A stretch of 64,000 bases of DNA from Dehalococcoidia bacterium. GTDB lineage: Bacteria > Chloroflexota > Dehalococcoidia > Bin125. Shown piece by piece: positions 1-64,000 of the stretch (position 1 is the first letter of the stretch; the number at the start of each line of letters is the position of its first letter). A program made the position numbers and the translations under genes. The stretch covers positions 121,144 to 185,143 of the forward strand of contig CBDBNA010000005.1 of NCBI GenBank assembly GCA_965207695.1, given 5' to 3'. The notes below the pieces were generated by a model. It searched no databases. It saw only the letters and a program-made list of their open reading frames with translations, and had not been told where the DNA came from.

Positions 1-62
1 CCCTCGCCGAAGCCGCCCGTGCCATCGTACCGCCCTTCGGGCGCGGGATCACCGCGTCCCTA

Positions 63-590
63 TTGAGACGTGCCGAAGGGTCGTGGGGTTCCCGTCCGTC
101 ACCCCCACCCCTCTCCCCGCCCTGTACCATGTCCACGGGCGGACCCACCGCCCAATCCGCGCGAAAGGGCGCCCGCGTGACCACCGAGCCGAAGTCTCCG
201 CCGCCTCCCGCCGCGCTCGGGCATAACGACGCGGCCCTGCACGATCAGGTCGGCCGTCTCTCCTCGCAACTGACGGAGTTGCGCGAGGAGGTGGAGCGGC
301 TGTCCGAGCGCAGCGTCTACGCCACTGCCATCACGACCTTGGCTTCGCCAGACTATGAACTCCTGCGTGACATCCCGATCACCGTGGAGGAGGATGGGGA
401 CGAAACCAGCGTCAGTTGGTTCGAGATCGGTCTGATGGGTGTGGACGACACCCCGGACGGAGCCCTCATTTCGTTTGAGAACCGCTTACTTCGCCTCTTC
501 GACGATCTCAACGCGATGGCGGATGACAAGTTGGGCCCACTCCCGTCTCGCTGGAAGCGGACGCTCGCGACGGTCATCCGTCACGCATGA
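63..590 (+). CDS. HicB-like antitoxin (UPF0150/HicB RNase-H-like fold); true start possibly at M at nt 129
   Basis: C-terminal segment PITVEEDGDETSVSWFEIGLMGVDDTPDGAL fits the HicB_lk_antitox pattern (..EeDGgyvA.vPeLpGc.sqGdTleEA). Its stop overlaps the next ORF's ATG by 4 bp (ATGA), which is typical TA coupling. Sits in a lower-GC patch. Confidence 0.45.
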   Translation: MRRAEGSWGSRPSPPPLSPPCTMSTGGPTAQSARKGARVTTEPKSPPPPAALGHNDAALHDQVGRLSSQLTELREEVERLSERSVYATAITTLASPDYELLRDIPITVEEDGDETSVSWFEIGLMGVDDTPDGALISFENRLLRLFDDLNAMADDKLGPLPSRWKRTLATVIRHA

Positions 591-883
591 AGCTTCCCGT
601 GTTCTCCTCGCGTGATGCCCAGCAAATGCTGCGGAAGCTCGGGATCGAGGCCGAGCAGACCAAAGAGGTGCACGGCAAGTTCTACTACGAGGGGAATCTC
701 ATCACCCAGTTCACGTTCCCGGGAAGCCACGGCGGGAGGGACTTGTCTCCGATCGTGAGGCAGTCCATCAGAAAGAACTCAAAACTCCCCCCGGAAGAAT
801 TCGTCAGGCTAATCAACTGTCCAATGCGACACGACGAGTACGTGGAAGCGCTCAAGAGGAAGGGCTTCATCCCGCCCGACTGA
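587..883 (+). CDS. HicA-like mRNA interferase toxin with a C-terminal extension
   Basis: KEVHGKFYY...FPGSHGGRDLSPIVRQSIRK resembles the HicA core (GSHh.f.hP....vPvHggkDLk.gtlksIlKq). About 56% GC against a roughly 70% background. Translationally coupled to the upstream ORF. Confidence 0.5.
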   Translation: MKLPVFSSRDAQQMLRKLGIEAEQTKEVHGKFYYEGNLITQFTFPGSHGGRDLSPIVRQSIRKNSKLPPEEFVRLINCPMRHDEYVEALKRKGFIPPD

Positions 884-1065
884 TCGGACGCCTGCGCCAG
901 ATGGACGAGGCCGGCCGGGTGCTACCCTTGGGACATGATGCAGTCGCTCAACGACGTGGCGCGCCCCCTCGCAACACGGGATGACCTGCACGCGGCCGAG
1001 ATCCGCGTCATCGGCGCCGTCGCGGCCATGCTCACCGTCGCGGTCCTGATTCTCAGCTTCACTTA

Positions 1066-1100
1066 GCCCCCGAGCCTGGCGTCGGGGGCGCTGCGCGTCC
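1066..1100. repeat. Short variant of the dispersed hairpin repeat (family A): CCCCCGAgcctggcGTCGGGGGCGCTGCGCGTCC
   Basis: Shares the GTCGGGGGCGCTtCGCGTC tail with the copies at 1216, 1356, 8360 and 7643. Contains an inverted repeat CCCCCGA/TCGGGGG. Confidence 0.4.
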
Positions 1101-1215
1101 GCGTGTCCGTAAGTGCTACAATGCGCGCGCCGGAGCCGGGGGCGCTACCCCCGCGGCCGTAGTGACCAAGGCATTGGACGGCCGCACCCCGTCGCCGGGG
1201 CGGCTCCGACACGCG

Positions 1216-1257
1216 CCCCCGACGATATATCGCGAGCCGTCGGGGGCGCTTCGCGTC
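1216..1257. repeat. Dispersed hairpin repeat family A, copy 1 (CCCCCGACGATATATCGCGAGCCGTCGGGGGCGCTTCGCGTC)
   Basis: Near-identical to the copies at 1356-1397 and 8360-8401. A 9-bp inverted repeat CCCCCGACG/CGTCGGGGG with a 13-nt loop. Confidence 0.8.
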
Positions 1258-1355
1258 TGCTAGACTGCTGGCGTGGGCGCGGGAGAGTTGCTAGCTCCCC
1301 GCGGGGCTGAGCCCTCTACGCTGGGGCCTCGTGGCAGCGATTGCCCACGCCAGCG

Positions 1356-1397
1356 CCCCCGACGATACATCGAGAGCCGTCGGGGGCGCTTCGCGTC
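1356..1397. repeat. Dispersed hairpin repeat family A, copy 2 (CCCCCGACGATACATCGAGAGCCGTCGGGGGCGCTTCGCGTC), about 30 bp upstream of the uvrD start
   Basis: Direct repeat of 1216-1257 (about 93% identity), lying 140 bp downstream of it. Confidence 0.8.
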
Positions 1398-1428
1398 CGA
1401 CCCCGACCGCCGCTGCTACGCTCCCCCC

Positions 1429-3894
1429 ATGCCGACCTCGCAGCGGCCCGACCTCCCCACCCTCGACCTCGACGGCCTCAACCCCGCCCAGCGCGAGGCG
1501 GTGACCGGGCCCGCCGGCCCGCTGCTCATCCTGGCCGGACCGGGCTCGGGCAAGACGCGCGTCATTGCCCACCGCATCGCCTGGCTGGTGCGCGAAACCG
1601 GCGTGCCGCCCTGGCGCATCCTGGCCGTCACCTTCACCAACAAGGCCGCCCGCGAGATGCGCGCCCGCGTCGAGGCGCTGCTGCCCGGCGGCCCCGACGA
1701 CCTCGGCACGCGCGGCATGGGGCTGGGCACCTTCCACGCCGTCTGCGCCCGCATCCTGCGCGCCGACGGCGAGGCGGTCGGCGTGCCGCGCGGCTTCGTC
1801 ATCTACGACGACGACGACCAGATCGCCATCGTCAAGCGCGCCCTCGAAGAGCTGTCGGTCGATACCCGCTACCACCCGGCCCGCCGCGTGCTGAGCGCCA
1901 TCTCGCGCGCCAAGAACGAGGGGCTGAGCGCCGAGACGGTGAGCGCCCACGCCGGCGACTACCGCCAGGAGGTCGTGGCGCGCTGCTTCGAGCGCTACCA
2001 GGCGGCGCTGCGCGAGAACGCGGCGGTCGATTTCGACGACCTGCTGGGCCGCACGCTGGAGCTGTTTGCGACGCAGCCGCCCGTCGCCGCGCGTTACCAG
2101 GAGCGGTTCGCGCACGTCCTGGTCGACGAGTTCCAGGACACGAACATCGTGCAGTACCGGCTGGCCCGCGCCTGGGCGGCCGGCCACGGCAGCCTGACCG
2201 TAGTGGGCGACCCCGACCAGTCGATCTACTCCTGGCGCGCCGCCGACATCCGCAACATCCTGCACTTCGCGCGCGACTTCCCCGACGCCACGACCGTGCG
2301 GCTCGAGCAGAACTACCGCTCGACCAAGGCCATCTGCCGCGCCGCCGACGCCGTCATCGACAAGGCCGCCGAGCGCATCCACAAGGAGCTTTGGACCGAC
2401 AACGCCGAGGGCGACCGCCCCGTCGTCTTCGAGGCCTACACCGAGGCCGAGGAGGCCGACGAGGTGGCCCGCGAGATCGAGTCGCGCATGGCCGCCGGCG
2501 ACTGGCGCCCCGGCGACGTCGCCGTCTGCTACCGCACCAACGCCCAGTCGCGCGTCGTCGAGGAGGCCTTCCTGCGCCGGGGCATCCCCTACCGGCTGAT
2601 CGGCGGCACGCGCTTCTACGCCCGCCGCGAGATCAAGGACCTGCTCGCCCTCTGCCGGCTGACCCTCAACCCGCACGACGACGTCGCCTTCGAGCGCATG
2701 GTCAACGTGCCGGGGCGCGGCGTCGGGCAGCGCACCCGCGCCCTGCTGCTCGACTGGGCCGACCGCCGCGACGCCTCGCTCTCGCAGGCCGCGCTGGCCG
2801 CCGTCCGCGGCACTGCATCACCCGACGGGGGCGACCCCCCGAGCGTCACGGCCCGCGCCCGCGCCGCCCTGCAGTCGTTCCTGGCCGTCGTGCAGGGCGC
2901 CCGCGAGCGCGCCGCGACGGGCACCGTCGAGCAGGTCATCGACCAGTTGCTGCGCGAGACCGGCTACCAGGACTACCTCTACCGCACCTTCGACGACGGC
3001 GAGGACCGCTGGAACAACGTGCAGGAGTTGCGCACCGTCGCGGCCAACTACGACGCCCTCGCCCCGGCGCCGAGCGAGGCCCTGCCCGACGCCCCCGGCG
3101 ACGAGGCCGCCGCGCCCGCCTCGGCGCTCGCCACCTTCCTGGCCGACGTCGCCCTCGTCGCCGACGTCGACAACCTCGAGGAGGGCCCGGCCGCCGTCAC
3201 GCTCATCACCCTGCACGCCGCCAAGGGCCTCGAGTTCCCCGCCGTCTTCCTCATCGGCATGGAGGAGAACATCCTGCCGCACGTGCGCTCCTTCGACGAC
3301 CCGTCGGCGCTCGAGGAGGAGCGCCGGCTCTGCTACGTGGGCATGACCCGCGCCCAGCGCTGGCTGTACTGCGGCTACGCCTTCCGCCGCGCGCTGGCCG
3401 GGCGGGCCGGGCACAACCCGCCCTCGCGCTACCTGGCCGACCTGCCGCCCGACGCGATCGACCGCCGCGGCCGCGCCGGCTCGTCGGCCCCCGGCCCGCT
3501 CAGCCCCGACGTGCGGCCGGCCCGCAACCGCTGGCTCACCTGGGACGACGCCGACTCGGCCCCGCCCGACCCGCGCGCCCGCGCCCGCCCCGCCGCCCCG
3601 CGCGCCCGTCCCGACCCCGACCGCTGGGACGGCGTCGACCCCGACCCCGACGCCCCACCCGCCCGCCGCCGCGTCCGCGAGGAGCCCGCCCCCTACGCCG
3701 CCGCGCCGCCGCCGCCCTCCCCCGCCGAGGCCCCCCTGCACCCCGGCGAGCGCGTCACGCATCGGGCCTTCGGACCCGGCGTCGTCGTGGCCGTCAAGTC
3801 CTCCGGCCGCGCCGACACCGAGATCACCGTCGCCTTCGACGGGGCGGGGATCAAGAAGCTGCTGCTGTCGCTCGCGCCGCTGGAGCGGGGGTAG
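1429..3894 (+). CDS. uvrD: ATP-dependent DNA helicase UvrD/PcrA (821 aa)
   Basis: Walker A GPGSGKT; helicase motifs (TFTNKAAREM, VLVDEFQDTN, VVGDPDQSIYSWRAA, QNYRST); C-terminal UvrD_C / Tudor-like tail. Start chosen at MPTSQRPDLPTLDLDGLNPAQREAV; the ORF-track N-terminal extension is upstream run-through. Confidence 0.9.
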   Translation: MPTSQRPDLPTLDLDGLNPAQREAVTGPAGPLLILAGPGSGKTRVIAHRIAWLVRETGVPPWRILAVTFTNKAAREMRARVEALLPGGPDDLGTRGMGLGTFHAVCARILRADGEAVGVPRGFVIYDDDDQIAIVKRALEELSVDTRYHPARRVLSAISRAKNEGLSAETVSAHAGDYRQEVVARCFERYQAALRENAAVDFDDLLGRTLELFATQPPVAARYQERFAHVLVDEFQDTNIVQYRLARAWAAGHGSLTVVGDPDQSIYSWRAADIRNILHFARDFPDATTVRLEQNYRSTKAICRAADAVIDKAAERIHKELWTDNAEGDRPVVFEAYTEAEEADEVAREIESRMAAGDWRPGDVAVCYRTNAQSRVVEEAFLRRGIPYRLIGGTRFYARREIKDLLALCRLTLNPHDDVAFERMVNVPGRGVGQRTRALLLDWADRRDASLSQAALAAVRGTASPDGGDPPSVTARARAALQSFLAVVQGARERAATGTVEQVIDQLLRETGYQDYLYRTFDDGEDRWNNVQELRTVAANYDALAPAPSEALPDAPGDEAAAPASALATFLADVALVADVDNLEEGPAAVTLITLHAAKGLEFPAVFLIGMEENILPHVRSFDDPSALEEERRLCYVGMTRAQRWLYCGYAFRRALAGRAGHNPPSRYLADLPPDAIDRRGRAGSSAPGPLSPDVRPARNRWLTWDDADSAPPDPRARARPAAPRARPDPDRWDGVDPDPDAPPARRRVREEPAPYAAAPPPPSPAEAPLHPGERVTHRAFGPGVVVAVKSSGRADTEITVAFDGAGIKKLLLSLAPLERG

Positions 3895-4034
3895 GGGCGG
3901 GGCAGCGCCCCTGTGTAAGATACGAAACATCCGTTCTTAGCGTTTCGCGCGCTTATGGTACCTCGGCGGTTGCTAGGTCGTTGCTCGTTGATACCGTGAC
4001 TCTCCGTCTTCTGAACGTGAAGGAGAATTACCCG

Positions 4035-5780
4035 ATGGACCTCACGGAAGCCGCAGCGCTGCTCGACAAGATTGCCGAAGAGCAATGCCACCCATTCAAG
4101 ATCGCGTCCGAGTTCAGGAAGCGGGCCGCGATCCCCGCGGATGCGGTAGTCCGGACCGCAGCTGCCGCTCTGCAGTACGACCTCACTGAGTCGGGCGAAT
4201 CGAGACGCGAGACATACGGGCCATTCGCTCCGATGCTCCAGACCGAAGACTTCGTGACGCCGCCGTATACGTGGGACGTACAAGACGACGTGCTGAATGC
4301 GTGGCAGCAACTTGCGGAGCTCGTCCATTCGCCGGTGGTCGCCGCCCGCCTCCAGGACTTGCTCTGGGTCACGAGCTTCGGCGAAGCCCCACACGAACAC
4401 GCGCGTGCCGCGATCAACAACTACATCTCGGCGTCAGCATTGCCCCACTGCGATGGGCTGGAGGCATTCGACTGCCTCGACCGGGCGTTCGATCTGTCCC
4501 GCCAACTCAATGTCCCCGGGGTGGGGGAACGTATCAGGCAGCGAGCTGTCGAAGAGCTTGTAGCCGAGTACAACCGCCTTGAGGCCGACGCACGTCCGGG
4601 CGTGGTGATCCGCCTCCTCACACTGCTGGTCAGCCTGCCCGCGGCCGATCAGCCGGATGATCTGCGCGGACTCCTGGACCAGGCTCACGTGCTCTTCGCG
4701 GGCAACTACCCAGACAATCGAATCGCACTGTTCCAGTTGCAACAGCGGCTCGCCCGCGGCGATCAAGCGGAGATTGAGCGCCTTCAGCGGGAAAGCGTCG
4801 AACTCTGGATCCAATGGGCGGCGCAGCAAGAGAGCGGCTGGCTTCGATTGGATGCCTTGGGCAAGGCCCTGGAGATCGCGAACAGCACAAGAACCACCGC
4901 GGACATGCGTGAGCCCATCCGGCTCATGATGCAGCAGACCGATCCGAGCGACCTCTACACCGAGTCGGCGGAGGTATCGTTCGAACTCCCGGCGGACGAG
5001 GTCGAGCGACTCATCGCTCTGATAGTCGGTGACGACAGCGTCGGTCGTGCCCTCGACCGCCTCGGCGCTTGGTGGCCTCCAACAGGCGACCTCCAGGAAA
5101 CTTCAGCTGCTGTTGATGAGCAGATGGAGAAGCTTGTGTTCTGGCGTCTCATCCCTCAGGTCATCACCGATCCCACGGGACATCCGCTTCGCGTCGTCGA
5201 CACTGACGAGGCAAAGCGTGCACTGGCAATGGTGCAGCACGGTGCATTTGCTGCGCGAGTCCATGCAGTGATCACAAGAAGAGCGCTCCTGGCGATTCAG
5301 GAAGCGTACGCCCCAGGCCAGCGAGAGCTTCATGAGGCCTTTCAGACCGCTCTAATCAACTCGCAACAGGCCGAGGTGTTTGCCAGGACGCTCCAACACT
5401 ACTGGGCCGGCCGGTTTGACGAGGCCATACACATCGCGCTGCCCCGCATCGAAGCTGTCCTTCGGCAAGCTCTGCTGATGGCAGGCGGCATCGCCCGCAA
5501 GCAACCGCATGGGGGGCGCTCTGGGGGGGTAAAGGCCCTCGGAGAAGTCCTTCAGGCACTGTCCCGGTGGATGCCCGAGGAGATGCGTTTCCCTTTCCGT
5601 GTCCTCCTGACCGATGACCGTGGCCTCAACTTACGAAATCGGTACATGCATGGTTTGCCTCCGCAGGACGAAAGCCAGCAAGCAACCGAGCAAGACGCCT
5701 CCCTCGTAATCCACATCATCACCCATCTTCGGCTGCTTAGTCTCCAACCATCAACGGAACCACCAGCGGACGACGACTAG
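4035..5780 (+). CDS. Hypothetical 581-aa all-alpha protein with a C-terminal HEPN-like domain (motif LRNRYMHG = R-x4-H-G); candidate RNase-type defense or abortive-infection protein
   Basis: Strong SD AAGGAG 9 bp upstream of the ATG. About 60% GC, clearly below the flanking genes. C-terminal ...IHIALPRIEAVLRQALLMAGG...LRNRYMHG fits the HEPN Rx4-6H signature. No similarity to housekeeping families that I recognise. Confidence 0.55.
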   Translation: MDLTEAAALLDKIAEEQCHPFKIASEFRKRAAIPADAVVRTAAAALQYDLTESGESRRETYGPFAPMLQTEDFVTPPYTWDVQDDVLNAWQQLAELVHSPVVAARLQDLLWVTSFGEAPHEHARAAINNYISASALPHCDGLEAFDCLDRAFDLSRQLNVPGVGERIRQRAVEELVAEYNRLEADARPGVVIRLLTLLVSLPAADQPDDLRGLLDQAHVLFAGNYPDNRIALFQLQQRLARGDQAEIERLQRESVELWIQWAAQQESGWLRLDALGKALEIANSTRTTADMREPIRLMMQQTDPSDLYTESAEVSFELPADEVERLIALIVGDDSVGRALDRLGAWWPPTGDLQETSAAVDEQMEKLVFWRLIPQVITDPTGHPLRVVDTDEAKRALAMVQHGAFAARVHAVITRRALLAIQEAYAPGQRELHEAFQTALINSQQAEVFARTLQHYWAGRFDEAIHIALPRIEAVLRQALLMAGGIARKQPHGGRSGGVKALGEVLQALSRWMPEEMRFPFRVLLTDDRGLNLRNRYMHGLPPQDESQQATEQDASLVIHIITHLRLLSLQPSTEPPADDD

Positions 5781-5785
5781 CCCCA

Positions 5786-5807
5786 CCCCCAACAGCACGG
5801 GGGCTTT
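5786..5807 (+). terminator. Possible intrinsic terminator (CCCCCaacagcacGGGGG followed by CTTT)
   Basis: A 5-bp GC stem immediately after the stop of the 4035-5780 gene, followed by a short T tract. Weak. Confidence 0.3.
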
Positions 5808-5874
5808 GAGTTGGCGCCGGTCCAGCGATTGTCCCCGCCTCGTATACTGCGCCGATGACAGCAAGGGGTGACCG

Positions 5875-6267
5875 ATGAGCAAGTGGAAGTGGGCCGCTGG
5901 GGCCATCGGCGTCATTGCGTTGGGCGCGTTCGCGGCGGCGTGGGCGCTCACCGAGGCAGACGTACTGCGCTGGGGCGCCACCGCCGCCCTGCACGACCGC
6001 ATTGAGGCCTTAGAGCGTCGGGCCGAGGCCGCGCCGAAGACGCCTGACTGGACCGTGCTCTCGCGCGAGGGGCCGGTGTTCCGCGTCGTCGGCGGCGCCC
6101 CCATCGTCGAAGCGTGCATCACCTACACGTCGCCGTCGGGCGTGCAAGAGCGCTGCCGCCTCATGGCGACGCGCGGCCCGGGCGGCGAAGCGGAGATGAT
6201 AGAAGACGTCGGCCCGTGCTGGGACCTGGCCCGCATCGGCGCCCCCCTGCCCGATTGCTGGCGCTGA
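5875..6267 (+). CDS. Hypothetical small secreted or membrane-anchored protein (130 aa)
   Basis: N-terminal hydrophobic segment WAAGAIGVIALGAFAAAWAL. RBS-like AAGGGG upstream. Lies inside the lower-GC island. Confidence 0.4.
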   Translation: MSKWKWAAGAIGVIALGAFAAAWALTEADVLRWGATAALHDRIEALERRAEAAPKTPDWTVLSREGPVFRVVGGAPIVEACITYTSPSGVQERCRLMATRGPGGEAEMIEDVGPCWDLARIGAPLPDCWR

Positions 6268-6273
6268 CCACAC

Positions 6274-6339
6274 CTACCCGGACATCCGCGGCGACGTGTG
6301 CATCTCCCTGCCCGCCCGCGGGCCCGCCGGCGACGGCAG
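6274..6339. repeat. 66-bp direct repeat B1 (CTACCCGGACATCCGCGGCGACGTGTGCATCTCCCTGCCCGCCCGCGGGCCCGCCGGCGACGGCAG)
   Basis: About 85% identical to 7578-7643. Together the two copies bracket the 6406-7575 gene. Confidence 0.8.
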
Positions 6340-6405
6340 TTCCGGGGACACCCGTCAGTTGGCACGCCGAGCTAGCATCGTGCGAGCATCCTTGAGCGGA
6401 TCCTG

Positions 6406-7575
6406 ATGACGAACAACCTGACCCTCTTCGACGACTTCGAGCGGACGAACACGTGCGAGAAGCCCTCAGCCCAGGAGATGGTCGATTTCATCAATGAGTC
6501 GGCTTGGCCATCGAGCGAGCGGGTCCGCGCCGTCTTCGAGCGGTGGTTCTCGCACTACCCCGACGATCGGAAGAAGAACCTACGTCGCCGCTTTCGCGAA
6601 GGTGCTCACCAGCACGACTCCGCGGCCTTCGAGCTCATGCTGCACGAACTCCTGCGCCGCCTGGATTTCGCGGTGGTCGTGGAGCCGGAACTCCGAGAGG
6701 GTCACGGAAGGCCGGACTTCGCGATCACGGACCGGCGTGGGCGCGCTTCGTACATCGAGGCGACCGTTGCGGAGTATACGGGTATGCGCCTCGGAGATCC
6801 GCTTCAGAACGAAGTCTTCGATACGATCAATGAGATACGTCCGCCGGACGGGATCGCATTGAGGGCAGACCCTCGCGGCGCGTTGGAGCAGGCCCCATCC
6901 CGCACGAGAGTCCAGGACACCGTCCGGGAGTGGCTGGAGGGGATCGATCCGGCACGCATCATCGACGGGGCGCCGGTCGAGAACCGGCGCCTCAAGTTCC
7001 GATGTGGGAAATGGAGGTTGAAGCTGACTGCGATTCCCTGGAAACGGGGCAACGCTCACCAGTTGATCCAGGCCGGGCCAATGCCTTTCAGCACCGACAT
7101 CGACGACGTCGCTTACTTGAAGAGCAAGCTACTTACCAAGGCACGCAAGTATCGCAACTTGGACAAGCCGTTGATCGTCGCCCTGAGCATCCCCGGCTCG
7201 CCCGTGGATGCCGACGGCCAGCTAGCGACGCTCTTCGGCGAGCGGGATGACTGCCACTCAATCGGGGGCGCTCACACGGTCGTGACGGGCACGGCTCGGA
7301 CTCCGGACTCAGCCTGGCTCGACAACGACGGGCCGCGTTCCCGGGGGCTCCATGGCGTCACGTTCTTTGGTGACTGGATGCAGTCCGTCGCCGGCTCTCA
7401 CGCCTGCACGTACATCAATCCCTTCATCGACGCCAAGATTCCCGACGAACTGCTTCAGTTAGGCAGTGCCCGGGTCGAAGACGGAACAGTCGTCTATGAG
7501 GAAGGCCCCCGCCTCGGGGAAATCCTCCGACTCCCCAAGGACTGGCCCGGCCCTCCGGGGATGCCGTCGGACTAG
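6406..7575 (+). CDS. Hypothetical 389-aa protein, possibly with a PD-(D/E)xK-like nuclease core; flanked by 66-bp direct repeats
   Basis: Lower GC in its 5' half. Segment AFELMLHELLRRLDFAVVVEPELREGHGRPDFAITD...ASYIEATV resembles an E...PD...ExK-type core with an atypical last position (T instead of K). No family that I recognise. Confidence 0.5.
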   Translation: MTNNLTLFDDFERTNTCEKPSAQEMVDFINESAWPSSERVRAVFERWFSHYPDDRKKNLRRRFREGAHQHDSAAFELMLHELLRRLDFAVVVEPELREGHGRPDFAITDRRGRASYIEATVAEYTGMRLGDPLQNEVFDTINEIRPPDGIALRADPRGALEQAPSRTRVQDTVREWLEGIDPARIIDGAPVENRRLKFRCGKWRLKLTAIPWKRGNAHQLIQAGPMPFSTDIDDVAYLKSKLLTKARKYRNLDKPLIVALSIPGSPVDADGQLATLFGERDDCHSIGGAHTVVTGTARTPDSAWLDNDGPRSRGLHGVTFFGDWMQSVAGSHACTYINPFIDAKIPDELLQLGSARVEDGTVVYEEGPRLGEILRLPKDWPGPPGMPSD

Positions 7576-7577
7576 CC

Positions 7578-7666
7578 CTACCCGAACATCCGCGGCGCCG
7601 TGTGCATCTCCCCGCCCGTCCACGGGTCGGCCAGCGACGGCAGCGCCGGGGGCGCTTCGCGTCCCC
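7578..7666. repeat. Direct repeat B2 (66 bp) fused to a partial family-A tail (CGCCGGGGGCGCTTCGCGTCCCCC)
   Basis: 7578-7643 matches 6274-6339. 7643-7666 matches the 3' part of the family-A repeat, so the A and B families appear to be related. Confidence 0.75.
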
Positions 7667-7704
7667 CACCCCCGCCCCTGCTACCCTCCACCCGAGGAGG
7701 CCCC

Positions 7705-8160
7705 ATGCCCACGTTCTCCGTCAACGACGACGCCCCCGACTGGCAACGCGACCACACCCGCCGCTACCTCGACTCGAACGGCGCCGACGGGCACGACTGG
7801 ATCGCGCCCAACGGCGACGGCCCCTACCCCACCCTGCTGCTGCTGACCGTCGGCCGGCGCAGCGGCGCCGAGCGCACGCTGCCCCTGATCTACGGCGATT
7901 ACGACGGCGCCTACGTGATCATCGCCTCGAAGGGCGGCGCGCCGGCCCACCCCTCCTGGTACGTCAACCTGGCCGCCAACCCCGAGGTCTGGGTGCAGGT
8001 GCGCGACCGCCGCACCGCCGCCACGGCCCGCACCGCCTCGGGCACCGAGCGCGCCGCCCTCTGGAAGCAGCTCGCCACCATCTACCCGCCCTACGACGAG
8101 TACCAGGAGCGCGCCAACCCGCGCGAGATCCCGGTCGTCGTGCTCGACCCGCACGACTAG
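7705..8160 (+). CDS. Deazaflavin (F420)-dependent nitroreductase/quinone reductase family protein (Ddn-like, PF04075)
   Basis: PTLLLLTVGRRSGAERTLPLIYGDYDGAYVIIASKGGAPAHPSWYVNLAANPEVWVQV is the characteristic family signature. RBS GAGGAGG upstream. Confidence 0.8.
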   Translation: MPTFSVNDDAPDWQRDHTRRYLDSNGADGHDWIAPNGDGPYPTLLLLTVGRRSGAERTLPLIYGDYDGAYVIIASKGGAPAHPSWYVNLAANPEVWVQVRDRRTAATARTASGTERAALWKQLATIYPPYDEYQERANPREIPVVVLDPHD

Positions 8161-8359
8161 GGCCTCAGGCGCCTCCCCATCCATCTCGATGGAGCGGAGG
8201 CCGTCGGGTGAAGTCGGCCGCCGGCCGCGCGTCCGGGGTGCTATACTGAGCGAGCCGGAGCCGGGAGGCGTCAACTCCCGCCGCCGTGCATCCAGGGGTC
8301 GCCATTTGGCCCCATGGTGCGTATAGGCGGCACTCCGCACACGGAGCGGCCCCGACCCG

Positions 8360-8401
8360 CCCCCGACGATACACCGTGGACCGTCGGGGGCGCTTCGCGT
8401 C
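8360..8401. repeat. Dispersed hairpin repeat family A, copy 3 (CCCCCGACGATACACCGTGGACCGTCGGGGGCGCTTCGCGTC)
   Basis: Matches 1216-1257 and 1356-1397. Sits 16 bp upstream of the 8418 start codon. Confidence 0.8.
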
Positions 8402-8417
8402 CGCGCCCGGAGTTCCC

Positions 8418-8828
8418 ATGCCCTCCTCCGTCATCCCCTCGTTCCGCTACGCCGACGCGCCCCGCATGATCGACTTCCTCTGCGACGCCTTCGGCTTCGA
8501 GCGCAACCTCGTCGTGCCCGACAGCGATGGCGGCGTCGCGCACGCGCAGCTGACCCTGGGCGACGGCATGATCATGCTCGGCTCGGCCCGCGACGACGAC
8601 TTCGGCGCGCTGGTCGTGACGGCCGCCGCGGCCGGCGCGCTGACCAGCTCCCCCTACGTGATCGTGCCCGACGTCGATGCGCACTGCGCGCGGGCCCGCG
8701 CCGCCGGGGCGGAGGTCGTGATGGAGCCGGCCGACCAGGACTACGGCGGCCGCCTCTACGCCGCCCGCGACCCCGAGGGGCAGCTCTGGAACTTCGGCTC
8801 CTACGACCCCTGGGCGGCGCCGGAGTAA
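8418..8828 (+). CDS. VOC family protein (glyoxalase/bleomycin-resistance fold)
   Basis: FRYADAPRMIDFLCDAFGFERNLVVPDSDGGVAHAQLTLGDGMIMLG...VVMEPADQDYGGRLYAARDPEGQLWNF is typical of VOC / PhnB-like proteins. Confidence 0.75.
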   Translation: MPSSVIPSFRYADAPRMIDFLCDAFGFERNLVVPDSDGGVAHAQLTLGDGMIMLGSARDDDFGALVVTAAAAGALTSSPYVIVPDVDAHCARARAAGAEVVMEPADQDYGGRLYAARDPEGQLWNFGSYDPWAAPE

Positions 8829-8838
8829 CCCCCCGCCG

Positions 8839-10353
8839 TCAGCCGATCCGCACGCCCTCGGCCGGGTAGCGGTAGCGCGCCTGGCCGCGGTCGGGCACGG
8901 TCAGCGCGACCATCAGCGGGGCCAGCCGGCCCACGAACATCAGCACGATCAGGATCGCCGTGCCCGCGCCCGAGAGCGTCGCCGTCACGCCCTGCGACCA
9001 GCCCACGTTGGCCAGCCCCGACATCGCCTCGAAGACCAGCGGCAGCACGGGGCCGTCCTCGGCCAGCATCATCGCGACCACGCCGACCGTCAGCGCCACG
9101 ACGCCCAGCAGCACGACCGCGATCGCCCGCAGCACGACGGCGTGCGGGATCTCGCGGCCGAACAGCTCGGCCTGGTGCCGCCCCCGCAGCGACGACACGA
9201 CCACCGCCAGCCCCACGACGAACGTGCCCACCTTGATCCCGCTCGCCGTCGAGGTGGAGGCGCCGCCGATGAACATCAGCGGCAGCAGCACGACGGTCGT
9301 CACGTCCTGCAGGGCGCTCATGTCCACCGCCGACATGCCCGTCGTGCGGTTGACCGAGAGGAAGAAGGAGTTGACCAGCGCCTCGAGCGGGGTGCGGCCG
9401 TCGAGCACGCGGCCCGACTGCACCTCGGCGGCGAGGAAGAGCGCCATGCAGCCGACGAGCAGGCCGGCCATCATCAGCACGACCATGCGCGTGTCGAGCG
9501 ACCAGCGCCGCCAGCCGCGCCGCAGGTCGAACACGGTCACGAAGGACAGGCTGCCCAGGAACGCCGCCACGCCCATCACGATCAGCGGGTAGGGCGCGCC
9601 GATCTGCGCTTGGAAGCTCTGCCGCCCGCCCATCAGGTCGAAGCCGGCGCTGTTGAAGGCCGAGACGGCGTGGAACAGCGCCGACCAGACCGCGCCCGCC
9701 CCGCCGAACTCGATCAGGAACCAGGGCAGCAGGAGGAGGAACGTCAGGACCTCCGCCACCGCGACGTAGATCAGCACCCGCCGCAGCAGCCGGCCGATGT
9801 CCCACTCGCCCGAGCCCGTCAACTCCATGCCGAAGAGGCTGCTGCCGCGCAGCCCGAAGCGGCGCCCCAGCAGCACCAGCAGCGAGCCCGCGTAGATCGT
9901 CACGCCCAGGCCGCCGATCTGGATCAGCGCGATGATCACGGCCTCGCCGAAGCCGCTCCAGTGCTCCGCCGTGTCGACCCGCACGAGGCCGGTCACGCAG
10001 ACCGCCGAGGTCGCCGTGAACAGCGCGTCGAGCCCGTTCGTCCAGCGGCCCGACTCCGCTGCCCAGGGCAGCGACAGCAGCGCCGCGCCGATGAGGATCG
10101 CCGCCCCGAAGGCGCCCACCAGGTACCAGGGCGTGGGGCGCAGGCGGATCACGCGCCGCGGGCGCTCGAGCGCGAAGACCTCCGTCTGCACGCGCCGGCG
10201 CCGCAGGACCACGTCGCCGGGGCGCCGCACCGTGCGCGACCGTGTCGTGCGCGCCTCCCCGCCGCCTCCGCCGCCGCCCCGTCCCCGCCGCGCCGCCGCC
10301 CGCCGCCACCCGGCCCGAAGCCACGCCCGCGGTCGCACAGCCATCGCCTCCAC
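8839..10353 (-). CDS. trkH: TrkH/KtrB family potassium uptake transporter
   Basis: Multi-pass membrane protein with repeated selectivity-filter-like segments (IQIGGLG, SAFNSAGF, GASTSTASGIKVGTF). N-terminal Arg/Gly-rich extension; the true start may lie downstream. Confidence 0.85.
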   Translation of the reverse strand: MEAMAVRPRAWLRAGWRRAAARRGRGGGGGGGEARTTRSRTVRRPGDVVLRRRRVQTEVFALERPRRVIRLRPTPWYLVGAFGAAILIGAALLSLPWAAESGRWTNGLDALFTATSAVCVTGLVRVDTAEHWSGFGEAVIIALIQIGGLGVTIYAGSLLVLLGRRFGLRGSSLFGMELTGSGEWDIGRLLRRVLIYVAVAEVLTFLLLLPWFLIEFGGAGAVWSALFHAVSAFNSAGFDLMGGRQSFQAQIGAPYPLIVMGVAAFLGSLSFVTVFDLRRGWRRWSLDTRMVVLMMAGLLVGCMALFLAAEVQSGRVLDGRTPLEALVNSFFLSVNRTTGMSAVDMSALQDVTTVVLLPLMFIGGASTSTASGIKVGTFVVGLAVVVSSLRGRHQAELFGREIPHAVVLRAIAVVLLGVVALTVGVVAMMLAEDGPVLPLVFEAMSGLANVGWSQGVTATLSGAGTAILIVLMFVGRLAPLMVALTVPDRGQARYRYPAEGVRIG

Positions 10354-10355
10354 CT

Positions 10356-10412
10356 CCCCCCGACGATACGCCCTCCGTCGCTACGCGCAGTCGTGAGGGG
10401 CGTCGGGTGTAC
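10356..10412. repeat. Divergent, longer variant of the family-A repeat (CCCCCGACGATACGCC...GGGGCGTCGGGTG)
   Basis: Head CCCCCGACGATAC and tail GGGGCGTCGGG resemble family A. Lies in the divergent intergenic region between trkH and the next plus-strand gene. Confidence 0.45.
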
Positions 10413-10463
10413 CATGGCCGCAGGTCGCAGAGCGACGTCCCAGGAAGGGATCCGACGTGCCCG

Positions 10464-11108
10464 ATGAACCGCAGTCCGCTCAGCCGCCTCCTCCACATCC
10501 GCCGCCTTCGTCGAACCCCGGCAGGATTCTCAGGGACGCTGGACAACCCCGGCGTCAGGCGAATAACGAACTCCGCTGACGACGCCGTGGACCCCGCTGA
10601 TGATCCGGGCGTCCCCCCGCCCCACGCTGCGCAGTCATTCGATCCCGAGAACTACCCGAGCCTCGACTTGGCGTTCCGGCAAGGCGTGCGCTCGTACTCG
10701 CAAGTCGCCGCCCGACTCACGGCCGTCCACGGACGGATCGATGCCCTTCAGTGGGCTGTGATATGGCTGACGGTCGCGTTCCCGATCGGTGTGCGGGCAG
10801 CCGACGGGGCCGCGAGCTTCACATCGGGATTCGCCATCGCTGCGTTCGCGTTGGCGGGAGTCACAGTCTTCCTGGGGCTGGCAGCCCGCGCATGGTCTGG
10901 AATGACGCTGGTCAACCCCGCCCGTCTCTACGCGCACTGGCTCCACCTGCCCGAAAAGGAGTTCAAGCTCCGCAGTCTCTATTGGGCGGGCCAGCACTTC
11001 GAAGAGAACTCCCGGGCCGTGAACCGGAAGTCGTTGCTTGCGTCGCTCATGGTCCTACTCCTGCTCGTCGAAGTCGGGCTGTTCGTCGCCTGGTTCGCGA
11101 GCACGTAG
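10464..11108 (+). CDS. Hypothetical membrane protein (start could instead be the in-frame ATG at 10413)
   Basis: Three to four predicted TM segments (WAVIWLTVAFPIGV, FAIAAFALAGVTVFLGLAA, LLASLMVLLLLVEVGLFVAWF). Lower GC (about 60%). The long 5' extension in the ORF track overlaps the trkH 5' end and is unlikely to be real. Confidence 0.45.
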   Translation: MNRSPLSRLLHIRRLRRTPAGFSGTLDNPGVRRITNSADDAVDPADDPGVPPPHAAQSFDPENYPSLDLAFRQGVRSYSQVAARLTAVHGRIDALQWAVIWLTVAFPIGVRAADGAASFTSGFAIAAFALAGVTVFLGLAARAWSGMTLVNPARLYAHWLHLPEKEFKLRSLYWAGQHFEENSRAVNRKSLLASLMVLLLLVEVGLFVAWFAST

Positions 11109-11139
11109 AGGCCGCTCCGGGCCTCCTTCCAGGCGCCTT

Positions 11140-11238
11140 GGGAGCCCCTTGGGAGCCCCTTCCGGACCCCTTCTGCACCCCTTCTGCACCCCTTCCGGAC
11201 CCCTTCTGCACCCCTTCTGCACCCCTTCCGGACCCCTT
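11140..11238. repeat. Perfect 11-bp tandem repeat array, 9 units (GGGAGCCCCTT x2; then [CCGGACCCCTT CTGCACCCCTT CTGCACCCCTT] x2 + CCGGACCCCTT), giving a 33-bp higher-order period
   Basis: Read directly from the sequence. Intergenic: 32 bp after the stop at 11108 and about 100 bp before the 11338 start. Confidence 0.95.
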
Positions 11239-11337
11239 GACGGACGAACGGACAACCCGCTACGATCATCCACAGAACCGCGTAACGCGTTCTGAGGCAC
11301 TTCGCGAACAATAGCTCGTCCCGACGCACGGGAGCCA

Positions 11338-12012
11338 ATGAGAGGCCCTCGTGTGTCCACTTCCATCGACGACCAACTACCCGATCCGCTGCCCGTCCGC
11401 GCCCGCAAGTGGGGCGCCGGCCCCCGCGTCCAGGAGCGCCTGCGCTCCGTCGCCGACCTCCGTCGGCGCGGCCTCGGGCGAGCCGAGATCGCCGCGAAAC
11501 TCGGCGTCTCCCCACCGACGATCTCCCGCGACCTGGCCCGCGTCGACCTGATCGAGCAGCACCAAGAGGCCGAGTTCGTGCACACGCAGCAGATCGAGTG
11601 CCTACTCTCCCTGCGCGAGCTCACGCTGGTCTGCTGGCACGTCATCTCCCGCTACCGCTACGACCCGGACCGCATCGCCGACATGGCCGCCGTCGCGAGC
11701 GTCGTCGTCGCCGCGCAGCGCGAGGCCGGGCGCATTCTCGCCGGCTCCCGAGACCCCAACGCCGGCGACTCCGACGGCGAGAATCGGGAGGACCAAGACA
11801 TAACCGAGGGAGAAACCCTCCTGATGAGCCTTCTCAACATCCAGAGACCCGATTATGGAGAGGGCGAGATCGCCGATCTGCGTCGGGCCGTCGACGCCGA
11901 TTTCTCCCGTTACCTGAAACCCTCCCGGCTCGCCGTCATCCAGCGCGGCCTGGCCCTCGTTCAACGCGACGCCCCCGACGCGCTGACGAACGCCGCCGCG
12001 CCCGACGACTGA
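11338..12012 (+). CDS. Hypothetical HTH-domain protein (sigma-70 region-4 / small-terminase-like helix-turn-helix), 224 aa
   Basis: LRRRGLGRAEIAAKLGVSPPTISRDLARV is a classic HTH. GC drops to about 52% in the 3' half. Bracketed by tandem-repeat arrays. Confidence 0.5.
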   Translation: MRGPRVSTSIDDQLPDPLPVRARKWGAGPRVQERLRSVADLRRRGLGRAEIAAKLGVSPPTISRDLARVDLIEQHQEAEFVHTQQIECLLSLRELTLVCWHVISRYRYDPDRIADMAAVASVVVAAQREAGRILAGSRDPNAGDSDGENREDQDITEGETLLMSLLNIQRPDYGEGEIADLRRAVDADFSRYLKPSRLAVIQRGLALVQRDAPDALTNAAAPDD

Positions 12013-12058
12013 CGCCGCGGCGCCGGCGCGGGCCCCGGCCGAAAAAAATGGCCGATTT

Positions 12059-12088
12059 CCTGCAAATTCCTGCAAATTCCTGCAAATC
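12059..12088. repeat. 10-bp tandem repeat x3 (CCTGCAAATT CCTGCAAATT CCTGCAAATC), preceded by an A7 run
   Basis: Read directly. Low-GC, 47 bp after the stop of the HTH gene. Confidence 0.9.
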
Positions 12089-12189
12089 GGCTCCCGGCGT
12101 TCGCTTCGCGGACCTCAAGATCCCCGCCGGCCCACACTGACCGACTCCGTCCCGGCACGATCCCGGGCCCCCGCCCGAGCCCCGCCGGC

Positions 12190-13239
12190 TCAGGCCTCCT
12201 CGCCCTCCCGGAAGCGCTGCTCGAAGCGGGCGCAGGCCTCGCGCAGGGCGTCCTCGGCCTCGATCCCTTGACGACGCATCAGGTCGCCCATCGCGAACAG
12301 GAGATCGCCGAACGCTCCAGACGCCTCCCCCCCGTCGGCGGCCCCAGCCAACGCCGCCGTCAGCGCCTCCGATAGCGCCGCCGGGACGTCGGCCGGGTCC
12401 CCTCCGGCGCCCCCCCGCGCCGCCCGGCCCGACAGTCGCTGCGCCCGCGCCAGGGCCGGCAGCGCCGCCGGGACGCCGTCGATCGCCGACTTTGCCCGCC
12501 CCCCGCCCGCCTTCCGCTCCTCCGCCTTCAGCGCCTCCCAGTTGCGCTCGACCTCGCCGGGCGTGGCCGCCTGCTCCTCCCCGAAGACGTGCGGGTGACG
12601 GCGCACCAGCTTCGCCCGGATGCCCTCCGCGACGTCGCCCAGCGTGAAGTCGCCCGACTGCTCGGCCAGGCGGGCGTGCAGCACGATCTGCATCAGCAGG
12701 TCGCCCAGCTCCTCGCGCAGGGCGTCGCGTGCCTCGGGGCCGGCGTCCGGCCGGGCCAGCCCGTCGAGCGCCTCCAGGACCTCGTACGTCTCCTCGAGCA
12801 GGTGCGGCCGCAACGACGCGTGGTCCTGGGCCAGATCCCAGGGGCACCCCCCCTCGGGGTCGCGCACGCGCCGGATGACCCCCACCAGCCCCCGCAGGTC
12901 GCCGCGCACCTCCTCGGCCGGCAGGGCCGGCAGCGCCAGCGCGATGAGCCCATCCTCCTCCCAGCCACGGCTCTCCGCGACGGCCCCAGCCGTGCTCGGC
13001 TGCCCCGCCGCGGCCCCGCCCGCGCCGTCGGACAGGAGCGGCCTGACGGGTGTCTCCGGCGGGTACTTGGCCAGCAGCGCCGATGGGTCTCCCGCCCCCC
13101 CGGCCAGCACGATCGTCGCCAGCGTCGCGTCGGCCTCGGCGCAGCGCGCCGCCGCCACGACCTGCACACCGGCCGCGGCGTCGATGCCCGCCGCCGCTAG
13201 CAGCGCGTCGATCGGGACGGGCGCGGGGTCGGTCGGCAT
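12190..13239 (-). CDS. mazG: Nucleoside triphosphate pyrophosphohydrolase MazG (tandem MazG domains) with an N-terminal extension
   Basis: CPWDLAQDHASLRPHLLEETYEVLEAL, then a second EEL(G)DLL(F/M)Q/A motif. Ala-rich linker. Confidence 0.8.
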   Translation of the reverse strand: MPTDPAPVPIDALLAAAGIDAAAGVQVVAAARCAEADATLATIVLAGGAGDPSALLAKYPPETPVRPLLSDGAGGAAAGQPSTAGAVAESRGWEEDGLIALALPALPAEEVRGDLRGLVGVIRRVRDPEGGCPWDLAQDHASLRPHLLEETYEVLEALDGLARPDAGPEARDALREELGDLLMQIVLHARLAEQSGDFTLGDVAEGIRAKLVRRHPHVFGEEQAATPGEVERNWEALKAEERKAGGGRAKSAIDGVPAALPALARAQRLSGRAARGGAGGDPADVPAALSEALTAALAGAADGGEASGAFGDLLFAMGDLMRRQGIEAEDALREACARFEQRFREGEEA

Positions 13240-13320
13240 GGGCGAACTCCACGGCGGCTACACTGCCGGCGGCCGCGCCCGGATGGGATCCGCGCCGGCG
13301 AAGGGCGAAGGGCACGCGGC

Positions 13321-14067
13321 ATGGATCGTAGCGCAGCCCCCGCTCTCGGCCGCCGCCTGCGGGAGCCGCCGCGGCTGCCCCCGGCCCTGCGTCCCTGGGC
13401 CTGGCGGCTGGCCGTGCTGGCCTTCGCCGTGGCGCTGCTGACCCTGCCCATCGCCTGGAGCGTGCGCTTCACGGCCCAGTCGGCCTGGTGGTGGGAGCGC
13501 GGCTTCGACCGCTACGACGCCGAACGCCGCACCGGCCTCGACCGGGCGGAGGTCGACCGGGCCGGGGCCGCCCTGCGCGCCTACTTCCTCTCGGACGACG
13601 AGCGGGCGGAGATCCCCGTCACGACCCCCGACGGCGCGACCGAGCCCCTGCTCAGCGAACGCGAGATCCTGCACATGGTCGACGTGAAGCTCCTGATCGT
13701 CCGCACCTACGACGCCGGCTGGGCCGCGATTGGGGTCATCGTCGCGTTCCTGCTGGGCGCCTGGTACTGGCGCAGACCCCGCGTCGGCGACGCCCTGGCT
13801 GGGGCGGGGCTCTACGCGGGCGCCGGCATCGGGCTGGCGATCGTTGTGCTGGGGGTCGTCGCCGTGACCGGCTTCGACGAGGCCTTCCGGCAGTTCCACC
13901 TGCTGTTCTTCACCAACGACCTCTGGCAATTGTCGAGCCGCGACCGCCTGATCCAGATGTTCCCGCAGGGCTTCTTCTTCGAGACGACGCTGCTGATCGG
14001 CGCGGCGACGATCGCCGTCGCGGGCGGGACTGCGCTGGCCGGCTGGGCCTGGCGCCGGCGCGGCTAG
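13321..14067 (+). CDS. TIGR01906/DUF1461 integral membrane protein (Lit-like lipoprotein intramolecular transacylase family)
   Basis: Topology and the segments RAYFLSDDE...EREILHMVDVK...FRQFHLLFFTNDLWQ...MFPQGFF match DUF1461. Confidence 0.7.
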   Translation: MDRSAAPALGRRLREPPRLPPALRPWAWRLAVLAFAVALLTLPIAWSVRFTAQSAWWWERGFDRYDAERRTGLDRAEVDRAGAALRAYFLSDDERAEIPVTTPDGATEPLLSEREILHMVDVKLLIVRTYDAGWAAIGVIVAFLLGAWYWRRPRVGDALAGAGLYAGAGIGLAIVVLGVVAVTGFDEAFRQFHLLFFTNDLWQLSSRDRLIQMFPQGFFFETTLLIGAATIAVAGGTALAGWAWRRRG

Positions 14068-14306
14068 TTCATCGAGCCGCAGCCGCACGACCCGCGGCCA
14101 CAGGGGCAGCCGCCGTCGGCCCGCGCATCGGCCTCCACCTCGCCGGGGCCGGGCGTTGCGCCGCTCAGCACGGCCGCCATCGTGATGACCTTCATCGCCC
14201 GGTGGCCGCAGCTGCACTGCGTCGAGGGCTCCGCCGCGGCCGAAACCGGGCGCAGTTGCGTGAAGCGCTCGTTGCAGCGCCGGCAGTAGTACTCGTAGAT
14301 CGGCAT
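14064..14306 (-). CDS. FmdB-family zinc-ribbon protein (80 aa)
   Basis: MPIYEYYCRRCNERF...CSCGH. C-terminal CPCGRGSCGCG cysteine cluster. Convergently overlaps the stop of the upstream gene by 4 bp. Confidence 0.7.
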   Translation of the reverse strand: MPIYEYYCRRCNERFTQLRPVSAAAEPSTQCSCGHRAMKVITMAAVLSGATPGPGEVEADARADGGCPCGRGSCGCGSMN

Positions 14307-14332
14307 CGTCCCACTCCCCCGCCCGGCGGGCG

Positions 14333-16353
<2,021 letters not shown>

Positions 16354-16357
<4 letters not shown>

Positions 16358-18333
16358 GAGGGGGCCTCTCCGTTTGTAGCGCCGGTCGTAGCGCCGTTCG
16401 TAGCGCCGTTCGTACCGGCCGATGGATGCGTCGCCGGGTCGGGCGTCGCGACGCCCGCCGGGGCGTGCAGCGCGCGTCCCCGCGCGTGACTCTCCAACAC
16501 CTGGGCGGCAGGCGAGGACTCGTCATCCGGCGTCCCGTGCGAGCCGTCCCGGGCGAGGTCGTAGGCGGCATCGTGCAGGGGCCGCGCACCGAGTTCGCGC
16601 TGCTTCTCGGCGAGCAGCCGCGCGTGCTCGCGCGCATCCTCCTGCATATGGAGGTGGCGGATGTTCCCGGCGATGTCCCGCGCCGCGACGCCCGGCTCGG
16701 CCAGCAGCGGCGGCGCGACGGGCCGCGCCCGCAGTTCCTCCGCCAGGGCCCCCAACTCACCCTCCCGCGATGCCGCGTCCTCGCCCGCCAGCAGCGAGCG
16801 CAGCAGTTCCCGCCGCAGCGCGTCGGGCACGAAGCCGGGCGTGCCGGCGTCCACCTCTGCGGCGGCGGCCGGGCCGTGCTGCAGCAGCGTGATCAGCGTC
16901 TCGGCGTGCTTGTCGATGCGCGTCAGCCGGCGGCGGGGCGGCGGCGCGGCGGCCGCTTCCGGGCGCGCGGCCGGCCCCGGCGAGGCCCGCAGGTGCGGCG
17001 GCACTTCGGCGATGCTGGCCCGCCGCCGCAGCGTGTCCACGTCGATTCGGCACATCTGCGCCAACCGCTGCATGTACTCGGCCCGCACGATCGGGTCGCT
17101 CGTCGCGGCGACCAGCGGCAGCAACTCCCCCATCAGCACGCTGCGCGCGCGGGGGTCCTCCAGGTCGTGCGCCTCGCGCCCGCGCCGGAAGCGATAGTCG
17201 AGGTAGCCCGGCGCCTCCCGCACCAGCGCCGACCAGCGCTCCGGGTCGAGCCGGATCAGGTCGTCGGGGTCGCGGTCCGGCGGCAGCTCGATGATGCGGA
17301 TGTCGGCCGCCAGCGTGTTCTGCATCCGCACCAGGCCCCGCGCCGTCACGACCGGCCGCGGCTCCGTGCCCACGGCCTCGCGCGCCGTGTCGATGCCGCG
17401 CACGGTCGCCGCCGCGCCCGCCGCGTCGGCGTCGAGCGCGAGCAGGATCTTGCGCGTCAGCGGCTTGATCAGCGCCACTTGCCGCTCCGTCAGCGCCGTC
17501 CCCATCGACGCGACGACGTGCGTCTGCTCGTGCTGGTGGGCGGCGATCACGTCCATGTAGCCCTCGACGACGATCACGTGGTCGGCGCGGCGGATGTCGT
17601 CGCGGGCGCGGTCCAGGCCGTAGAGCAGCGAACTCTTGTCGAACAGCGGCGTCTGCGGCGTATTGAGGTACTTGACATCCGAGTCGTCGAGGGCGCGCGC
17701 GCCGAATCCGACGCAGCGGCCCTGCGGGTCGCGGATGGGGAAGATCAGCCGGCCGCGGAAGCGGTCGCGGACGGGACCCTCCCCCTCGACGCTGAGCCCG
17801 GCGGTCGCGATCTCCTCCGCGCTGTAGCCCCGCGCCGACAGGTAGCCGCGCAGCGCGTCGGGCGCCGCCGGGGCGTAGCCCAGGCCGAACTGCTCCGCCA
17901 CCGCGTCGGGCACGCCGCGCCGTTCGAGGTAGCCGCGCGCCTCCGCCGCCTCCGCGTCCGCGAGGCTGCGGCGGTAGAAGCGCGCCGCCGCCTCGTTGAC
18001 GCTGCGCAACCGTCCCAGCCGCTTCTGGCGCTCCTCGGCCTGGGCGTCCATCGGGGCCACCTGGACGCCCGCCCGCTCGGCCAGGATGCGCAGCGCCTCG
18101 CGGAACTCCACCCCCTGGCGCTTCATGACCCAGGAGAAGACGTCGCCGCCCTCGCTACAGGCGCCGAAACAGCGCCACGTCTGGCGGCTGGGGTCGACGA
18201 TGAACGAGGGCGTCTTCTCGGCGTGGAAGGGGCACAGGGCCTTGAACGTGCGGCCCGACTTGCGCAGCGCGACCGACTCGCCCACCAACTCGGCGATGTC
18301 CACCCGCGCCTTGACCTCGTCGACGACGCTCAA
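16354..18333 (-). CDS. dnaG: DNA primase DnaG
   Basis: Zinc-binding [11 protein letters not shown]; TOPRIM core ([23 protein letters not shown]). Its stop overlaps the rpoD start by 4 bp. Confidence 0.9.
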
Positions 18334-18491
18334 CCCGCACTCCCCCTCGCGCGTGCCAAGCCGGCGCCGTCTCCCCAGCAGCCGAGGACGGCCCCGCTTC
18401 TTGCGCCCCAGTGTAGACAGGCAGTCAAGCTGTCAAGTCGGCCGTTTGACAGGTGCGGCCCGAGGGACCGTTCGGGAGGCCGGGCGGCGGG

Positions 18492-20282
18492 CTACTCGGC
18501 GATGCTGATCGTGATCGCGTTGTTGCCGTCGTTGCTCTCCGCGATCCCGTTGGCCGGATCGACAATGGCCGACAGCGACTGCCCCTCGCCGATGACGACG
18601 GCGCTCTGCAGGTCGAGCGTGCCCTGCGGGGCGAGCGGCCCCGGCCCGTCGTAGGACAACTCGTCGACGACGAAGCCGTCGAGCACGATCAGCACCACGA
18701 TCGGCGGCTCGGCGGCGCTGCCGCCGACGTTCGTGACGCGCACGAAGACCGTGCGGTCGGATTGCAGCTGCAGCGCCTGCGCCACGAGGTCGGGGCGGGA
18801 GGGCGGCGCGAACGTCGCACTGATGGTGTTGTTCGTCTCGTCGCTCTCCTCGATCGTGTTGTCGCGGTCCACCACGACCGTGATCTCCAGCGCATCGGTC
18901 AGCGAGATCGGCAGTTCCACGACCTGACTGCGGTGCGCCGGCAGCGTCAGCACGACGGTCGCTTCGTCGAGCACCAGCCCGTCGGACGCGCGCGTCAGGC
19001 TGACCAGGATCGGCGTGTTGGCCAGGTTGCCCTCGCCGGCGTTGGTGATCGTCACGACGACCGACTGGCCCGTCCCCACGTCGACCGCCGTCGGCGTCAG
19101 ATCAGGCATGGCCTCCTCGTCGGCCGGCTCTTCGTCGTCCTCCGCGCCGTCACCCTCGTCCTCGCCGTCCTCGTCTTCCTCGCCCTCCTCGTCCTCGTCC
19201 GGGTCGACCGTTACCGTCACCCGATCGTCGTAGCGGCGGTTCGTGTCGGAGATCGCGACGACCTGCAGGATGAACGTGCCGTCGCCGCTGGGCTGCCAGG
19301 GGATAGTCAGGCTATAGGTCCCGTCCCCCAGCGCCTGCAGTCCCTCGACGTTGGCGAACGGCACGGTATCCACGAACAGCGTCATGCCGACCAGCCGGCC
19401 CACCCCGTCGGCGAACACGACGACCTCCACCTCCAGATCGTCCGTCCAGCGGAAGCCGGCTCCGTCGGCCGGCGTCTGGATGCTCAGGAACCCCTCGTCG
19501 ACCGGGGCCGCCTGCTCATCGGCGGCCTCTGCTTCCTGCGGCTGCTGCGTCGCCGCCGGTTCGGGCGGCGCGGCGCCCAGCACGTCGAGCAGGATCTGCG
19601 CGCTCGCCTCGGTCCCGTCGGCGGTCTGCGCGAAGACGTCAGCGGTGACCGTGCCGGCCTGCGCCGGCGTCCACTCCAGCAGGCCGTCGTAGACGCCGGG
19701 CTCCGACTCGACCGCGCCGGCCTCCGCGACGAGCGTCCCCTCGACGATGAGCCGGAACCGCACCACGGCCGCCTCCTGCGATCGGGCCCGCACCTGCAGC
19801 TCCAGCGGCTCGTTGACGACCGGGGCGCCGGCGCTCGTGCGCGTGGCGTTGACGGTCAGGGCGCCGCCCAGCCGACTGGCGTCGTCGGTCACCTCGACGC
19901 GGAACTCGATCAGGCTCTCCTCGCCGCTCAGGCCCTGCGCGGCCACGCTGATCGTCACGAAGCCCAGCCGCTCTGGCAGCCAGGGAATCGAGGCGCTGTA
20001 GGTGCCCTGCGCGGGGTCGTGGACGGGCTGCGCGTCGGCCGCGATCGGTTCGCCGTCGACGAACAGGGCGATGCGCGTGATCGGTTCGTCGTCGGTGACG
20101 GTGACGCGAATCTCGGTGGGGTCGCCCAGCAGCACGACCTGGTCGTCGCGCAGCGAGGCGACAATGACGGCCGAGTCGCGCACCTCGCCGCGGTCGGTGA
20201 GGATCATGATCACGACGACCGCGATCAGGACGATCGCCCCGAGGAAGCCGGCGACGAGCAGCGAACCGACGCGACTGGTCAT
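18492..20282 (-). CDS. Membrane-anchored hypothetical protein with Ig-like repeats, a strongly acidic linker (DPDEDEEGEEDEDGEDEGDGAEDDEE) and two C-terminal CARDB-like domains
   Basis: Single N-terminal TM segment LLVAGFLGAIVLIAVVVIMIL. CARDB-type endings ...EESDETNNTISATF and ...ESNDGNNAITISIAE. Start chosen at MTSRVGS. Confidence 0.55.
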   Translation of the reverse strand: MTSRVGSLLVAGFLGAIVLIAVVVIMILTDRGEVRDSAVIVASLRDDQVVLLGDPTEIRVTVTDDEPITRIALFVDGEPIAADAQPVHDPAQGTYSASIPWLPERLGFVTISVAAQGLSGEESLIEFRVEVTDDASRLGGALTVNATRTSAGAPVVNEPLELQVRARSQEAAVVRFRLIVEGTLVAEAGAVESEPGVYDGLLEWTPAQAGTVTADVFAQTADGTEASAQILLDVLGAAPPEPAATQQPQEAEAADEQAAPVDEGFLSIQTPADGAGFRWTDDLEVEVVVFADGVGRLVGMTLFVDTVPFANVEGLQALGDGTYSLTIPWQPSGDGTFILQVVAISDTNRRYDDRVTVTVDPDEDEEGEEDEDGEDEGDGAEDDEEPADEEAMPDLTPTAVDVGTGQSVVVTITNAGEGNLANTPILVSLTRASDGLVLDEATVVLTLPAHRSQVVELPISLTDALEITVVVDRDNTIEESDETNNTISATFAPPSRPDLVAQALQLQSDRTVFVRVTNVGGSAAEPPIVVLIVLDGFVVDELSYDGPGPLAPQGTLDLQSAVVIGEGQSLSAIVDPANGIAESNDGNNAITISIAE

Positions 20283-20501
20283 GCTTGCCCGGGGGCTCCC
20301 TCCACCCAGCCGCGGGCGGCCGGGGAATCGAGCGGCGCGATACGGCAGCACCCCGTCACGGCGCAGCCCCGGCCGAGGACCGACACGCGCGGCTGCGCCC
20401 CCAGCTTCGGCCCATCATATGCCGCGGCAGGCTTGAGCGCCCGCCCTCGCCGCGCAAGACGCCGGGCCCGGCGGCCGGGTTCCGCGCGCGCCCCGACGGG
20501 C

Positions 20502-23225
20502 TCAGGCGAGCGCCGCCTGCGCCGCCGCCAGCCGCGCGACCAGCACCCGGTAGGGAGAGCAGGAGACGTAGTCGAGGCCGGCCGCGTGGCAAAACCCCAC
20601 CGAGGCCGGGTTGCCGCCGTGCTCCCCGCAGATGCCGATCTTCAGGTCGGGGCGCGTGCGGCGCCCCCGCTCGACGCCGATCTCCACCAGCGCGCCCACG
20701 CCGCCACGGTCCAGCTCCACGAAGGGGTCGCGCTCCAGCACCCGTCCCTCCAGGTAGGCCGGCAGGAAGTGGCCCGCGTCGTCGCGGGAAAGGCCGAAGG
20801 TGGTCTGCGTGAGGTCGTTGGTGCCGAAGGAGAAGAAGTCGGCGTGGGCGGCGATCTCGTCCGCGGTCACGCAGGCGCGCGGCAACTCGATCATCGTGCC
20901 GATCGTGTAGTCGAGCCGCCGGCCCTGCTCGGCGAAGACCTGCTCGGCGACCGCGACCAGCCGCTCCCGCGTCGTCGCCAGCTCGGAGGCCGTCGCGACC
21001 AGCGGCACCATGATCTCCGGGATCACGACCACCCCGTCGCCGGCGGCCTCGCAGGCGGCCTCCAGGATCGCGCGCGTCTGAACTTCGTAGATCTCGGGGT
21101 ATGTAACGGCCAGGCGCACGCCCCGGTGGCCGAGCATGGGGTTGAACTCCGCCAGCGCCTCGACGCGGCGGCGCACCGCGTCCCGGCCGGCGCCCAGGTC
21201 GGCCGCCACGCGCTCCTGCTCGGCCTCGGTCTGCGGCAGGAACTCGTGCAGCGGCGGGTCGAGCAGCCGGATGGTGACCGGGTAGCCGTCCATCGCGCCG
21301 AAGATGCCCACGAAGTCCTCGCGCTGGATGGGCAGGATCTTGACGAGCGCCGCGCGCCGCGCCGCCGGGTCGTCGGCGAGGATCATCTCGCGCACGGCAA
21401 GCAGCCGGTCGGGGCCGAAGAACATGTGCTCGGTCCGACAGAGGCCGATGCCCTCCGCCCCGAAGTCGCGCGCCTTGGCCGCGTCCTCGGGCGTGTCGGC
21501 GTTGGTGCGGACGCGCAGGCGGCGCGTGTCGTCGGCCCAGTCGAGCAGCGACTGCAACGAGTCCGGCAGCTCCGGCTCCTCCAGCGGCACGGCGCCCAGC
21601 ATCACCTGGCCCGTGCTGCCGTCGATGGAGATCGTGTCCCCGCGCGCCACGGTCACGACGCCTTGCCCCGGCACGTCGACCTGGAACTGCCCCGCGCCGT
21701 AGTCGAGCGCGAGGGCGCCGCAGCCGCTGACGCAGGGCGTCCCCCAGCCCCGCGCGACCACGGCCGCGTGCGAGGTCATGCCGCCACGGGCCGTCAGGAT
21801 GCCCTGCGCGGCCAGCATGCCCTCGATGTCCTCCGGGCTGGTCTCGAGCCGCACCAGGATCACCTGGGCGCCGCGCGCCGCCCAGTCGGTCGCCTCTTGG
21901 GCGGAGAAGACGACCTGTCCCACGGCCGCGCCCGGCGACGCCGCCAAGCCCGTCGCGATCACCGAGCGGGGCGCGTCGTCGGCGAAGACCGGGTGCAGCA
22001 ACTCCGACACCTGCTCGGGGTCGATGCGGCGCAGCGCCTCCTCGCGGTCGATCATGCCCTCCGCCACCAGGTCTGTGGCGACGCGCACCATCGCCGGGCC
22101 GGTGCGCTTGCCGGCGCGCGTCTGCAGGATCCAGAGCCGCCCCTGCTGCACCGTGAACTCGATGTCCTGCATGTCGCCGAAATGCCGTTCGAGCCGCTCA
22201 CAGGCGGCGAGCAGCGAAGCGTAGGTATCGGGCTGGGCCGCCTCCATCGAGGCGGGCGCGCCGGGCGCGCGGGCGGCCTCCGCGACCGGCAGGGGCGTAC
22301 GCACCCCTGCGACCACGTCCTCGCCCTGCGCGTTGACCAAATACTCGCCGAAGATGCCGGGCGCGCCGCTCTTCGGGTCGCGCGTGAAGCAGACGCCCGT
22401 CGCGCAGTCGTCGCCCAGGTTGCCGAAGACCATCGACTGCACGGTGCAGGCCGTGCCCCAGTCGTGCGGGTAGCCGTAGAGGTCGCGGTAGACGGTGGCG
22501 CGCTCCGTGTGCCAGGAGTCGAACACGGCGCCGATCGCGTTCCACAACTGCTCCCACGGGTCGTCGGGGAAGTCCCGCCCGAGCTTCGCCCACACGACGC
22601 CCTTGTAGGCCGCCACGAGGCCCCGCAGCGCCGCGGCGCTCAACTCCGTATCCGATCCCACCCCCGCCTTCGCCTTGGCCGCCTCCAGCAGCGCCTCGAA
22701 GGGGTCCTCGGCCAGGTCGCCTTCGCGCTTCACGCCCAGCACGACGTCGCTGTACATCGCCACGAAGCGCCGGTACGAGTCGTAGGCGAAGCGCGGGTCG
22801 CCCGACCGGCGGGCCAGCCCCTCGGCCGTGCGGTCGTTGAGGCCCAGGTTGAGCACCGTGTCCATCATCCCCGGCATCGAGACCCGCGCGCCGGATCGCA
22901 CCGAGAGCAGCAGCGGGTTCTCCGCGTCGCCGAAGCGCGTCCCCACCCGCTCCTCGACCCAGGCCAGCCCGGCCCGGACCTCGTCGCGCAAGCCGTCGGG
23001 GAAGGCGCCGCCCGCGCCATGGAAGTCGTTGCAGACCGCGGTCGGGATCGTGAAGCCCGGCGGGACGGGCACGCCCAGCCGGCTCATCTCGTGCAGGCCC
23101 GCGCCCTTGCCGCCCAGCAACTCCCGCATCGACGCGTCGCCGTCGGCCACGCCGTCGCCGAAGCGATAGGCGAGGGGGCTTCGTGGAGTCAGGCTGGGGC
23201 TGGGCTGCGAGGCGCTGCTGGGCAT
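20502..23225 (-). CDS. ppdK: Pyruvate, phosphate dikinase
   Basis: N-terminal ATP-grasp (ASMRELLGGKGAGLHEMSRLGVPVPPGFTI), central phosphohistidine domain (GGMTSHAAVVARGWG), C-terminal PEP-utilising TIM barrel. 907 aa. Confidence 0.9.
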   Translation of the reverse strand: MPSSASQPSPSLTPRSPLAYRFGDGVADGDASMRELLGGKGAGLHEMSRLGVPVPPGFTIPTAVCNDFHGAGGAFPDGLRDEVRAGLAWVEERVGTRFGDAENPLLLSVRSGARVSMPGMMDTVLNLGLNDRTAEGLARRSGDPRFAYDSYRRFVAMYSDVVLGVKREGDLAEDPFEALLEAAKAKAGVGSDTELSAAALRGLVAAYKGVVWAKLGRDFPDDPWEQLWNAIGAVFDSWHTERATVYRDLYGYPHDWGTACTVQSMVFGNLGDDCATGVCFTRDPKSGAPGIFGEYLVNAQGEDVVAGVRTPLPVAEAARAPGAPASMEAAQPDTYASLLAACERLERHFGDMQDIEFTVQQGRLWILQTRAGKRTGPAMVRVATDLVAEGMIDREEALRRIDPEQVSELLHPVFADDAPRSVIATGLAASPGAAVGQVVFSAQEATDWAARGAQVILVRLETSPEDIEGMLAAQGILTARGGMTSHAAVVARGWGTPCVSGCGALALDYGAGQFQVDVPGQGVVTVARGDTISIDGSTGQVMLGAVPLEEPELPDSLQSLLDWADDTRRLRVRTNADTPEDAAKARDFGAEGIGLCRTEHMFFGPDRLLAVREMILADDPAARRAALVKILPIQREDFVGIFGAMDGYPVTIRLLDPPLHEFLPQTEAEQERVAADLGAGRDAVRRRVEALAEFNPMLGHRGVRLAVTYPEIYEVQTRAILEAACEAAGDGVVVIPEIMVPLVATASELATTRERLVAVAEQVFAEQGRRLDYTIGTMIELPRACVTADEIAAHADFFSFGTNDLTQTTFGLSRDDAGHFLPAYLEGRVLERDPFVELDRGGVGALVEIGVERGRRTRPDLKIGICGEHGGNPASVGFCHAAGLDYVSCSPYRVLVARLAAAQAALA

Positions 23226-23325
23226 GACACGCGTCCTTCGGCTGCCGGACGAGTGCGGAGTATATCCGCACCGGGCCCAACGGCGGCCGATCGCTATGAC
23301 GCGTCACCCGTACGGGCGCGAACGG

Positions 23326-25173
23326 TTATTCGACGGTGACGGTCTTGGCGAGGTGCCGCGGCTGGTCGACGTCGGCGCCGCGGGCGGTCGCCAGGTAGTA
23401 GGCGATGAGCTGCGCCGGGATCGCGGTCGCGAACGGCGCGATGAGGGGGTCGCAGGCCGGGATGGGGATGAACACGTCGGCGGCCGCCTCCAGCTCAGCG
23501 TCGCCCTCCGTGCCCACGGCGATGACTGTCGCGTCACGCGCCTGCACCTGCTGGATGTTGCTCCACATCTTGTCGTAGAGCGGGTCGCGCGGCGCCAGCG
23601 CCACCACCGGCATGCTGCGGTCGATCAGCGCGATCGGCCCGTGCTTCATCTCTCCGGCCGGGTAGCCCTCGGCGTGGATGTAGGAGATCTCCTTGCACTT
23701 CAGCGCCCCCTCCATCGCGAGCGGGTACTGCAAGCCGCGGCCCAGGTAGAGCATGTGCTCGACGTGCCGGCAGACGCGGCCCACCTCGCGGCAGATCTCG
23801 GCCTGGGCCAGCGTCCGGTCGACGATGCCCGGCGCCGTCAGCAGCGCGTCGATGGCGCGCTCCAGCGTCGCCCCCCGCAGGTGCCCCCGCGCCGCCCCGA
23901 TGCGGCAGGCGAGCACGTACAGCGCCGCCATTGAGGCCATGAACGTCTTGGTCGAGGCGACGCCGATCTCCGGGCCGCAGCGCAGGTAGATCGCCGAGCC
24001 CGCCGCCAGCCGCGTCGCCTCCGACTCCTCGACGTTGGTGATCGCCACGCGCGGGGCGCCCCAGTGGTCGCGCACCTGCGCCATCGCGCCCAGCGTGTCC
24101 ACCGTCTCGCCCGACTGCGTCACCGCCACGACCAGCGTCTCCGGCCCCAGCAGCGGCGCCCGGTAGCGGAACTCCGAGGCGTTGTCGCAGTCGGTCGGCA
24201 GGCCGGCCAGCGATTCCATGTAGTAGCGGCCGACCATGCCGGCGTGCATCGACGTGCCCATGCCGACGATCAGCACGCGGCGCAGGGAGCGCAGTTGCTC
24301 GTCGCTCAGCCGCACGTCTTCCAGCGAGACGCCGGCCGGGTTGACGTGCGCCCGCCCGCGGATGCAGTCGGACAGCGCCCGCGGCTGCTCCATGATCTCC
24401 TTCTGCATGAAGTGCGTGTAGGGCCCCTTGGCCACGGCGACCGGGTCCATGGAGACGCGTTGCGGCGCAAGCGCGACCTCGGCGCCGTCGAGATCCCGGA
24501 TCGTCGTCTCGGCGGCGCTGATCCGCGCCCACTGCCCGTTGGCCAGCGGCTGCATGAGCGTTGTGTGGGGCAGCAGGGCCGGCACGTCGCTGGCGACGAA
24601 CATCTCCCCCTCGCCGACGCCCAGCACGATGCCGCCCGCGTTGCCCAGCCGCGCCGCGTAGAGTCGCTCCGGCCGGCGGCGCTCCATCGCGACGACGGCG
24701 TTGCCCCCCTCGATCTCGCCGAGCACGCGGCGGAAAGCCTCGTCGAAGTCGTGCCCTTCGCGCAGGTACAGGCCGATCAGCTGCGGGATGACCTCGCTGT
24801 CGGTCTCCGAGCGGCACTCGACGCCCGCCGCCGCCAGCCGATCGCGCAGCGTGCGGTAGTTCTCGACGATGCCGTTGTGCACGACGATCGCCGCGCCGTC
24901 GCTGGAGAGGTGCGGGTGGGCGTTGCCGTCGGAGACGGCGCCGTGCGTCGCCCAGCGGGTGTGGCCGATTCCGGTGCGTCCCGCCGGCGGCGTGGTGAGC
25001 GATGCTTCCAGCTCGGCCAGCTTGCCGGCGCGCTTCATGACGGCCAGCGCGCCGTCGTGGTCGAGGACGGCCAAGCCGCTGCTGTCGTAGCCGCGATAGT
25101 TGAGCCGCTGCAGGCCCTCGAGCACGATGGGGCCGGCCGCCTGCTTGCCCACATAGCCGATGATGCCGCACAT
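23326..25173 (-). CDS. glmS: Glutamine--fructose-6-phosphate aminotransferase GlmS
   Basis: MCGIIGYVG N-terminal nucleophile start; SIS domains; C-terminal ...AKTVTVE. The ORF-track extension to 26976 is run-through. Confidence 0.9.
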   Translation of the reverse strand: MCGIIGYVGKQAAGPIVLEGLQRLNYRGYDSSGLAVLDHDGALAVMKRAGKLAELEASLTTPPAGRTGIGHTRWATHGAVSDGNAHPHLSSDGAAIVVHNGIVENYRTLRDRLAAAGVECRSETDSEVIPQLIGLYLREGHDFDEAFRRVLGEIEGGNAVVAMERRRPERLYAARLGNAGGIVLGVGEGEMFVASDVPALLPHTTLMQPLANGQWARISAAETTIRDLDGAEVALAPQRVSMDPVAVAKGPYTHFMQKEIMEQPRALSDCIRGRAHVNPAGVSLEDVRLSDEQLRSLRRVLIVGMGTSMHAGMVGRYYMESLAGLPTDCDNASEFRYRAPLLGPETLVVAVTQSGETVDTLGAMAQVRDHWGAPRVAITNVEESEATRLAAGSAIYLRCGPEIGVASTKTFMASMAALYVLACRIGAARGHLRGATLERAIDALLTAPGIVDRTLAQAEICREVGRVCRHVEHMLYLGRGLQYPLAMEGALKCKEISYIHAEGYPAGEMKHGPIALIDRSMPVVALAPRDPLYDKMWSNIQQVQARDATVIAVGTEGDAELEAAADVFIPIPACDPLIAPFATAIPAQLIAYYLATARGADVDQPRHLAKTVTVE

Positions 25174-25241
25174 GGCCGTACGCCTTTCGGTCACCCCGCC
25201 AGGATGCCCGACTCGGATTGGCCCGCCGTCCGCGCCCGAGC

Positions 25242-26684
25242 TCAGCCGGGCGCCGTCGCCATCGCTCCGGAGGGGAGCGGCTCCGGCGCCCAGCTGCGCC
25301 CGTTGCTGCGCGGCGCTCGGCCCGGCGCGGGAGCGGACCACTCCGCGGCGGTGAGCCACTCTACGACCTCCCCGACCGTATAGACAAAGGCCAGCGGCCT
25401 TCGCAGTGCGATCTCCAGGTCTTCGGCCGTCATGTCGTCGAGGAAGTGGCGGCCGTAGTAGTCGAGGCTCGATCGGGGCAGGAAGACGGGCGCGTCGGCG
25501 TCCGGCGCCTCCGCGCGCACGGCGGCGGCGAAGTCGGCCCCCGGGATCAGCCCAGAGACGTTGACGCGGCCGCCGAACAGCCGGTTCGGCGTCGCCACGA
25601 CCTGCAGCTCGACGCCCAGCAACGCCCCCGCCTCGGCCGCCAGACGCCGCAGCGTGGGCGCGATCAGTGTGCCGCAGGCCAGCAGCGCCCGCCCGTGCCG
25701 GGCCGGCCCTACCCGTCCGGCGCGGATGCGGCGCCGCGTCCGCGCCCAATCGTCGAGCAGCGAGCGAGTCATGCCGACGCCGTTCTCCCACTGCGGGAAG
25801 CCGTCGTAGCGCGCCGCCGACGGGATGCGCCCCCCGGCGCGGAGGTAGAACTCGTCCGAGGCGAAGACCCGCGATCGACCGCACTCCTCGCGAGCTCGCC
25901 GCTGCCAGCGCCCAACCTGCTGCACGACGCGCCGCGCCTCGGCCGGCGTCTGCGCACGCATGCCCGGATGATCGATGCGAGCTTCGCCATCGATGCTGTT
26001 TCCCACCGGGACCGCGCCGATATTCAGCACGTTGTCGTGGCCCAACAACTCCCCGATCGTCTCGTCCAGCGCCGCGCCGTCGTTCACGCCGGGGCAGACG
26101 ACGATCTGCGTCTGCACCTCGATCCCGATCGCGGCCAGCCGCCGCAGCTGCTCGCGCACGTCGGGGGCGCGCGGGTTGCCGAGCAATTCGCGTCGCAGCG
26201 CTGGGTCGGTCGCGTGCACCGACACGTTGAGCGGGCTCAGGCGCTGCTCGGCCAGCCGCTCCCAATCGTCCTCCTCCAGGTTGGTCAGCGTGACGAAATT
26301 GCCGTGCAGGAAGGACAGCCGGTAGTCGTCGTCCTTGACGTAGAGCGGACGCCGCAGCCCCTTGGGCAACCCTTTGAGGAAGCAGAAGAAGCACTTGTTG
26401 TTGCACAGCGACGTGCCGCCGAAGGCCTCGCCGGTGAACTCGATGCCCAGCGTCTCGTCGGTCGGCTTCTCGAACTCCACGACGCCGGGCGCCCCGTCGT
26501 GGATCACGTCCAGGGCGACGAAGTCGTCGGTCGTGCGGAAGCGGAAGTCGATCGCGTCGCGCGGGGCGACCCCGTTCACCGCGACGACGCGGTCGCCGGG
26601 GCGCAGCCCGGCCTCGGCCGCCAGGCTGTCCGCATCGACCGACGCGATGGGCTGCCCGGGCGCGGGTTCGGCGCGCGGGGTCAC
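25242..26684 (-). CDS. DUF512 / PDZ-domain putative radical-SAM-related protein (TIGR03279-like)
   Basis: N-terminal PDZ (GLRPGDRVVAVNGV), then the DUF512 core (LCNNKCFFCF...NVSVHATDP...IVVCPGVND). Confidence 0.7.
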   Translation of the reverse strand: MTPRAEPAPGQPIASVDADSLAAEAGLRPGDRVVAVNGVAPRDAIDFRFRTTDDFVALDVIHDGAPGVVEFEKPTDETLGIEFTGEAFGGTSLCNNKCFFCFLKGLPKGLRRPLYVKDDDYRLSFLHGNFVTLTNLEEDDWERLAEQRLSPLNVSVHATDPALRRELLGNPRAPDVREQLRRLAAIGIEVQTQIVVCPGVNDGAALDETIGELLGHDNVLNIGAVPVGNSIDGEARIDHPGMRAQTPAEARRVVQQVGRWQRRAREECGRSRVFASDEFYLRAGGRIPSAARYDGFPQWENGVGMTRSLLDDWARTRRRIRAGRVGPARHGRALLACGTLIAPTLRRLAAEAGALLGVELQVVATPNRLFGGRVNVSGLIPGADFAAAVRAEAPDADAPVFLPRSSLDYYGRHFLDDMTAEDLEIALRRPLAFVYTVGEVVEWLTAAEWSAPAPGRAPRSNGRSWAPEPLPSGAMATAPG

Positions 26685-27514
26685 GGCGCGGCCTCGGCGC
26701 CGCCGGCGGCGGGGACGTGAAGCAGGGCCTCGTCGGGCAGGTCGGGGAAGCGCTCCCGGTAGACGCCGCGGTACGCAGCCGGCAGCCGGCCGGCGATCTC
26801 GCGCATGATTCGCGTGTGCGCGGCCTCAACCACGTCCCGGTTCGTCGCGCCCTCGTGGCTGATCCAGAAAGGCTCGCCGAAAACGACGCGCATGCGTGGG
26901 CGCTGGAAGAACACCCCCCAGCCCTTCCGCAGTTCCTGGCTGCCCGTGATCGCGACGGGTAGCACCGGCGCGCCACTGCGCAGCGCGATCAGCGCCGCGC
27001 CCGGATAGGCCTCGTTCATCTCGGCCGTATCGGAGCGATGCCCCTCGGGCAGCACGCCCACGATCTCGCCGCGCGCCAGCAGGCGCTGCGCCTCCCGCAA
27101 CGCGCCCAGGTCGGCCTCGAAGCGGCGCACGGGGAAGACGCCGCACATCGCGAACAGGTAGCCGATGAAGCCCTTCTGGAGGAGTTCGATCTTGGCCATG
27201 AACTTCGGCCAGCGGGGGTACATCGCCGACGCCAGCATGGGCGGGTCGGCCGAGGAGAGGTGGTTCGAGACCATGATCACGCCCCCCGACTTGGGCAGGT
27301 TGTCCAGCCCGACCCGCTCCCACTTCGTCCAGATACGGAAGAACAGGATCGCGATGCCGCAGGTGAACAGGTACCAAACCCGCGAGCCGTTGGGCATCCC
27401 GGCGAGACCGACCCGGCGCAGCGCCGCAGACTCCTCGAAGAACAGCCACGTGGTGGCATGCCGCGCTCGCAGCGACAGCGCCGCCCGCGCCCGCCCGACG
27501 CCCGCCCGGCTCAT
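26681..27514 (-). CDS. plsC: 1-acyl-sn-glycerol-3-phosphate acyltransferase (PlsC family)
   Basis: HxxxxD acyltransferase motif (SNHLSSADP) and the VLPEGHRS / FPEG-type motif. Confidence 0.8.
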   Translation of the reverse strand: MSRAGVGRARAALSLRARHATTWLFFEESAALRRVGLAGMPNGSRVWYLFTCGIAILFFRIWTKWERVGLDNLPKSGGVIMVSNHLSSADPPMLASAMYPRWPKFMAKIELLQKGFIGYLFAMCGVFPVRRFEADLGALREAQRLLARGEIVGVLPEGHRSDTAEMNEAYPGAALIALRSGAPVLPVAITGSQELRKGWGVFFQRPRMRVVFGEPFWISHEGATNRDVVEAAHTRIMREIAGRLPAAYRGVYRERFPDLPDEALLHVPAAGGAEAAP

Positions 27515-28260
27515 GCGGAGCGCCCGTCCGAGGCCGGCGAGTCGCAAAGCGCCCGCCGCACGATGGTCAACACCCGCTCGATCGCGGTCTCCAGGTCGTC
27601 GCCGCTGGTGTTCACGTCCTCCGCGCCGACCGCGGGGCGCAACGGCGCGGTCGCGCGGCCCTGATCGATCGCGTCGCGACTGCGCAGATCGTTGAGCACC
27701 TCGTCGTCCGTCACGCGCCGGCCCGAGGCGCGCATCTGCTCGGCCCGCCGCCGGGCGCGCACGGCGTCCGAGGCGTGCAGGTAGATCTTCACCAGCGCCT
27801 CTTGCGCGACCACGGTGCCGATGTCGCGGCCCACCATCACCATCTCGCCCTGCCGCGCCATCTCCTGCTGCTGCTCGACCATCCGCTCGCGCACGCCCGG
27901 CACGCTCGCCACGACCGAGACGGCGTCCTCCACCGCCTTGCTGCGCAGATGCGGCGTGGCGTCGGCGCCGTCCACCGCGATCGACGCCGTCTCCGGACTG
28001 CCCGCGGGCGGATGTCCCACGCTCAGGTCGACCGCCTCCGCAAGCCGCACGAGCGCCGCGGGGTCGGCGGCCGTCGGATCCGGCAGGAGGCCGCGCTCGA
28101 TCGCCGCCCAGGTCAGCGCCCGGTACATGATGCCGGTGTCCAACATGGGCCAGTCCAGCCGCTCGGCGACGGCCTTGCCGATCACCGTCTTGCCGGACGC
28201 CACCGGCCCATCGATCGCGACTACGCGCAGCCGGGCGCCGGCGCCGATCTCGTTCACCAT
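27511..28260 (-). CDS. cmk: Cytidylate kinase
   Basis: IDGPVASGKT P-loop, ...LDTGIMYRALTWAA..., GRDIGTVV. Confidence 0.85.
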   Translation of the reverse strand: MVNEIGAGARLRVVAIDGPVASGKTVIGKAVAERLDWPMLDTGIMYRALTWAAIERGLLPDPTAADPAALVRLAEAVDLSVGHPPAGSPETASIAVDGADATPHLRSKAVEDAVSVVASVPGVRERMVEQQQEMARQGEMVMVGRDIGTVVAQEALVKIYLHASDAVRARRRAEQMRASGRRVTDDEVLNDLRSRDAIDQGRATAPLRPAVGAEDVNTSGDDLETAIERVLTIVRRALCDSPASDGRSA

Positions 28261-28310
28261 CGCCTCCAGTATGGCATCGGGCGCCGTCTCGGGCCGCTCT
28301 CTCAGGTGCG

Positions 28311-29087
28311 TCACCCGTCGCGGGCGGGCCGGGCATCCCGACGCAGCCGCCGGACCTCGTGCGGCGTCAGGGGACGGATCTCGCCCGGCGCGAGGTCGCG
28401 CAGCCGGATGGGCCCGAAGCGCACGCGGATCAGCCGCAGCACCGGATGCCCCACCGTCTCGCACATGCGCCGCACCTCCCGCTTGCGGCCCTCGGTCATG
28501 ATCAGCGTGATCCAACTGGTCGCCGGCTCGTCGCCGTCGGCCGGACGGCCGGGCCGTTTCGACCGCTTCGGCTTGCCTCGCGCGAGGCCGTCCTCCAACT
28601 CCACACCGTCGTAGAGCCGCTGCAGCGTGGCGTCGCTGGGCCGTCCGGCCACCTCCACCAGGTACTCCCGCTGCAGGCCCGCGCGGGGATGGAGCAGCCC
28701 GTCGACCAGCGGGCCGTCATTCGTGAGCAGCAGCAGGCCCTCGCTGTCCATATCCAGCCGCCCGAGCGGCACGCAGCGCCCCGCGTCGGGCGGCAGGAAG
28801 TCGGTCACGGTGCGACGGCCCCGGTCGTCGGAGGCGGCCGACAGCACGCCGGCCGGCTTGTGTAGGACGAAGTAGCGGCGCCCTTCGGCGGCGGGCAGTG
28901 GCGCGCCGTCCAGGGTGACGTGGTCGCGGGCCGGGTCCACCCAGGCGGCCTCGTCGGTGACGACGACCCCGTTCACCGACACCCGACCCGTTTCGATGAT
29001 CGCCGCCGAGCCTCGCCGCGAGGCCACTCCCGCCCGGGCGAGCATGACCTTCAGTCGCAGCCCCGCGCCGCGATCGCCGCCGCTCAT
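28311..29087 (-). CDS. rluB: Pseudouridine synthase, RsuA/RluB family, with an S4 domain
   Basis: S4 (LKVMLARAGVASRRG...GRVSVNG); catalytic GRLDMDSEGLLLLTNDG. Confidence 0.8.
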   Translation of the reverse strand: MSGGDRGAGLRLKVMLARAGVASRRGSAAIIETGRVSVNGVVVTDEAAWVDPARDHVTLDGAPLPAAEGRRYFVLHKPAGVLSAASDDRGRRTVTDFLPPDAGRCVPLGRLDMDSEGLLLLTNDGPLVDGLLHPRAGLQREYLVEVAGRPSDATLQRLYDGVELEDGLARGKPKRSKRPGRPADGDEPATSWITLIMTEGRKREVRRMCETVGHPVLRLIRVRFGPIRLRDLAPGEIRPLTPHEVRRLRRDARPARDG

Positions 29088-29103
29088 GCGTCCGACCGCC
29101 GAT

Positions 29104-29754
29104 CTAGTCCGACCAGCGATCGAAGCGCAGCACCTCGTCGAGCGGCTTGCGCGTGACGGGGCCGAAGCGCCCCAGCGGATAGCCGACCGGGATCAGGCAG
29201 TAGGGCGCCATCGTCTCGGGCAGGCGCAGCGCCGCGGCGGCGGCCCCGTGGTCGATCAGCCCCAGGGTGGTCGGAGCAGCGCCAAGGCCCAGCGACCGCG
29301 CCGCCAGCAGCACGTTCTGCACGGCGGGCCAGACCGCGACGTTGCCGGCCGCGTGTTGCTCGGGCGTCGGCGGCTCCCCGAAGTCGTGGCAGGCCACGAT
29401 CAGCGCCGGCAATTCGTGCATGTGCTCCATCTGCCACAGGACCGCGTCGAGCATGCGACGCCGCTTCGCCGGCGACTGATGCGGCACCTCTTCGAGGTTG
29501 TCCAGCCGCGGCCCGATGTACGCCTCGACGCCGCGGCGGTTGAGGTCGGCCAACTCACGCTTCACCGCCGGGTCGCGAACGATGATCCAGCGCACGCCCT
29601 GCTGGTTCGAGCCGGTGGGCGCCTGGTTGCCGGCATCGACCAGCTTGCGCAGCAACTCCTCCGGCACTTCCCGGGTGTCCAGCCGGCGCATCGCGCGGCA
29701 GTTGTAGATCACGTCGAAGACGCCCATCTGCTCGCTTGACTCCGTCATCGTCAT
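29104..29754 (-). CDS. Nitroreductase family protein
   Basis: CRAMRRLDTREVPEELLRKLVDAGNQAPTGSNQQGVRWIIV is the nitroreductase fold signature. Confidence 0.75.
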   Translation of the reverse strand: MTMTESSEQMGVFDVIYNCRAMRRLDTREVPEELLRKLVDAGNQAPTGSNQQGVRWIIVRDPAVKRELADLNRRGVEAYIGPRLDNLEEVPHQSPAKRRRMLDAVLWQMEHMHELPALIVACHDFGEPPTPEQHAAGNVAVWPAVQNVLLAARSLGLGAAPTTLGLIDHGAAAAALRLPETMAPYCLIPVGYPLGRFGPVTRKPLDEVLRFDRWSD

Positions 29755-32210
29755 CGCCCTCCTCCATGGGATCGTCGCAGCCGTCGCAGCGCCATGCGCC
29801 CGGTCAGGGCCGCCAGCGGCGCGGCCACCGCCACGACGACCAGCAGCCACGCCGGGATGCCGCCTTCATCCTGCGCCTCGCCGCCGTTGTCCGCCACTCC
29901 GTTGGGCGGCTTCTCGTCGTCCTCCAGCGATTCGAGCAGCGGCGTCACGGCATCGCTGCCCGGCGAGGGGACGGCGTTCACGACCCAGCCGTCGTCGGTC
30001 AGGGCGATGGATCGGCCCTCCTCCGGCAGCGGGACCGACGCCGTCCCGTAAGCGACCCCACCGACGATGCGCCCGTGCGGGTCGAGCAGGACCACGCTGT
30101 CCCCGCCGTTCGCGAGGCCGTTCCCGATCCGCCCGTCCACCAGCACGACGTCCACGGCGCCGCCGGCGGCTTCCGGGGAGCCGCCGATCGCCACGTACGC
30201 GCCCGGCGCGACGACGCCGCCCGGCAGCCGATCCTCGGCGGCGGCGTCGGCGATCATCCAGCCGGTCAGGTCGATCGAATCCGCGCCGTAGTTGTGGACC
30301 TCCACCCACTCGAAGGCGGCGTCGCGCGAACCCTCGCCGGCGCTGGCGAAGATCTCCGTGATGCGCAGCGGCGGCAGGGGCCCCGTGGGGGCGCGCTCGC
30401 CATCCTGCGATGAGGCCTCATCGTCAGGCAGCATCACTTCGTCCGTCGCGGCGGCATCGGCGGTCGCCGGCGCTTCATCCTGCGCCGCGGCATCTTCTTC
30501 GACTCGCTCGTCGGGCGGCGCCGGATCCTCCTCGGCCGTCGGTTGCGGCGTCACATCGCCGCTGCCGGGCGACGGCGCGACGTTGATTACCCAGCCCGCA
30601 TCGCTCAGCGCGATCGACCGGCCGACCTCCGGCAGCGGGACCGACGCCGACCCGTAGGCGACCTGATCGACGAGCCGCCCCCACGGGTCGCGCAGCGTGA
30701 CGCTGTCGCCGCGGTTGGCGAGGCCGTTGCCGATCCGCCCGTCCTCCAGCACGATGTCCGCCGCACCATCGGCCGCCTCGGCGGAGCCGCCGATCGTCAC
30801 GTACGCGCCCGGAGCGACCACGCCCCCCGGCAGCACATCCATCGCGACGTTGTCTGTGATGGTCCAGCCCGTGAGGTCGATCGGATCCGTACCCGCGTTG
30901 TGGACCTCCACCCACTCGAAGGCGGCGTCGCGCGACCCCTCGCCGGCGCTGGCGAAGATCTCCGTGATGCGCAGGAATGGCGGCGGACCCGGTGGGGCTT
31001 GCTGTTCTTCCTGGGCCGGCGGTTCTTCTTCAGACGCCTCCTGCGACGGCTGCGACGCTTCCGCGGGGGACGGCGCAGGCGGCGTCACATCGCCGCTGCC
31101 GGGTGATGGCGCGCCGTTGAGCACCCAGCCGTCGCCCCGTAGTGCGATCGAGCGGCCCGCCTCCGGCAGCGGGACCGATCCCTGGCCGTAGGCGACCTCG
31201 TCGACCAGCCGCCCCTCTGGGTCGCGCAGCGTCACGACGTCGCCCGTGTTGGCGAGGCCGTTGCCGATCCGCCCGTCCTCCAGAACGACGTCCGCCGCGC
31301 CTTCGGCCGCCTCAGCGGAGCCGCCGATCGTCAGGTACCCGTCCGGCGGGACCACGCCGCCCGGCAGCACGTCCACCGCGATGTTGTCGGCGAGCGTCCA
31401 GCCCGTCAGGTCGATCGGCTCGGAACCAGCGTTGCGGACCTCGACCCACTCGAAGGCCGCGTCGCGCGCGCCCTCGCCGGCATTGGGCAGAATCTCCGTG
31501 ATGCGCAGCGGCGACGGGGAGATCTGCTCTTCGGCGGGGGCATCCGAGGCCTCCGGCGCGGGAGCGGCCTCCGCAGGGGGAGGCGCCGGCGCCGCCGTGT
31601 GCGGCGCGCCGGGAGAGGGCGTTGCGGCCATCCAGCCCCCATCGCCCCGCGACAGCGTCTGCCCGAGAGGCGGCGGAGTGACATCCGAGATCGTCTGGTC
31701 GCCGCCCCACGACACGCCGTCGACGGTCGCGCCGGCCGGGTCGATCAGCAACACGCGGTCGCCGCCGTTGGCCAGCCCGTTGCCGATCCGCCCGTCCTCC
31801 ACAACGACCAGCGTCACGCCCGCCGGGAGCACCGCCGCCAGCTCCGCCCCGCCGCCAACGATCAGGTACGCACCGGGCGCCAGCGTCGTCGCCGGGATGG
31901 AATCCTCGGCGCGGTTGTCGGCGAGCCGCCAGCCCGTCAAGTCGACCGGGGCAGCGCCTGCGTTGTGGATCTCCACCCACTCGAAGGCGGCCTCCTGCTG
32001 ACCGCGACCGGCCTCGGCGCGGACCTCGGTGATCGCGACGCCGCGGGGCGCCTGCGCGAGCGCCGTGACCGGCGTCGCCCCGCTCGCGGCGCTCGCGGCC
32101 CAGGCCGGGCCCAGCAGCGCCGCGACGGCAGCCGCCAGCACGCCACGGGAACCAAGTACGTACCAACTCCTGCTGGGCCAGCGCGGCACGATGACTCCTT
32201 CGCCCGGCAT
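29751..32210 (-). CDS. Secreted, membrane-anchored protein with four tandem lamin-tail-domain (LTD) repeats
   Basis: Signal peptide; four repeats of about 130 aa, each with FEWVE(I/V)HNAG..P(I/V)DLTGW...GRIGNGLAN...V.L.DP.G; C-terminal TM segment plus a basic tail. The underlying DNA is a roughly 390-bp tandem repeat x4. Confidence 0.7.
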   Translation of the reverse strand: MPGEGVIVPRWPSRSWYVLGSRGVLAAAVAALLGPAWAASAASGATPVTALAQAPRGVAITEVRAEAGRGQQEAAFEWVEIHNAGAAPVDLTGWRLADNRAEDSIPATTLAPGAYLIVGGGAELAAVLPAGVTLVVVEDGRIGNGLANGGDRVLLIDPAGATVDGVSWGGDQTISDVTPPPLGQTLSRGDGGWMAATPSPGAPHTAAPAPPPAEAAPAPEASDAPAEEQISPSPLRITEILPNAGEGARDAAFEWVEVRNAGSEPIDLTGWTLADNIAVDVLPGGVVPPDGYLTIGGSAEAAEGAADVVLEDGRIGNGLANTGDVVTLRDPEGRLVDEVAYGQGSVPLPEAGRSIALRGDGWVLNGAPSPGSGDVTPPAPSPAEASQPSQEASEEEPPAQEEQQAPPGPPPFLRITEIFASAGEGSRDAAFEWVEVHNAGTDPIDLTGWTITDNVAMDVLPGGVVAPGAYVTIGGSAEAADGAADIVLEDGRIGNGLANRGDSVTLRDPWGRLVDQVAYGSASVPLPEVGRSIALSDAGWVINVAPSPGSGDVTPQPTAEEDPAPPDERVEEDAAAQDEAPATADAAATDEVMLPDDEASSQDGERAPTGPLPPLRITEIFASAGEGSRDAAFEWVEVHNYGADSIDLTGWMIADAAAEDRLPGGVVAPGAYVAIGGSPEAAGGAVDVVLVDGRIGNGLANGGDSVVLLDPHGRIVGGVAYGTASVPLPEEGRSIALTDDGWVVNAVPSPGSDAVTPLLESLEDDEKPPNGVADNGGEAQDEGGIPAWLLVVVAVAAPLAALTGRMALRRLRRSHGGGR

Positions 32211-32675
32211 GGACCGGGTCGCGGGAGTCTAGGCGCTTGGTGGAGTGCGGGGGCGTCTCGACGCCCCCGGCGCGCTACGACGACCGGTGCACGATCACGC
32301 GCTCGTGGACGACCGTCTCGCTGCGAGGCGCCGCTCCGTTCCGACGCGCGCCGTTCGACCGCTGCCCGAATACGGCGCGCGCGCCGGCGTCCAGCGCCGC
32401 GCGCGCGCCGGCGCGGACCGCCCAGTCGGCCACGGCGGCAGCCACGATCACCGTCGCCGCGCGGCGCATCGTCGGGACCAGCGGCGCGAGGTCGGAGCGG
32501 AGCGCCGGCAGCAGCGACGGGATGTCGCGATCGCGTCCGTGCTCATACAGCGCGTCGTCGATCGGGACGGGCAGCCGCGACGGGGAGGAGGAGGCCATGG
32601 CCGGAGTATACGAACGCGATCCGCTTCGGCGGCCGTTCGTTCCGTCCACTTGTCCCCGTTACGTGCGCGGCGAAG

Positions 32676-33470
32676 TCACAGCGGCGCGGGCAGCGCCGCC
32701 TCGACGGCGTCCGTCACGTCGAGTGCGGGGCCGTCGTCGCCCGGAGCGGGCAGGTCCCGCCCGGCGCCCGCCCGCCAGGCCGCGACAGCCTGCAGCGACG
32801 CGATGATGAACTCCGGCTCCCGCCGCACGCCCAGCGCCCGGATAGCGAGGAACAGATCCGAGTCGCGGTCGGCCGGGTCCGGCGCGGCGTCCCAGAGTGC
32901 GTCGAGCGCTCCACCGCGCAGCGGGTAGCGGCACCAACTGACGATCGGCCCGCGGTCCAGCGCCGTCGTCACCCGTTGCAGCATCAGCCCACTCGTCGAG
33001 GCACGCGCGGCGATCAGCACCTCGATGACCTCCTGCCAGGTCCCCACCGGCCCGCCGGGCTCGGCAGGGTGCAGGTTCAACAGCGGCAGATGCTCACACA
33101 GCGCCGCCGTCGTGATCAGCATGTAGCCTGCCAGCATGCCGGCGTCGGGCCGGTAGGGCGTGATCGCGTCGAGGACCGCGCGGTCGAAGTCCTCCCGCCA
33201 GGCGGCGAGCTGGCCGCCCGGCGGCGACAACTCGCCGCCGACGCGCCGCCGCCAGTCCCCCGACGAGATCGTCACGAGCGGCGTTCCGGCGGCGGCCACT
33301 CTGTCGAGGAAGGCATCGGTGTTGGCCGACTGTCCTCGCTCGCGGTTGCAGAACACGACCACGATCTCGGCATCGAGCCGGCCCGCCCGGATCGCCGCCT
33401 GCGTCGATTCGAACAGCAGCCGGGAGCTGGTGCCCTTGGCCGTCGCGAACCAAGCGATGCGCAGTGTCAT
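32676..33470 (-). CDS. Formyltransferase-fold protein (PurN/Fmt N-terminal-domain-like)
   Basis: MTLRIAWFATAKGTSSRLLFESTQAAIRAGRLDAEIVVVFCNRE...LAGYMLI...LLNLHP resembles the formyl_trans_N domain. Confidence 0.55.
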   Translation of the reverse strand: MTLRIAWFATAKGTSSRLLFESTQAAIRAGRLDAEIVVVFCNRERGQSANTDAFLDRVAAAGTPLVTISSGDWRRRVGGELSPPGGQLAAWREDFDRAVLDAITPYRPDAGMLAGYMLITTAALCEHLPLLNLHPAEPGGPVGTWQEVIEVLIAARASTSGLMLQRVTTALDRGPIVSWCRYPLRGGALDALWDAAPDPADRDSDLFLAIRALGVRREPEFIIASLQAVAAWRAGAGRDLPAPGDDGPALDVTDAVEAALPAPL

Positions 33471-33709
33471 GGCTCCGGGTCGAGCTCCCGCAACTCCTGG
33501 ATGCGCTGCTCCGCCCGGTCGAGCAACTCCTGCGCGCGGCCCGCGAGCGCCGCCCCCTGCTCGTACGCCGCCAGCGCCTCCTCGAGCGGCAGGTCGCCGC
33601 TCTCCAGGCGCGCCAGCGTCTCCTCCAGGCGCGCGACCAGTTGTTCGTAGGAGGGCTCGTTGGCGGCCTCGCCGGGCTCCGGTGGCTCGGACTTCTTGGC
33701 TGGGCTCAC
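33467..33709 (-). CDS. xseB: Exodeoxyribonuclease VII small subunit (GTG start)
   Basis: SYEQLVARLEETLARLESGDLPLEEALAAYEQGAALAGRAQELLDRAEQRI is the typical XseB coiled coil. Confidence 0.8.
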   Translation of the reverse strand: MSPAKKSEPPEPGEAANEPSYEQLVARLEETLARLESGDLPLEEALAAYEQGAALAGRAQELLDRAEQRIQELRELDPEP

Positions 33710-35049
33710 GGCGTCGCTCCGTCCTCGGCGACGGTCCCGCCCGGGGACACGTCGAGGATGCGCGCGCCCGCCGACCCGTCGTGCAGGCGCAGGCGCACGC
33801 GATCGTCGGGCGTGAACTGCGCTGCCCGACTGAGCACGGCGCCGCTCGCATCCTCGACGATCGCGTAGCCGCGCGCCAACGTGGCCCGCGGATCGAGCGT
33901 GGCCAGTCGCGCCGCCTGCCCGGCCAGGCCCAGCCGCGCCGTCGCAACCCGCCCCTGCGCGACCTCCCAGCCGCGCCCCAGCAGCGCGTCGAGCCGCAGG
34001 CGCTCGGAGTCGCAGTCTGGCGCCGCCACGTCGAGCCGCTCCCGCGCGGCGTCCAGGTCGATCCGCGCCGACTCCGTCATCCGATCGATCGCGCGGCTCA
34101 GCGCCTCGCGGCGCTCGTGCAGCCGCGCCGCTTCCTCGGCGCGTTCGGGCGCGACCAACTCCGCCGCGGCCGACGGCGTGGGCGCGCGCACGTCGGCGAC
34201 GAAGTCGATCAGCGTCACATCCGTCTCGTGCCCCACGGCGCTGACGAGCGGCAGGGCGCTCGCGTAGGCGGCCCGCACGACGATCTCGCTGTTGAACGCG
34301 GCCAGGTCCTCCGCCGAGCCGCCGCCGCGCGCGACGATCAGCACGTCGATCGGCGCGCCGTCGTCCGCCGACGCGTTGAGCGCCTCGATCGCTTGGACGA
34401 CCGACACCGACGCGCCCTCGCCCTGCACCCGGCAGGGAGCGAGCACGAGACCCGCCAGCGGCCAGCGCCGCGCGAGCACCGTCTGCACGTCGTGCCAGAC
34501 GGCCCCGGCCGGCGACGTCGCGACGCCGATCGCGCGCGGGTAGGCGGGCAGCCGGCGCTTGCGTCCCGGGTCGAACAGTCCCTCCGCCTCGAGCTGGCGG
34601 CGCAGCCGCTCGAACTCGGCCTGCTGCACGCCCAGCCCCTCGGGCTGCAGCGCATCGACGTAGAGTTGCAGCTCGCCGCGCTCGGCCCACAGGGAGACCC
34701 GCCCGTGCAAGAGCACTTGCTCGCCCTCCTCCACCCGGACGCCGCGGTTCTCGCGGCGGAAGAAGACGCAGGACAGCGCGCCGTCGGCGTCACCGAGCGT
34801 GAAGTACAGGTGCCCCGCCTGCGAGCGCGACAGGTTGCGCAACTCCCCCGACACCCAGATGTCGCCGACCACCGGGTCGGTGTCGAGCAGTTCGCGCAGG
34901 TAGGCCGCGACCTGGCCCACGGCGTACGCCGCGACGCCCGGCGGCTTGCGCGGCCCCGGCGAGTAAGTAGCGGCGAACTCCGCGATCCGGGAGATGTCGT
35001 CGGGGAGGGCGAGGCCGGGGTCGTCGGTGGCGGGCCGGTCGAGCGTCAT
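33706..35049 (-). CDS. xseA: Exodeoxyribonuclease VII large subunit
   Basis: OB-fold N-terminus (GDIWVSGELRNLSRSQAGHLYFTLGD), then the catalytic domain (LIVARGGGSAEDLAAFN). Start chosen at MTLDRP. Confidence 0.85.
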   Translation of the reverse strand: MTLDRPATDDPGLALPDDISRIAEFAATYSPGPRKPPGVAAYAVGQVAAYLRELLDTDPVVGDIWVSGELRNLSRSQAGHLYFTLGDADGALSCVFFRRENRGVRVEEGEQVLLHGRVSLWAERGELQLYVDALQPEGLGVQQAEFERLRRQLEAEGLFDPGRKRRLPAYPRAIGVATSPAGAVWHDVQTVLARRWPLAGLVLAPCRVQGEGASVSVVQAIEALNASADDGAPIDVLIVARGGGSAEDLAAFNSEIVVRAAYASALPLVSAVGHETDVTLIDFVADVRAPTPSAAAELVAPERAEEAARLHERREALSRAIDRMTESARIDLDAARERLDVAAPDCDSERLRLDALLGRGWEVAQGRVATARLGLAGQAARLATLDPRATLARGYAIVEDASGAVLSRAAQFTPDDRVRLRLHDGSAGARILDVSPGGTVAEDGATP

Positions 35050-35113
35050 CGCCCGCAGCGTACCGCCTCGCGCGCCGGTCGCGGCGCGCCGGTGCGGCTT
35101 ATGCAGGCGTGGC

Positions 35114-35686
35114 TTATGAGGCCGCTTCCAGCCGCTCCAGGTAGTGGCCGCTGCGCGTATCGACCTTGAGCAGGTCGCCCGGCCCAACAAACAACGGCAC
35201 CTGCACCGTGAGGCCCGTCTCGAGCGTGGCCAGCTTCGTCGCGCCGGTCGCCGTGTCACCCTTCAGGCCGGGGTCGCTCTCCGTCACGCGCAGCGGCACG
35301 GAGGCCGGCAACTCGACGCCGATCACCTCGTCACCGGCGAACAGCACCTCGGCGCTGCCGTTCTCGGCCAGGTAGTTCAGCGCCTCGCCCACCTTGGCGC
35401 GCTCCAGGGGTTCCTGCTCGTAGGTCTCGGTGTTCATGAAGTAGTGCAGGTCGCCGTCGGCGTAGAGGTACTGCATGACCTGCCGCTCGACGCGCACGTC
35501 GTCGAACTTGCTGCCCGCTTGGAAGGTCTTCTCGAGGCTGTGGCCGGCGCGCAGATCGCGCAGCTTGAGCCGCACCTGGGCCGATCCCCGCCCCACCTTG
35601 ATGTGCTCCCAATCCGTCACTTGGTAGAGCGTCGAGTCCATCGCCACGACGACCCCCTTGCGCAGATCGCCGGTCGTGATCACCAT
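35114..35686 (-). CDS. efp: Elongation factor P
   Basis: 190 aa. KPGKGxA-type loop region (HIKVGRGSAQVRLKLRDL) and an OB-domain C-terminus. Confidence 0.9.
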   Translation of the reverse strand: MVITTGDLRKGVVVAMDSTLYQVTDWEHIKVGRGSAQVRLKLRDLRAGHSLEKTFQAGSKFDDVRVERQVMQYLYADGDLHYFMNTETYEQEPLERAKVGEALNYLAENGSAEVLFAGDEVIGVELPASVPLRVTESDPGLKGDTATGATKLATLETGLTVQVPLFVGPGDLLKVDTRSGHYLERLEAAS

Positions 35687-35737
35687 CCTGCGAGCCCTCC
35701 CGTCGCGCCCCGTCGCCGGGTTCGCCCTGCCCGATTC

Positions 35738-36826
35738 CTAGGCGCCCACCATGCGCAGCTTGGGCGCGGTCGTGAAGTTGCGGAAGCGGCCGTTCTCCAG
35801 CACGCCCATGTCCTCGATGCGGATGCCGCCCCAGCCGGGCAGATAGATGCCCGGCTCGACGGTGATCACCATGCCGTCGGCCAGCACGTCCTCCGATGTG
35901 CGGCCCAGCCGCGGGTGCTCGTGGATCTCCAGGCCCACGCCGTGTCCGAGTCCGTGCCCGAACCGGTCGCCGTAGCCCGCTTCGCTGATGATGTTCTGCG
36001 CGATCATGTGCGCCTGCCCGCCGGTCATGCCGCTTTCGACGGTCGCCTCGGCGGTCTCCTGGGCGGTCAGGACGATGTCGTAGACCTCCTGGAACTTCGC
36101 GTCCGGTTCGCCCAGGACGATCGTGCGGGTCATGTCCGAGCAGTAGCCGTCGACGATCACGCCCATGTCGATGACGATCGGCTTGCCCGCCTCCAGCGGC
36201 ATCTCGCGCGGATAGGCGTGCGGCATCGCGCCCCAGGGGCCGCCGCCGACGATCGTCGCGAAGGACATCGCCTCGGCGCCGTGCTCGCGGGCGTACTTCT
36301 CGATCTCCCAGGCGACGCGCAACTCGCTCCAGCCCGGCTGCACCCGGCCGGCGACGTCGTTGAAGGCCTCGTCGCCCAGCAGCACGGCCCGCTCCAGCGC
36401 GTCCAACTCTTCGGCATCCTTGACGGCCCGCACCTGCTCGACGAGGCCCTCGCTCTGCACCAGCGCCGGCCGCTTGGGCGCGGGCATGGCCGCCAGGGTG
36501 TCGCGCAGCTGCTTGTGCGCCGCGACGCTCATCTGCGCCGCCTCGAAGCCCAGCTTGCGCCCGCCCAGCGCCTCGACGAAGCCCGGCAGCCAGTCGGCCT
36601 GCGCGCCCTCCTGCTTGTACAGCGTGAAGTCGGGCGCTTGCGACCCCACCTGTTCCCAGTAGCGGAAGTCCGTCGCCAGCAAGGCGGCGTCGGCGCTCAC
36701 CACCAGCCAGCCCGCCGAGCCGGTGAAGCCCGACAGATAACGGCGGTTGTACGGATTCGTGACCAGCAGTGCGTCGAGCCCCGCCTCCTCAATGGCAGCA
36801 CGCGCGCGCGTCAGGCGATCGGACAT
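35738..36826 (-). CDS. pepP: Xaa-Pro aminopeptidase / M24 family peptidase
   Basis: Creatinase N-terminal domain plus M24 metal ligands ([19 protein letters not shown]). Sits in the aroQ-pepQ-efp arrangement. Confidence 0.85.
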
Positions 36827-36917
36827 GGCGGTCTCCTCCAGCCGGAATGCAAGCGATGACGGATCGAAGTGTACGCAGGCCGCGGCGCTCTGCCCACGGG
36901 GAGCGCGGGCAGGGGCG

Positions 36918-37364
36918 TTAGGAAGCGCCGCGACGTTCGTGCAGCAGCCCCACCAGGGCGTCCAGCGCCGCCAGGTAGCCGCGCCAGCCCAGCCCGCTCA
37001 CCACCCCCGCGACCACGGGCGCCGTCACCGACTCGTGCCGGAAGTTGTCGCGCGCGTAGATGTTCGTCAGGTGCACCTCGACCACGAGCCCGGGGAAGTG
37101 CTCCAGCGCGTCGCGCAGCGAGAGTCCGTAGTGGGCCAGGGCGCCGGGGTTGATGATCGCGCCCTCGGCGTTCTTCTCCTGCTGCAGGAAGTCGATGATC
37201 GCGCCCTCGTGGTTCGACTGGTAAGGGCGCACCTCGACCGACCACTCCTGCGCGCGCTGCTGCACCAGCCCCTCGATCTCGCTCAGCGTCTGCGTCCCGT
37301 ACATCTCCGGGTTGCGCTCGCCGAGGATGTTCAGATTCGGGCCCGAGATAAGCAGAACCTTCAC
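36918..37364 (-). CDS. aroQ: Type II 3-dehydroquinate dehydratase
   Basis: MKVLLISGPNLNILGERNPEMYG...QSNHEG...IINPGALAHY. Confidence 0.9.
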   Translation of the reverse strand: MKVLLISGPNLNILGERNPEMYGTQTLSEIEGLVQQRAQEWSVEVRPYQSNHEGAIIDFLQQEKNAEGAIINPGALAHYGLSLRDALEHFPGLVVEVHLTNIYARDNFRHESVTAPVVAGVVSGLGWRGYLAALDALVGLLHERRGAS

Positions 37365-38389
37365 GGCGCCACCTCCGCGACCTCACCGGGCAGGAAACCG
37401 GCGTCCGGTGCCGGGTCGGGCGCCCGCGACGCGCGGCGCCGGCGCTCCCGGCGGCTGAACAACTGATCGCTGATGCCGTCGAGCGATTGCTCGATCGCGG
37501 CCCGCTTCGCTGACTCCGTCACGTGCGTGTAGATCTGCGTCGTCGCGACGTTGGAGTGCCCCAGCAGTTCCTGCACGACCCGCACGTCGGCGCCGCGCTC
37601 GAGCATGTGCGTGGCGAACGAGTGCCGCAGCAGGTGCGGGTGCACGACCTTCGGCAGGCCCGCGGCGACCGCGTAGCGCTGCACCGCGAGCTGCACCGCC
37701 CGGGCCGACAGCGCCCCGCCGAAGCGGTTCAGCCACAACGCGTCGGGGGAGCCCTCGGCCACCAGCTGCGGCCGGCCCGAGCGCACGTAGTCTTCGATCG
37801 CGAGGTAGGCGTGATCGCCGAGCAGCGCCACGCGCTCGCGGTCGCCCTTGCCGCGCACGCGCAGGACCGCGTTCTCCCAATCGACGGAGCGCAGCGTCAG
37901 ACCGACCAGCTCGCTGACCCGCAGGCCGGAGCCGTAGAGCACTTCCAGGATGGCGCGGTCGCGCAGCCCGCCGGGCGTGTGCACGTCGGGCGCCTCGATC
38001 AGGCGCTCGACCTCGCGCACGCTCAGGAAGCGGGGCAGGGTGCGGGGCGTCTTGGGGGTCGCGGCCAAGCGCAGCGGGTCCGTCGGCAGGGTGCGCTGCT
38101 GGAAGAGGTGCCGGAAGAACGACTTGATCGTGCTGGCGCGGCGGCGCAGGCTCCCCTGCGCGACGCCATCCTCCTTCAGCCCGGCCAGATAGGCGCGGTA
38201 GGTCAGGCGGCTGACCTCGGCCAGCGACAGTTCGCGCTCGTCCAGGTAGCGGATGAAGTGCGAGAGGTCGGTGCGGTAGTTGCGCAGCGTGTGCGGGGAG
38301 AGATTGCGCTGTAGGCGAAGCTCGTCGAGGTAGGCGTCCAGCAGGGCGGCGCCGTCCTCCGCTGCCCGTGGCAGGGGTTCTGCGGTCAC
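37361..38389 (-). CDS. xerC: Tyrosine recombinase XerC/XerD with an Arg-rich C-terminal extension
   Basis: N-terminal SAM-like domain (LSPHTLRNYRTDLSHF); catalytic R..HxxR..Y (LRHSFATHML...TQIYTHV). Confidence 0.85.
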   Translation of the reverse strand: MTAEPLPRAAEDGAALLDAYLDELRLQRNLSPHTLRNYRTDLSHFIRYLDERELSLAEVSRLTYRAYLAGLKEDGVAQGSLRRRASTIKSFFRHLFQQRTLPTDPLRLAATPKTPRTLPRFLSVREVERLIEAPDVHTPGGLRDRAILEVLYGSGLRVSELVGLTLRSVDWENAVLRVRGKGDRERVALLGDHAYLAIEDYVRSGRPQLVAEGSPDALWLNRFGGALSARAVQLAVQRYAVAAGLPKVVHPHLLRHSFATHMLERGADVRVVQELLGHSNVATTQIYTHVTESAKRAAIEQSLDGISDQLFSRRERRRRASRAPDPAPDAGFLPGEVAEVAP

Positions 38390-38587
38390 GTCAGACCTTG
38401 TCCAAACCCCGCCACCACGCGAGCGCGCTCACTGTAGGGGCAGCGAGCCCGCGCCGAATAATGGCAGTGTAACGCGGCGTAAAGCCGGCGTTAAGCCGAA
38501 TCCGGGCCTATCTGGCGGCGGGATGGCGGCGCTCGCGAACCCCGCGGCCGGCGCCCGCGACTTCCCTCGTGACGCCGACGGAGGGTG

Positions 38588-41383
38588 CTAACTCGACTTG
38601 CGCGCCCGCTTCTTCGCGGCCCGTTTCCTGCCGCGCGGCTTCGCGCCGCGCGACGCCGGCGCGCGCCCGGCGGCGCGCTTGCTCGCGCCCTTGCGGGCCC
38701 GCTTGGGCGCGAGCGCCCGCTCCGCGATCAGCGTCAGGGCCTGCTCCAGGGTCACTTGGCTGGGGTCCAGCGCGCGTGGGATGCTGGCGTTGGTCGTGCC
38801 GTCGGTCACATAGGGCCCGAAGCGTCCGTCGAGCAGCCGCACCGGCCGGCCCGAATCGGGGTGCGCGCCCAGATCCCGCAGCGCGCGGCTCGACGGGCGG
38901 CGCCGGAAGCCGGCGCTCTTCGGCTTCGCGAACAATTCCAGGGCCCGCTCCAGCGTGATCGTGTAGACGTCGTCTGTGTCCTCGATGGAGCGGGTGTCCT
39001 TCGGGTCGTCGCCGCGCTGCAGGTAGGGCCCGAAGCGCCCGTTGGCCGCGACGATCGACGCCCCGCCCTCCGGCGCGGCGCCCAGCACGCGCGGCAGCGA
39101 CAGCCACAGCAGCGCGTCCTCCAGGGTGACGTCGTCGAGTTCCATGCCCGGCGGCACCGACGCCCGCCTGGGCATCTCGGCGCGCTTCGTGCCGGGGGGC
39201 GGGTTCGGCCCGCGCTGCACGAACGGCCCGTAGCGCCCCGACTGCAGCAGCACGGGCTCCCGAGAGTCCGGGTCGCGGCCCAGGTCGCGCGGGCCCTCCA
39301 CGCGCCGGCTGAGCAACTCCATGGCGCGCTCCGCCGTCAGGTCGGCGGGCGCTTGGTCGGGCGGCAGCGAGGCCGTGTTGCCCTCGCCGCCCTCCCCGCG
39401 TTGCAGGTACGGCCCGAAGCGGCCGATGCGCACGACGATCGGCTCCTCACTGCCGGGCGCCTCCCCCACCGGGATCAGCGGGAAGGCGATCTCCGGCAGC
39501 TGCGCCTCGATCCGCCCCAATAGGCCCAGCCCCACGCCTGCCTCCCCGTTCCCATCCTCCCCGGGCTCTCCGAAGTAGAACGCGCGCAGGTGCGAGCCGG
39601 AGTCGGCCTCGCCGCGCGCGATGGCGTCCAGGGCCTCCTCCATGTCGGCGCTGAAGTCGGGCTCCACGAGGTCGCCGAAGTGGCGCTCCAGCAGGTCGGT
39701 CACGGCGTAGGCCAGGAAGGTCGGGACCAGCGCGTTGCCCTGCGTGAAGACGTAGCCGCGATCCTGGATCGTGCTCAGGATCGACGCGTAGGTGGAGGGG
39801 CGGCCCAGGCCGTCCTCCTCCAGCTTGCGCACCAGCGACGCCTCGGTGTAGCGCGGCGGCGGCTGCGTCTCGTGCCGCTTCGCCTCGACATTCGTTGGGC
39901 GCAGCGTCTCGCCCACCTCGACTGTGGGCAGCAGCCGCTCGTCGCCCTCTGCGGGCGCATAGGCCCGCAGGAAGCCGGGGAACACCACCCGCTGCCCGCG
40001 CGCCTCGAAGTGAGCGCGGTCGTCGGCGGGCCAGGCCGGGCCGAGCGGCACGTCGATGTCCACGACCGTGCGCTCGAGTTGCGCGTCGGGCATCTGGCTG
40101 GCCACGGTGCGCTGCCAGATCAACTCGTAGAGACGCCGCTGATCGCGGTTCAAGGCGCCGCGCAGCGACGCCGGCGTGCGGCGGAGGTGCGTGGGCCGGA
40201 TCGCCTCGTGCGCCTCCTGCGCGTTGCGGGAGCGGGTCTTGTAGCCGCGCGGGCCCTGCGCGAAGCCGTCGCCGTACTCCCGCGCGATCACGGTCTGCGC
40301 CTCGGCCAGGGCCTGGCTCGACAACGTGACCGAATCGGTGCGCATGTAGGTGATCAGCCCCTCACGCTCCGCCCCCAAATCCACGCCCTCGTACAGCCCC
40401 TGCGCGATCTGCATCGTGCGGCGCGCGCTGAAGCCCAGACGACGGTTCGCCTCCTGCTGCAACGTCGATGTCGTGAACGGCGGCGGTGGCCGGCGGCCGG
40501 CCGGGGTCGCCGTGACCTTCGTGACAGTCCACAGAGCGGCCGACTCCAACGCAGCGACCAGCGCGGTGATCCCATCCTCGTCCAGCAGCCGAACGCCCTT
40601 GCCGGTTTGTTCGCCGGTCGTGGAGTCGAAGTCGCGGCTGGTCGGCAGGCGATCGGATCCCAAGTGTTTCAGCGTCGCCGGCAGCGTCCCTTGCTGGGCG
40701 GCGAGGGTCGCCTCCGCGTCCCAGTAGACAGCGCGATGGAAGGCCGCCCGCTCGCGCTCCCGCTGCACCGTGAACCGCACGGCGACGCTCTGCACCCGCC
40801 CGGCCGACGTCCCCGCCCGGATCCGGCGCCACAGCACCGGCGACAGGCTGTAGCCGAACAGCCGGTCGAGGATGCGCCGCGCCTCCTGCGCCTCGACGAG
40901 GTTCTGATCGACGGCCCGCGGCGATCGCAGGGCGTCCTCGATCGCCTCCTGCGTGACCTCGTGGAAGACGATGCGCTCCACGGGCACGGCGGGCTCCAGC
41001 ACCTCGCAGAGATGCCAGCCAATGCTCTCGCCCTCGCGGTCCTCGTCCGTCGCCAGCAGCAGCTTGTCGGCCGTCTTCAATTCGCGCTTGAGCCGCCGCA
41101 CGTGCTCGGCCTTCTCCTTGGGCACGATGTACACCGGCTCGAAGTCCCGCTCGACGTTGACGCCGAGCTCCGCCCAGGCCTCGCCGCGGATCGCCTCCGG
41201 GCGCTCCTCCGCCCGGGCCGGCAGGTCGCGCACGTGGCCGTAGGAGGCATCGACGACGTAGTCCGGCCCGAGGAAGCGGCCGATCGTCTCCGCCTTGGCC
41301 GGCGACTCAACGATCACCAGCTGCTTGCCGCGTGTGGCCTTCGCCCGCGCGCGCTTGCGGGCCGGCGTCTTAGCGGCGCACAT
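38588..41383 (-). CDS. topA: DNA topoisomerase I, mycobacterial-type C-terminus (four GR(F/Y)GPY repeats plus a Lys/Arg tail, no Zn ribbons)
   Basis: TOPRIM (LVIVESPAKAETI); active-site region; C-terminal repeats GRFGPYLQ / GRYGPFVQ / GRFGPYLQ / GRFGPYVT; tail KRARKGASKRAAGRAPASRGAKPRGRKRAAKKRARKSS. Confidence 0.9.
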   Translation of the reverse strand: MCAAKTPARKRARAKATRGKQLVIVESPAKAETIGRFLGPDYVVDASYGHVRDLPARAEERPEAIRGEAWAELGVNVERDFEPVYIVPKEKAEHVRRLKRELKTADKLLLATDEDREGESIGWHLCEVLEPAVPVERIVFHEVTQEAIEDALRSPRAVDQNLVEAQEARRILDRLFGYSLSPVLWRRIRAGTSAGRVQSVAVRFTVQRERERAAFHRAVYWDAEATLAAQQGTLPATLKHLGSDRLPTSRDFDSTTGEQTGKGVRLLDEDGITALVAALESAALWTVTKVTATPAGRRPPPPFTTSTLQQEANRRLGFSARRTMQIAQGLYEGVDLGAEREGLITYMRTDSVTLSSQALAEAQTVIAREYGDGFAQGPRGYKTRSRNAQEAHEAIRPTHLRRTPASLRGALNRDQRRLYELIWQRTVASQMPDAQLERTVVDIDVPLGPAWPADDRAHFEARGQRVVFPGFLRAYAPAEGDERLLPTVEVGETLRPTNVEAKRHETQPPPRYTEASLVRKLEEDGLGRPSTYASILSTIQDRGYVFTQGNALVPTFLAYAVTDLLERHFGDLVEPDFSADMEEALDAIARGEADSGSHLRAFYFGEPGEDGNGEAGVGLGLLGRIEAQLPEIAFPLIPVGEAPGSEEPIVVRIGRFGPYLQRGEGGEGNTASLPPDQAPADLTAERAMELLSRRVEGPRDLGRDPDSREPVLLQSGRYGPFVQRGPNPPPGTKRAEMPRRASVPPGMELDDVTLEDALLWLSLPRVLGAAPEGGASIVAANGRFGPYLQRGDDPKDTRSIEDTDDVYTITLERALELFAKPKSAGFRRRPSSRALRDLGAHPDSGRPVRLLDGRFGPYVTDGTTNASIPRALDPSQVTLEQALTLIAERALAPKRARKGASKRAAGRAPASRGAKPRGRKRAAKKRARKSS

Positions 41384-42458
41384 AGGTCATTGGTCCCACC
41401 TGGCGCACGACGCCCTTCATCTCGAGCATGGCGAGGGTGCTGCTGACCGTCGCGACGGGCAATCCAGCCAGCCGCACGCAGTCGTCGACGTGCACCGGGT
41501 CGCTGCCCACGCGCTCAAGCACGGCCGACTCCGTGGGGTCGTCGGGCAGCAGCGCCGACATCTCCAACTGCTGCTCGACCATCTGCAGGTTCAACTCCTC
41601 CAGGATGTCGGAGACGTTCGTCACCAGCTTGGCCATGCCCTGCTGGATGAGGGCGTTGCTGGCCTTGCTCGTCGGCGAGCTGATCCGGCCCGGCACGGCG
41701 AACACCTCGCGGTTCTGCTCGTTGGCCCAGTTGGCGGTGTGCAGGGCGCCGCTTCCCTGCGGCGCCTCGACGACCAGCGTGCCCAGCGTCAGCCCCGAGA
41801 TGATCCGGTTGCGGCGCGGGAAGTAGTCGGGCCGCGGCGGCGTGCCCAGCGGCTGCTCCGAGACCACCGCCCCGTCCTCGGCGATGCGCTGGGCCAACCC
41901 GGCGTGCTCCGGCGGGTAGACCATGTCGAGCCCGCAGGCCAGCACGGCGATCGTGCGGCCGCCCGCCTCCAGGGCCGACTCGTGCGCGATCGCGTCGACG
42001 CCCCGCGCCAACCCGCTCACCACCGTCACCCGGTTGCCGGCCAGCCCGCTGCTCAATTCCGCCGTCACCTGCCGACCGTAGGGTGACACGCGGCGCGTCC
42101 CCACCACCGCCACCGCCCATTCGTCGGTCGGCAGGATCTCCCCACGGACGAAGAGCAGCGGCGGCGCGTCGTAGATCTCGCGCAGCCGGGGCGGATAGGC
42201 GTCGTCGTGGCGGGTGTAGACCTGCACGCCCGAGGCCTGCAGCTTGGCCATCTCGCTGTCGGGGTCGGTGCGCCCGCGGGCCTGGTGCAGCGAGCGCAGC
42301 GTCGCACCGTCGATGCCGGCCTGGCGCAGTTCGTCGTCCGGCGCCGACCACGCGTCGGCCATGGAGCCGAAGTACGCCTCCATCTGCGCCATGCGCTTCG
42401 CGCCGATGCGCGGCACGCGCGCCAGGGCGAGCCGGTAGGACAGGTCCGACTGCGGCAT
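41370..42458 (-). CDS. dprA: DNA processing protein DprA (SMF family)
   Basis: Rossmann-like DprA core (VVSGLARGVDAIAHESAL...GGRTIAVLACGLD) and a C-terminal winged-helix domain. Overlaps the topA start by 14 bp. Confidence 0.85.
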   Translation of the reverse strand: MPQSDLSYRLALARVPRIGAKRMAQMEAYFGSMADAWSAPDDELRQAGIDGATLRSLHQARGRTDPDSEMAKLQASGVQVYTRHDDAYPPRLREIYDAPPLLFVRGEILPTDEWAVAVVGTRRVSPYGRQVTAELSSGLAGNRVTVVSGLARGVDAIAHESALEAGGRTIAVLACGLDMVYPPEHAGLAQRIAEDGAVVSEQPLGTPPRPDYFPRRNRIISGLTLGTLVVEAPQGSGALHTANWANEQNREVFAVPGRISSPTSKASNALIQQGMAKLVTNVSDILEELNLQMVEQQLEMSALLPDDPTESAVLERVGSDPVHVDDCVRLAGLPVATVSSTLAMLEMKGVVRQVGPMTYVRR

Positions 42459-42584
42459 CGTGTCCTCAACACCCTCCCCGACCGCCGGGCCCCGGTGAGC
42501 CCCGCCGGTTCCGGGGTCGCGTTTCCGACAGTGACGGTAGCAAGCCCCCCGCGCGCTCTGTCCAGTGCCCCCGCCGCGCGACCG

Positions 42585-43883
42585 CTACCCAGTGAGCGAT
42601 CGATCCGTCTCCAACGCTTCGCCATCCGCCGCCACGGCATCGGGCGCGTGCGCCCGAACGCGGGCGATCCGCCGCCCGTCCAGGCGCACGACGGTCAGCA
42701 CCAGCCCCTCCACGCGGACCTCGTCGCCGGCGGCCGGGATCTTGCCCAGCCGGTCGAAGACGAAGCCGCCGACGGTATCCGGGTCGTCCTCGCCGAAGCG
42801 GCAGCCGAAGAGGTCGGTCAGCGAGTCGCGGGAGGCGCGGCCGTCGAGCAACGCCTCCGTGTCGGAGATGCGGTACACCGGCGCCACCGTGAAGCGGTCG
42901 TACTCGTCCTCGATCTCCCCCACGATCTCCTCCAGCAGATCCTCGATGGTCACGATGCCCGCCGTGCCGCCGTACTCGTCGAGCACGATCGCGATGTGCA
43001 CGCGCAGCGCCTTGAACTCCGCCAGCAACTCGTCGACCAGCTTGCTCTCGGGCACGAGCAGCGGCGGCCGCATCAACTCGCGCACCGGCGTCTCGCGCCC
43101 CACCAGCAGCGTCGCCAGGGCGTCCTTCGCGTAGAGCACGCCGACGATGTTGTCGATGCCGCCCTCCCAGACGGGCACCCGGGAGTAGCCGTTGTCGACC
43201 GCCACCTGCGCGGCCTCCCGCGCCGTCAGGGCCACGTCCACCGCCACGATGTCGGGGCGCGGCACCATCGCCTCGCGCACCGCCGTGTCGCCGATCTCCA
43301 CGACGCGGCGGATCATTTCCCGCTCGCCCTCCTCGATCTCCTCCTCGCCCTGCTCCAGCAGCACCTCCAGCTCGGTGGGTTCCGGCGCGTGCTCGTCGCG
43401 GCCTTTGCGGAAGCGGCTGACCAGCATCGCCGGCGCCTCCAGCACGAACGCCGGGCCCAGGAAAAGGGTGTCGAGCGCGTCCATCGCACGGGCGAAAGCC
43501 AGCCCGTAGCCCTCGGGGCTCGACTGAGCGAGGCGGCGCGGCACGGCCTGTGTCAGCCCCGCGACGATGCCGCCCACGACGGCGGTCACGATGACCACGT
43601 CCCAGGTGAAACCGAACTCGCGGATCATCACGTACTCCGCCGCCGCGAGCCCCGTGACCACCGCCAGCGTGCGGCCCACGGCGTACGAGCCCAGCGCCCG
43701 CTCGCGGTTCTGCGTGATGCGTTGCAGCCGCTGGCGGCGCGGGTCGTCGGGATCCCGGCTGTGCAGCAGCCGCGCCCGCGATCGGCTGAGGCTGACGACG
43801 CCCGCCTCCGCGATCGCCTCCAGCGCCAGCAGCGAGTAGGCCGCCAGCAGGATGATCAGGGCCGCGATCGATGGGCCGCTCAT
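42585..43883 (-). CDS. Hemolysin-family membrane protein, DUF21-CBS pair-CorC/HlyC (TlyC/CorC-like)
   Basis: N-terminal DUF21 TM region, tandem CBS domains, C-terminal CorC_HlyC domain. Confidence 0.8.
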   Translation of the reverse strand: MSGPSIAALIILLAAYSLLALEAIAEAGVVSLSRSRARLLHSRDPDDPRRQRLQRITQNRERALGSYAVGRTLAVVTGLAAAEYVMIREFGFTWDVVIVTAVVGGIVAGLTQAVPRRLAQSSPEGYGLAFARAMDALDTLFLGPAFVLEAPAMLVSRFRKGRDEHAPEPTELEVLLEQGEEEIEEGEREMIRRVVEIGDTAVREAMVPRPDIVAVDVALTAREAAQVAVDNGYSRVPVWEGGIDNIVGVLYAKDALATLLVGRETPVRELMRPPLLVPESKLVDELLAEFKALRVHIAIVLDEYGGTAGIVTIEDLLEEIVGEIEDEYDRFTVAPVYRISDTEALLDGRASRDSLTDLFGCRFGEDDPDTVGGFVFDRLGKIPAAGDEVRVEGLVLTVVRLDGRRIARVRAHAPDAVAADGEALETDRSLTG

Positions 43884-45286
43884 GACGTGTCCCGCCGGGC
43901 CCGTCGCATGCGGGCCGGGCTGCCGGCCGCCAGGCTGCCCGCCGGCACGTCGCGGCGCACCACCGATCCGGCCGCCGTGGCCGCTCCGTCGCCGATCGTC
44001 ACCGGGGCGATCAGCAGCGTGTCGCTGCCGATGAAGCAGCCGACCCCGATCGTCGTGCGGTGCTTGCGGGCGCCGTCGAAGTTGCAGGTGATCGCGCCCG
44101 CGCCGATGTTGCTATCGGCTCCCACGTCGGCATCGCCCAGGTACGAGAAGTGCCCCATCTGCACGCCGCGATGCAGGTGCGCGTTCTTCGTCTCGGCGTG
44201 CGTGCCGATGTGCACGTGCGCGTCGAGCACGGTGCCCTCGCGCAGGGTGCTGAATGCCCCCACGTCGACGCCGTCGGCCAGCACGGCTCCCTCGCTGCGG
44301 CACTGCACCAGCGCGCAGTCGTCGCCGGTGCGGGTGTCGATCAACACGGCGTTCGGCCCCACGAGGTTGCGGCGTCCCAGCGCGGTCGCGCCGCGCAGGT
44401 GCGTGCCCGGCTCGATGCGGCTCTCCTCCCCGACCACCACGCCGGCGTCGATGTAGGTCGTCGCCGGATCGACGATCGTCACGCCCGCGTCCATCCAGCG
44501 CGCGTTGATCCGATCGCGCAGCACGCGCTCCGCCCGCGCCAAGTCGCGCCGCGACTCGACGTTCAGCGGTCCGTCGGGCGCATCGACCACGACCGCCGCG
44601 GCCTCTCCCCGGTCGGCCGCGTTGGCCACGGCGTCGGTCAGGTAAACCTCGCCGGTGGCGCGGGCCGGCAGGGATGTGAGCGCGCGCCAGAGCCAGGCTG
44701 CATCGGCCCGGTAGATCCCCACGTTGACCTCGTCGATCGCCTTCGTGGCGGCGTCCGCATCGACCTCCTCCACGACGGCCCGCAGCCGCCCGCCCTCGCG
44801 GCAGACCCGGCCCAGCCCGGCCGGATCGGGCACGCGCGCCGCCGCCAGCGTCAGGCACGACGGCGGTGCGGCCAGCACGGCGCAGACGTCCTCGGCGCGG
44901 AGCAGTGCCAGGTCCCCGTTGACGATCAACACCTCGCCGTCCGCCGCCAGGTGGCGCGCCTGCAGGGCCGCGTCCGCGGTGCCCAGCGGCGCCGGCTGTC
45001 GCACGAAATCCACGCCGAGGTCCGCCGGCGCGCCCGCGCGGACCGCCGCCTCGACCGCCTCCGCGCCGTGCCCCGTGACGACGACCGCCCGCCGGACGCC
45101 GCCGTCGCGCAGGGCGTGCAGGACGTGCAGCGCCACGGGCCGCCCCACGAGGGGCTGGAGCGGCTTCGGCACATCGGAGCGCATACGCGTCCCGCGCCCG
45201 GCCGCGAGCACCACGGCAGTCGGCGGCGACGTATGGTCGTCCGGATCGGGAGGTTGGTCGGAGTCCGCGGGGTCGGTCGTGCCCAC
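43880..45286 (-). CDS. glmU: Bifunctional UDP-GlcNAc pyrophosphorylase / GlcN-1-P acetyltransferase GlmU, with an N-terminal extension
   Basis: VVLAAGRGTRM nucleotidyltransferase motif; C-terminal left-handed beta-helix hexapeptide repeats. Confidence 0.9.
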   Translation of the reverse strand: MGTTDPADSDQPPDPDDHTSPPTAVVLAAGRGTRMRSDVPKPLQPLVGRPVALHVLHALRDGGVRRAVVVTGHGAEAVEAAVRAGAPADLGVDFVRQPAPLGTADAALQARHLAADGEVLIVNGDLALLRAEDVCAVLAAPPSCLTLAAARVPDPAGLGRVCREGGRLRAVVEEVDADAATKAIDEVNVGIYRADAAWLWRALTSLPARATGEVYLTDAVANAADRGEAAAVVVDAPDGPLNVESRRDLARAERVLRDRINARWMDAGVTIVDPATTYIDAGVVVGEESRIEPGTHLRGATALGRRNLVGPNAVLIDTRTGDDCALVQCRSEGAVLADGVDVGAFSTLREGTVLDAHVHIGTHAETKNAHLHRGVQMGHFSYLGDADVGADSNIGAGAITCNFDGARKHRTTIGVGCFIGSDTLLIAPVTIGDGAATAAGSVVRRDVPAGSLAAGSPARMRRARRDTS

Positions 45287-45484
45287 GTGTGTCCCTCGGC
45301 GCGAGGACGGTCGTCGTCCCGCGCCCGGCAGCCTGCCTCAGGCCGCCAGAATCGTGCGAGAAACGTAGAAAGGGGCCGGCCCGACTGTCAACCGGAGCGC
45401 CCCGGCGGGCCGCGGGGGGCGGACGTGAGCGCGGGCGTTCGTATACTTTCCCCAGCCCGACCGCGCACCCGCCGCCGACCGGAG

Positions 45485-48400
45485 ACCGCCCGCATGCAAG
45501 CCGACCGCATCCGCAGCACGTTCCGCGAGTTCTTCGAGCAGCACGACCACCTGGCCGTGGCCAGCGCCCCGCTCGTCGCGCCGGGCGACCCGACGCTGCT
45601 CTTCACGAGCGCGGGCATGGTGCCCTTCAAGCCCTACTTCATGGGCCAGGCGGCGCCGCCGCAGCCGCGCCTGACCTCGACACAGAAGTGCTTCCGCACG
45701 ACCGACATCGACGAGGTCGGCGACGAATCGCATCTGACGTTTTTCGAGATGATGGGCAACTTCTCCCTGGGCGACTACTTCAAGGCCGAGGCCCAGGCCT
45801 GGGCCTGGGATCTGGTCACGAAGGTCGTGGGCGTGCCCGCCGACCGGCTCGTGACGACCGTCTTCCTCGACGACGACGTGGCGCACGAGAACTGGCGCAA
45901 AATTGGCGTGCCCGAGGATCGCATCTATCGCTACGGCGAGGACCAGGGCAACTACTGGTTCTCGGGCCTCAACGGCCCCTGCGGCCCATGCTCCGAGATC
46001 CACTACGACCTCCGGCCCGACGGCTCGCACCCCGGCCCCGCCGCCGACGAGGACCGCTACCTGGAGATCTGGAACCTCGTCTTCATGCAGTTCCTGCAGA
46101 ACCCCGACGGCTCCCGTACGCCCCTGCCCAAGCAGAACATCGACACCGGCGCGGGGCTGGAGCGCTGGGCGATGATGCTGCAGGACACCCCGACGCTGTA
46201 CGAGACCGACGTCTTCGCGCCGCTGCTGGCCTACGTCGCGGAGCGCTGCGCGCGCGACTACGCGACCGCGCCCGACGCGGAGCAGTCGGCGCTGCGGGTC
46301 GTCGTCGAGCACGGCCGCTCGATGACCTTCCTCGTCTCCGACGGCGTCCTGCCCAGCAACGAGGGGCGCGGCTACGTGCTGCGACGCCTGATCCGCCGCG
46401 CGCTCTACATGGCCCACACGCTGGGCATCCAGGAGCCGCTGCTGGTCGACGTCGCCGCGCAGGTCCGCGGCCACATGGGCGACGCCTACCCGGAAATCCG
46501 CGATCAGGCGGCGCTGGTCGACAACGTGCTCGCGCAGGAGGAACAACGTTTCCGCCGCACGCTGGAGACCGGCCACACGCTACTGGAGGAGCAGACGATC
46601 CCCCTCAAGCGCGTCTTTGCGGCCACCTCGGCGCCGTTCCACGAGCGCGCGCGGGCCGCCGCCGGGACCGAGGCGCTGGCCGGCGTCGCGACGGAGTGGC
46701 GCGACGCCCTGGCCGGCGAGTTGCGCGGCTTCTCCGACCTGCGCAACCGCCCCCTGGCCGATCTCTCGCAGCGGCTGGCCCTGGCGCCGGTCGAGCGACT
46801 CGCTGGGGCGGAGGAGGCCCCGGACGGGGACGCGCTCGCGGCCCTGCTCGACCGGCAACGGGCGGCCACGCAGGCCGTCGCCGGCGAGGAGGCCTTCGTC
46901 CTCTACGACACCTACGGCTTCCCCATGGAGCTCACCCGCGAGGTCGCCCGCGCGGCCGGCCTGGGCCTGGACGAGAGCGGCTTCGAGAGCGCGATGGCGC
47001 AGCAGCGCTCGCGCGGGCAGGCCGCCTCGGAGTTCCAGACCGACGCCGCCGAGCACCTCTTCGCCGGCATCGACGGCCGCACCGACTTCCTGGGTTACGA
47101 CTCGGTCGCCGCCGAGGGGCGCGTGCTCGCGCTCATCGTCGACGGAGAGCGGCGGCAGCGGGTCGAGGTCGGCGAGCCGGGCGAGGAGGCGCCGCTGGAG
47201 GTCGTGCTCGACCGCACGCCGTTCTACGCCGAGGGCGGCGGGCAACAGGGCGACTCCGGCCGCCTGGTGGGGCCCGGGGGCGAGATCGCTGTGGGCGACA
47301 CGCAGCCCCGCGGCGACCTGCAGACCCACCTGGGCACGCTGGCGGCCGGATCGATCGCCGTCGGCGACCCGGTGCAAGCCACCGTCGACCTCGAGCGCCG
47401 CCACGGGCTGATGCGCAACCACACCGCCACCCACCTGCTGCACGCGGCCCTGCGCGCCGTACTGGGCGACCACGTGCGCCAGGCGGGCTCGCTCGTCGCG
47501 CCCGACCGGCTGCGCTTCGACTACACGCAGCCCGGCGCGCCCGCCGCCGCCGAACTGGCCGATGTGCAGGAACTCGTCAACGCCCGCATCCGCGACGACA
47601 TCGCCGTGGGGACGAACGAGATGCCCTACGCGCAGGCGCTGGAGTCGGGCGCGATCGCCATCTTCGGCGAGAAGTACGCCAGCGACGTCCGCGTCGTCGA
47701 GATCTGCGACCCGGCCCCGCACGTGCACGACTGCTTCAGCAAGGAGCTGTGCGGCGGCGTGCACGCGCCCGCGACGGGCTTCGTGGGTGCGTTCCAGATC
47801 GTCAGCGACGCCAGCATCGGCGCGGGGCTGCGCCGCATCGAGGCGCTCACCGGGGCGGCCGCCGGGGCCTGGCAGCGGCGCCGGCTGGAGTCGCTGCAGC
47901 ACACGGCCCAACTGCTCAAGACGCCCCCGGAGGAGGTGCCGGCGCGGGTGCAGGCGCTGCAGGACGAACTCGCCGACGCGCGCCGACGACTGGCCGAGAT
48001 CGAGCGGCAGGCGGGCGCGGCCTCGGCCGGGGACCTGGCGGCCGACACGGTCGAAGTCGCGGGCGTGCCCCTCGCTACCGGCCACATCGAGGTCGAATCC
48101 TCCGACGCGCTGCGCCGCGCCGGCGACGAACTGCGCACGCGCATGGGCAGCGGCGTCATCGTGCTGGCGACGGTGGCCGGCGGCAAGCCGCAGTTCCTCT
48201 CGATGATCACGCCGGACCTGGTCGAGAGGGGCCTGCACGCGGGCGCCCTGATCAAGCAGGTGGCGCGGGTCGCCGGTGGCGGCGGCGGCGGCCGGCCCGA
48301 GATGGCGCAGGCCGGCGGTAAGGATCCGGGCCGGGTGGACGACGCCCTGGCGGCCGTCCCGGCCATCCTGCAGCGTTTGATCGACGAGCAGGGGCGCTAA
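45485..48400 (+). CDS. alaS: Alanine--tRNA ligase
   Basis: FREFFEQHDH...FTSAGM...class II core; editing-domain HxxxH...CGGVH (NHTATHLLHAAL ... CGGVHAP); C-terminal DHHA1. Confidence 0.9.
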   Translation, partial: TARMQADRIRSTFREFFEQHDHLAVASAPLVAPGDPTLLFTSAGMVPFKPYFMGQAAPPQPRLTSTQKCFRTTDIDEVGDESHLTFFEMMGNFSLGDYFKAEAQAWAWDLVTKVVGVPADRLVTTVFLDDDVAHENWRKIGVPEDRIYRYGEDQGNYWFSGLNGPCGPCSEIHYDLRPDGSHPGPAADEDRYLEIWNLVFMQFLQNPDGSRTPLPKQNIDTGAGLERWAMMLQDTPTLYETDVFAPLLAYVAERCARDYATAPDAEQSALRVVVEHGRSMTFLVSDGVLPSNEGRGYVLRRLIRRALYMAHTLGIQEPLLVDVAAQVRGHMGDAYPEIRDQAALVDNVLAQEEQRFRRTLETGHTLLEEQTIPLKRVFAATSAPFHERARAAAGTEALAGVATEWRDALAGELRGFSDLRNRPLADLSQRLALAPVERLAGAEEAPDGDALAALLDRQRAATQAVAGEEAFVLYDTYGFPMELTREVARAAGLGLDESGFESAMAQQRSRGQAASEFQTDAAEHLFAGIDGRTDFLGYDSVAAEGRVLALIVDGERRQRVEVGEPGEEAPLEVVLDRTPFYAEGGGQQGDSGRLVGPGGEIAVGDTQPRGDLQTHLGTLAAGSIAVGDPVQATVDLERRHGLMRNHTATHLLHAALRAVLGDHVRQAGSLVAPDRLRFDYTQPGAPAAAELADVQELVNARIRDDIAVGTNEMPYAQALESGAIAIFGEKYASDVRVVEICDPAPHVHDCFSKELCGGVHAPATGFVGAFQIVSDASIGAGLRRIEALTGAAAGAWQRRRLESLQHTAQLLKTPPEEVPARVQALQDELADARRRLAEIERQAGAASAGDLAADTVEVAGVPLATGHIEVESSDALRRAGDELRTRMGSGVIVLATVAGGKPQFLSMITPDLVERGLHAGALIKQVARVAGGGGGGRPEMAQAGGKDPGRVDDALAAVPAILQRLIDEQGR

Positions 48401-48437
48401 GGGCTATTCCCACGGGACGGGCCTCCCGGCGGGACGG

Positions 48438-48467
48438 TTGACACTCTCTCGCTCCATCCGCTATATT
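48438..48467 (+). promoter_or_regulatory. Near-consensus sigma-70 promoter: TTGACA, 18-bp spacer, TATATT
   Basis: Read directly from the sequence. Sits in a low-GC spacer, which is unusual for this genome. Predicted TSS about 48474. Confidence 0.45.
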
Positions 48468-48474
48468 GTTCTCA

Positions 48475-48692
48475 TAGAACGCGTATCGCGTGTCCTGGAT
48501 CCCGACCGACACCAGCCACGGACTCGGATGAGCCCGTGAAAGAACGTGAAAGATCGTGCAAGATCCGGCAAGTTCGTGCCGGATTCGTGCTCCCAGATGC
48601 GCCCAGATGCTCCAAAATGCGCGCCGGTGCAAGCCCATGCAACCCCATGACTCCACGTGACCGGGCAAGATCCCCAGTAAACATGGGGTTTT
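48475..48692 (+). ncRNA. Candidate roughly 215-nt small RNA (unknown family) containing about 13 degenerate 10-nt periodic repeats
   Basis: Bounded by the promoter above and a hairpin + U-tract. No RBS-supported ORF. About 52% GC in a 70% GC genome. Internal units cgtgaaagaa/cgtgaaagat/cgtgcaagat/ccggcaagtt/cgtgccggatt/cgtgctccca/gatgcgccca/gatgctccaaa/atgcgcgccg/gtgcaagccc/atgcaacccc/atgactccac. Confidence 0.3.
48672..48692 (+). terminator. Intrinsic terminator candidate: CCCCAgtaaacaTGGGG + TTTT
   Basis: 5-bp GC-rich stem, 7-nt loop, T4 tract. Confidence 0.4.
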
Positions 48693-49019
48693 CGCCTCGC
48701 AGCCTCTCGCTAGGCGCCCCGCAGAAAAAAAAGTGAAGACTCAAACCGTGATCTTGATGCCCGTGACCCGCTCCGCGCCCGCGTCGTCGCTCAACTCCGA
48801 CGCCCCGGCGCCGATGTGAAGGGGTCCTAGCGCGGCCCACCCCGCCACGCCCGCGTCCCGGTTCGATATGCTCATCGCACAGGCGTGGCGGCGCCCGCGA
48901 CGGGGAGACCAAGGGGCAAGAGCGCCGTCGAATGCAGATGCACCACCGCCGCCCAGCCGGCCCGCGCGCCGCGACGGATCGTCGGTCGCGTGGCTGAGCC
49001 CGCGCACCCGCCCGGCCGC

Positions 49020-49484
49020 GTGCTCGCCATCGACCCCGGCGAGCGCTGGATCGGGGTCGCCCTCTCCGACGACGCCCGCCGGCTGGCGCTGCCCAGCACG
49101 ACGATCGACCGGCGCGCCCTGCGCCCGGACACGCCCGCCGCGATCGCCGCCGCCATCCACGCCGCGATCGCGCCCGACGCGCCGGCGCTGCTCGTCGTCG
49201 GCGTGCCCTATCGCCCCGACGGCGCCGAGGACGCCCAGGCCGCGGCCTTCCGCGAGCTGGGCGCGGGCGTCGCCGGCGCGCTGGGGCTGCCCCTGGCCGT
49301 GCAGGGGGAACGCCACTCGAACGACGCCGCACCGGCGCCGACGACGGAGAAGCCGCGCGGCGGACGCCGGCCGGGGGCGATCAGCCCCGCACGCCGCGCG
49401 CACCGGCGCGAGAAGCAGCACGCCGCCGCCGCCGCGACCATCCTCCAGCGCTGGCTCGACATCCAGCGCGCGGGCAAGCCATGA
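49020..49484 (+). CDS. ruvX: Putative pre-16S rRNA nuclease / Holliday-junction-resolvase-like YqgF (RuvX); GTG start, upstream alternative at 48990
   Basis: VLAIDPGERWIGVALSD...LLVVGVPY RNase H-like motif. Its stop overlaps the mltG start. Confidence 0.75.
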   Translation: MLAIDPGERWIGVALSDDARRLALPSTTIDRRALRPDTPAAIAAAIHAAIAPDAPALLVVGVPYRPDGAEDAQAAAFRELGAGVAGALGLPLAVQGERHSNDAAPAPTTEKPRGGRRPGAISPARRAHRREKQHAAAAATILQRWLDIQRAGKP

Positions 49485-50554
49485 ACCGCCAGTTGGCTTG
49501 GGCGGTGAGTGGGACCCTGGTGGCCGTGCTGGCCGCGGTGGCGGTGTGGATCTCGCTCGGCAGCCCCGGCGCCGTCCTCGGCGACGCGCCGGAGCCGCGG
49601 GAGCAGCACCCCGCCCGGGGCGGGGAGACGATCGTCGTCGAGATCCCCAGCGGTCACACCGCCGAACAGATCGGCGACGAACTCTTCCGCCGCGGCGTGA
49701 TCACATCCTCGCGGCAGTTCCAGACCCTGGTCGGGCTGCTGGGCTACGAGGGCCGCCTCGTCGTCGGCACGTACGACTTCGAGCCCGGGATGCTCACCAT
49801 GGACGTGATCGAGCGCATCCGCCGCGGCGTCACGTCGGAGATCGTGGTGACGATCCCGGAGGGCTGGCAGGCGGCCGAGATCTTCGCGCGCGTCGCCGAG
49901 CACAGCCCGATCAGCGTCGCCGATCTCGAGGCCGCCGCCGCCGACCCGGCCGTGGCACGGGGCACCCTCGCCCTCGGGCGACCCGGCGGCGTCTCGCTCG
50001 AGGGCTACCTCTTCCCCAGCACCTACGTCATTTCCCGCGTCGCAACCGCGGCCGACGTCGTCCGGCAGATGCTGCGCCGCTTCGACGATCAGATCACGCT
50101 CGATATGCGGGCCGAGATCGCCGCCGCCGGCCGTCCCCTGCACCTGCTGCTGACGATCGCTTCGATCGTGGAGCGGGAGGCAGTGCTGCCCGCCGAGCGG
50201 GCCGTCATCGCCTCCGTGTTCTGGAATCGCATCGACAACGACCTGCCGCTCCAGGCCGACCCGACGGTGCAGTACGCGCTGGCGCAGGATCCAGACAGCG
50301 TCGCCCTCTACGGCCACTGGAAATCCCCTTTGACGGCCGAGGATCTGCAAGTGCCGTCGCCCTGGAACACGTATGCTTCCGACGAAGTGCCGCCGACCCC
50401 GATCGCCTCGCCGGGCATCGAATCCATCCTCGCCGCCCTGCGCCCGGCGGAGACGCCGTACTTCTTCTTCGTCGCGCGGGGCGACGGCGGGCACCTGTTC
50501 GCGGAGACCTTCGAGGAGCACCGCGACAACGTCGATCGGGTGCGCAGCCAGTAG
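49481..50554 (+). CDS. mltG: Endolytic murein transglycosylase MltG (YceG-like)
   Basis: N-terminal TM segment; YceG domain (LTIASIVEREA...DPTVQYAL...WNTY...GLPPTPIASPG). Confidence 0.85.
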   Translation: MNRQLAWAVSGTLVAVLAAVAVWISLGSPGAVLGDAPEPREQHPARGGETIVVEIPSGHTAEQIGDELFRRGVITSSRQFQTLVGLLGYEGRLVVGTYDFEPGMLTMDVIERIRRGVTSEIVVTIPEGWQAAEIFARVAEHSPISVADLEAAAADPAVARGTLALGRPGGVSLEGYLFPSTYVISRVATAADVVRQMLRRFDDQITLDMRAEIAAAGRPLHLLLTIASIVEREAVLPAERAVIASVFWNRIDNDLPLQADPTVQYALAQDPDSVALYGHWKSPLTAEDLQVPSPWNTYASDEVPPTPIASPGIESILAALRPAETPYFFFVARGDGGHLFAETFEEHRDNVDRVRSQ

Positions 50555-50587
50555 CGGGGGCCGGATGAGGCGGAGGGAGCAGCAGCG

Positions 50588-51460
50588 ATGAGCGTACGCG
50601 TGGGCCTGATCGGCCATCCACTGGGCCACAGCATCTCGCCCAGCTTCCAACAGGCGGCGTTCGACGCCATCGGCGTCGACGCCCGCTACGAGGCCTGGGA
50701 CCTGCCTCCCGAGGAGGTCGAGGAGTTCATCCGCGGGCTGCGCACGCCCGACGCCCTCGGCGCCAACGTCACGATCCCGTACAAGGAGGCGGCCTTGCGC
50801 TACGTGGACCGCCTGCACGAGACCGCGCGCTTCGTCGGCGCGATCAACACGATCGTCAACGAGGGCGGCCACTTGGCCGGCTTCAACACCGACGTCGCCG
50901 GCTTCCAGGCCGCCCTCAAGGACGTGGGCTTCGACGCCCGCGGCGTCAACGCGGTCGTCTGGGGCGCGGGCGGCGCGGCGCGGGCGGTGGCCTGGGCGCT
51001 GGTCTGGCGCAAGGCCACCTCGATCACGATCGTCAACCGCACCGCCGTGCGGGCCGCCCGCCTGCGCCACGACGTCTCCTCGGCGCTCACCGGTGGCGAC
51101 GCCGGCGGCGTGCGCCTGCGGGCCAGCGGCGCCGACGACCCCGCCGCCATCGGCGCGCTGCAGGTCTGCGACCTGGTCGTGCATTGCACCCCGGTGGGCA
51201 TGCATGGGTCGGAGGAGCCCGACGCGACACCCTTCCCCGTCGACGCGCTCAACCCGCGCGCGCTCGTCGTCGACCTGGTCGCGAATCCGCTGCAGACGCC
51301 GCTCATGCGGGAGGCCGCCGCCGCCGGCCACCGCGTCGTCGGCGGGCTGCCCATGCTCGTGCACCAGGGCGCGGCATCCTTCGAGCTGTGGACCCGCCGC
51401 GTGCCGCCCATGGCCGTCATGACCGCCGCCGCCCGCCGCGCCATGGCGGAGGTCTCGTGA
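50588..51460 (+). CDS. aroE: Shikimate dehydrogenase
   Basis: LIGHPLGHSISP...NVTIPYK...GFNTD; Rossmann VVWGAGGAARAV. Confidence 0.85.
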   Translation: MSVRVGLIGHPLGHSISPSFQQAAFDAIGVDARYEAWDLPPEEVEEFIRGLRTPDALGANVTIPYKEAALRYVDRLHETARFVGAINTIVNEGGHLAGFNTDVAGFQAALKDVGFDARGVNAVVWGAGGAARAVAWALVWRKATSITIVNRTAVRAARLRHDVSSALTGGDAGGVRLRASGADDPAAIGALQVCDLVVHCTPVGMHGSEEPDATPFPVDALNPRALVVDLVANPLQTPLMREAAAAGHRVVGGLPMLVHQGAASFELWTRRVPPMAVMTAAARRAMAEVS

Positions 51461-51512
51461 GCGTCACGGGCGGCGCCCGATCCGATGAATGCCCCGGGCA
51501 GAGGCCGATCTC

Positions 51513-52184
51513 ATGAATGAAGGCGTCGCGATCACATTCGCCGTGATCTTCGTGATCGTGGGGTTGATCGGGCTCGTCCTCTTCAAGGAGATGCGCACGC
51601 ACACCTACTGGCGGCAGCTGGCGGCGGCGAACGATCTCGACGCGATCCGCGGCCTGCTCGAAGCCGAGATCGACCACTGGCATCGGATGCGCCCGCCCAA
51701 GGGCATCAGCGCGGCGGTCTGGGGGGGCGTACAGGGCATGGAGTTGCTCGCGGCCGACGCCGGCCATGTGCAGATCACCACCAGCGCCGAGCCGGAGATG
51801 CGCGTCATCGGAGGCAAGAGCCAGCAGGTGGCGACGGCCCTCGACATCGCCCTCGCGACCGCCGTGCGCATCACCGAGATGGTCTTCTACGACGTCGCCG
51901 ACTACCTCCCCCAGGTCGTGCGCGTCGACGTCTACACCACGTTCCGCGACGCCACCCGCGCCACGCCCCAGCCGATCCTCAGCATGAGCGCCGACCGCGC
52001 CGACGCCGTGGGGCTCGACTGGGACGCCGAGGCGCGGGAGATCGCGCTGGCCTTCAACGCCACATACGACTTGGGCCCCAGCGGCGAGCCGCGTCCCATC
52101 GAGCTGCCGCCCATGGACCCCGCCCTGGCCGCCTCTCTCGCCCAAGCGGAGGAGGTGGACGAGGCGGCCGCCGCCGATCCGTAG
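51513..52184 (+). CDS. Hypothetical N-terminally membrane-anchored protein inserted between aroE and aroC
   Basis: TM segment ITFAVIFVIVGLIGLVLF. No recognised domain. Co-directional with the shikimate genes. Confidence 0.5.
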   Translation: MNEGVAITFAVIFVIVGLIGLVLFKEMRTHTYWRQLAAANDLDAIRGLLEAEIDHWHRMRPPKGISAAVWGGVQGMELLAADAGHVQITTSAEPEMRVIGGKSQQVATALDIALATAVRITEMVFYDVADYLPQVVRVDVYTTFRDATRATPQPILSMSADRADAVGLDWDAEAREIALAFNATYDLGPSGEPRPIELPPMDPALAASLAQAEEVDEAAAADP

Positions 52185-52238
52185 CGCGCGCGGCGTTGAT
52201 CGGCGGATCGCATTTCTCGCCTGCGCTACCGTCATTCC

Positions 52239-53477
52239 ATGGGATCGCTGCGCTGGTTCACCGCCGGGGAGTCGCACGGGCCGGGCCTCACGGCCATCGT
52301 CGAGGGCCTGCCCGCCGGCGTGCCCCTGAGCGAGGCCTACATCCGCGCGCAGTTGGCGCGGCGCCAGCGCGGCTACGGCCGCGGCGGCCGCATGAAGATC
52401 GAGAGCGACTACGCCCACATCCGCGGCGGCGTGCGGCACGGACGGACGCTGGGCAGCCCCGTCGCGCTGTGGATCGAGAATCGCGACCACGCCACCGGGA
52501 GCGGCCCCGACAAGCGCCCCTGGACCGAGACGATGGCCGTCGAAGCGCTGGAGCCGGGCGCCGACCCGCCCACCCAGGTGACGCGCGTCCGCCCCGGCCA
52601 CGCCGACCTCGCCGCGGCGCTGAAGTACGGCTACGACGACGTGCGCAACTCGTTGGAGCGCGCCAGCGCCCGCGAGAGCGCCGCCCGCGTCGCCGCCGGG
52701 GCCGTCGCCCGTAGCCTGGCCGAGCAGGCCGGCGCGCGCTTCTACAGCCACGTCGTGCGCATCGCCGACGTCGCCTCGGAGGAGGCCGACTTCGCCGCCA
52801 TCGACTGGGAGGCGCTGGAGGACTCCCCCGTCCGCTGCGCCGACCCCGACGCGGCCGCGCGCATGGTCGCCGCCATCGACGCCGCCAAGCGCGACGGCGA
52901 CAGCGTGGGCGGCGTCGTGGAGGCGCGGGTGACGGGCGTGCCCTTCGGCCTGGGCTCGCACGTGCACTGGGACCGCAAGCTCAGCGGCCGCATCGCGCAG
53001 GCGCTGCTGAGCATGAACGCCTTCAAGGGCGTGGAGATCGGCGACGGCTTCCGCGGCGCGGCGCGGCGCGGCGCGCAGATGCACGACGTCGTCCTGCCGC
53101 AGGACGCTTGGCCCAGCGGCGAGGCTCCCACGCGCCCCTGGCGGCGCGCCAGCAACCACGGCGGCGGCATCGAGGGCGGCACCAGCAACGGCGAGGACAT
53201 CGTCGTGCGGGTGGCGGTCAAGCCCATCGCGACGCTCGCCCACCCGCTGCCGTCGGCCGACCTCGCCAGCGGCGAGCGGGTGCAGGCCCACTACGAGCGC
53301 TCCGACGTCTGCGTCGTGCCCGCCGCCGGGGTCATCGTCGAGGCGCTGCTGGCCCTCGTGCTGGCCGACGCCCTGCTGGAGAAGCACGGCGGCGACAGCC
53401 TGGCGGAGGTGCAGCGCAACCTGGCCGCCTTCCAGGCCCGCATCGGCCCCCTCGGCGAGCGGCCGGCGGACGGATAG
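52239..53477 (+). CDS. aroC: Chorismate synthase
   Basis: FTAGESHGPGL...RPGHAD...GGRSSARET-like signatures (RPGHADLAAALKYG..., ...SARESAARVAAGAVA). Confidence 0.9.
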   Translation: MGSLRWFTAGESHGPGLTAIVEGLPAGVPLSEAYIRAQLARRQRGYGRGGRMKIESDYAHIRGGVRHGRTLGSPVALWIENRDHATGSGPDKRPWTETMAVEALEPGADPPTQVTRVRPGHADLAAALKYGYDDVRNSLERASARESAARVAAGAVARSLAEQAGARFYSHVVRIADVASEEADFAAIDWEALEDSPVRCADPDAAARMVAAIDAAKRDGDSVGGVVEARVTGVPFGLGSHVHWDRKLSGRIAQALLSMNAFKGVEIGDGFRGAARRGAQMHDVVLPQDAWPSGEAPTRPWRRASNHGGGIEGGTSNGEDIVVRVAVKPIATLAHPLPSADLASGERVQAHYERSDVCVVPAAGVIVEALLALVLADALLEKHGGDSLAEVQRNLAAFQARIGPLGERPADG

Positions 53478-53482
53478 CGGCC

Positions 53483-55246
53483 ATGCCCCCGCCCCAACCG
53501 ACGCGCATCGTCCTGATCGGCTTCAGCGCTACCGGCAAGTCGTCCGTCGCGCGCGCCCTTGCGGACCGGCTGGGCTGGACGGCGCTCGACACGGACGACC
53601 TCATCGAGGCGGCCGCCGGTCGCAGCGTGCCCGACATCTTCGCCCGGGACGGCGAGGCCGCCTTCCGCGCCCTGGAGCGCGACGCCGCCCGGCAGGCCGC
53701 CGCCTGGGAGCGAGTCGTGATCGCGACCGGTGGCGGCCTCTGGCTCGACGCGACCAACCGCGAGGCCCTCTGCGACGGCGGCTTCGTCGTCGCGCTGGAG
53801 GCGCGGCTGGGCACCATCGTCGCCCGGCACGCGCCGGCCGAGTCGGCCCGCGCCGACGCCCGGCCATTGCTCGCCGGCGGGGAGCGCCTGGAGACCGTGC
53901 GTCGCCTCAAGGCCGCCCGCCAGTCGCACTATGCCCTGGCCGACGCCACCGTCCACACCGATACGGCCTCGGTCGAGCAGGTCGCCGATCAGATCGCCGC
54001 CGTCTTCGAGCGCGACGGGGCCGCTGCCGTCGCCTCCGCGGAGCGCCCCCGCGACCTCGTACGGGGCCCCGAGACTGCCGAGCCCGACGCCTCGCCGCTC
54101 GCCGCGCACGACGCCCTGGCCGCCGTCGTGCGCACCCGTCCGGCTGCGGCCGACTACCCGGTCTACTGCGCCTGGGGCCTGCTGGAGCGGCTGCCGGAGA
54201 TCCTCGACGCGGTCGCGCCCAGGGCCGGCCGCGTCTTCCTCGTCTGCGATGCAGCCATCCAAGCGCTCTACGGGGAGGCACTCGCCTCCGCCCTGACGGC
54301 GTCCGGCCGCCGTTGCGAATCGACGACCGTGCCCGGCGGCGAGACGAGCAAGAACCCCGCGCAGCTGCAGACCCTCTTCGACTGGCTGGCCGGAGCCCGC
54401 GCGGAGCGCGGCGACGTCGTGCTGGCCCTGGGCGGCGGCGTGGTCACCGACCTGGCCGGCACGGCTGCCGCGACCTACCTGCGCGGGATGCCGCTCGTGC
54501 ACGCCCCCACGACGCTGCTCGGCATGGTCGACGCGGCGATCGGCGGCAAGGTCGCCATCGACCTGCCGGCCGGCAAGAACCTGGTCGGGGCGTTCTACCA
54601 GCCACGCGCGGTCGTGGCCGACATCCGCACGCTCGCCAGCCTGCCCCCGCGCGAACTGCGGGCCGGCTTCGCGGAGGTGATCAAGCACGCCTTCATCCGC
54701 GACGCGGCCATGCTCGACGAACTGGAGCGCGACGCCCCGGCCCTGCTCGCACTCAACGATTCCGCCCCGGCCGTCCGCGACCGAGCGGTCTCCCTCATCG
54801 CCCGCAACATGGCGATCAAGGCCGCCGTCGTCTCCGCCGACGAGCGCGAGTCGGGCCTGCGCATGACGTTGAATTACGGCCACACGATCGGCCACGCGAT
54901 CGAGGCCGTCACGTCCTACCAAGCCTGCCTGCACGGGGAGGCGGTCGCCATCGGTCTGGTGGGCGCGGCGCGGATCGCACAGGGCGTCGGCCTGATCGAC
55001 GGCGCGACGGCCGCGCGGCACGAGCGCGTCCTTGAACGCTTCGGTTTGCCTACTCGCGCCACTCCCGGCCCCGGCCTGACGACCGACACGGTGCTCGAGG
55101 CCATGCGAAGCGACAAGAAGGTCGCGGCGGGGCGGCAGCGCTGGGTGCTGCTGGAGGCGATCGGCGCACCGGTCGTCCGTGACGACGTGCCGCCGGAACT
55201 GGTTCGCGAGGTGGTGCATGGGCTGGTGGAACCGGCTGCGTCGTAG
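53483..55246 (+). CDS. aroKB: Bifunctional shikimate kinase / 3-dehydroquinate synthase fusion (AroK-AroB)
   Basis: N-terminal P-loop [14 protein letters not shown] (AroK). C-terminal AroB signatures ([19 protein letters not shown], ...[13 protein letters not shown]). Single 588-aa frame. Confidence 0.85.
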
Positions 55247-55253
55247 TCGGCCA

Positions 55254-55565
55254 ATGGACCCGCCCGCCGACGCGGCTCCGGATCAGCGGCTGACGGCGCT
55301 CGTGCATGGCTTCGTGCAGGGCGTCGGCTACCGCGACTTCTGCAGCCGCACGGCCTACCGCCTCGACCCCGACGCGCTAAGCGGCTACGCGCGCAACCTG
55401 CCCACCGGCACCACCGTGGAGGTCGTCGCGGAGGGGCCGCGCCCGGTGCTCGAGGCCCTCCTCGAACGGCTCTACGAGGGGCCGGGCATGGCCCGCGTGA
55501 TCGACATCGAGGTCTCCTGGAGCGCCGCCAGCCACGAGTTCGACCACTTCACGGCCCGCTACTAG
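55254..55565 (+). CDS. acyP: Acylphosphatase
   Basis: [13 protein letters not shown]...[18 protein letters not shown] is the acylphosphatase signature. Confidence 0.75.
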
Positions 55566-55681
55566 CCGCGCGGAACTCCGCGACATAGCGGCCATACCGC
55601 CCGCACCGCGCCTGGGTAGGATGGAAGTGCGGTCCACCACCCCCAACGGCCGCCGCGCCCGCGGCGGCCTCCACGAACGAA

Positions 55682-56368
55682 ATGAGCCCCATGGAATACA
55701 CGATCGAGCACGGTCCCGCCTTCGCCCTCGGCGTCATCCAGCTGCGCGCCGGCGAACGCATGCAGGCCGAAGCCGGCGCGATGGTCAGCATGTCCGACAC
55801 GATCGAGATGAAGTCGGAGGTCCGGGGCGGCCTCATGAAGGGGCTCAAGCGATCGGTGCTGGGCGGCGAGAGCTTCTTCATCAACAAGTTCGAGGCCTCC
55901 GGCGCCGGCGGCGAGGTCACCGTCGCGCCCGCGCTCCCGGGCGACATCGTGGCCCTGGAGGTCGGTGGGCCGTCGCTGCTGATCCAGTCCGGCTCGTTCC
56001 TCGCCGCCACCGACGGCGTCGAGATCGACACGAAGTGGGGCGGCGCCAAGAGCTTCTTTTCGGGCGAGGGGCTCTTCCTGCTCAAGGCCACCGGCGCCGG
56101 CACGATCTTCCTCTCCAGCTACGGCGCGATCCGCCTGATCGAACTCGGCGAGGGGCAGCGCTACACCGTCGACACCGGGCACATGGTCGCCTTCGACGAG
56201 AGCGTGCGCTACAGCGTCGGCAAGTCGGGCGGCTGGCGCACCACCCTGACGAGCGGCGAGGGCCTGGTCGCCAAGCTGGAGGGCCCCGGGCGCTTCTACA
56301 TGCAGACCCGCGCGCCCCAGGCGTTCATCGACTGGCTGGCGCCCAAGCTGCCCGGCAAGCGGGAGTAG
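55682..56368 (+). CDS. TIGR00266 / AIM24 family protein (DUF124)
   Basis: GESFFINKF...SGSFLA...EGLFLLKATGAGTIFLSSYGAI...GEGLVAKLEGPGRFYMQTR is typical of TIGR00266. Confidence 0.7.
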   Translation: MSPMEYTIEHGPAFALGVIQLRAGERMQAEAGAMVSMSDTIEMKSEVRGGLMKGLKRSVLGGESFFINKFEASGAGGEVTVAPALPGDIVALEVGGPSLLIQSGSFLAATDGVEIDTKWGGAKSFFSGEGLFLLKATGAGTIFLSSYGAIRLIELGEGQRYTVDTGHMVAFDESVRYSVGKSGGWRTTLTSGEGLVAKLEGPGRFYMQTRAPQAFIDWLAPKLPGKRE

Positions 56369-56414
56369 CCGTCGGGGCCTCCGAGGTTGCGCCCGGCGCG
56401 ATACGCTGACCGCC

Positions 56415-57173
56415 ATGGCCATCCCTCGCGACCGGGCCGAAGCCGCCGCCCTGCTCGGCGTCCCCGCCGACGCGGAGGCCGACGTCATCGCCGAGCGCTA
56501 CCGCATGCTGGCGCGCATCTTCCACCCCGACCGCAACCCCGACGCGCCCGACGCCGACGCCCGCATGCAGGAGCTCAACATCGCCCGCGACCTGCTCCTG
56601 CAACTGCGCGCGGAGTCGGCCGTCGTGACGCTTCCCCCGGAGCCCGAGCCGGCCCACTCGCGCCGCCAGCACGCGCGGCTGGCCGCCGTCATGCACGAGA
56701 TGCCCTACGGGGTCTACTTCATCGGTACGCAGCGCGGCGGCGACCCCTCGGGGATGATCGCCGACTGGGTGCTGCAGGTCTCCTTCAAGCCCCGCCTGAT
56801 CCTGATCGCATTCGAGCGCGACTCCTACAGCCTGGGCAGCATCCAGGCCAACCGGGCGCTCAGCGTGGCCCTGCTGGCCGAGGACTGCTTCGACGTCGCG
56901 GGACGCTTCCTCCAGCCCCGCGACCCGGCCAAGATCCGCGGGCGCACGCGCGGCCAGCAGTTGCGCGACAAGCTGGCCGGCGTCGAGTACTGGACGACCG
57001 AGCGCGGCTGTCCCGTCCTCAGCGACGCCCTCACTTGGCTCGATTGCGAGGCGCAGCAGTTCATCCCGGCCGGCGACCACATCCTCGTCGTCGCCCAAGT
57101 CCTCGACGGAGACCGCCAGCGCGACGCCGAGCCCCTGACGTCGCTCAACACCGGCTGGACCTACAGCGGCTGA
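56415..57173 (+). CDS. Fusion protein: N-terminal J-domain (HPD motif) + C-terminal flavin-reductase-like FMN-binding split-barrel domain
   Basis: AEADVIAERYRMLARIFHPDRNPD is J-domain-like. The C-terminal half (..ANRALSVALLAED..., ...GDHILVVAQVLDG) resembles flavin reductase / DIM6-like domains. Confidence 0.55.
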   Translation: MAIPRDRAEAAALLGVPADAEADVIAERYRMLARIFHPDRNPDAPDADARMQELNIARDLLLQLRAESAVVTLPPEPEPAHSRRQHARLAAVMHEMPYGVYFIGTQRGGDPSGMIADWVLQVSFKPRLILIAFERDSYSLGSIQANRALSVALLAEDCFDVAGRFLQPRDPAKIRGRTRGQQLRDKLAGVEYWTTERGCPVLSDALTWLDCEAQQFIPAGDHILVVAQVLDGDRQRDAEPLTSLNTGWTYSG

Positions 57174-57553
57174 CCGGCCGGCGGCGTTCGTCACGGTCGG
57201 CCCGGCGCGAGTGCGGCGCCGTCGTCGAGCGACGAGATGATCTTGGCGGCGGCGGCAGGCCTGGACGGGAGCCGCACACTCGACCGCGACCAGCTGCGCC
57301 GGGCGCAAGGGCCGGCGGTTGACGCGGTCGATTGGCTGAAGAGGCCAGCCCCAGGGAAGGCCTCTCGGCCGGCAACGGCGCGTGGAGTAAGAGAGTGTTA
57401 GATCAGCGACAGTGCTCGGACATGAACCCTTCTATGTTCGCTGGTTGGCACAGGTCTGAAAGCGCGTGACGGCCGCCGAACGCAGGCAGCCGGTCCTCGA
57501 GGCCTTGCGGACAGGCCGCTCGGAGCACACAAGTCCGCTAGATCGATCTCGCC

Positions 57554-58681
57554 ATGATTCGCACGGGAAGTGAGCAGGTCCACGACGTCGTTGTCGTCGG
57601 CGCCGGCGCCGCAGGCGTGGGCGTGGCGGTGACGCTCCAGCATGCTGGCATCGAGAACTTTGTGGTGCTCGACCGTCACACGGTCGGCGCTTCGTTCGCC
57701 TCATGGCCGGCCGAGACGCGCTTCATCACGCCCTCGTACGCGACCAACTCGATTGGGATGCTCGACCTGAACTCAATCGCGATCGGCACCTCACCCGCGT
57801 ACAGTTTGGGGGTAGAGCATCCGACCGGTGAGGACTATGCCGCGTACTTGCGTGCAGTCGCGCAGTTCTTTGAGCTGCCTGTTCGCCAGGATGTCGACGT
57901 CCGGCAGGTATCGAGGGTTGGCGGCGGTTTCCGCATCGAGACCGCCGACGAGAGCTTGCAAGCCAAGCACGTGATTTGGGCCGCGGGCGAGTTTCAATAC
58001 CCACGCTTCGGTGGCTTCGTTGGAAGCGAATTGTGCCGCCACACCGCGACCATCGCCAGCTATGACGATCTGGAGGGCGACGACTTCATCGTGGTGGGCG
58101 GCTACGAAAGTGGCGTCGACGCTGCCTATCACCTCGCCTGTCGCGACAAACGAGTCTGCCTGTTCGACAAGGACTGCCCGTGGGAGGAGGAGAGTTCCGA
58201 TCCCAGTGACGCGCTCTCCCCGTTCACGCTCGAGCGGATGCGTGAAGACCAGTTTGTTGAGCAAGTGGAGCTGTTCCCGAACACCACCATCGAGTCGGTT
58301 GCCCGCGTGGACACCGCGTATGAAGTGCGGGCTCAAGGCGGACGCCGGCTCCAGACGCCCGTGCCGCCACTATTGGCAGGCGGATTCGAGGGCAGTCAGA
58401 GGCTCGTCGCGGACTTGTTCGAACGACGCGAGGATGGCTCGCTGCTCCTGAGCGAAGACGATGAATCGACCCTCGTGCCGGGAGTGTTCCTCTGCGGCCC
58501 CGCGGTTCGCCACAACGATCATGTGTTCTGCTTCATCTTCAAGTATCGACAACGATTCGCGGTTGTCGCCAAAGCGATCGCCACCTCGCTAGGGCTGCCG
58601 GCGGAAGATCTGGAGGAGTACCGCAAGTGGGGCATGTATCTCGATGACCTCTCCTGCTGCGGTCAGCAATGCGCATGTTGA
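57554..58681 (+). CDS. FAD/NAD(P)-binding oxidoreductase (flavin monooxygenase / YpdA-like pyridine nucleotide-disulfide oxidoreductase family)
   Basis: N-terminal GxGxxG (VVVVGAGAAG); a second dinucleotide motif (FIVVGGYESGVDAA). About 58% GC, well below background. C-terminal Cys-rich tail CCGQQCAC. Confidence 0.65.
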   Translation: MIRTGSEQVHDVVVVGAGAAGVGVAVTLQHAGIENFVVLDRHTVGASFASWPAETRFITPSYATNSIGMLDLNSIAIGTSPAYSLGVEHPTGEDYAAYLRAVAQFFELPVRQDVDVRQVSRVGGGFRIETADESLQAKHVIWAAGEFQYPRFGGFVGSELCRHTATIASYDDLEGDDFIVVGGYESGVDAAYHLACRDKRVCLFDKDCPWEEESSDPSDALSPFTLERMREDQFVEQVELFPNTTIESVARVDTAYEVRAQGGRRLQTPVPPLLAGGFEGSQRLVADLFERREDGSLLLSEDDESTLVPGVFLCGPAVRHNDHVFCFIFKYRQRFAVVAKAIATSLGLPAEDLEEYRKWGMYLDDLSCCGQQCAC

Positions 58682-58960
58682 AGGGGATCGGGAAGGGCGC
58701 CGTCGCGTCTGGCACGCGACGCGGCCGACTGGCCAGAGCGCGAAGCATCAAGTGGCTTGGCCAAACGGCTGCCAGCATTTTCTGGATCAGCAGCATGGTG
58801 ACTTCCGGGATTGACTCCAGCGGGGACTGGTTGCAGGTATGTGCTGCATCCGCATGGCTGGTGGCCAACATCGCAACGCTCTTGACTGCCGAGGCTGATT
58901 GAGCGCGACACCGCGCCGAACTGCGGTTGGCTCGAGTAGGGTCTGCCCTATCGCGCCCGC

Positions 58961-60295
58961 TCAGTCGGGCGAGTGCTCCCAGTCCGCCATCAGCACCTCC
59001 ACCTCTTCCCCCACGGCCACCCGCTCCCGCTCGGCCGGGCAGACGGCGTAGCCGTTCGCGTAGGCCATCGACGTCAGCACGCCCGATCCCTGCGGTCCCG
59101 TCAGCCGGGCGTGCCAGCGGCCGTCGGCGGCCCGCTCCACGATCGCCCGCGCGTACACCTGGCGTGCGTCGGTGTTAATGATCGGCTCATCGGCAACGGC
59201 CATCACGACCGGCCGCTCCTGCACCTGCCGCCCCTGCATCTTGAACAGCGCCGGCCGCCCGAACAGCTCGAACGCCAGCAGCGAGGAGACCGGGTTGCCC
59301 GGCAGGCCGATGTGCGGCACGGCCCGCCCGTCGGCGGCGCTGAAGCGGCCGAAGGCCAGCGGCTTGCCGGGCTTCATCCGCACCGTCCAGAAGCGCACTT
59401 CGCCCTCCCGCGCCAGCACCTCCTTGACGACGTCGAAGTCCCCGCGCGAGACCCCCGCCGACGTCACCACCATGTCGGCCGCCGCCACCGCCTCGGCGAT
59501 CTTCGCGGTCAGCGCCGGCACCGTGTCCTGGGCGATGCCCGACAGCACCGGCACGCCCCCGTACTCCTCCACCAGCGCCGCCAGCCCGTAGGCGTTGCTG
59601 TCGTAGATCTTGCCGGGCGCCGGCGGCTCCCCTTGGGCCGAGGCGCCCGGGGTCAGCAGTTCGTCGCCGGTGGAGAGGATGGCGACGCGCGGCCGCCGCA
59701 CGACCGACACGGCGCCAATGCCCATCGAGGCGAGCACGGCGATCTCCGCCCCCCGCAGCACCAGCCCCCGCGTCAGGATCAGGGCGCCCTGGCGCACGTC
59801 CTCCCCGCGACGGCGGATGTTCGCGCCGGGCCGGGCCGCCTTCAGCACGCGCACGCTGCGCTGCGCCGTGTCGGCCGATTGCCCCGGCGCTTGCAAGCCC
59901 GTCTCGTCAGTCTCCTCGAACGGCACGATCGAGTCCGCGCCGGCGGGCATGGGGGCGCCGGTCATGATGCGCACGGCCTCGCCGGGCCCGACGGCGCCCT
60001 CGTACACGTAGCCCGCGGCCAACTCGCCGATTACCCGCAGCTCAGCGGCGCCCTCTCCATCGACATCAGCGCCGGCCGGCGCCGTATCCGCGGCCTGCAC
60101 CGCGTAGCCGTCCATGGCCGTGTTGTCGTGCGGGGGGATGTCGAACGGGGCCACGACATCGGCGGCCAGCACTTGGCCGGTGGCTTCGCGGATGGGGCGC
60201 AGCTCGGCCGGCATCTCCCGCACGAGGTCGAGGATCCGCGCCAGCGCCTCCTCCACGGGCAGCATGTCCGCGGGGGGCTCGGTCCGCCGGGGCAT
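58961..60295 (-). CDS. moeA: Molybdopterin molybdotransferase MoeA
   Basis: MoeA N-terminal domain, MoCF_biosynth domain and C-terminal domain (..PGNPVSS..., GG(V/M)S.G..D motifs). Confidence 0.85.
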   Translation of the reverse strand: MPRRTEPPADMLPVEEALARILDLVREMPAELRPIREATGQVLAADVVAPFDIPPHDNTAMDGYAVQAADTAPAGADVDGEGAAELRVIGELAAGYVYEGAVGPGEAVRIMTGAPMPAGADSIVPFEETDETGLQAPGQSADTAQRSVRVLKAARPGANIRRRGEDVRQGALILTRGLVLRGAEIAVLASMGIGAVSVVRRPRVAILSTGDELLTPGASAQGEPPAPGKIYDSNAYGLAALVEEYGGVPVLSGIAQDTVPALTAKIAEAVAAADMVVTSAGVSRGDFDVVKEVLAREGEVRFWTVRMKPGKPLAFGRFSAADGRAVPHIGLPGNPVSSLLAFELFGRPALFKMQGRQVQERPVVMAVADEPIINTDARQVYARAIVERAADGRWHARLTGPQGSGVLTSMAYANGYAVCPAERERVAVGEEVEVLMADWEHSPD

Positions 60296-60336
60296 CGGCC
60301 CACCTCTCTCCGCCGGGATCTCGCGCGGGGGCGCGG

Positions 60337-60588
60337 CTAGTCGAGCATCAGCGTCAGGCAGGTCGTGGTGCGCTTCACCCCGGTGATCGTCTGGATCGCC
60401 TCGGTGATGCAGCCGCCCAGCCGGTTGAGATCCTCGGCCTCGATCTGCGCGACGACGTCGAACGGGCCGGTCACGGTGTCCACCTGCATCACGCTCGCAT
60501 CGCGGTAGTGGATGTCCTTAAGGTGGTCCGCGACGGACTTCGCCGTGCCCACTTCGGTCTCGATCAGGACGTAGCTCTTGACGGCCAT
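60337..60588 (-). CDS. Stand-alone Lrp/AsnC ligand-binding (RAM) domain protein, 83 aa
   Basis: KSYVLIETEVGTAKSVADHLKDIHYRDASVMQVDTVTGPFDVVAQIEAEDLNRLGGCI is the AsnC C-terminal-domain pattern. No HTH present. Confidence 0.6.
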   Translation of the reverse strand: MAVKSYVLIETEVGTAKSVADHLKDIHYRDASVMQVDTVTGPFDVVAQIEAEDLNRLGGCITEAIQTITGVKRTTTCLTLMLD

Positions 60589-60699
60589 GGCAGGGGGCTC
60601 CTTCGCTCTCGCGTCGATCGGCGCGAGTGTAGCAGCGCCGCGCCGCGTCGCCGCCGGCCGCGATTGCCCTCCGCCGGGGCCGTAAGTACGGTGACCGCG

Positions 60700-61764
60700 A
60701 TGGCGCTCCCCGACCTCGCCACCCTGGAAGCCGACGCCCGGCGCGAGTTGGCCGCCGCGTCCGACGCGGCCGCGCTCGACGGTTGGCGCACGCGCTACCT
60801 GGGCCGCAAGGGACGGCTGACCGGCGTGCTGCGCGGCGTCCGCGACCTGCCGCCGGCCGACCGGCCCGCCATCGGCAAGGGCGCCAACACGCTCAAGGGC
60901 GCGCTCGAAGCGGCGCTCGACGAGCGCCGGGAGGCGCTGCGGCGGGGCGCCGCGGCCGCGCAGGCCGCCGCCGTCGATGTGACGCTGCCCGCGCGCTCCC
61001 TGCCCCAGGGCCAGTTGCACCCCGTCACACTCACGCGCCGCGCCATGGAGGACGTCTTCCGGGAGATGGGCTTCGACGTCGTCGAGGGCCCCGAGGTCGA
61101 GTGGGACAGCTACAACTTCGACCGCCTGCGCATCCCGCGCGACCACCCCGCGCGCGATATGTGGGACACGATCTGGATCGACCCGGAGGACGCCGGCGGC
61201 GCGGCCGGGGGCACGGGGCCGCCGCCGCGGCGGCTGCTGCGCACCCACACCTCGCCCATGCAGATCCGCTACCTGGAGACGCACCGGCCGCCGATCCGCG
61301 TCATCGTGCCGGGGGCCTGCTACCGCTACGAAGCGACCGACGCCACGCACGAGTGGATGCTCACCCAGATCGAGGGGCTCGTCATCGACGAGGGCGTCTC
61401 CTTCCCAAACCTGAAAGGCACGCTGGAATCGTTCGTGCACCGCTTCCTCGGCCCCGAACTGGAGACCCGCTTCCGCTGCGACTACTTCCCCTTCGTCGAG
61501 CCCGGCGCCGAGCTGGGCATTCGCTGGGGCGGACGCTGGCTGGAGGTGCTGGGCGCCGGCATGGTGCACCCGGAGATCATCGAGGCGGCCGGGCTCGACC
61601 CGGAACGCTACACCGGCTTCGCCTTCGGCATGGGGGTCGAGCGCTTCGCGATGCTGCGCTACGGCATCGACGACATCCGCTACTTCTACGCCAACGATCT
61701 GCGCTTCCTGGAACAATTCCGTGGCGAGGCCGGCCGCCCCGAATCCGCCGGGAGCGCGACGTGA
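60700..61764 (+). CDS. pheS: Phenylalanine--tRNA ligase alpha subunit
   Basis: Class II motifs (..TRYLGRKG...; FRCDYFPFVEPGAE; GAGMVHP). Confidence 0.9.
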   Translation: MALPDLATLEADARRELAAASDAAALDGWRTRYLGRKGRLTGVLRGVRDLPPADRPAIGKGANTLKGALEAALDERREALRRGAAAAQAAAVDVTLPARSLPQGQLHPVTLTRRAMEDVFREMGFDVVEGPEVEWDSYNFDRLRIPRDHPARDMWDTIWIDPEDAGGAAGGTGPPPRRLLRTHTSPMQIRYLETHRPPIRVIVPGACYRYEATDATHEWMLTQIEGLVIDEGVSFPNLKGTLESFVHRFLGPELETRFRCDYFPFVEPGAELGIRWGGRWLEVLGAGMVHPEIIEAAGLDPERYTGFAFGMGVERFAMLRYGIDDIRYFYANDLRFLEQFRGEAGRPESAGSAT

Positions 61765-64000
61765 GGGTCCCGCTGCGCTGGCTGGCCGACTACGTGCCCA
61801 TCACGCTGCCGGTGGAGGATCTGGCGCACCGCCTCTCGATGGCCGGCGCGGAGGTGGAGTCGATCGAGCGCACCGGCGACTGGGGCGACCTCGTCCGCGT
61901 CGGCCTCGTCACCGGCGTCGAGCCGCACCCCGCCGCCGATCGCCTGCGCTTGGCCACCGTGGACTACGGCGGCGACGCGCCCCAGACGGTCGTCTGTGGC
62001 GCGCCCAACGTCGCGGCGGGGCAGAAGATCGCCTTCGCGCTGGAGGGCGCCTCCCTCCACGACGCGCATTCGGGCAAGACCCGCAAGCTCAAGCGGTCGA
62101 AGATCCGCGGCGTCGTCTCGGCCGGTATGGTCTGCTCGGAGTTGGAGCTCGGCCTCTCCGATGAGCACGAGGGCATCCTCGTCCTCGACGACGCGGCCGC
62201 CGTCGGGACGCCGCTGAGCGAGGTGCTCGGCGAGACCGTGCTCGACATCACGCCCACCCCCAACCGGCCCGACCACTTCTCCGTGCTCGGCATCGCCCGC
62301 GAGGTCGCGGCGCTGACCGGCCAAGCCGTGCGCGAGCCGGAGATCGAGTACGCGCAGGAGGGGCCGCCGATCACGGAGGCGACGTCCGTCGAGATCGCCG
62401 ACCCCGACGTCTGCGGCCGCTACATCGCGACGATCATCCGCGGCATCCGCGTCGGCCCCTCGCCGGAGTGGCTGCAGCGGCGCCTGGCCGCGGCCGGGCA
62501 GCGCCCGATCAACAACGTCGTCGACGTGACGAACTTCGTCATGCTGGAGATGGGCCAGCCGCTGCACGCGTTCGACTACGACCGCCTCGATGAGGGCCGC
62601 ATCGTGGTGCGCCGGCCGCGGCCCGGCGAGGCGATCACGCTGCTCGACGGCAGCGACCACCAGCTCGGCGCGGATCACCTGCTGATCGCCGACGCAACCA
62701 CGGGGCGGGCGCTGGCCGGCGTGATGGGCGGCGCCGACTCGGAGGTCGCACCGGACACGACCAGCGTCCTGCTCGAGGCGGCCAGCTTCGCGCCCGACAA
62801 CACGCGCCGCACGGCGGCGGCCCTGAAGCAGCGCACCGAGGCCTCGCTGCGTTTCGAGAAGGGGCTCAACCCGGAACTGGCGGCGCTGGCCTCGGCGCGG
62901 GCGATGCGGCTGCTGCTGGATACCGGGGGCGGCATCGCCGACAACGGCGTCGCCGACGCGTACCCGGCCAAGCGGCCGCCGGCGCGCGTGCAACTGACAT
63001 CGCAGCGGCTGGAGCGCATCGCCGGCGTGGCCATGCCCACCGAGACCGTGCGATCGATCCTCAGCGGCCTGGGCCTGCCCACCCGCTGGAAGCCGCCCGG
63101 CACCTATGTCGTGGAGACGCCGCCCTGGCGCACCGACATCGCGCTGCCCGACGACGTCGTCGAGGAGGTCTGCCGCATCTACGGCTACGACAACCTGCCC
63201 AGCCGGGGCCTCGCTGGCGTGCTGCCGGAGCCGAGCCTCGATCGGCCGCGCCGGGTGCGCGAGTCGATCCGCGACGCCCTCGCCGCCGCCGGCTGCAGCG
63301 AGGTCATCACCTACGGCGCGACCAGCGCGGCCGCGCTCGACGCCGTCCCGGCCGGCCCCGGCGATGCCCCCACGGGCGACGACGCCCTCGCCCTGCTGAA
63401 CCCGATGAGTTCGCAGCACGCGCGAATGCGCACGTCGCTGCGGCCGGGCGTGCTGGCCAGCTACGCCGCCAACGCCCGCGGCGGCGCGCGGGCGGCGGGA
63501 CGCCTGCAGATCTTCGAGGCGGGCAAGGTCTTCCTCCCCCGCCCCCACGACCTGCCCCGTGAGCGCACCGACGTCGTGCTGGCGATGGGCGGCACGCCCG
63601 CCGCCTCCGCCCACGACCCCGGGCCCCGCGCCGCCGACCTGTACGACGCCAAAGCCCTGCTCGACGCGGTGGCGGCGGCGCTGCGCCTGCCTTTCGACTA
63701 CGAGGGCGCCGAGCCGCCCGACGCAGCGCTGCTGCCCGGCGTCAGCGCCCGCGTCGGCGTCGTGCAGGGGACGGGTAAGCGGCGGCGCGTGACGCCGGTG
63801 GGGGTGGTCGGGCGGCTCGACCCCGCCGTCGCGGAGCGGATGGGCATCGCGGGCGACGTGTTCCTCGCCGAACTCGACGTCGACGCACTGGCCGCGTGCG
63901 ACCCCGAGCCGCTGCGGATCGGCACGCTGAGCCGCTACCCGGCGGTCGTGGAGGACCTGGCGATCGTCGTCGAGGCCGACCTGCCCGCGGCTCGGGTCCA
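61761..64000 (+). CDS. pheT: Phenylalanine--tRNA ligase beta subunit (GTG start; 3' end truncated by the window)
   Basis: VRVPLRWLADYVPI...tRNA-binding domain (VEPHPAADRLRLATVDYGG), B3/4 and B5 domains. Open frame to the window end. Not in the ORF track because of the GTG start. Confidence 0.85.
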   Translation, partial: MRVPLRWLADYVPITLPVEDLAHRLSMAGAEVESIERTGDWGDLVRVGLVTGVEPHPAADRLRLATVDYGGDAPQTVVCGAPNVAAGQKIAFALEGASLHDAHSGKTRKLKRSKIRGVVSAGMVCSELELGLSDEHEGILVLDDAAAVGTPLSEVLGETVLDITPTPNRPDHFSVLGIAREVAALTGQAVREPEIEYAQEGPPITEATSVEIADPDVCGRYIATIIRGIRVGPSPEWLQRRLAAAGQRPINNVVDVTNFVMLEMGQPLHAFDYDRLDEGRIVVRRPRPGEAITLLDGSDHQLGADHLLIADATTGRALAGVMGGADSEVAPDTTSVLLEAASFAPDNTRRTAAALKQRTEASLRFEKGLNPELAALASARAMRLLLDTGGGIADNGVADAYPAKRPPARVQLTSQRLERIAGVAMPTETVRSILSGLGLPTRWKPPGTYVVETPPWRTDIALPDDVVEEVCRIYGYDNLPSRGLAGVLPEPSLDRPRRVRESIRDALAAAGCSEVITYGATSAAALDAVPAGPGDAPTGDDALALLNPMSSQHARMRTSLRPGVLASYAANARGGARAAGRLQIFEAGKVFLPRPHDLPRERTDVVLAMGGTPAASAHDPGPRAADLYDAKALLDAVAAALRLPFDYEGAEPPDAALLPGVSARVGVVQGTGKRRRVTPVGVVGRLDPAVAERMGIAGDVFLAELDVDALAACDPEPLRIGTLSRYPAVVEDLAIVVEADLPAARV

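What the first reader, a model, noticed from the sequence alone, without database searches (positions are those of the whole stretch)
1066..10412. Dispersed hairpin-containing repeat (family A: CCCCCGACGATAYAYCGNGAGCCGTCGGGGGCGCTTCGCGTC) at six or more intergenic sites, always just 5' of a start codon
Copies sit at 1066-1100 (short variant), 1216-1257, 1356-1397 (two copies 140 bp apart, upstream of uvrD), 7643-7666 (partial, upstream of the F420 nitroreductase), 8360-8401 (upstream of the VOC gene), and a divergent copy at 10356-10412 (upstream of the membrane-protein gene). Each has a 9-bp GC stem with a 13-nt loop, followed by the conserved CGCTTCGCGTC tail, which ends 15-40 bp before the ATG. 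This is either a REP/MITE-like selfish element with an insertion preference for 5' UTRs, or a shared cis-regulatory or leader RNA structure (attenuator, protein-binding hairpin) co-regulating uvrD, the F420 nitroreductase, the VOC protein and the island genes.
Basis: seen in the sequence. Interest (0 to 1): 0.55.

Follow-up and report, generated by a model that had tools for sequence, protein, structure and literature searches.

The report
Terminator hairpin of multicopy small-RNA genes
The repeated GC hairpin is the 3' end of a previously undescribed family of about 130-nt structured small-RNA genes, each with its own promoter, that come and go around a defence-gene hot spot next to uvrD in a narrow group of uncultured Dehalococcoidia.

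Summary
The repeat is real, but it is only the tail of a larger unit. Three full copies (1216-1257, 1356-1397, 8360-8401), one short solo hairpin (1066-1099) and one 3'-arm remnant (7645-7663) are confirmed. The "divergent copy" at 10356-10412 is not a member.

Each full hairpin lies 86-122 nt downstream of a single TGnTAnnnT extended -10 box. The same box sits in front of uvrD and the F420H2 reductase gene. Between box and hairpin lies an RNA body that folds as a P1-closed three- or four-way junction.

A covariance model found 28 matches (26 distinct sequences) in the window and seven related Dehalococcoidia assemblies. 91.6% of cells pair and 19 of 37 pairs show compensatory changes, all in the body. 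The hairpin stem is almost invariant.

There is no Rfam, tRNA, plasmid, phage, viral-contig or metagenome match. Units are present or absent at orthologous sites in close relatives, and some lie at gene 3' ends. None occurs in the other 54 kb of the window.

Best reading: independently transcribed multicopy sRNA genes whose hairpin ends or stabilises the transcript. It is not a REP and not a shared 5' leader. The RNA's function is unknown.

The parts
1066..1099 (+). Solo short-loop hairpin plus tail (CCCCCGAGCCTGGCGTCGGGGGCGCTGCGCGTC). It lies directly after the stop codon of a 44-aa membrane-peptide gene (935-1066).
   Evidence: It resembles the short-loop or variant hairpins of units in L280 and L292. 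The covariance model gives only a weak hit at 992-1099 (17.6 bits).
1114..1122 (+). Extended -10 box TGCTACAAT of unit W1.
1125..1257 (+). Unit W1, a four-way-junction (cloverleaf) RNA body. P1 is CGGAGCC (1131-1137) paired with GGCTCCG; P2, P3 and P4 follow. The hairpin is 1213-1249 and the tail TTCGCGTC runs to 1257.
   Evidence: Covariance-model score 124.5 bits. Folds. Consensus structure.
1259..1267 (+). Extended -10 box TGCTAGACT of unit W2.
1267..1397 (+). Unit W2. A 12-bp P1 (GCTGGCGTGGGC paired with GCCCACGCCAGC) closes three hairpins. The terminal hairpin is 1353-1389 and the tail runs to 1397.
   Evidence: Covariance-model score 64.4 bits. Fold. Inverted repeat I10. An orthologous unit is present in L292 at 9848-9969.
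1414..1422 (+). uvrD's own -10 box TGCTACGCT, 6 nt before the ATG at 1429 (a leaderless-type promoter). It is not part of the repeat, but it explains why the tail lies close to a start codon.
7645..7663 (+). Remnant, 3' arm plus tail only (GCCGGGGGCGCTTCGCGTC). The near-identical genome L292 has a full unit at this site (15632-15750), with the same upstream flank.
7679..7687 (+). -10 box TGCTACCCT of the F420H2-dependent quinone reductase gene (7705-8160).
8170..8215 (+). Degenerate copy of a different, REP-like hairpin family (CTCCATC...GATGGAG plus GTGAAGTC). It was inserted together with unit W3.
8239..8247 (+). Extended -10 box TGCTATACT of unit W3.
8250..8401 (+). Unit W3, a four-way-junction body with hairpin 8357-8393 and tail to 8401. 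It sits between the reductase and VOC genes, which are only about 17 nt apart in two related MAGs.
   Evidence: Covariance-model score 115.1 bits. Filled versus empty site. Ortholog in L292 at 16336-16487.
10356..10412 (.). Rejected: not a family member. It is a conserved divergent intergenic region upstream of trkH.

Best explanation
The hairpin plus GCGCTTCGCGTC tail is the 3' module of a multicopy family of independently transcribed small-RNA genes, each about 130-150 nt.

Each unit has four parts in order:
- an extended -10 promoter (TGnTAnnnT);
- a structured body closed by helix P1 (core CGGA/UCCG), holding P2 (GGGRG-loop-CYCCC) and one or two variable helices (P3, P4) that form a three- or four-way junction;
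- a 12-bp all-GC hairpin;
- a short tail.

The hairpin most likely ends the transcript or protects its 3' end. It would also insulate the next promoter, which lies 4-24 nt downstream and belongs either to another unit or to a protein gene. This layout is why the tail looks as if it sits just 5' of start codons.

Units share their two ends, and recombination between those ends duplicates, deletes and shuffles them. The result is tandem arrays, chimeras, solo hairpins and remnants around the variable defence-gene region next to uvrD.

Shown here: the repeat, the promoter-box linkage, the covarying body, the strand, presence/absence between relatives, and the lack of any known homolog.

Inferred: transcription, termination at the hairpin, and that the RNA acts in trans. 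Its target or partner is unknown.
For: - Promoter linkage. All 12 first-found hairpins have exactly one TA-box 86-118 nt upstream. In the larger set, 24 of the 25 units the script could place have one [CT]G[CG]TAnnnT box 86-122 nt upstream, against 0.02 expected per 90 nt. The two L280 units failed in that script but show the box by eye. The exception is the truncated L295 copy.
- The box is a real promoter element. TGSTAYNNT occurs only 7 times in 64 kb, and every occurrence faces a gene start or a unit.
- Structure from plain alignments. MAFFT plus RNAalifold gives a cloverleaf with 8 of 37 and 8 of 34 compensatory pairs. Type c gives a three-way junction.
- Structure from the model alignment of 26 distinct units. 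91.6% of cells pair and 19 of 37 pairs change on both sides. No shuffle out of 500 reaches the observed value on four of five measures (7 of 500 for pair types). Slid controls give 40-53% pairing.
- Strand. G-U pairs are conserved on the promoter strand (for example GU:11 and GC:10 at one P1 pair, and AU to GU in the hairpin). Forward-strand scores are 34-126 bits, reverse-strand scores 29 or less.
- Folding energy. z-scores are -3.0 to -3.7 on the + strand.
- Units that cannot be leaders. Some lie convergent to an MmeI gene's 3' end, and one lies after a stop codon.
- Turnover. W3 is absent from two MAGs. There are no units between the 46-aa gene and uvrD in L293-L295. The window/L292 homology breakpoint falls at the body/hairpin boundary.
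- No known family. Rfam gives nothing at the gathering threshold or at E up to 5. ARAGORN finds no tRNA.
Against: - There are no expression data, so no transcription start or 3' end is shown.
- The tail has only two U residues (UUCGCGUC), so it is not a canonical intrinsic terminator, and the terminator scan does not call it. It may instead be a processing or stability hairpin.
- The hairpin stem shows almost no covariation (9 of 11 pairs never vary), so its RNA role rests on context and two AU to GU changes.
- Folding energy is as good or better on the minus strand.
- All sequences come from eight closely related assemblies. Many units are paralogs, and the largest alignment was fitted to the model, which inflates pair counts.
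- Two units (L280 2971-3100, L111 3386-3517) lack the 5' strand of P1.
- The VOC gene has no -10 box after W3, which implies read-through or leaky termination.
Confidence: 0.68

Rival explanations
1. A selfish REP- or MITE-like repeat. On this reading the unit, or just the hairpin, spreads by transposition or recombination, and its RNA has no function. The promoter and fold would be incidental or serve only the element.
For: - Units are present or absent at orthologous sites in relatives with 84-98% identical UvrD.
- Solo hairpins, remnants and chimeras exist.
- Units concentrate in a variable, horizontally exchanged region.
- W3 arrived together with a copy of a truly REP-like element.
Against: - No terminal inverted repeats at unit ends, and no clean target-site duplication at the filled versus empty W3 site.
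- Copy number is low: 3 full units in 64 kb, all within 8.4 kb.
- Compensatory changes in P1-P4 indicate selection on the RNA fold.
- No transposase or RAYT gene was seen nearby.
Confidence: 0.17
2. A shared cis-regulatory leader (attenuator, riboswitch or protein-binding hairpin) in the 5' UTRs of uvrD, the F420H2 reductase gene and the VOC gene, co-regulating them.
For: - In the window, three hairpin tails end 17-41 nt before an ATG, all on the gene strand.
- A hairpin that could terminate transcription sits upstream of each ORF.
- W3 lies inside what is an operon in relatives, and no new promoter precedes the VOC gene.
Against: - uvrD and the reductase gene have their own -10 box downstream of the hairpin, which leaves a leaderless or 17-nt leader.
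- Each unit has its own promoter.
- Units occur in tandem, at gene 3' ends and convergent to MmeI.
- Orthologs of uvrD, the reductase and VOC genes in relatives lack the units.
- No riboswitch family matches.
- Neighbouring genes share no function.
Confidence: 0.07
3. A DNA-level element: a cruciform or recombination site that marks cassette boundaries in the defence-island hot spot and is recognised by a recombinase.
For: - The 11-bp stem sequence is nearly invariant across all unit types while the bodies diverge.
- Synteny and homology breakpoints between genomes coincide with the hairpin.
- Units flank variable defence cargo.
Against: - The left border of the island swap between the window and L292 is the uvrD stop codon, not a unit.
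- No integrase or recombinase is consistently nearby.
- AU to GU changes in the stem fit RNA pairing, not DNA pairing.
- Loops range from 7 to 14 nt with no conserved core.
- Ordinary homologous recombination between 40-nt identical patches explains the breakpoints.
Confidence: 0.05

Closest known systems
Multicopy or tandem bacterial sRNA gene families (for example NsiR1 tandem repeats in Anabaena, Yfr2 family in cyanobacteria, LhrC1-5 in Listeria, AbcR/alpha-r15 in Rhizobiales, Qrr1-5 in Vibrio). Comparison from my own knowledge.
   Same: - Several paralogous short genes, often head to tail.
- Each has its own promoter and a terminal stem-loop.
- Conserved ends with variable internal parts.
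- Copy number differs between related genomes.
   Different: - No sequence or Rfam relationship.
- The body is a P1-closed three- or four-way junction rather than simple stem-loops with single-stranded seeds.
- The terminal hairpin lacks a U-tract.
- Units are confined to a defence-gene hot spot and are mosaic.
- Expression and targets are unknown.
REP/BIME and MITE-type intergenic repeats (for example E. coli REP, Neisseria Correia elements). Comparison from my own knowledge.
   Same: - Intergenic GC-rich palindromes.
- Present or absent between strains.
- Able to carry promoter or terminator activity and to promote rearrangements.
   Different: - No terminal inverted repeats or target-site duplications.
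- Few, clustered copies.
- Strict linkage and orientation to a promoter box and a covarying RNA body.
- A separate, truly REP-like family does exist in the relatives and looks different.
Intrinsic (Rho-independent) terminators, including the U-tract-less 'I-shaped' hairpins predicted in high-GC bacteria. Comparison from my own knowledge.
   Same: - A very stable GC stem-loop at the end of a short transcription unit.
- One copy lies directly after a stop codon.
- Followed by the next promoter.
   Different: - Only two U residues follow the stem.
- The 13-nt loop is large.
- The stem sequence is identical in nearly all copies, which ordinary terminators are not.
tRNA and tRNA-like cloverleaf RNAs.
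   Same: Type a/d units form a four-way junction with a 7-bp closing helix, followed by a short single-stranded stretch.
   Different: - ARAGORN finds nothing at default or 90% thresholds, and only inconsistent mixed-strand calls at 80%.
- No D-, anticodon- or T-loop signatures.
- Other unit types have only three helices.

Membership tests
REP/BIME-type repeat | Many (tens to hundreds of) copies dispersed through extragenic space of the genome. | tested here: not met
   There are 3 full units plus 2 fragments within 8.4 kb and none in the other 54 kb. In the 2.7-Mb and 1.05-Mb MAG contigs, only two adjacent 8-kb blocks each matched.
REP/BIME-type repeat | The palindrome is the whole element, occurs in both orientations, and is linked to a RAYT transposase. 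| tested here: not met
   The hairpin is almost always attached to a promoter plus RNA body in one orientation. No transposase was seen in the annotated flanks, except one DDE gene 5 kb from the nearest unit in L294.
MITE | Terminal inverted repeats and target-site duplication. | tested here: not met
   The inverted-repeat search shows only internal helices and no terminal repeats. The filled versus empty W3 site shows no clean duplication.
Intrinsic terminator | GC-rich stem-loop at the 3' end of a transcription unit. | tested here: met
   The stem is 12 bp and all-GC. The hairpin at 1066-1099 directly follows a stop codon. The unit hairpins follow a promoter plus RNA body.
Intrinsic terminator | U-tract immediately after the stem. 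| tested here: not met
   The tail is UUCGCGUC, with variants CUC, AUU, UCU and UCC. The consensus terminator scan does not report it.
Riboswitch or attenuator leader | Lies between the promoter and the regulated ORF in one transcript, with conserved linkage to that gene. | tested here: not met
   A -10 box belonging to the ORF lies downstream of the hairpin. Units occur at gene 3' ends and in tandem. Orthologous genes lack the units.
Any Rfam 15 family | Covariance-model match. | tested here: not met
   No hit at the gathering threshold over the whole window, and none at E up to 5 over 900-10700.
tRNA | Cloverleaf with canonical loops, as detected by ARAGORN. | tested here: not met
Independently transcribed structured sRNA gene | Own promoter element at a fixed distance. 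| tested here: met
   24 of the 25 units placed by the script have one TGnTAnnnT-type box 86-122 nt upstream of the hairpin, against a background of 0.02 per 90 nt. The same motif precedes bona fide genes.
Independently transcribed structured sRNA gene | Secondary structure kept by compensatory substitutions. | tested here: met
   19 of 37 pairs change on both sides, and no shuffle out of 500 reaches the observed value on four of five measures. Alignments made independently of the model give 8 of 34 to 8 of 37.
Independently transcribed structured sRNA gene | A discrete transcript is detected. | not testable with these tools
   No transcriptome data are available. The literature search for Dehalococcoidia small RNAs found nothing relevant.

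The most novel reading that the evidence does not exclude
The cloverleaf or three-way-junction RNAs could be functional components of the defence-island hot spot beside uvrD. For example, they could regulate or immunise neighbouring defence cassettes; the C1-C2 unit pair travels with an MmeI restriction-modification gene in five assemblies. Alternatively they could be tRNA-like landing pads or homology arms that let cassettes be swapped. That would make them a new class of island-associated structured RNA rather than ordinary housekeeping sRNAs.
Probability: 0.12. Interest if true: 0.7.

Novelty: new member of a known kind. Interest (0 to 1): 0.42.

Why it matters
No small RNAs have been described for this lineage of Dehalococcoidia. 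The literature search found none and Rfam has no match.

This finding provides a candidate RNA family with a clear gene model: a promoter box, a covarying fold and a 3' hairpin. The model can be tested directly with metatranscriptomes.

It also shows three other things:
- An extended -10 motif, TGCTAYNNT, probably defines promoters in this organism, including leaderless ones.
- A '5'-UTR repeat' can be a misreading of upstream sRNA genes.
- Short shared modules drive rapid rearrangement of a defence-gene hot spot.

If the RNAs turn out to act on the adjacent defence systems, the interest would be considerably higher.

Tried and rejected
- Rfam at gathering and permissive thresholds: nothing.
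- ARAGORN at default and relaxed thresholds: no consistent tRNA.
- Genome-collection scan with the tail 19-mer: mostly chance hits in unrelated high-GC genomes. Only two Dehalococcoidia MAGs were relevant.
- Metagenome scan with the hairpin pattern: 86 loci, none with the family's loop, tail or 5' motif.
- Viral-contig scans with the hairpin and with the P1/P2 motif: only unrelated terminators and chance hits.
- Plasmid and phage BLAST of 1100-1400: no match.
- Search for a target complementary to the conserved hairpin loop in the window: at chance level.
- Idea that the tail is a -35 element for the next promoter: rejected, because tail-to-box spacing varies from 4 to 24 nt.
- Idea that a neighbouring 98-aa gene is a conserved partner: rejected, because the 98/99-aa proteins near units in different genomes are unrelated.
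- Type III toxin-antitoxin or another defence partner in the upstream operon 63-1066: no Pfam, PHROG, PADLOC or NCBIfam support.
- Possible antiterminator pairing between P2 (CGGGGGCGC) and the hairpin 5' arm: present only in some unit types, so treated as coincidence.
- More distant relatives (L283-L291; reductase 71-78% identical): no units at the orthologous locus.
- Exact look-up of the window's own reductase protein: not on record.
Full report
**1. Observation**

The window has 72% GC. No match is expected in shuffles.

The 3' arm plus tail, GTCGGGGGCGCTTCGCGTC, also matches 1081-1099 and 7645-7663 with one mismatch each. That is five matches against 0.35 expected. 1066-1099 is a short-loop hairpin. 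7645-7663 has only the 3' arm and tail.

With the flanking GCG/CGC, the stem is 12 bp and the loop 13 nt.

The sixth site, 10356-10412, shares only CCCCCGACGATAC with the family. The covariance model does not find it. In relatives the orthologous, otherwise conserved trkH-upstream sequence reads CCCCGTCACG or CCCCGCCACG. It is not a copy.

**2. Gene map**

Pfam gives the following:
- UvrD at 1429-3894
- an F420H2-dependent quinone reductase at 7705-8160
- a glyoxalase/VOC protein at 8418-8828
- TrkH on the minus strand at 8839-10353

Window 3895-7575 is a 62% GC island. It holds a DUF4209/DUF7380 protein similar to the candidate defence family PDC-S39.

The short hairpin at 1066 abuts the stop codon of a small membrane-peptide gene. 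The true start of that gene is ATG 935, 6 nt after a TGCTACCCT box.

**3. The hairpin is the end of a larger unit**

The tail scan of the genome collection recovered two related Dehalococcoidia MAGs, with 88-92% DNA identity to the window in shared genes. In them the same hairpin recurs every 150 nt or so.

In all 12 copies first found, exactly one TA-box lies 86-118 nt upstream, nearly always preceded by TGn. In the enlarged set, 24 of the 25 units the script could place carry one [CT]G[CG]TAnnnT box 86-122 nt upstream. The background is 0.02 per 90 nt. The exception is a truncated copy.

In the window, TGSTAYNNT occurs only seven times. Every occurrence faces a start codon or a unit. The sites are uvrD (6 nt before the ATG, so leaderless), the reductase gene, the 44-aa peptide gene, two distant genes, and units W1 and W3. 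This is therefore the organism's promoter -10 element, and each unit has its own.

**4. The sequence between box and hairpin is a structured RNA**

Single-sequence folds give a body closed by helix P1, with two or three internal hairpins, followed by the GC hairpin.

MAFFT plus RNAalifold on type a/d units gives a four-way junction. 8 of 37 pairs are compensatory in five sequences, and 8 of 34 in eight sequences. One example is A-U to G-C in P1. Others are CG/GC/UA alternations in P3 and AU/CG in P4. Type c units give a three-way junction.

A covariance model built from five units found 28 units in total, 26 of them distinct:
- 15 in the window and the first five related loci
- 13 more in four further relatives

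On that alignment 91.6% of cells pair and 19 of 37 pairs change on both sides. No shuffle out of 500 reaches the observed value on four of five measures. Slid controls fall to 40-53% pairing.

This alignment is fitted to the model and the sequences are related. I therefore weight the independent alignments at least as much.

The strand follows from three things:
- the promoter boxes;
- G-U pairs conserved on that strand;
- forward scores of 34-126 bits against 29 or less on the reverse strand.

Folding energy alone does not discriminate between strands.

**5. The hairpin itself**

Nine of its eleven modelled pairs never vary across 26 distinct units. One pair shows A-U to G-U twice. One G-C to C-G change appears.

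The loop varies freely. It ranges from 7-nt short loops to 14 nt, so it is not the functional core. The three variable tail positions lie within GCGC-NNN-GCGTC.

The RNA reading rests on context. The stem's invariance across otherwise divergent unit types points either to concerted evolution through recombination or to a sequence-specific constraint. I cannot tell which.

**6. Distribution and dynamics**

No unit lies in window 10.5-64 kb. Fetching relatives through the reductase and UvrD proteins shows that uvrD and the reductase gene flank a variable slot. In different relatives the slot holds:
- MmeI-type restriction-modification genes
- a reverse transcriptase
- PIN/DUF433 modules
- SocA_Panacea
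- DUF4209 proteins

Units occupy at least seven distinct positions in and around this region:
- upstream of uvrD (window, L292)
- upstream of the small peptide gene (MAG B)
- upstream of the reductase gene (MAG A, MAG B, L281, L292; the window keeps only the remnant at 7645)
- between the reductase and VOC genes (window and L292 only; about 17 nt apart elsewhere)
- convergent to the 3' end of MmeI (L064, L280, L293, L294, and inverted in L292)
- one further site in L293/L294
- a truncated copy in L295 (14535-14607)

More distant relatives have none at this locus.

Chimeric units exist. B4's 3' end mixes types a and c, and W3 combines a type b 5' half with a type d 3' half. The window/L292 homology breakpoint falls at the body/hairpin boundary. 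This fits recombination between the shared ends.

There are no terminal inverted repeats and no clean target-site duplication.

**7. Interpretation**

The best-supported model is a clade-restricted family of independently transcribed, structured small-RNA genes. It would terminate or stabilise the RNA and insulate the next promoter.

- The tail ends shortly before start codons because a promoter follows the tail.
- Two copies lie 140 bp apart because the units are tandem.
- Partial copies exist because decayed units remain.

The weak point is the lack of a U-tract and of any expression data.

The cis-leader model is contradicted by the promoters downstream of the hairpin, by units at gene 3' ends, and by orthologous genes that lack units.

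A purely selfish repeat is contradicted by the covarying fold and the low, clustered copy number. However, the units clearly do turn over like mobile DNA, so 'mobile sRNA gene cassette' is a fair hybrid description.

**8. Comparison with known systems**

Nothing matches in Rfam 15, tRNA searches, plasmids or phages, viral contigs or metagenome contigs. A literature search found no Dehalococcoidia sRNA work.

In organisation it resembles multicopy or tandem sRNA families such as NsiR1, Yfr2, LhrC or AbcR (from my own knowledge). It is not a member of any of them.

**9. Verdict**

This is a real and reinterpreted feature. It is a new RNA family of a familiar kind, with an unusual mosaic architecture, an invariant 3' module and an association with a defence-gene hot spot. 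Interest is moderate. It would rise if the RNAs prove to act on the neighbouring defence cassettes.

Noticed in passing
window 8170-8215; L281 at 130, 1659, 5652, 9728 and 10500; L284-L287, several sites: A second, truly REP-like dispersed hairpin family: TCCGATCCCCCCTCTCCATC-(3-7 nt)-GATGGAGAGGGGG, followed by CAGGGGGTGAGGT. It has five copies in 20 kb of a relative. The window holds one degenerate copy just upstream of unit W3.
   Followed up: partly
window 3895-7575: A 62% GC island between uvrD and the reductase gene. It holds a PDC-S39-like DUF4209/DUF7380 protein (4038-5780) and a 389-aa protein with a weak PD-T7-5 match (6406-7575). In relatives the same slot holds MmeI restriction-modification genes, PIN/DUF433, SocA_Panacea or a reverse transcriptase. 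It is a defence-island hot spot.
   Followed up: partly
window 6266-6347 and 7570-7651: An 82-nt direct repeat (84% identical) flanking the 389-aa gene. In L292 the same sequence (15553-15618) is the upstream flank of a complete RNA unit whose body is deleted in the window.
   Followed up: partly
window 920-928, 1414-1422, 7679-7687, 42534-42542 (-), 60626-60634 (-): TGCTACNNT extended -10 boxes precede gene starts. For uvrD and for a 44-aa membrane-peptide gene (935-1066), the box lies 6 nt before the ATG, which implies leaderless mRNAs. The classical -35/-10 scan finds essentially nothing in this region.
   Followed up: partly
L292 13770-15296 (-): A near-identical relative (UvrD 98% identical) carries a 508-aa RVT_1 reverse transcriptase in the island slot where the window has the DUF4209 gene. 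Its type (retron, DRT or group II intron) was not determined.
   Followed up: no
window 11101-11238: A tandem repeat with an 11-nt period (CCCCTTCTGCA and variants, at least 8 copies), seen in the repeat scan.
   Followed up: no
window 29935-32033: Three to four tandem copies of a 534-606-nt unit, 74-86% identical. This is probably a repeated protein domain.
   Followed up: no
window 63-883: Two overlapping small ORFs (175 aa and 98 aa) with no confident family match. A paralogous or orthologous pair lies directly upstream of unit B4 in MAG B (L111 3621-4377). Any link to the RNA units is unproven.
   Followed up: partly

What the first reader, a model, noticed from the sequence alone, without database searches (positions are those of the whole stretch)
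3895..7666. Lower-GC island between uvrD and the F420 nitroreductase: HEPN-like large protein + small membrane protein + repeat-flanked 389-aa protein; a candidate uncharacterised defense / abortive-infection module
Three co-directional ORFs (4035-5780, 5875-6267, 6406-7575) with no similarity to housekeeping families. Their GC is about 8-12 points below the flanking genes. The first has a consensus AAGGAG RBS and a C-terminal HEPN-like Rx4HG motif. The last is bracketed by 66-bp direct repeats. The island is bounded on both sides by copies of a dispersed hairpin repeat (1356-1397; 7643-7666; 8360-8401). HEPN RNases paired with membrane or nuclease partners are a recurring architecture in anti-phage systems, but this exact combination is not one I recognise.
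Basis: partly seen in the sequence, partly recalled or inferred. Interest (0 to 1): 0.75.

Follow-up and report, generated by a model that had tools for sequence, protein, structure and literature searches.

The report
Swappable defence-gene hotspot beside uvrD
The low-GC stretch after uvrD is not a new three-gene immune system: it is a strain-variable slot holding two unrelated, independently acquired single-gene candidate anti-phage nucleases (a HEPN RNase-type protein already listed as candidate PDC-S39, and an unnamed restriction-endonuclease-fold protein), plus a small lineage-specific membrane protein.

Summary
The three ORFs, the RBS, the RNxxxHG motif and the repeats flanking ORF3 are real. 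Only ORF1 and ORF3 are low-GC (62-63% against 72%; GC3 0.71 and 0.80 against 0.98). ORF2 has backbone-like GC.

- **ORF1** is DUF7380 plus a DUF4209 (C6orf70/ERMARD-type) HEPN domain, with invariant ExxxR and RNxxxH. It matches the untested PADLOC candidate PDC-S39 (4e-32).
- **ORF2** is a membrane-anchored four-cysteine protein found in only 13 database clusters.

Sister contigs with 85-99% identical UvrD carry other contents in this slot: ORF1 without ORF3, ORF3 without ORF1, two ORF1 paralogues, or SLFN/AlbA_2, MmeI, methyltransferase and PIN-DUF433 genes. A three-gene module is therefore refuted and a defence hotspot is supported.

ORF3 lies between two copies of a ~68-nt junction sequence. 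That sequence is single-copy in genomes lacking ORF3, which marks ORF3 as an inserted 1.3-kb cassette. Defence function is inferred from family, motifs and context, not shown.

The parts
1429..3894 (+). uvrD/pcrA helicase gene, the conserved left flank of the slot. The island begins directly after its stop codon.
   Evidence: Pfam hits UvrD-helicase 1e-85, UvrD_C and the PcrA/UvrD tudor domain. 95-98% DNA identity to L016, L014 and L001, ending at about 3897-3898 in L016 and L014. An ATG at 1429 gives 821 aa, matching the length called in L001 and L010.
4020..4025 (+). AAGGAG ribosome-binding site of ORF1
   Evidence: Read directly from the sequence, 9 nt upstream of the ATG at 4035.
4035..5780 (+). 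ORF1, 581 aa: N-terminal DUF7380, a central alpha-helical solenoid and a C-terminal DUF4209 (C6orf70/ERMARD-type) HEPN domain. Member of the PADLOC candidate family PDC-S39.
   Evidence: Pfam DUF4209 9e-12 (45.3 bits, cut-off 22.3) and DUF7380 7e-11. Both domains are found in all 18 homologues. PADLOC PDC-S39 4e-32 over residues 35-549. AF2 model pLDDT 86.7, all-helical. GC 62.1%, GC3 0.71.
5451..5654 (+). Predicted HEPN catalytic motifs of ORF1: E473xxxR477 (nt 5451-5465) and R534-N535-xxx-H539-G540 (nt 5634-5654).
   Evidence: Invariant columns in alignment A1, whose members are down to 26% identical. The motif definition comes from PMC3710099 and from the bioRxiv preprint 10.64898/2026.05.28.728550.
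5786..5803 (+). Terminator-like hairpin 6 nt after the ORF1 stop (CCCCC-N8-GGGGG followed by CTTTGAGTTG). Weak evidence that ORF1 is its own transcription unit.
   Evidence: The number of such sites in the region is no more than chance, so only the position is suggestive.
5875..6267 (+). ORF2, 130 aa: N-terminal transmembrane or signal-anchor helix, a short coiled-coil segment and a C-terminal domain with four invariant cysteines ending in LPDCWR. Lineage-restricted, backbone-like GC.
   Evidence: No Pfam, NCBIfam, PADLOC or PHROG hit. Only 13 clusters match among 5.8 billion sequences. Invariant C81, C94, C115, C128. GC 72.5%, GC3 0.885.
6266..6347 (+). Junction repeat, copy 1 (core about 6272-6340), directly after the ORF2 stop.
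   Evidence: The same sequence is single-copy after ORF2 in L001 and L003.
6406..7575 (+). ORF3, 389 aa: N-terminal PD-(D/E)xK (restriction-endonuclease-like) core with E76 (nt 6631), D104 (6715), E118 (6757) and K245 (7138), plus a family-specific C-terminal region of about 250 aa.
7570..7651 (+). Junction repeat, copy 2, directly after the ORF3 stop. Its reverse complement reads ...ALPSLADPWTGGEMHTAPRMFG*, which from LPSLADPW onwards matches the last 21 residues of a methyltransferase-Mrr fusion gene that sits at this point in L015 and L010, except for the final residue (G in the window, S in the methyltransferases).
7644..7667 (+). The 3' half of the backbone hairpin repeat. Its 5' arm is truncated at the junction with repeat copy 2. 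This marks the right edge of the inserted material.
   Evidence: The alignment with L003 shows the intact hairpin at the same position before the F420 gene.
7705..8160 (+). F420H2-dependent quinone reductase-family gene, the conserved right flank.
   Evidence: Pfam F420H2_quin_red is assigned to the orthologues in L001, L011 and L014. 94-97% amino-acid identity to L001, L003, L014 and L016. GC3 0.987.

Best explanation
The interval between the uvrD stop (3894) and the F420H2-quinone-reductase gene (7705) is a hypervariable gene slot. It occurs in a lineage of uncultured, high-GC bacteria; the closest named relative is a Chloroflexota MAG.

In this genome the slot holds three independent units.

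1. ORF1 is a stand-alone, foreign-composition gene of the DUF7380 + DUF4209 HEPN family (PADLOC candidate PDC-S39). Inferred mechanism: the N-terminal and solenoid part keeps the protein inactive or senses an infection cue. The C-terminal HEPN domains of two subunits then pair their RNxxxH motifs into a metal-independent RNase site that cuts RNA, stopping phage growth by abortive infection.

2. ORF3 is a stand-alone PD-(D/E)xK nuclease of a large unnamed family. It sits on a 1.3-kb cassette that entered by recombination at a ~68-nt junction sequence, which is now duplicated on both sides. Inferred mechanism: Mg-dependent cleavage of nucleic acid using E76, D104, E118 and K245. It acts either as a modification-dependent (type IV-like) restriction enzyme or as an abortive-infection nuclease of the PD-T7-5 kind.

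3. ORF2 is a lineage-restricted, membrane-anchored four-cysteine protein that belongs to the slot itself. It is not a partner of either nuclease.

Shown here: gene content, domain families, conserved motifs, fold of ORF3, composition, presence/absence across sister genomes, and the filled versus empty site. Inferred: nuclease activities, triggers, anti-phage function and the recombination route.
For: Families and motifs:
- ORF1 matches Pfam DUF4209 and DUF7380 above the curated cut-offs in all 18 homologues and PADLOC PDC-S39 at 4e-32.
- ExxxR and RNxxxH are invariant.
- DUF4209/C6orf70 was classified as a catalytically active HEPN family found in R-M-related operons (PMC3710099).
- ORF3 has a restriction-endonuclease-like fold with invariant E/D/E/K residues. 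Four of six members scanned (the window's ORF3, P0045, P0048 and the A. baumannii plasmid copy) give weak partial PD-T7-5 hits, one (the P. aeruginosa plasmid copy) a stronger partial hit at 1.3e-8, and one (P0052) none.

Foreign origin:
- GC3 is 0.71 and 0.80 for ORF1 and ORF3, against 0.98 in the flanks.

Independence of the genes:
- L016 (uvrD DNA 98% identical): SLFN_AlbA_2, an ORF2 homologue and ORF3. No ORF1.
- L014: ORF3 only.
- L001 and L003: ORF1 and ORF2 only.
- L011: two ORF1 paralogues flanking uvrD, plus MmeI.
- L010 and L012: ORF1 without an intact ORF2 (L010 keeps only a 51-residue ORF2-like fragment about 4 kb away).

Other evidence:
- Defence-type neighbours in sister slots include MmeI, XamI/Eco57I-type R-M, an N6_N4 methyltransferase, SLFN_AlbA_2, PIN-DUF433, Fic, NYN and HNH.
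- Distant ORF1 homologues have no conserved neighbour.
- Plasmid homologues of ORF3 lie next to a type III CBASS operon and in IS-rich islands. Another homologue abuts an MmeI-type enzyme.
- Cassette evidence: the repeat is single-copy after ORF2 in L001 and L003, and double around ORF3 in the window, L016 and L014.
- ORF1 alleles at the same site are only 48-56% identical, while the flanking proteins are 93-97% identical.
Against: - No experiment supports defence for PDC-S39. In the searched literature it appears only as a label in genome surveys. The ORF3 family has no experimental support either.
- The lysine of the canonical ExK triad is not conserved in ORF3. Assigning that role to K245 is inference.
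- ORF1 and ORF2 are adjacent in three distinct sister contexts examined here (L001, L003, and L002, a short Logan contig with the same two proteins as L001), and probably in one more contig, so a local functional link cannot be fully excluded.
- All sister loci are metagenome contigs, and several are short.
- The junction repeat could be a relic of a methyltransferase gene rather than a recombination site.
Confidence: 0.6

Rival explanations
1. One reading: ORF1, ORF2 and ORF3 form one three-gene defence or abortive-infection system, with a HEPN RNase, a membrane partner and a nuclease.
For: The three genes are co-directional and adjacent in the window. HEPN and nuclease domains are both present.
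Against: None of the 15 related loci examined (L002 shares its genes with L001) carries all three genes together. ORF1 occurs without ORF3 in L001, L003, L010, L011, L012, L013 and L004-L007. ORF3 occurs without ORF1 in L014, L015, L016, L019 and on plasmids. The three genes have three different compositions. ORF3 sits on its own repeat-flanked cassette.
Confidence: 0.04
2. ORF1 and ORF2 form a two-gene system. The membrane-anchored ORF2 would act as sensor, anchor or immunity partner of the HEPN protein.
For: ORF2 homologues directly follow ORF1 homologues in L001 (L002 is a short contig with the same two proteins) and L003. P0005 and P0061 share a longest-contig length of 30,322. ORF2 is a real conserved protein.
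Against: ORF1 homologues lack an intact adjacent ORF2 in L010, L011 (both copies), L012 and L004-L007. ORF2 sits 7 kb from ORF1 in L013, and pairs with ORF3 and no ORF1 in L016. The ORF2 family is confined to 13 clusters, whereas ORF1-type proteins occur across phyla. ORF2 has backbone-like GC3, and a terminator-like hairpin separates the two genes.
Confidence: 0.12
3. ORF3 is the endonuclease of a type II restriction-modification pair, and its methyltransferase has been deleted here. The flanking repeats would be relics of the 3' end of that methyltransferase gene.
Against: That methyltransferase carries its own Mrr-like nuclease domain (DGGIDG...QVK). It also occurs without ORF3 in L010. ORF3 homologues lack an adjacent methyltransferase in the window, L014, L016 and on the Acinetobacter and Pseudomonas plasmids. 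A deletion relic cannot explain the copy upstream of ORF3, nor the identical repeat boundaries in eight loci. An orphan active restriction enzyme would be lethal.
Confidence: 0.12
4. The genes have a non-defence role. ORF1 would be an RNA-processing or quality-control RNase like eukaryotic ERMARD, and ORF3 a DNA-repair nuclease working with UvrD.
For: ORF1 homologues are repeatedly found next to uvrD. L011 has one on each side, and uvrD 3' fragments travel with ORF1 in L010, L012 and L013. The eukaryotic DUF4209 protein is predicted to have a housekeeping role.
Against: Both genes are present or absent among genomes whose uvrD is 96-98% identical at the DNA level. Both have foreign codon composition. 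ORF1 alleles differ by about 50%. More distant homologues are not near uvrD. Neighbours are R-M, toxin-antitoxin and Schlafen-type genes.
Confidence: 0.08

Closest known systems
PADLOC candidate system PDC-S39 (single-gene 'phage defence candidate'; DUF4209-containing proteins)
   Same: Near full-length HMM match (4e-32 over residues 35-549 against profile positions 52-582 of 615). Single-gene organisation. Located among defence genes (and the context calls).
   Different: PDC-S39 is an untested prediction. The window protein is a distant member from an uncultured, Chloroflexota-like lineage. Its closest plasmid-borne relatives, in Streptomyces, are 26-29% identical.
C6orf70/ERMARD-type HEPN family (Pfam PF13910, DUF4209; Anantharaman et al. 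2013)
   Same: A C-terminal DUF4209 domain with the ExxxR and R-N-xxx-H motifs. Fusion to alpha-helical (TPR-like) repeats. The bacterial versions were noted in R-M-related operons.
   Different: The eukaryotic protein is ER-membrane anchored and is predicted to carry two HEPN-like motifs in one chain. ORF1 has no transmembrane segment and only one RNxxxH, so a homodimeric active site is expected (inference).
PD-T7-5 (single-gene PD-(D/E)xK anti-phage protein from E. coli, Vassallo et al. 2022)
   Same: Single gene of similar size. A PD-(D/E)xK core near the N-terminus. The HMM hits cover exactly that core. ORF3 scores 6e-5 and a Pseudomonas plasmid member of the ORF3 family scores 1.3e-8.
   Different: The match covers at most profile positions 25-115 of 346 (25-102 for ORF3 itself). 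The remaining ~250 residues are unrelated at the sequence level. ORF3 belongs to a separate, much larger unnamed family.
CdiA-CT (Burkholderia pseudomallei 1026b) and other toxin, restriction or effector nucleases of the PD-(D/E)xK fold (XisH, NucC, HamA, NgoMIV and others)
   Different: Sequence identity is only 10-16%. ORF3 has no delivery domain, no immunity gene, no cyclic-nucleotide sensor and no helicase partner.
Defence-island hotspots and cassette arrays at conserved chromosomal sites (for example the Acinetobacter or P4-type hotspots, and integron cassettes)
   Same: Conserved flanking core genes with strain-specific defence content. One gene is bracketed by direct repeats, and an empty site exists in relatives.
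   Different: No integrase or recombinase gene was seen in the slot. The ~68-nt junction repeat shows no attC-like hairpin. Only two copies occur in 64 kb.

Membership tests
HEPN superfamily (ORF1 C-terminus) | Conserved Rx4-6H (R-phi-xxx-H) motif | tested here: met
   R534-N535-R-Y-M-H539. R534, N535 and H539 are invariant in 18 homologues.
HEPN superfamily (ORF1 C-terminus) | Significant match to a family classified as HEPN | tested here: met
   Pfam DUF4209 at 45.3 bits against a cut-off of 22.3, found in 18 of 18 members. DUF4209 is listed as the C6orf70 HEPN family in PMC3710099.
HEPN superfamily (ORF1 C-terminus) | Additional ExxxR/K motif in the first core helix | tested here: met
   E473 and R477 are invariant and lie on helix 461-482 of the model.
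HEPN superfamily (ORF1 C-terminus) | Four-helix up-down bundle fold matching solved HEPN structures | tested here: inconclusive
HEPN superfamily (ORF1 C-terminus) | Metal-independent RNase activity from a dimeric composite site | not testable with these tools
   Needs biochemistry.
PADLOC PDC-S39 | Match to the PDC-S39 HMMs over most of the protein, as a single gene | tested here: met
   PDLC05012 at 4e-32 and PDLC05011 at 4e-22. No conserved neighbour across loci.
PADLOC PDC-S39 | Demonstrated anti-phage activity | not testable with these tools
   The family is itself only a candidate. Only two listed papers mention the label, one a phage-receptor fitness screen and one a clinical-isolate phage-resistance survey; neither was opened.
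HEPN-MNT or other HEPN toxin-antitoxin pair | Adjacent minimal nucleotidyltransferase or other cognate antitoxin | tested here: not met
   ORF2 has no family hit and is not linked to ORF1 across loci.
PD-(D/E)xK nuclease superfamily (ORF3) | Restriction-endonuclease-like alpha-beta-beta-beta-alpha core | tested here: met
PD-(D/E)xK nuclease superfamily (ORF3) | Catalytic E...(P)D...(D/E)xK residues | tested here: inconclusive
   E76, P103-D104 and E118 are invariant. The position of the K is variable (T/N/K/M/A/S). An invariant K245 on a later helix may replace it.
PD-T7-5 | Full-length similarity to the PD-T7-5 profile | tested here: not met
   Only profile positions 25-102 of 346 are matched, at E 6e-5. 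Four of the five other family members scanned also match only the core and one (P0052) has no hit.
Type II restriction-modification system (ORF3 as the endonuclease) | Adjacent cognate methyltransferase | tested here: not met
   No methyltransferase lies in the window's slot. Only a 66-nt stretch equal to a methyltransferase 3' end is present. Also absent in L014, L016 and the plasmid loci.
Integron-type gene cassette (ORF3 plus repeat) | attC-like imperfect palindrome that folds as single-stranded DNA | tested here: not met
   The fold z-score lies between -0.4 and +1.3 on both strands, with RNA and DNA parameters.
Integron-type gene cassette (ORF3 plus repeat) | Adjacent integrase | tested here: not met
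   No integrase or recombinase domain appears among the called genes around the slot in L001, L010, L011, L014, L015 or L016. The rest of the window was not annotated.
Genomic defence hotspot | Conserved flanks with variable, defence-enriched content among close relatives | tested here: met
   UvrD is 85-99% and the F420 protein 89-97% identical, while the slot contents differ in every locus.

The most novel reading that the evidence does not exclude
The ~68-nt junction sequence (CCCTACCCGAACATCCGCGGCG.CGTGTGCATCTCCCCGCCCGTCCACGGGTCGGCCAGCGACGGCAG) could be the recombination site of a previously undescribed cassette-exchange mechanism. That mechanism would load single-gene defence cassettes into a uvrD-linked slot without an integron integrase or an attC hairpin. 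The cassettes would include ORF3, and perhaps ORF1, which travels with a uvrD 3' fragment. ORF3 would then found a large new family of stand-alone anti-phage nucleases (more than 5,000 sequence clusters, no Pfam model).
Probability: 0.15. Interest if true: 0.65.

Novelty: new member of a known kind. Interest (0 to 1): 0.4.

Why it matters
- The analysis replaces a proposed new three-gene immune system with a better-supported picture: a chromosomal slot beside uvrD where related uncultured bacteria swap single-gene defence candidates.
- It gives PDC-S39 (DUF7380 + DUF4209 HEPN) natural-variation support. Alleles at one site differ by about 50% while the flanks are 93-97% identical. That pattern fits an arms-race gene.
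- It flags a very large family of ~390-aa PD-(D/E)xK proteins with no Pfam model that repeatedly sits beside R-M, CBASS and toxin-antitoxin genes. This family is a reasonable candidate for experimental testing.
- The comparison of filled and empty sites around ORF3 offers a concrete handle on how such cassettes move.

Tried and rejected
**Searches that found nothing**
- Rfam E-value scan of 1-12,000: no hit.
- Exact scan of the JGI metagenome contigs with a 27-nt repeat core: no match.
- Viral-contig scan with the ORF3 alignment: no relative.
- PHROGs: only marginal hits, partial or with no stretch passing on its own.
- PDB sequence searches with the ORF1 and ORF3 profiles: nothing significant.
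- Literature searches for DUF7380, for the plasmid protein accessions and for the PHROG id: nothing.
- PDC-S39 appears in the literature only as a survey label.

**Searches that were uninformative or failed**
- Context look-ups for P0001, P0008, P0009 and P0039 were not on record.
- The cluster-member look-up gave no organism names.
- The window's own genome is not among the GTDB species representatives.

**Ideas considered and rejected**
- The repeat as a structured RNA or an attC site: no folding signal.
- The hairpin repeats as island ends: they are backbone elements.
- ORF2 homology to the 137-aa gene after uvrD in L011 and L015: no ORF2 match was found in either locus, and in L011 that gene matches window 109-594 instead.

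**Left open**
- Whether the methyltransferase tail encoded by the repeat is ancestral. Plasmid homologues align only to residues 456-469 of 481, which is suggestive but not conclusive.

Full report
**1. The observation**

The window is high-GC (72.1%). GC falls to 0.60-0.66 between about 3,800 and 7,600, except over 5,800-6,400, where it is 0.71-0.72.

- ORF1 is preceded by AAGGAG at 4020-4025.
- Per gene, ORF1 is 62.1% GC (GC3 0.71) and ORF3 is 63.3% (GC3 0.80).
- ORF2 is 72.5% (GC3 0.885).
- The flanking F420 and TrkH genes have GC3 of 0.98.

ORF1 and ORF3 are therefore compositionally foreign. ORF2 is much closer to the backbone.

The direct repeat around ORF3 is 82 nt at 84% identity, at 6266-6347 and 7570-7651. 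Its core occurs only at those two places in 64 kb, against 0 expected.

The hairpin repeat is real: 5 copies against 0.06 expected, with fold z-scores of -3.7 and -2.7. All copies sit in backbone intergenic regions, upstream of uvrD, the F420 gene and the glyoxalase gene. Hairpin copies matched in L001, L010, L011, L014 and L016, and in L001, L014 and L016 a copy lies just upstream of uvrD as in the window, regardless of the slot contents. It does not delimit the island.

**2. ORF1**

- Pfam gives DUF7380 (residues 9-159) and DUF4209 (residues 472-562). Both are above their curated cut-offs and both are found in all 18 aligned homologues.
- PADLOC gives PDC-S39 at 4e-32 over nearly the whole protein.
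- DUF4209 is the C6orf70/ERMARD family. Anantharaman et al. (PMC3710099) classified it as a catalytically competent HEPN family, fused to TPR-like repeats, whose bacterial members occur in R-M-related operons.
- In alignment A1, whose members are down to 26% identical, E473, R477, R534, N535 and H539 are invariant. These are the ExxxR and R-phi-xxx-H motifs that define HEPN active sites.
- The AF2 model (pLDDT 86.7) is entirely helical, with a long central solenoid.
- No solved relative exists by sequence.

**3. ORF3**

- ORF3 has no Pfam or NCBIfam hit.
- It gives a partial PADLOC hit to PD-T7-5 (6e-5, profile positions 25-102 of 346). PD-T7-5 is a single-gene PD-(D/E)xK system.
- The AF2 model (pLDDT 81.7) places invariant E76 on a helix, P103-D104 at the start of a strand, and E118 on the next strand. 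This is the canonical PD-(D/E)xK arrangement.
- The K of ExK is not conserved. Invariant K245 may substitute for it, but this is inference.
- A profile search of 1.84 billion cluster representatives finds 5,433 members (2,143 at E ≤ 1e-30). Most of the 150 best-scoring members run about 375-415 aa. ORF3 therefore belongs to a large unnamed family.
- Four other family members scanned match PD-T7-5 only over the nuclease core (best 1.3e-8), and one (P0052) does not match at all. The family is related to PD-T7-5 but is not part of it.

**4. ORF2**

- ORF2 has no family hit in any library.
- Only 13 clusters match in 5.8 billion sequences.
- The alignment shows an invariant N-terminal hydrophobic helix, a VLRWGA...HDRIEALE segment, a variable linker and a C-terminal domain with four invariant cysteines ending in LPDCWR.
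- It is a genuine conserved protein, probably membrane-anchored with a disulfide-bonded outer domain (inference). It is restricted to this lineage.

**5. Comparison with sister genomes (the decisive test)**

Related loci were recovered from ENA, NCBI and GTDB assemblies. The nearest named one is a Chloroflexota MAG, L003. Contents of the slot, with identities:

| Locus | UvrD identity | Gene order around the slot |
|---|---|---|
| L016 | 98-99% | UvrD, SLFN_AlbA_2, ORF2 homologue (51%), repeat, ORF3 (90%), repeat, DUF433-PIN, F420. No ORF1. |
| L014 | 96% | UvrD, uvrD-like fragments, repeat, ORF3 (87%), repeat, DUF433, F420. No ORF1, no ORF2. |
| L001 | 93% | UvrD, ORF1 (48%), ORF2 (68%), repeat, DUF433, F420. 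An ORF3 homologue lies 8 kb away on the other strand. |
| L003 | 97% (C-terminal 94 aa only) | UvrD, ORF1 (56%), ORF2 (64%), repeat, F420. |
| L011 | 87% | ORF1 paralogue, UvrD, 137-aa gene, second ORF1 paralogue, MmeI, pentapeptide protein ... F420. |
| L010 | 86% | Fic, DUF433-PIN, SLFN_AlbA_2, methyltransferase, uvrD 3' fragment, ORF1 (60%), UvrD, PIN-DUF433, MmeI. |
| L012 | not applicable | uvrD fragment, ORF1 (48%), HNH ... XamI/Eco57I-type R-M. |
| L015 | 85% | DUF433, ORF3 (70%), methyltransferase-Mrr fusion, MmeI, UvrD. |

What this shows:
- More distant ORF1 homologues (33-42% identical, in Dehalococcoidia and Tepidiformaceae) have no ORF2, ORF3 or uvrD nearby. Their neighbours vary: acyl-CoA dehydrogenases, a STAND-type NTPase and Fic.
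- ORF1 and ORF3 therefore never require each other. ORF2 accompanies either one or neither. The three-gene module is refuted, and so, largely, is an ORF1-ORF2 pair.
- Against L016, window homology stops 4 nt after the uvrD stop and resumes at ORF2 and the cassette. ORF1 is replaced there by a Schlafen/AlbA_2 gene.
- Where ORF1 is present at the same site, the alleles are only 48-56% identical while the flanking proteins are 93-97% identical. Against L001, 95% DNA identity runs through the first 144 nt of ORF1 and then collapses. This indicates allele replacement by recombination inside the gene.

**6. The repeats around ORF3**

- An alignment of twelve copies from nine loci shows a common core of about 68 nt with sharp shared ends.
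- The core is single-copy after ORF2 in L001 and L003 (the empty site). It is double, bracketing ORF3, in the window, L016 and L014. ORF3 homologues are always followed by one copy.
- The window and L016 share the whole repeat-ORF3-repeat unit at 92% identity, against 98% for the backbone.
- The simplest reading is that a 1.3-kb unit (ORF3 plus one repeat) entered by a single crossover at the resident copy. Whether the crossover was homologous or site-specific is unknown.
- The repeat shows no RNA or single-stranded-DNA folding signal. It is not attC-like, and no recombinase gene is in the slot.
- Its reverse complement reads ...ALPSLADPWTGGEMHTAPRMFG*; from LPSLADPW onwards this matches the last 21 residues of the methyltransferase-Mrr fusion gene in L015 and L010 except for the final residue, G versus S. 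The repeat may therefore derive from that gene, or that gene may simply end inside it. Full-length plasmid homologues of the methyltransferase align only to residues 456-469 of 481, which does not settle the question.

**7. Wider context of the two families**

- ORF1-type proteins occur on Streptomyces, Rhodococcus and rhizobial plasmids, annotated as DUF4209 proteins.
- ORF3-type proteins occur on Acinetobacter, Pseudomonas and Mycolicibacterium plasmids.
- On A. baumannii pWM98-2, the homologue starts 4 nt after the NucC effector of a type III CBASS operon. That operon is preceded by HTH and ImmA/IrrE-family regulator genes.
- On a P. aeruginosa plasmid, the homologue lies in an IS-rich region near a HEPN gene.
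- In L019 it abuts an MmeI-type enzyme, with toxin-antitoxin and transposase genes nearby.
- These contexts are typical of defence islands. They are not proof of function.

**8. Mechanism and verdict**

- ORF1 is most likely a stand-alone HEPN RNase of the abortive-infection type. Its large helical N-terminal part would regulate or sense, and its single RNxxxH motif implies a dimeric site. All of this is inferred.
- ORF3 is most likely a stand-alone Mg-dependent nuclease. It would act as a modification-dependent restriction enzyme or as a PD-T7-5-like abortive-infection effector (inferred).
- ORF2 is probably a resident envelope protein of the slot.
- The finding is a real horizontally acquired defence-type island, but it is not a new system. 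ORF1 is a new member of a catalogued candidate family. ORF3 belongs to a widespread, unnamed nuclease family.
- The more unusual aspects are the uvrD-linked cassette slot and its junction repeat.
- Interest is moderate (0.4).

Noticed in passing
window 1080-1103, 1214-1265, 1354-1405, 7644-7667, 8358-8409: A hairpin repeat (CGCCCCCGACG, 13 nt, CGTCGGGGGCG, then CTTCGCGTCC) with five copies, all on the + strand and all in the first 8.4 kb of the 64-kb window. Each lies in an intergenic region upstream of uvrD, the F420 gene or the glyoxalase gene. The fold is strong (z -3.7). Copies also matched in L001, L010, L011, L014 and L016. It could be a terminator, a promoter module or a lineage-specific REP-like element. 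No Rfam family matches.
   Followed up: partly
window 1113-1140 and 8238-8265: A paired 28-nt repeat (GTGCTAcAaTGcGCGcGCCGGAGCCGGG, 86% identity) containing an extended -10-like TGCTAnAnT. Each copy lies about 100-120 nt upstream of a hairpin-repeat copy. These may be small non-coding transcription units.
   Followed up: no
window 11136-11238: An intergenic tandem array of about ten 11-nt units (CCCCTT followed by CTGCA, CCGGA or GGGAG; a 33-nt super-unit is 100% conserved). It lies upstream of an HTH-type gene at 11338-12012. The one-helical-turn periodicity suggests iteron-like or regulator-binding sites. The surrounding 10.6-11.4 kb is also lower in GC (0.645-0.68).
   Followed up: no
L010 7682-7858; L012 892-1004; L013 7794-7887: ORF1 homologues carry a 100-180-nt copy of the uvrD 3' end (tudor-domain coding) immediately upstream, even where the full uvrD lies elsewhere or is inverted. 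This suggests the ORF1 unit moves together with, or by recombination at, the uvrD 3' end.
   Followed up: partly
L011 420-2129 and 5378-7123: One sister contig has two diverged ORF1 paralogues (52% and 58% identical to the window's ORF1), one on each side of uvrD.
   Followed up: no
L015 9171-10616 (- strand); L010 6110-7249 (- strand): An N6_N4 methyltransferase fused to a C-terminal Mrr-like nuclease domain (DGGIDG...QVK). Its last 21 residues, from LPSLADPW, are encoded by the reverse complement of the junction repeat. The L010 copy begins at the position of residue 103 of the L015 protein and may be 5'-truncated.
   Followed up: partly
L017 (A. baumannii plasmid pWM98-2) 2846-7164: An ORF3-family gene follows, with a 4-nt gap, the NucC effector of a type III CBASS operon (cyclase, 171-aa protein, AAA ATPase, NucC). 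Adjacent HTH and ImmA/IrrE-family genes (likely regulators) precede the operon. It may be an accessory or second effector there.
   Followed up: partly
window 4035-4178 compared with L001 8001-8144: The first 144 nt of ORF1 are 95% identical to the L001 allele, after which DNA similarity collapses. This indicates a recombination breakpoint inside the gene (a mosaic allele).
   Followed up: partly
L014 5562-7897 (- strand): Two uvrD-like gene fragments (362 and 278 aa, 24-30% identical to UvrD) lie between the true uvrD and the ORF3 cassette. They may be remnants of a second, divergent SF1 helicase gene in the slot.
   Followed up: no

Follow-up and report, generated by a model that had tools for sequence, protein, structure and literature searches.

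The 581-residue protein encoded at 4035..5780 (stop codon included) on the + strand of the window, the 64,000-nucleotide stretch of DNA analysed here, adds a new and fairly divergent member to a candidate defence family that had been catalogued before, the DUF7380-DUF4209 (PDC-S39-like) proteins. Its place in the HEPN superfamily and in DUF4209 is very nearly certain. That it has catalytic RNase activity is a prediction we hold to be likely, and, with somewhat less assurance, we favor the view that it acts as a single-polypeptide, sensor-gated HEPN RNase of abortive infection. The gene sits in a variable, lower-GC island 3′ of pcrA, where it behaves as a mobile, exchangeable cassette.

The reading frame begins with the ATG at 4035, codes to 5777 and ends with a stop codon at 5778-5780, which bears out the length of 581 residues assumed in the initial annotation. 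The start is supported by close homologues that share the same MDL/MDP N-terminus. A Shine-Dalgarno-like AAGGAG, read from the sequence at 4020..4025 (+), 9 nt 5′ of the ATG, is kept in the sister locus L003. Directly 3′ of the stop codon, a consensus scan marks a GC-rich hairpin (5786..5803, +) as a weak terminator-like site; it is suggestive only, the scan count being no higher than the shuffle expectation.

The initial annotation had singled out the nonapeptide N-L-R-N-R-Y-M-H-G near the C-terminus as the mark of a HEPN RNase active site. The peptide is in the frame of the ORF, as claimed, although its coordinates had been set one base too far downstream (5629-5655): residues 532-540, with the codons aac tta cga aat cgg tac atg cat ggt, occupy 5628..5654 (+) and carry the HEPN R-N-x3-H motif. 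As a bare pattern Rx4H is within chance. Shuffles of the protein contain it 1.3 times on average and at least once in 75% of cases; R-N-x3-H appears in 2.5% of the shuffles and Rx4HG in 6%. The real sequence has four Rx4-6H matches, among which only that at 534-539 is conserved across the family. Since the bare pattern is within chance, the significance of the motif has to come from its conservation, the Pfam profile match and the fold, and all three favor the HEPN RNase interpretation.

Two Pfam domains frame the protein. DUF7380 (PF24098) covers residues 9-159 (4059..4511, +) with an E-value of 6.6e-11 and 42.8 bits against a cutoff of 27 bits. It is followed by a central alpha-helical repeat region, residues 160-440 (4512..5354, +), which includes a beta-hairpin at ~375-388 and is the proposed sensor or regulatory part. 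The C-terminal HEPN domain spans residues ~441-566 (5355..5732, +). Within it DUF4209 (PF13910) aligns residues 472-562 with positions 1-86 of its 89-position profile at 45.3 bits, above the gathering cutoff of 22.3 bits; DUF4209 was thus correctly named beforehand among the HEPN-clan families to be searched. The isolated C-terminal domain scores 48.8 bits, and DUF4209 is matched by all 34 of the 34 diverse C-terminal domains of the family that were compared. A conserved motif of the first HEPN helix, P-R-I-E-A-V-L-R (residues 470-477), lies at 5442..5465 (+) and includes the near-invariant pair E473 and R477. The order DUF7380 followed by DUF4209 is the same in hundreds of relatives of ~570 residues. 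Both Pfam and the conservation data find one HEPN domain and one conserved motif in the protein; the N-terminus, scanned at the level of the motif, contains no second conserved Rx4-6H that might mark a degenerate second HEPN domain. No NCBIfam model matches the protein.

The models agree with the profiles. The full-length AF2 model (pLDDT 84.5) is all helical except for the beta-hairpin at ~375-388, so that the description of the remaining ~480 residues as all-alpha was essentially right, the one hairpin apart. The helix FDEAIHIALPRIEAVLRQALLMAGG, which had been noted upstream of the motif, is present at residues 461-485 and is helical in the model. Modelled separately, residues 385-581 give a pLDDT of 87.6 and a pTM of 0.82. 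The C-terminal domain is a compact, all-alpha, up-and-down helical bundle with matches to HEPN folds, and the models thus show the C-terminal ~125 residues adopting the HEPN fold. When the domain model was compared with the PDB by Foldseek, no match was significant; the one of highest probability was a HEPN protein, 1o3u (prob 0.66). Profile searches of PDB sequences with the whole family and with the C-terminal domain found no HEPN protein or other true relative. As the sequence profiles match no solved relative, the DUF7380-DUF4209 family appears to be without an experimental structure.

The family is large. One entry of the public protein collection (P0001) is 100% identical to the protein and is its own public record; apart from it, the maximum identity in the collections searched is 60%. 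A word-indexed search returned 22 close relatives at 41-60% identity and one at 28%. The close relatives are all metagenomic, and the single named one is a protein of a Chloroflexota MAG. Among 1.84 billion cluster representatives, a profile search gave 5017 matches at E<=1e-3 and 666 at E<=1e-30, most of them ~570 residues long and matching end to end. The relatives in genome collections are all from Chloroflexota, in MAGs of Dehalococcoidia and Tepidiformaceae. Distant relatives, annotated as “DUF4209 domain-containing protein,” are carried by plasmids of Streptomyces, Rhodococcus, Sinorhizobium and Agrobacterium. Searches of phage genomes and IMG/VR viral contigs found no relatives of the family, an absence that neither supports nor refutes a role in defence.

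Conservation was scored in an alignment of 160 representatives, clustered at the 50% level. The best-conserved positions are E473 (99%), R477 (100%), G497 (98%) and N532 (98%); in the motif itself, R534 is kept in 98%, N535 in 96%, H539 in 98% and G540 in 95%. Of the 20-residue blocks, 521-540 holds the most information, together with 461-480. In a further alignment of 34 sequences (A3), the motif residues N, R, N and H are invariant. The best-conserved residues of DUF7380 are W90, R105, L109 and A126. Divergence among the close relatives peaks at residues ~281-320 and 361-420, both in the central region.

DUF4209/C6orf70 has been placed in the HEPN superfamily, its Rx4-6H motif being conserved; its bacterial versions are described as catalytically active, fused to TPRs and found in R-M related operons, and a role in RNA degradation is proposed for the eukaryotic branch, ERMARD/C6orf70 at the ER membrane (Anantharaman et al., 2013, PMC3710099). 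The eukaryotic branch is described with a transmembrane segment and different N-terminal parts, and inactive HEPN versions are described in the Swt1 family (PMC3710099). Compared with the DUF7380 and DUF4209 families as defined by Pfam, the protein has the same domains in the same order and keeps R-N-x3-H-G. Nothing sets it apart; the copy here comes from a high-GC, Chloroflexota-like genome.

The defence assignment comes from PADLOC. The PDC-S39 model PDLC05012 aligns residues 35-549 with its positions 52-582 of 615 (E 4e-32), and a second PDC-S39 model, PDLC05011, matches at E 3.6e-22; for neither does the tool supply a curated cutoff. PDC-S56 gives a marginal match across the motif. Beyond DUF4209, PDC-S39 and this marginal match, no other HEPN defence family in Pfam or PADLOC is matched at the sequence level. 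It should be noted that the 145 PDC systems are candidates, nominated from their embedding in BREX, DISARM or type I R-M loci (bioRxiv 10.1101/2024.01.29.577857). The protein resembles PDC-S39 (Payne et al., 2024 preprint) in its near full-length HMM match and in being a single gene without a conserved partner. It differs from the PDC nominees inside BREX, DISARM or type I R-M loci in being solitary, 3′ of pcrA. Another HEPN candidate, HEC-08 (DUF3644), loses phage protection when the histidine of its motif is mutated (bioRxiv 10.1101/2024.01.29.577857). The family itself has been reported in PADLOC-based defence inventories of P. aeruginosa PAO1 and one E. coli O157:H7 strain; beyond the work that nominated it, PDC-S39 was found in the literature searched only in such inventories. 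The same literature contains no experiments on DUF4209, DUF7380 or PDC-S39, biochemical or by phage challenge, for the bacterial proteins or for ERMARD/C6orf70.

The island that houses the gene extends over 3895..7655, as delimited by GC content, the comparison with the sister genome and the direct repeats D5. GC is ~0.62 across ~3900-7500 against 0.72-0.84 in the flanks. Upstream lies pcrA/uvrD (TIGR01073, E 3e-228). The island contains the DUF4209 gene, an ORF of 130 residues with a hydrophobic N-terminus (5875-6267) and an ORF of 389 residues (6406-7575) bracketed by the 82-nt direct repeats (6266-6347 and 7570-7651, 84% identical). The sole match of the 389-residue ORF is a weak one to PADLOC PD-T7-5 (E 6e-5, residues 36-124); it has no match in Pfam or NCBIfam. 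The segment with this ORF (6266-7651) is missing from the sister genome L003, which points to a one-gene insertion or to a deletion between the repeats. No R-M, BREX or DISARM genes adjoin the DUF4209 gene in the window, where the defence-like neighbor signals come down to the weak PD-T7-5 match and a sub-threshold HicA-like one. Rfam identifies no RNA family in the window.

L003, from the Chloroflexota MAG COS3_bin_15, is the equivalent locus of a close relative and was compared over 3606-10322 of the window. The flanks, comprising the pcrA tail and downstream genes for nitroreductase-like, VOC and TrkH proteins, are 93-100% identical in DNA, with dS of 0.05-0.10. Identity falls once the DUF4209 start codon is reached, to 77% initially and to 45-61% in the last third, and dS increases along the gene, being 0.58 over codons 1-150 and 1.86 over codons 441-581, with dN/dS of 0.24-0.33. 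Judged by these rates, the two genes are old, deeply diverged alleles at a fixed site 3′ of pcrA, both under purifying selection. The high dS of the gene against the low dS of its flanks, with dN/dS near 0.3, argues for allele replacement by recombination rather than rapid change in place. Positive selection in situ as the cause of the mere 56% identity between the sister alleles was rejected on the same numbers, dS being at least 10 times that of the flanks and dN/dS ~0.3.

Related loci tell of mobility as well. The family genes there have a GC3 of ~0.71 against 0.9-0.97 in their neighbors, and the neighbors vary by locus: acyl-CoA dehydrogenases, an M20 peptidase, ilvD, a STAND/AAA_16-wHTH ATPase, a D12 methyltransferase and an HNH protein. 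Two loci have defence-like neighbors (the STAND/AAA_16 ATPase and the D12 methyltransferase), one related locus has an Eco57I-type R-M system ~5 kb from the family gene, and in several the gene is solitary among housekeeping genes (e.g., an acyl-CoA dehydrogenase with the M20 peptidase, or ilvD). The more distant homologue P0011 has directly upstream a ~115-nt remnant of the pcrA 3′-end (L001 892-1004, L002 7794-7887), which is 84-88% identical to 3785-3897 of the window and has lost the stop codon; the intact pcrA of that genome is ~7.5 kb away on the opposite strand. The remnant suggests that the cassette of the P0011 locus moved together with a pcrA tail.

In the 10 loci compared there is no conserved neighbor and no antitoxin-like partner, such as an MNT nucleotidyltransferase or an RnlB/Dmd-like protein, which makes the gene a single-gene unit. 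The idea that the downstream 130-residue ORF might be a partner or antitoxin was dropped, because in L002 this ORF adjoins pcrA, 7 kb from the DUF4209 gene. A functional tie to pcrA was likewise discarded. More distant homologues adjoin unrelated genes, and pcrA is therefore better seen as a lineage-specific insertion site than as a partner.

Some observations on these loci may be added. One Dehalococcoidia genome holds two family remnants, at L008 6001-6361 and L009 5779-7748. The former is a C-terminal fragment only, of 111 residues, near a D12 DNA methyltransferase gene; the latter is called as two ORFs of 403 and 231 residues and may be a frameshifted gene or a calling artefact. If real, the two would suggest frequent decay of family genes. 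In L005, a 749-residue AAA_16/ORC-CDC6-like/nSTAND ATPase with a TrmB-type wHTH is encoded at 3742-5991, 4 nt upstream of a family member. Its GC3 is 0.66, low like that of the adjoining family gene, and it may be another defence-like gene that travels with a family member.

How might such a protein work? The characterized HEPN RNases (Csm6, RnlA/LsoA, HEPN-MNT, the KEN domains of Ire1 and RNase L, and Cas13) build the active site from two Rx4-6H motifs. With one HEPN domain and one conserved motif in the polypeptide, homodimerization or assembly of higher order should be required. By analogy, a lone HEPN domain would provide half a catalytic site, and the monomer or an autoinhibited state would be inactive. 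Two C-terminal domains would pair to form a metal-independent endoribonuclease, with R534 and H539 as the predicted catalytic residues. The ~440-residue N-terminal helical repeat (DUF7380 and the central region) would be the likely sensor or autoinhibitor. Its binding of a phage- or stress-derived trigger would license the pairing, and cleavage of cellular or phage RNA (tRNA, rRNA or mRNA) would arrest growth, the outcome being abortive infection. The gene would act alone, with no conserved partner.

This arrangement differs from those of known systems. Compared with AbiD/AbiF (Abi_2), RnlA/LsoA, PrrC/RloC, HEC-08, HEPN-MNT, Csm6/Csx1 and Cas13, the protein is without a CARF domain, an ATPase, an MNT or antitoxin partner, or a second HEPN domain. 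The DUF7380 helical-repeat N-terminus is specific to the DUF7380-DUF4209 family, unlike other defence HEPN RNases. HEPN-MNT and RnlAB toxin-antitoxin pairs have an adjacent cognate antitoxin; none is found next to the family genes in the 10 loci.

The preference for an abortive-infection RNase has to be weighed against simpler or different readings of the same data. The simplest, that an unrelated helical protein contains an Rx4H by chance, could draw on the frequency of the bare pattern in shuffles and on the four Rx4-6H matches of the real sequence, but it is effectively refuted by the conservation of the 534-539 copy alone and by the position of this copy inside both an above-threshold DUF4209 match and a HEPN-fold domain. 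It is also very improbable that the domain is a genuine but non-catalytic HEPN, a module for ligand or nucleotide binding or for protein interaction (of the MtlR, sacsin or kanamycin nucleotidyltransferase type) in a regulator or scaffold. In inactive HEPN domains the Rx4-6H motif has typically been lost, whereas R, N and H are here 96-98% conserved in the most conserved segment of the protein.

An active HEPN RNase need not be anti-phage. The protein could be an enzyme of stress response or RNA turnover, as suggested for ERMARD/C6orf70, or a selfish, addiction-type toxin restrained within its own polypeptide, and the HEPN evidence is then identical to that for abortive infection. The RNA-degradation role proposed for the eukaryotic branch by Anantharaman et al. 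(PMC3710099) speaks for such a function, as do the solitary position of the gene among housekeeping genes in several loci, with no defence neighbors, and a dN/dS of ~0.3 with no signal of positive selection. We nevertheless consider it unlikely. The PADLOC candidate that the family matches was nominated because it lies within R-M, BREX or DISARM loci; the family's patchy distribution, low GC3, plasmid relatives and swaps of diverged alleles fit accessory conflict genes better; and no antitoxin-like partner is conserved.

The preferred reading, that of a sensor-gated RNase of abortive infection, can be carried a step further, to a conjecture that is possible though doubtful. The DUF7380-DUF4209 proteins may be stand-alone immune receptors, in which the hypervariable stretches at ~281-320 and 361-420 (which include the beta-hairpin) would sense a phage component and license HEPN pairing, the lineage keeping several deeply diverged alleles that are swapped by recombination 3′ of pcrA. 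In that case the RNase domain of the disease-linked human protein ERMARD/C6orf70 could be studied in bacteria, with the cassette as a tractable model. The family owes its interest to its size (thousands of cluster representatives at 50% identity), to its presence in model bacteria and to a nuclease domain common to the human protein. The copy described here brings no new principle, and a specialist will find nothing unexpected in it. What it offers is a clean single-gene case, in which the motif is clear, the model is confident and one locus is naturally represented by two divergent alleles; the allele-swapping locus makes the DUF4209 protein a reasonable experimental target. For the annotation of a genome, the main gain is that this small variable island can be labelled correctly as carrying a candidate abortive-infection RNase.

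A few further features of the window deserve mention. The pcrA/uvrD ORF is listed at 1273-3894 (GTG at 1273), yet the alignment with the pcrA profile does not begin before residue 66, and copies of a hairpin repeat fall within the first 130 nt of the listed ORF; the true start is probably the ATG at ~1429 (MPTSQRPDL...). Upstream of pcrA, two small ORFs, 63-590 (175 residues) and 587-883 (98 residues), overlap by 4 nt and have a GC of 0.59-0.63. The second has a match to HicA_toxin below threshold (E 0.069). The pair may be toxin-antitoxin-like, which would put accessory DNA on both sides of pcrA.

The hairpin repeat is a GC-rich element, CCCCCGACG-N13-CGTCGGGGGCGCTTCGCGTC, of which there are five copies, all on the + strand and all within the first 8.4 kb (1080-1099, 1238-1257, 1378-1397, 7644-7663 and 8382-8401), against a chance expectation of 0.16. 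The copies sit upstream of + strand genes. Full hairpins are found at 1214-1265, 1354-1405 and 8358-8409 (+), with folding energies of -32 to -41 kcal/mol and z of -2.8 to -3.9; the element matches no Rfam family. The copy at ~8106-8405 falls in a segment that L003 does not have. A promoter-like box, GTGCTAcAaT, is seen at 1113-1140 and again at 8238-8265. Finally, 11136-11238 is taken up by ~7.5 tandem copies of an 11-nt repeat (CCCCTTCTGCA / CCCCTTCCGGA); read in units of 33 nt, the repeat is perfect over 2.5 copies. The stretch is apparently intergenic, lying between an ORF that ends at ~11108 and one that starts at 11338.

What the first reader, a model, noticed from the sequence alone, without database searches (positions are those of the whole stretch)
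6274..7643. 66-bp direct repeats (about 85% identical) exactly bracketing the 6406-7575 gene
CTACCCGGACATCCGCGGCGACGTGTGCATCTCCCTGCCCGCCCGCGGGCCCGCCGGCGACGGCAG (6274-6339) recurs as CTACCCGAACATCCGCGGCGCCGTGTGCATCTCCCCGCCCGTCCACGGGTCGGCCAGCGACGGCAG (7578-7643). A gene flanked by same-orientation repeats looks like a cassette inserted or duplicated by recombination between repeat copies, or a mobile miniature element carrying a passenger gene. The second copy continues into the family-A repeat tail, linking the two repeat families.
Basis: seen in the sequence. Interest (0 to 1): 0.6.

Follow-up and report, generated by a model that had tools for sequence, protein, structure and literature searches.

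The report
Leftover methyltransferase gene ends flanking a defence gene
The two 66-base repeats are not a mobile element: they are dead stubs of the last 22 codons of a DNA methyltransferase gene, left on either side of a nuclease-like gene by rearrangements in a variable defence island of a high-GC Dehalococcoidia bacterium. This is an ordinary kind of genomic scar.

Summary
The repeat is real: 58/66 bases identical, 84% over 82 nt, and only these two copies in the window. It is not an autonomous repeat family. On the minus strand, both copies are the last 22-25 codons plus stop codon of a 465-481-aa N6/N4 DNA methyltransferase-Mrr fusion gene. That gene is intact in five related Dehalococcoidia loci, and its C-terminal motif (LPxLADPxTG) is conserved in distant homologues. 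The window has no intact copy.

The repeats lie in a variable island between pcrA/uvrD and an F420-dependent reductase gene. The island holds a PDC-S39-like gene, a 130-aa gene, and the 389-aa gene, which is of foreign composition, has a PD-(D/E)xK fold and is under purifying selection.

Related loci show:
- stub-gene-stub (L001, L002);
- the gene next to an intact methyltransferase with no upstream stub (L007, L003);
- a site with one stub and no gene (L008).

Stub end points differ (59, 66, 74 and 81 nt) and fall at microhomologies. One junction lies in the loop of a family-A hairpin.

The mobile-element and repeat-family reading is not supported. One thing is unexplained: stubs of this gene and of pcrA/uvrD are all short, about 35-85 nt. 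Interest is low.

The parts
1273..3894 (+). pcrA/uvrD-type helicase gene, the conserved left flank of the variable island. 1273 is the first possible start codon in the open frame; alignment to the L002 homologue puts the real start near 1430. Stop codon TAG at 3892-3894.
   Evidence: Pfam UvrD-helicase, UvrD_C and PcrA_UvrD_tudor. 93-98% nt identity to L001, L002 and L007. Stop position.
3954..5780 (+). DUF7380/DUF4209 gene, a candidate defence gene (PADLOC PDC-S39-like) in a lower-GC module. The start codon at about 3954 was not verified.
   Evidence: Pfam. PADLOC PDC-S39, E = 3.7e-32. GC 0.62. 79.6% nt identity to L008.
5875..6267 (+). 130-aa gene of unknown function. Its stop codon lies 6 nt before the upstream methyltransferase stub.
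   Evidence: ORF. No Pfam, NCBIfam or PADLOC hit. Homologues in L008 (64% aa) and L001 (51% aa), each followed by a stub.
6274..6347 (-). Upstream repeat copy: a decayed stub of the last 24 or so codons plus stop of the N6_N4 methyltransferase-Mrr gene. CTA at 6274-6276 is the reverse complement of the TAG stop.
   Evidence: blastn to MTase nt 1374-1446, 90.4%. Minus-strand translation SPELPSPAGPRAGREMHTSPRMSG* against intact ...LPSLADPWTGGEMHTSPRMFG*. Homology ends at about nt 74.
6348..6405 (+). Native upstream region of the 389-aa gene. In L007 the same sequence directly follows the pcrA/uvrD stop codon.
   Evidence: Junction sequences. Alignment of upstream copies.
6406..7575 (+). 389-aa gene between the repeats: predicted PD-(D/E)xK-fold protein from a rare family found in defence islands.
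7578..7654 (-). Downstream repeat copy: a nearly undecayed stub of the last 22-25 codons plus stop of the same methyltransferase gene. Clear homology runs to 7643; 7644-7654 overlaps the family-A half hairpin through the shared run CCGGG.
   Evidence: blastn to MTase nt 1369-1446, 94.9%. Translation ...LPSLADPWTGGEMHTAPRMFG*. End point.
7644..7664 (+). 3' half of a family-A hairpin repeat, the right-hand deletion junction. L007 and L008 carry the complete hairpin at the same place upstream of the F420 gene.
7705..8160 (+). F420H2-dependent quinone reductase-family gene, the conserved right flank of the island.
   Evidence: Pfam PF04075 and TIGR00026. 96-97% nt identity to L001, L002 and L008.

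Best explanation
Shown: both repeat copies are non-functional 3'-terminal stubs of one gene family, read on the minus strand. That gene encodes a 465-481-aa N6/N4 DNA methyltransferase fused to an Mrr-type nuclease domain. In relatives the intact gene lies tail to tail with the 389-aa gene, with the two stop codons 2 nt apart. The window keeps about 74 nt (upstream copy) and 66-77 nt (downstream copy) of the gene and nothing else of it. The locus is a variable defence island between pcrA/uvrD and an F420-reductase gene, and gene modules differ between otherwise 96-98% identical relatives.

Inferred: the 130-aa gene and the 389-aa gene each once abutted a copy of this methyltransferase.
- Upstream stub. 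The methyltransferase sequence about 74 nt from its stop was joined, at a GGGG microhomology, to the 389 gene's own upstream region. In L007 that region follows the pcrA/uvrD stop. The most economical route is that a segment made of the 389 gene plus the methyltransferase 3' end entered by a single crossover in the shared methyltransferase end. That would duplicate the end. Two tandem modules followed by a deletion would give the same product.
- Downstream stub. A roughly 2-kb deletion removed the methyltransferase body and the adjacent sequence up to the loop of a family-A hairpin in front of the F420 gene.

The repeats themselves need have no activity. At most they persist because they carry the 3' flank of the convergent genes.
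For: - In L003, L004, L005, L006 and L007 a minus-strand open frame of 448-494 codons runs into the repeat and stops at its CTA.
- The product is N6_N4_Mtase + Mrr_cat by Pfam and MTase_II by PADLOC.
- blastn of the L007 gene matches only its last 73-78 nt in the window, at both repeat sites, and only 59-81 nt in L001, L002 and L008.
- tblastn finds no other part of the gene in the 64 kb.
- The tail motif LPxLADPxTG is conserved in homologues at 56-64% identity, so the unit is genuine coding sequence.
- The upstream copy carries 7 substitutions against the consensus of the intact genes and other stubs; by my reading of the codons, 6 change the amino acid, including W to R and F to S. The downstream copy is almost like the intact gene.
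- Homology end points differ between copies: 59, 66, 74 and 81 nt.
- Junctions: pcrA stop joined to the 389 upstream region in L007; the hairpin in front of the F420 gene is complete in L007 and L008 but halved in the window; the 113 nt after the L008 stub match L007 432-319.
- Synteny maps.
Against: - No locus with the predicted intermediate (130-aa gene, stub, 389 gene, intact methyltransferase) was found, so the order of events is inferred.
- No locus shows the 130-aa gene beside an intact methyltransferase.
- Stub lengths cluster at 59-81 nt instead of being spread along the 1.45-kb gene, which plain random deletion does not predict.
- Only about a dozen related loci were available, and the source genome itself was not found in the collections.
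Confidence: 0.87

Rival explanations
1. The stubs are retained under selection because they work. With only 2-6 nt between the convergent stop codons, the terminator or 3' UTR of the 130-aa and 389-aa genes must lie inside the methyltransferase 3' end. Only rearrangements that keep about 60 nt survive, and deletion bias trims the rest. This adds to the stub origin rather than replacing it.
For: Every methyltransferase stub keeps at least 59 nt and none keeps more than about 81 nt, with different end points. Short 3' stubs of pcrA/uvrD (about 35-85 nt) also sit beside retained genes in L004, L006 and L011. The 389 gene is under purifying selection (dN/dS 0.23-0.36).
Against: No consistent hairpin is predicted: DNA and RNA folds differ between copies, z-scores run from -0.7 to +1.5, and only 1 pair covaries. 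There is no terminator-like site in the stubs and no Rfam match. The upstream stub is decaying at about the same rate as the neighbouring gene (91% against 92% between window and L001; my count). L008 was found with a pattern that requires at least 56 nt, so its length is biased by the search.
Confidence: 0.2
2. The repeats are attachment-site copies (attL/attR) of a small integrase-less cassette, in the manner of a cis-mobilizable element. A recombinase encoded elsewhere inserts the cassette into the 3' end of the methyltransferase gene, and the cassette carries a replacement gene end.
For: The repeats are direct copies of a gene's 3' end flanking foreign-composition DNA. L008 has a single copy and no gene. 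The block stub-gene-stub occurs behind three different upstream neighbours. A second stub family derives from the pcrA/uvrD 3' end.
Against: No integrase or recombinase was seen among the ORFs I scanned between about 60 and 16,400 of the window (roughly 6 kb upstream to 9 kb downstream of the repeats), nor among the genes called within about 6 kb in L001, L002, L003, L010 and L011. Stub boundaries are not constant: 59, 66, 74 and 81 nt. In the window neither copy restores an intact target gene. L007 and L011 carry the gene directly after a pcrA/uvrD end with no methyltransferase stub on the left. The L008 junction is not the simple one-copy product of recombination between the two window copies, because it carries 113 nt that the window lacks.
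Confidence: 0.06
3. The locus is an integron-like cassette array, and the 66-nt unit after each ORF is an attC recombination site.
For: Two consecutive same-strand ORFs are each followed within 2-6 nt by the unit. Its ends show a weak inverted match, CCCGAAC ... GTTCCGGG, read directly from the sequence.
Against: There is no significant hairpin on either strand. No integrase gene lies nearby. The unit is in-frame coding sequence of a widespread methyltransferase family. Only two copies occur in the window.
Confidence: 0.01
4. A local tandem duplication of a promoter or leader sequence, with no link to any other gene.
For: Only two copies occur in the window.
Against: The unit is 91-98% identical to the 3' ends of intact methyltransferase genes at other loci and in other genomes. 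It lies downstream of stop codons. No promoter consensus was found.
Confidence: 0.01

Closest known systems
Gene remnants (pseudogene stubs) left at rearrangement junctions in restriction-modification and defence islands
   Same: Short non-functional pieces of a restriction-modification gene sit at the borders of variable gene modules between conserved core genes. Junctions fall at microhomologies. Gene content differs between close relatives.
   Different: Two stubs of the same gene end lie in direct orientation around one gene, and all stubs seen are short 3' ends (59-81 nt). This is a more regular pattern than random decay would give.
attL/attR duplications of a gene's 3' end made by integrative elements, and integrase-less cis-mobilizable elements derived from them (comparison from general knowledge, not tested against a paper here)
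   Same: Direct repeats derived from the 3' end of a target gene flank foreign DNA. One relative carries a single copy.
   Different: No integrase was found. The repeat boundaries vary. The target gene is not restored in the window. One relative has the gene with no left-hand repeat.
Integron gene cassettes with attC sites
   Same: Same-strand ORFs are each followed by a similar unit of about 70 nt.
   Different: The unit is coding sequence of a convergent gene. It has no attC-type hairpin, no intI gene is nearby, and there are only two copies.
REP/BIME-type intergenic hairpin repeats
   Same: Short GC-rich repeats lie between genes. The neighbouring family-A unit does look like this type: a hairpin with five copies in the window.
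   Different: The 66-nt unit is not palindromic, is not multi-copy, and is of coding origin.

Membership tests
3'-terminal relic of an N6_N4 methyltransferase-Mrr gene | Nucleotide homology to the 3' end of intact family members, in register with their stop codon | tested here: met
   Window 7578-7654 matches MTase nt 1369-1446 at 94.9%, and 6274-6346 matches nt 1374-1446 at 90.4%. CTA at the start of each copy is the reverse complement of the TAG stop.
3'-terminal relic of an N6_N4 methyltransferase-Mrr gene | The matched segment is genuine coding sequence of the family, not an element the ORF merely runs into | tested here: met
   The tail motif ...LPxLADPxTG... is conserved in homologues at 56-64% identity from other lineages. 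Read directly from the sequence, every third codon position in the unit is G or C in that frame.
3'-terminal relic of an N6_N4 methyltransferase-Mrr gene | The rest of the gene is absent at the site | tested here: met
   tblastn of five intact proteins against the window finds only the two tails. Homology ends after 66-77 nt.
3'-terminal relic of an N6_N4 methyltransferase-Mrr gene | Signs of neutral decay | tested here: met
   Upstream copy: 7 substitutions against the consensus of the intact genes and other stubs; by my reading of the codons 6 are non-synonymous, including W to R and F to S. In L001 and L002 the stop codon is lost (CCA). The downstream copy is still like the intact gene, so it is recent.
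Integron cassette / attC | Imperfect palindrome that folds as a hairpin in single-stranded DNA | tested here: not met
   DNA folds of both strands of three copies give z-scores of 0.07-0.82. The alignment fold has 1 covarying pair of 18.
Integron cassette / attC | Adjacent intI integrase and an array of cassettes | tested here: not met
   The ORFs scanned between about 60 and 16,400 of the window are helicase, DUF4209, reductase, glyoxalase, TrkH, HTH, MazG, Lit and sigma-70. Only two units occur in 64 kb. Not every ORF in the window was scanned.
MITE / IS-derived miniature mobile element | Terminal inverted repeats and many dispersed copies | tested here: not met
   The repeats are direct. 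A scan of 185,579 species-representative genomes found 1-2 copies per genome in four Dehalococcoidia/Chloroflexota genomes, four of the five inside intact methyltransferase genes. The Streptomyces (L009) and metagenome (L012) hits are chance matches.
Integrative or cis-mobilizable element with att sites in a gene 3' end | The same crossover boundary in independent insertions | tested here: not met
   End points are at 59, 66, about 74 and 81 nt.
Integrative or cis-mobilizable element with att sites in a gene 3' end | A cognate site-specific recombinase acting on the site | not testable with these tools
   None lies within about 6 kb in six loci. A recombinase encoded elsewhere in the genome cannot be excluded without the full genome and an experiment.
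PD-T7-5 defence protein family (the 389-aa gene) | Full-length match to the family profile | tested here: not met
   Only residues 36-124 match profile positions 25-102 of 346, E = 6e-5, 20 bits. Homologues in L010 and L013 give similar partial hits. This is a lead, not membership.
PD-(D/E)xK nuclease fold (the 389-aa gene) | The fold, with conserved acidic and lysine residues | tested here: inconclusive

The most novel reading that the evidence does not exclude
Short 3'-terminal stubs (about 35-85 nt) of two conserved genes, the methyltransferase and pcrA/uvrD, systematically mark module borders in this island across several Dehalococcoidia genomes. This could be the footprint of a specific cassette-exchange mechanism that uses conserved gene ends as anchors and duplicates them at each insertion. 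Candidates are integration anchored on short homology, or a recombinase encoded elsewhere that targets gene 3' ends. The alternative is that they are passive scars.
Probability: 0.12. Interest if true: 0.5.

Novelty: new member of a known kind. Interest (0 to 1): 0.18.

Why it matters
It matters mainly as a correction. A repeat pair that looks like the ends of a mobile cassette is a pair of pseudogene stubs. Reading the opposite strand and comparing relatives resolves it.

Three things of minor value remain:
- It documents a defence-island hotspot between pcrA/uvrD and an F420-reductase gene in uncultured high-GC Dehalococcoidia.
- It shows that a rare, uncharacterised PD-(D/E)xK-fold gene is kept under purifying selection after the adjacent methyltransferase was lost. 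That argues it is not a restriction enzyme dependent on that methyltransferase.
- It flags an unexplained regularity in stub length that could be tested on complete genomes.

Tried and rejected
- **Rfam at gathering thresholds on the whole window:** no match.
- **DNA and RNA folding of single copies and of a 12-copy alignment:** no structure better than shuffled sequence and no consistent fold, so the attC, REP, terminator and small-RNA readings got no support.
- **Promoter and terminator consensus scan of 5700-8500:** nothing in the repeats.
- **Exact-protein look-ups** of the 389-aa and F420 proteins and of P0016: not on record.
- **Metagenome-wide pattern scan:** one hit, L012, unrelated by blastn and tblastn.
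- **The Streptomyces hit L009** from the genome scan is also a chance match: only 31 nt at 81%.
- **tblastn of the 389-aa protein against phages:** no match.
- **The plus-strand frame YPNIRGDVCISPPVHG...** has all third positions G or C and is in frame with both the 389 gene and the F420 gene. I considered it as a coding or read-through frame and dropped it, because the minus-strand frame is the one continuous with long intact ORFs.
- **A sigma-54-like TGGCAC motif at about 6361:** I rejected it because the spacing to a GC element does not fit the consensus, judged by direct reading.
- **A tblastn extension of the downstream stub to 7697** (38-39 aa at 61-64% identity): I judged it insignificant beyond the 22-25 residues of clear homology.

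Full report
**1. Observation**

The direct repeat exists where stated. The repeat finder gives 6266-6347 and 7570-7651, 82 nt at 84% identity. A 26-nt core with up to three mismatches occurs only at these two places in the 64-kb window, with none in 100 shuffles.

The gene between them (6406-7575, 389 aa) has GC 0.63 and GC3 0.80. The neighbouring genes have GC 0.73-0.74 and GC3 0.96-0.99. The downstream copy begins 2 nt after the gene's TAG. The upstream copy begins 6 nt after the TGA of the preceding 130-aa gene and ends 66 nt before the ATG.

**2. What the unit is**

Homologues of the 389-aa protein are rare: 32 in 5.8 billion. Their contigs (L001, L002, L003) carry the same unit next to the gene.

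A pattern scan of one genome per species found the unit in four Dehalococcoidia/Chloroflexota genomes, one or two copies each. In L003, L004, L005, L006 and L007 a minus-strand open frame of 448-494 codons runs into the unit and stops at its first three bases, because CTA is the reverse complement of TAG. The product is an N6_N4 DNA methyltransferase with a C-terminal Mrr-type nuclease domain by Pfam, and MTase_II by PADLOC.

blastn of the L007 gene against everything held shows full-length matches in those five loci. Elsewhere only its last 59-81 nt match: window 7578-7654 (94.9%), window 6274-6346 (90.4%), L001 twice, L002 twice and L008. tblastn finds no other part of the protein in the window.

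The tail encoded by the unit is ...LPSLADPWTGGEMHTSPRMFG*. Its core, LPxLADPxTG, is conserved in homologues at only 56-64% identity. The unit is therefore real coding sequence of a widespread family, not an element that the ORF happens to run into.

The upstream window copy translates as SPELPSPAGPRAGREMHTSPRMSG*. It differs from the consensus of the intact genes and other stubs at seven positions, and by my reading of the codons six of these change the amino acid. The downstream copy is almost like the intact gene. Both repeats are dead 3' ends of this methyltransferase gene.

**3. Anatomy of the locus and its relatives**

The window reads, left to right:

| Coordinates | Feature |
|---|---|
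| up to 3894 | pcrA/uvrD helicase |
| about 3954-5780 | DUF7380/DUF4209 gene (PADLOC PDC-S39) |
| 5875-6267 | 130-aa gene |
| 6274-6347 | upstream stub |
| 6406-7575 | 389-aa gene |
| 7578-7654 | downstream stub |
| 7644-7664 | half of a family-A hairpin |
| 7705-8160 | F420-dependent reductase gene |
| downstream | glyoxalase, then TrkH |

The core flanks are 96-98% identical to L001, L002 and L008. The content between pcrA/uvrD and the F420 gene differs:

- **L001:** SLFN/AlbA_2 gene, 136-aa gene, stub, 389 gene, stub, DUF433-PIN pair.
- **L002:** helicase fragments, stub, 387-aa gene, stub, DUF433.
- **L007:** pcrA/uvrD joined directly to the 389 gene's upstream region with no left stub, then an intact methyltransferase, then a homologue of window 63-590, then the F420 gene.
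- **L003:** DUF433, 387-aa gene, intact methyltransferase, MmeI-like gene.
- **L008:** the DUF4209 gene, the 130-aa gene, one stub of 59 nt, 113 nt that match L007 432-319, a complete family-A hairpin, then the F420 gene. It has no 389 gene.

This is a defence-island hotspot with modular content.

**4. Junctions**

Homology to the intact gene ends after 59 nt in L008 and after 66 nt in the L002 downstream copy. In the window's downstream copy it ends after 66 nt, or about 77 nt if the shared run CCGGG is counted. It ends after about 74 nt in all three upstream copies, which share one junction, and after 81 nt in the L001 downstream copy.

- **Upstream junction.** It joins ...TTCCGGG of the methyltransferase to the sequence that in L007 follows the pcrA/uvrD stop (TAGGGGG...). 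The run of G is common to both.
- **Downstream junction in the window.** It lies in the loop of a family-A hairpin. L007 and L008 have GCGCCCCCGAGCCTAGCGCCGGGGGCGC there. The window has only the right arm, fused to ...GACGGCAG.

**5. Mechanism**

Shown: the repeats are stubs, the island is modular, and the junctions are illegitimate and differ between lineages.

Inferred: each of the two plus-strand genes once lay tail to tail with a methyltransferase copy. The direct-repeat arrangement is most simply made in one of two ways. A segment holding the 389 gene plus the methyltransferase 3' end could enter by a single crossover in the shared gene end next to the 130-aa gene, which duplicates that end. 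Alternatively, two modules could lie in tandem, followed by deletion. Later a deletion of about 2 kb removed the remaining methyltransferase body up to the family-A hairpin.

L008 may be a site that never held the gene, or a secondary deletion. Its stub shares the changes G to C and A to G with the upstream copies of the window and L001, which hints at a secondary deletion. Two shared bases are weak evidence.

**6. The gene between the repeats**

Pairwise dN/dS is 0.23-0.36, so the gene is maintained where the methyltransferase is gone. That argues against a restriction enzyme that needs this methyltransferase for self-protection. The methyltransferase carries its own nuclease domain.

A 40%-identical homologue lies tail to tail with an MmeI-like gene (L010). 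Homologues at 29% identity sit on Acinetobacter, Pseudomonas and Mycolicibacterium plasmids. One lies directly after a CBASS operon that contains TRIP13 and NucC. There is no phage match.

**7. Rivals**

- **attC or REP-type element.** There is no hairpin signal, no integrase among the scanned neighbours, and only two copies.
- **Miniature mobile element.** The repeats are direct and low in copy number, and four of the five copies found by the genome scan lie inside intact genes.
- **attL/attR of an integrase-less cassette.** The direct copies of a gene end and the one-copy site fit. The variable boundaries, the unrestored target gene, the L007 arrangement and the extra 113 nt in L008 do not.
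- **Stubs retained as terminators.** This would explain the lower length limit but has no structural support.

**8. Unexplained**

All methyltransferase stubs are 59-81 nt. A second stub family has the same character: the last 35-85 nt or so of pcrA/uvrD, without the rest of the gene, occurs three times in L006 and once each in L004 and L011. Random deletion would not give only short 3' ends.

Later trimming at an existing junction lowers the number of independent events, and L008 was found with a pattern that requires at least 56 nt. Even so, the regularity stands and deserves a count on complete genomes.

**9. Verdict**

The repeats are pseudogene stubs of a methyltransferase gene, which is an ordinary kind of scar in a defence island. 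Interest is low. The most novel reading not excluded is a cassette-exchange process anchored on gene ends, to which I give about 0.12 probability.

Noticed in passing
window 1056-1100, 1214-1265, 1354-1405, 8358-8409; half copy at 7644-7664: Family-A repeat: a GC-rich hairpin (CGCCCCCGACG ... CGTCGGGGGCG) followed by CTTCGCGTCC. It looks REP-like. Copies sit upstream of pcrA/uvrD and on both sides of the F420 gene, so they flank the variable island. The half copy is a deletion junction.
   Followed up: partly
window 3810-3894; L006 2231-2311, 3092-3166, 6157-6213; L004 4738-4818; L011 4861-4929: A second family of gene-end stubs. The last 35-85 nt or so of the pcrA/uvrD helicase gene (the end of its tudor domain) recurs without the rest of the gene beside other island modules. 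In L011 one lies directly upstream of the 387-aa gene.
   Followed up: partly
L007 (whole locus) against window 63-590 and 10443-11108: Gene order differs between genomes. In L007 the homologue of window 63-590 lies between the methyltransferase and the F420 gene, and a homologue of window 10443-11108 lies upstream of pcrA/uvrD. This suggests that the helicase-plus-island segment has moved, possibly through the family-A repeats.
   Followed up: no
L007 3690-2516 (389-gene homologue): The 389-gene homologue is split into two frames in the genome that keeps the adjacent methyltransferase intact. It is intact in the window, L001 and L002, where the methyltransferase is gone, and both genes are intact in L003. 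This could be a real frameshift or a long-read assembly error.
   Followed up: no
L005 and L007 (same genome, CAXXCV010000001.1); L003-L007 methyltransferases: One genome carries two paralogous methyltransferase-Mrr genes (82.5% nt identity). Their N- and C-terminal parts are nearly identical and the central, target-recognition-like segment comes in two forms (FRNEIAWCYTGPG... and FQNEFVWYYSGGG...). This looks like specificity swapping by recombination.
   Followed up: no
L013 (Acinetobacter baumannii plasmid pWM98-2) 4004-5164: A 29%-identical full-length homologue of the 389-aa protein lies 4 nt after the NucC effector gene of a CBASS operon (cyclase, TRIP13, NucC) and next to a tyrosine recombinase gene.
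   Followed up: partly
window 11101-11238: A tandem array of an 11-nt unit (CCCCTTCTGCA / CCCCTTCCGGA / CCCCTTGGGAG variants), about 12 copies, just upstream of an HTH-domain gene (11338-12012).
   Followed up: no
window 29751-32210 (minus strand): The 534-606-nt tandem repeats at 29939-32033 are four lamin-tail domains of one 819-aa protein.
   Followed up: partly
L008 2740-2790 and L007 400-340: A conserved segment of about 113 nt upstream of the F420 gene (..GGGAAGGAAACCCGAAAAGTTCCCGCTCAGGCTTTTTCC..) contains a hairpin followed by a T run. It is present in L007 and L008 and deleted in the window. It may be a terminator or a small RNA.
   Followed up: no
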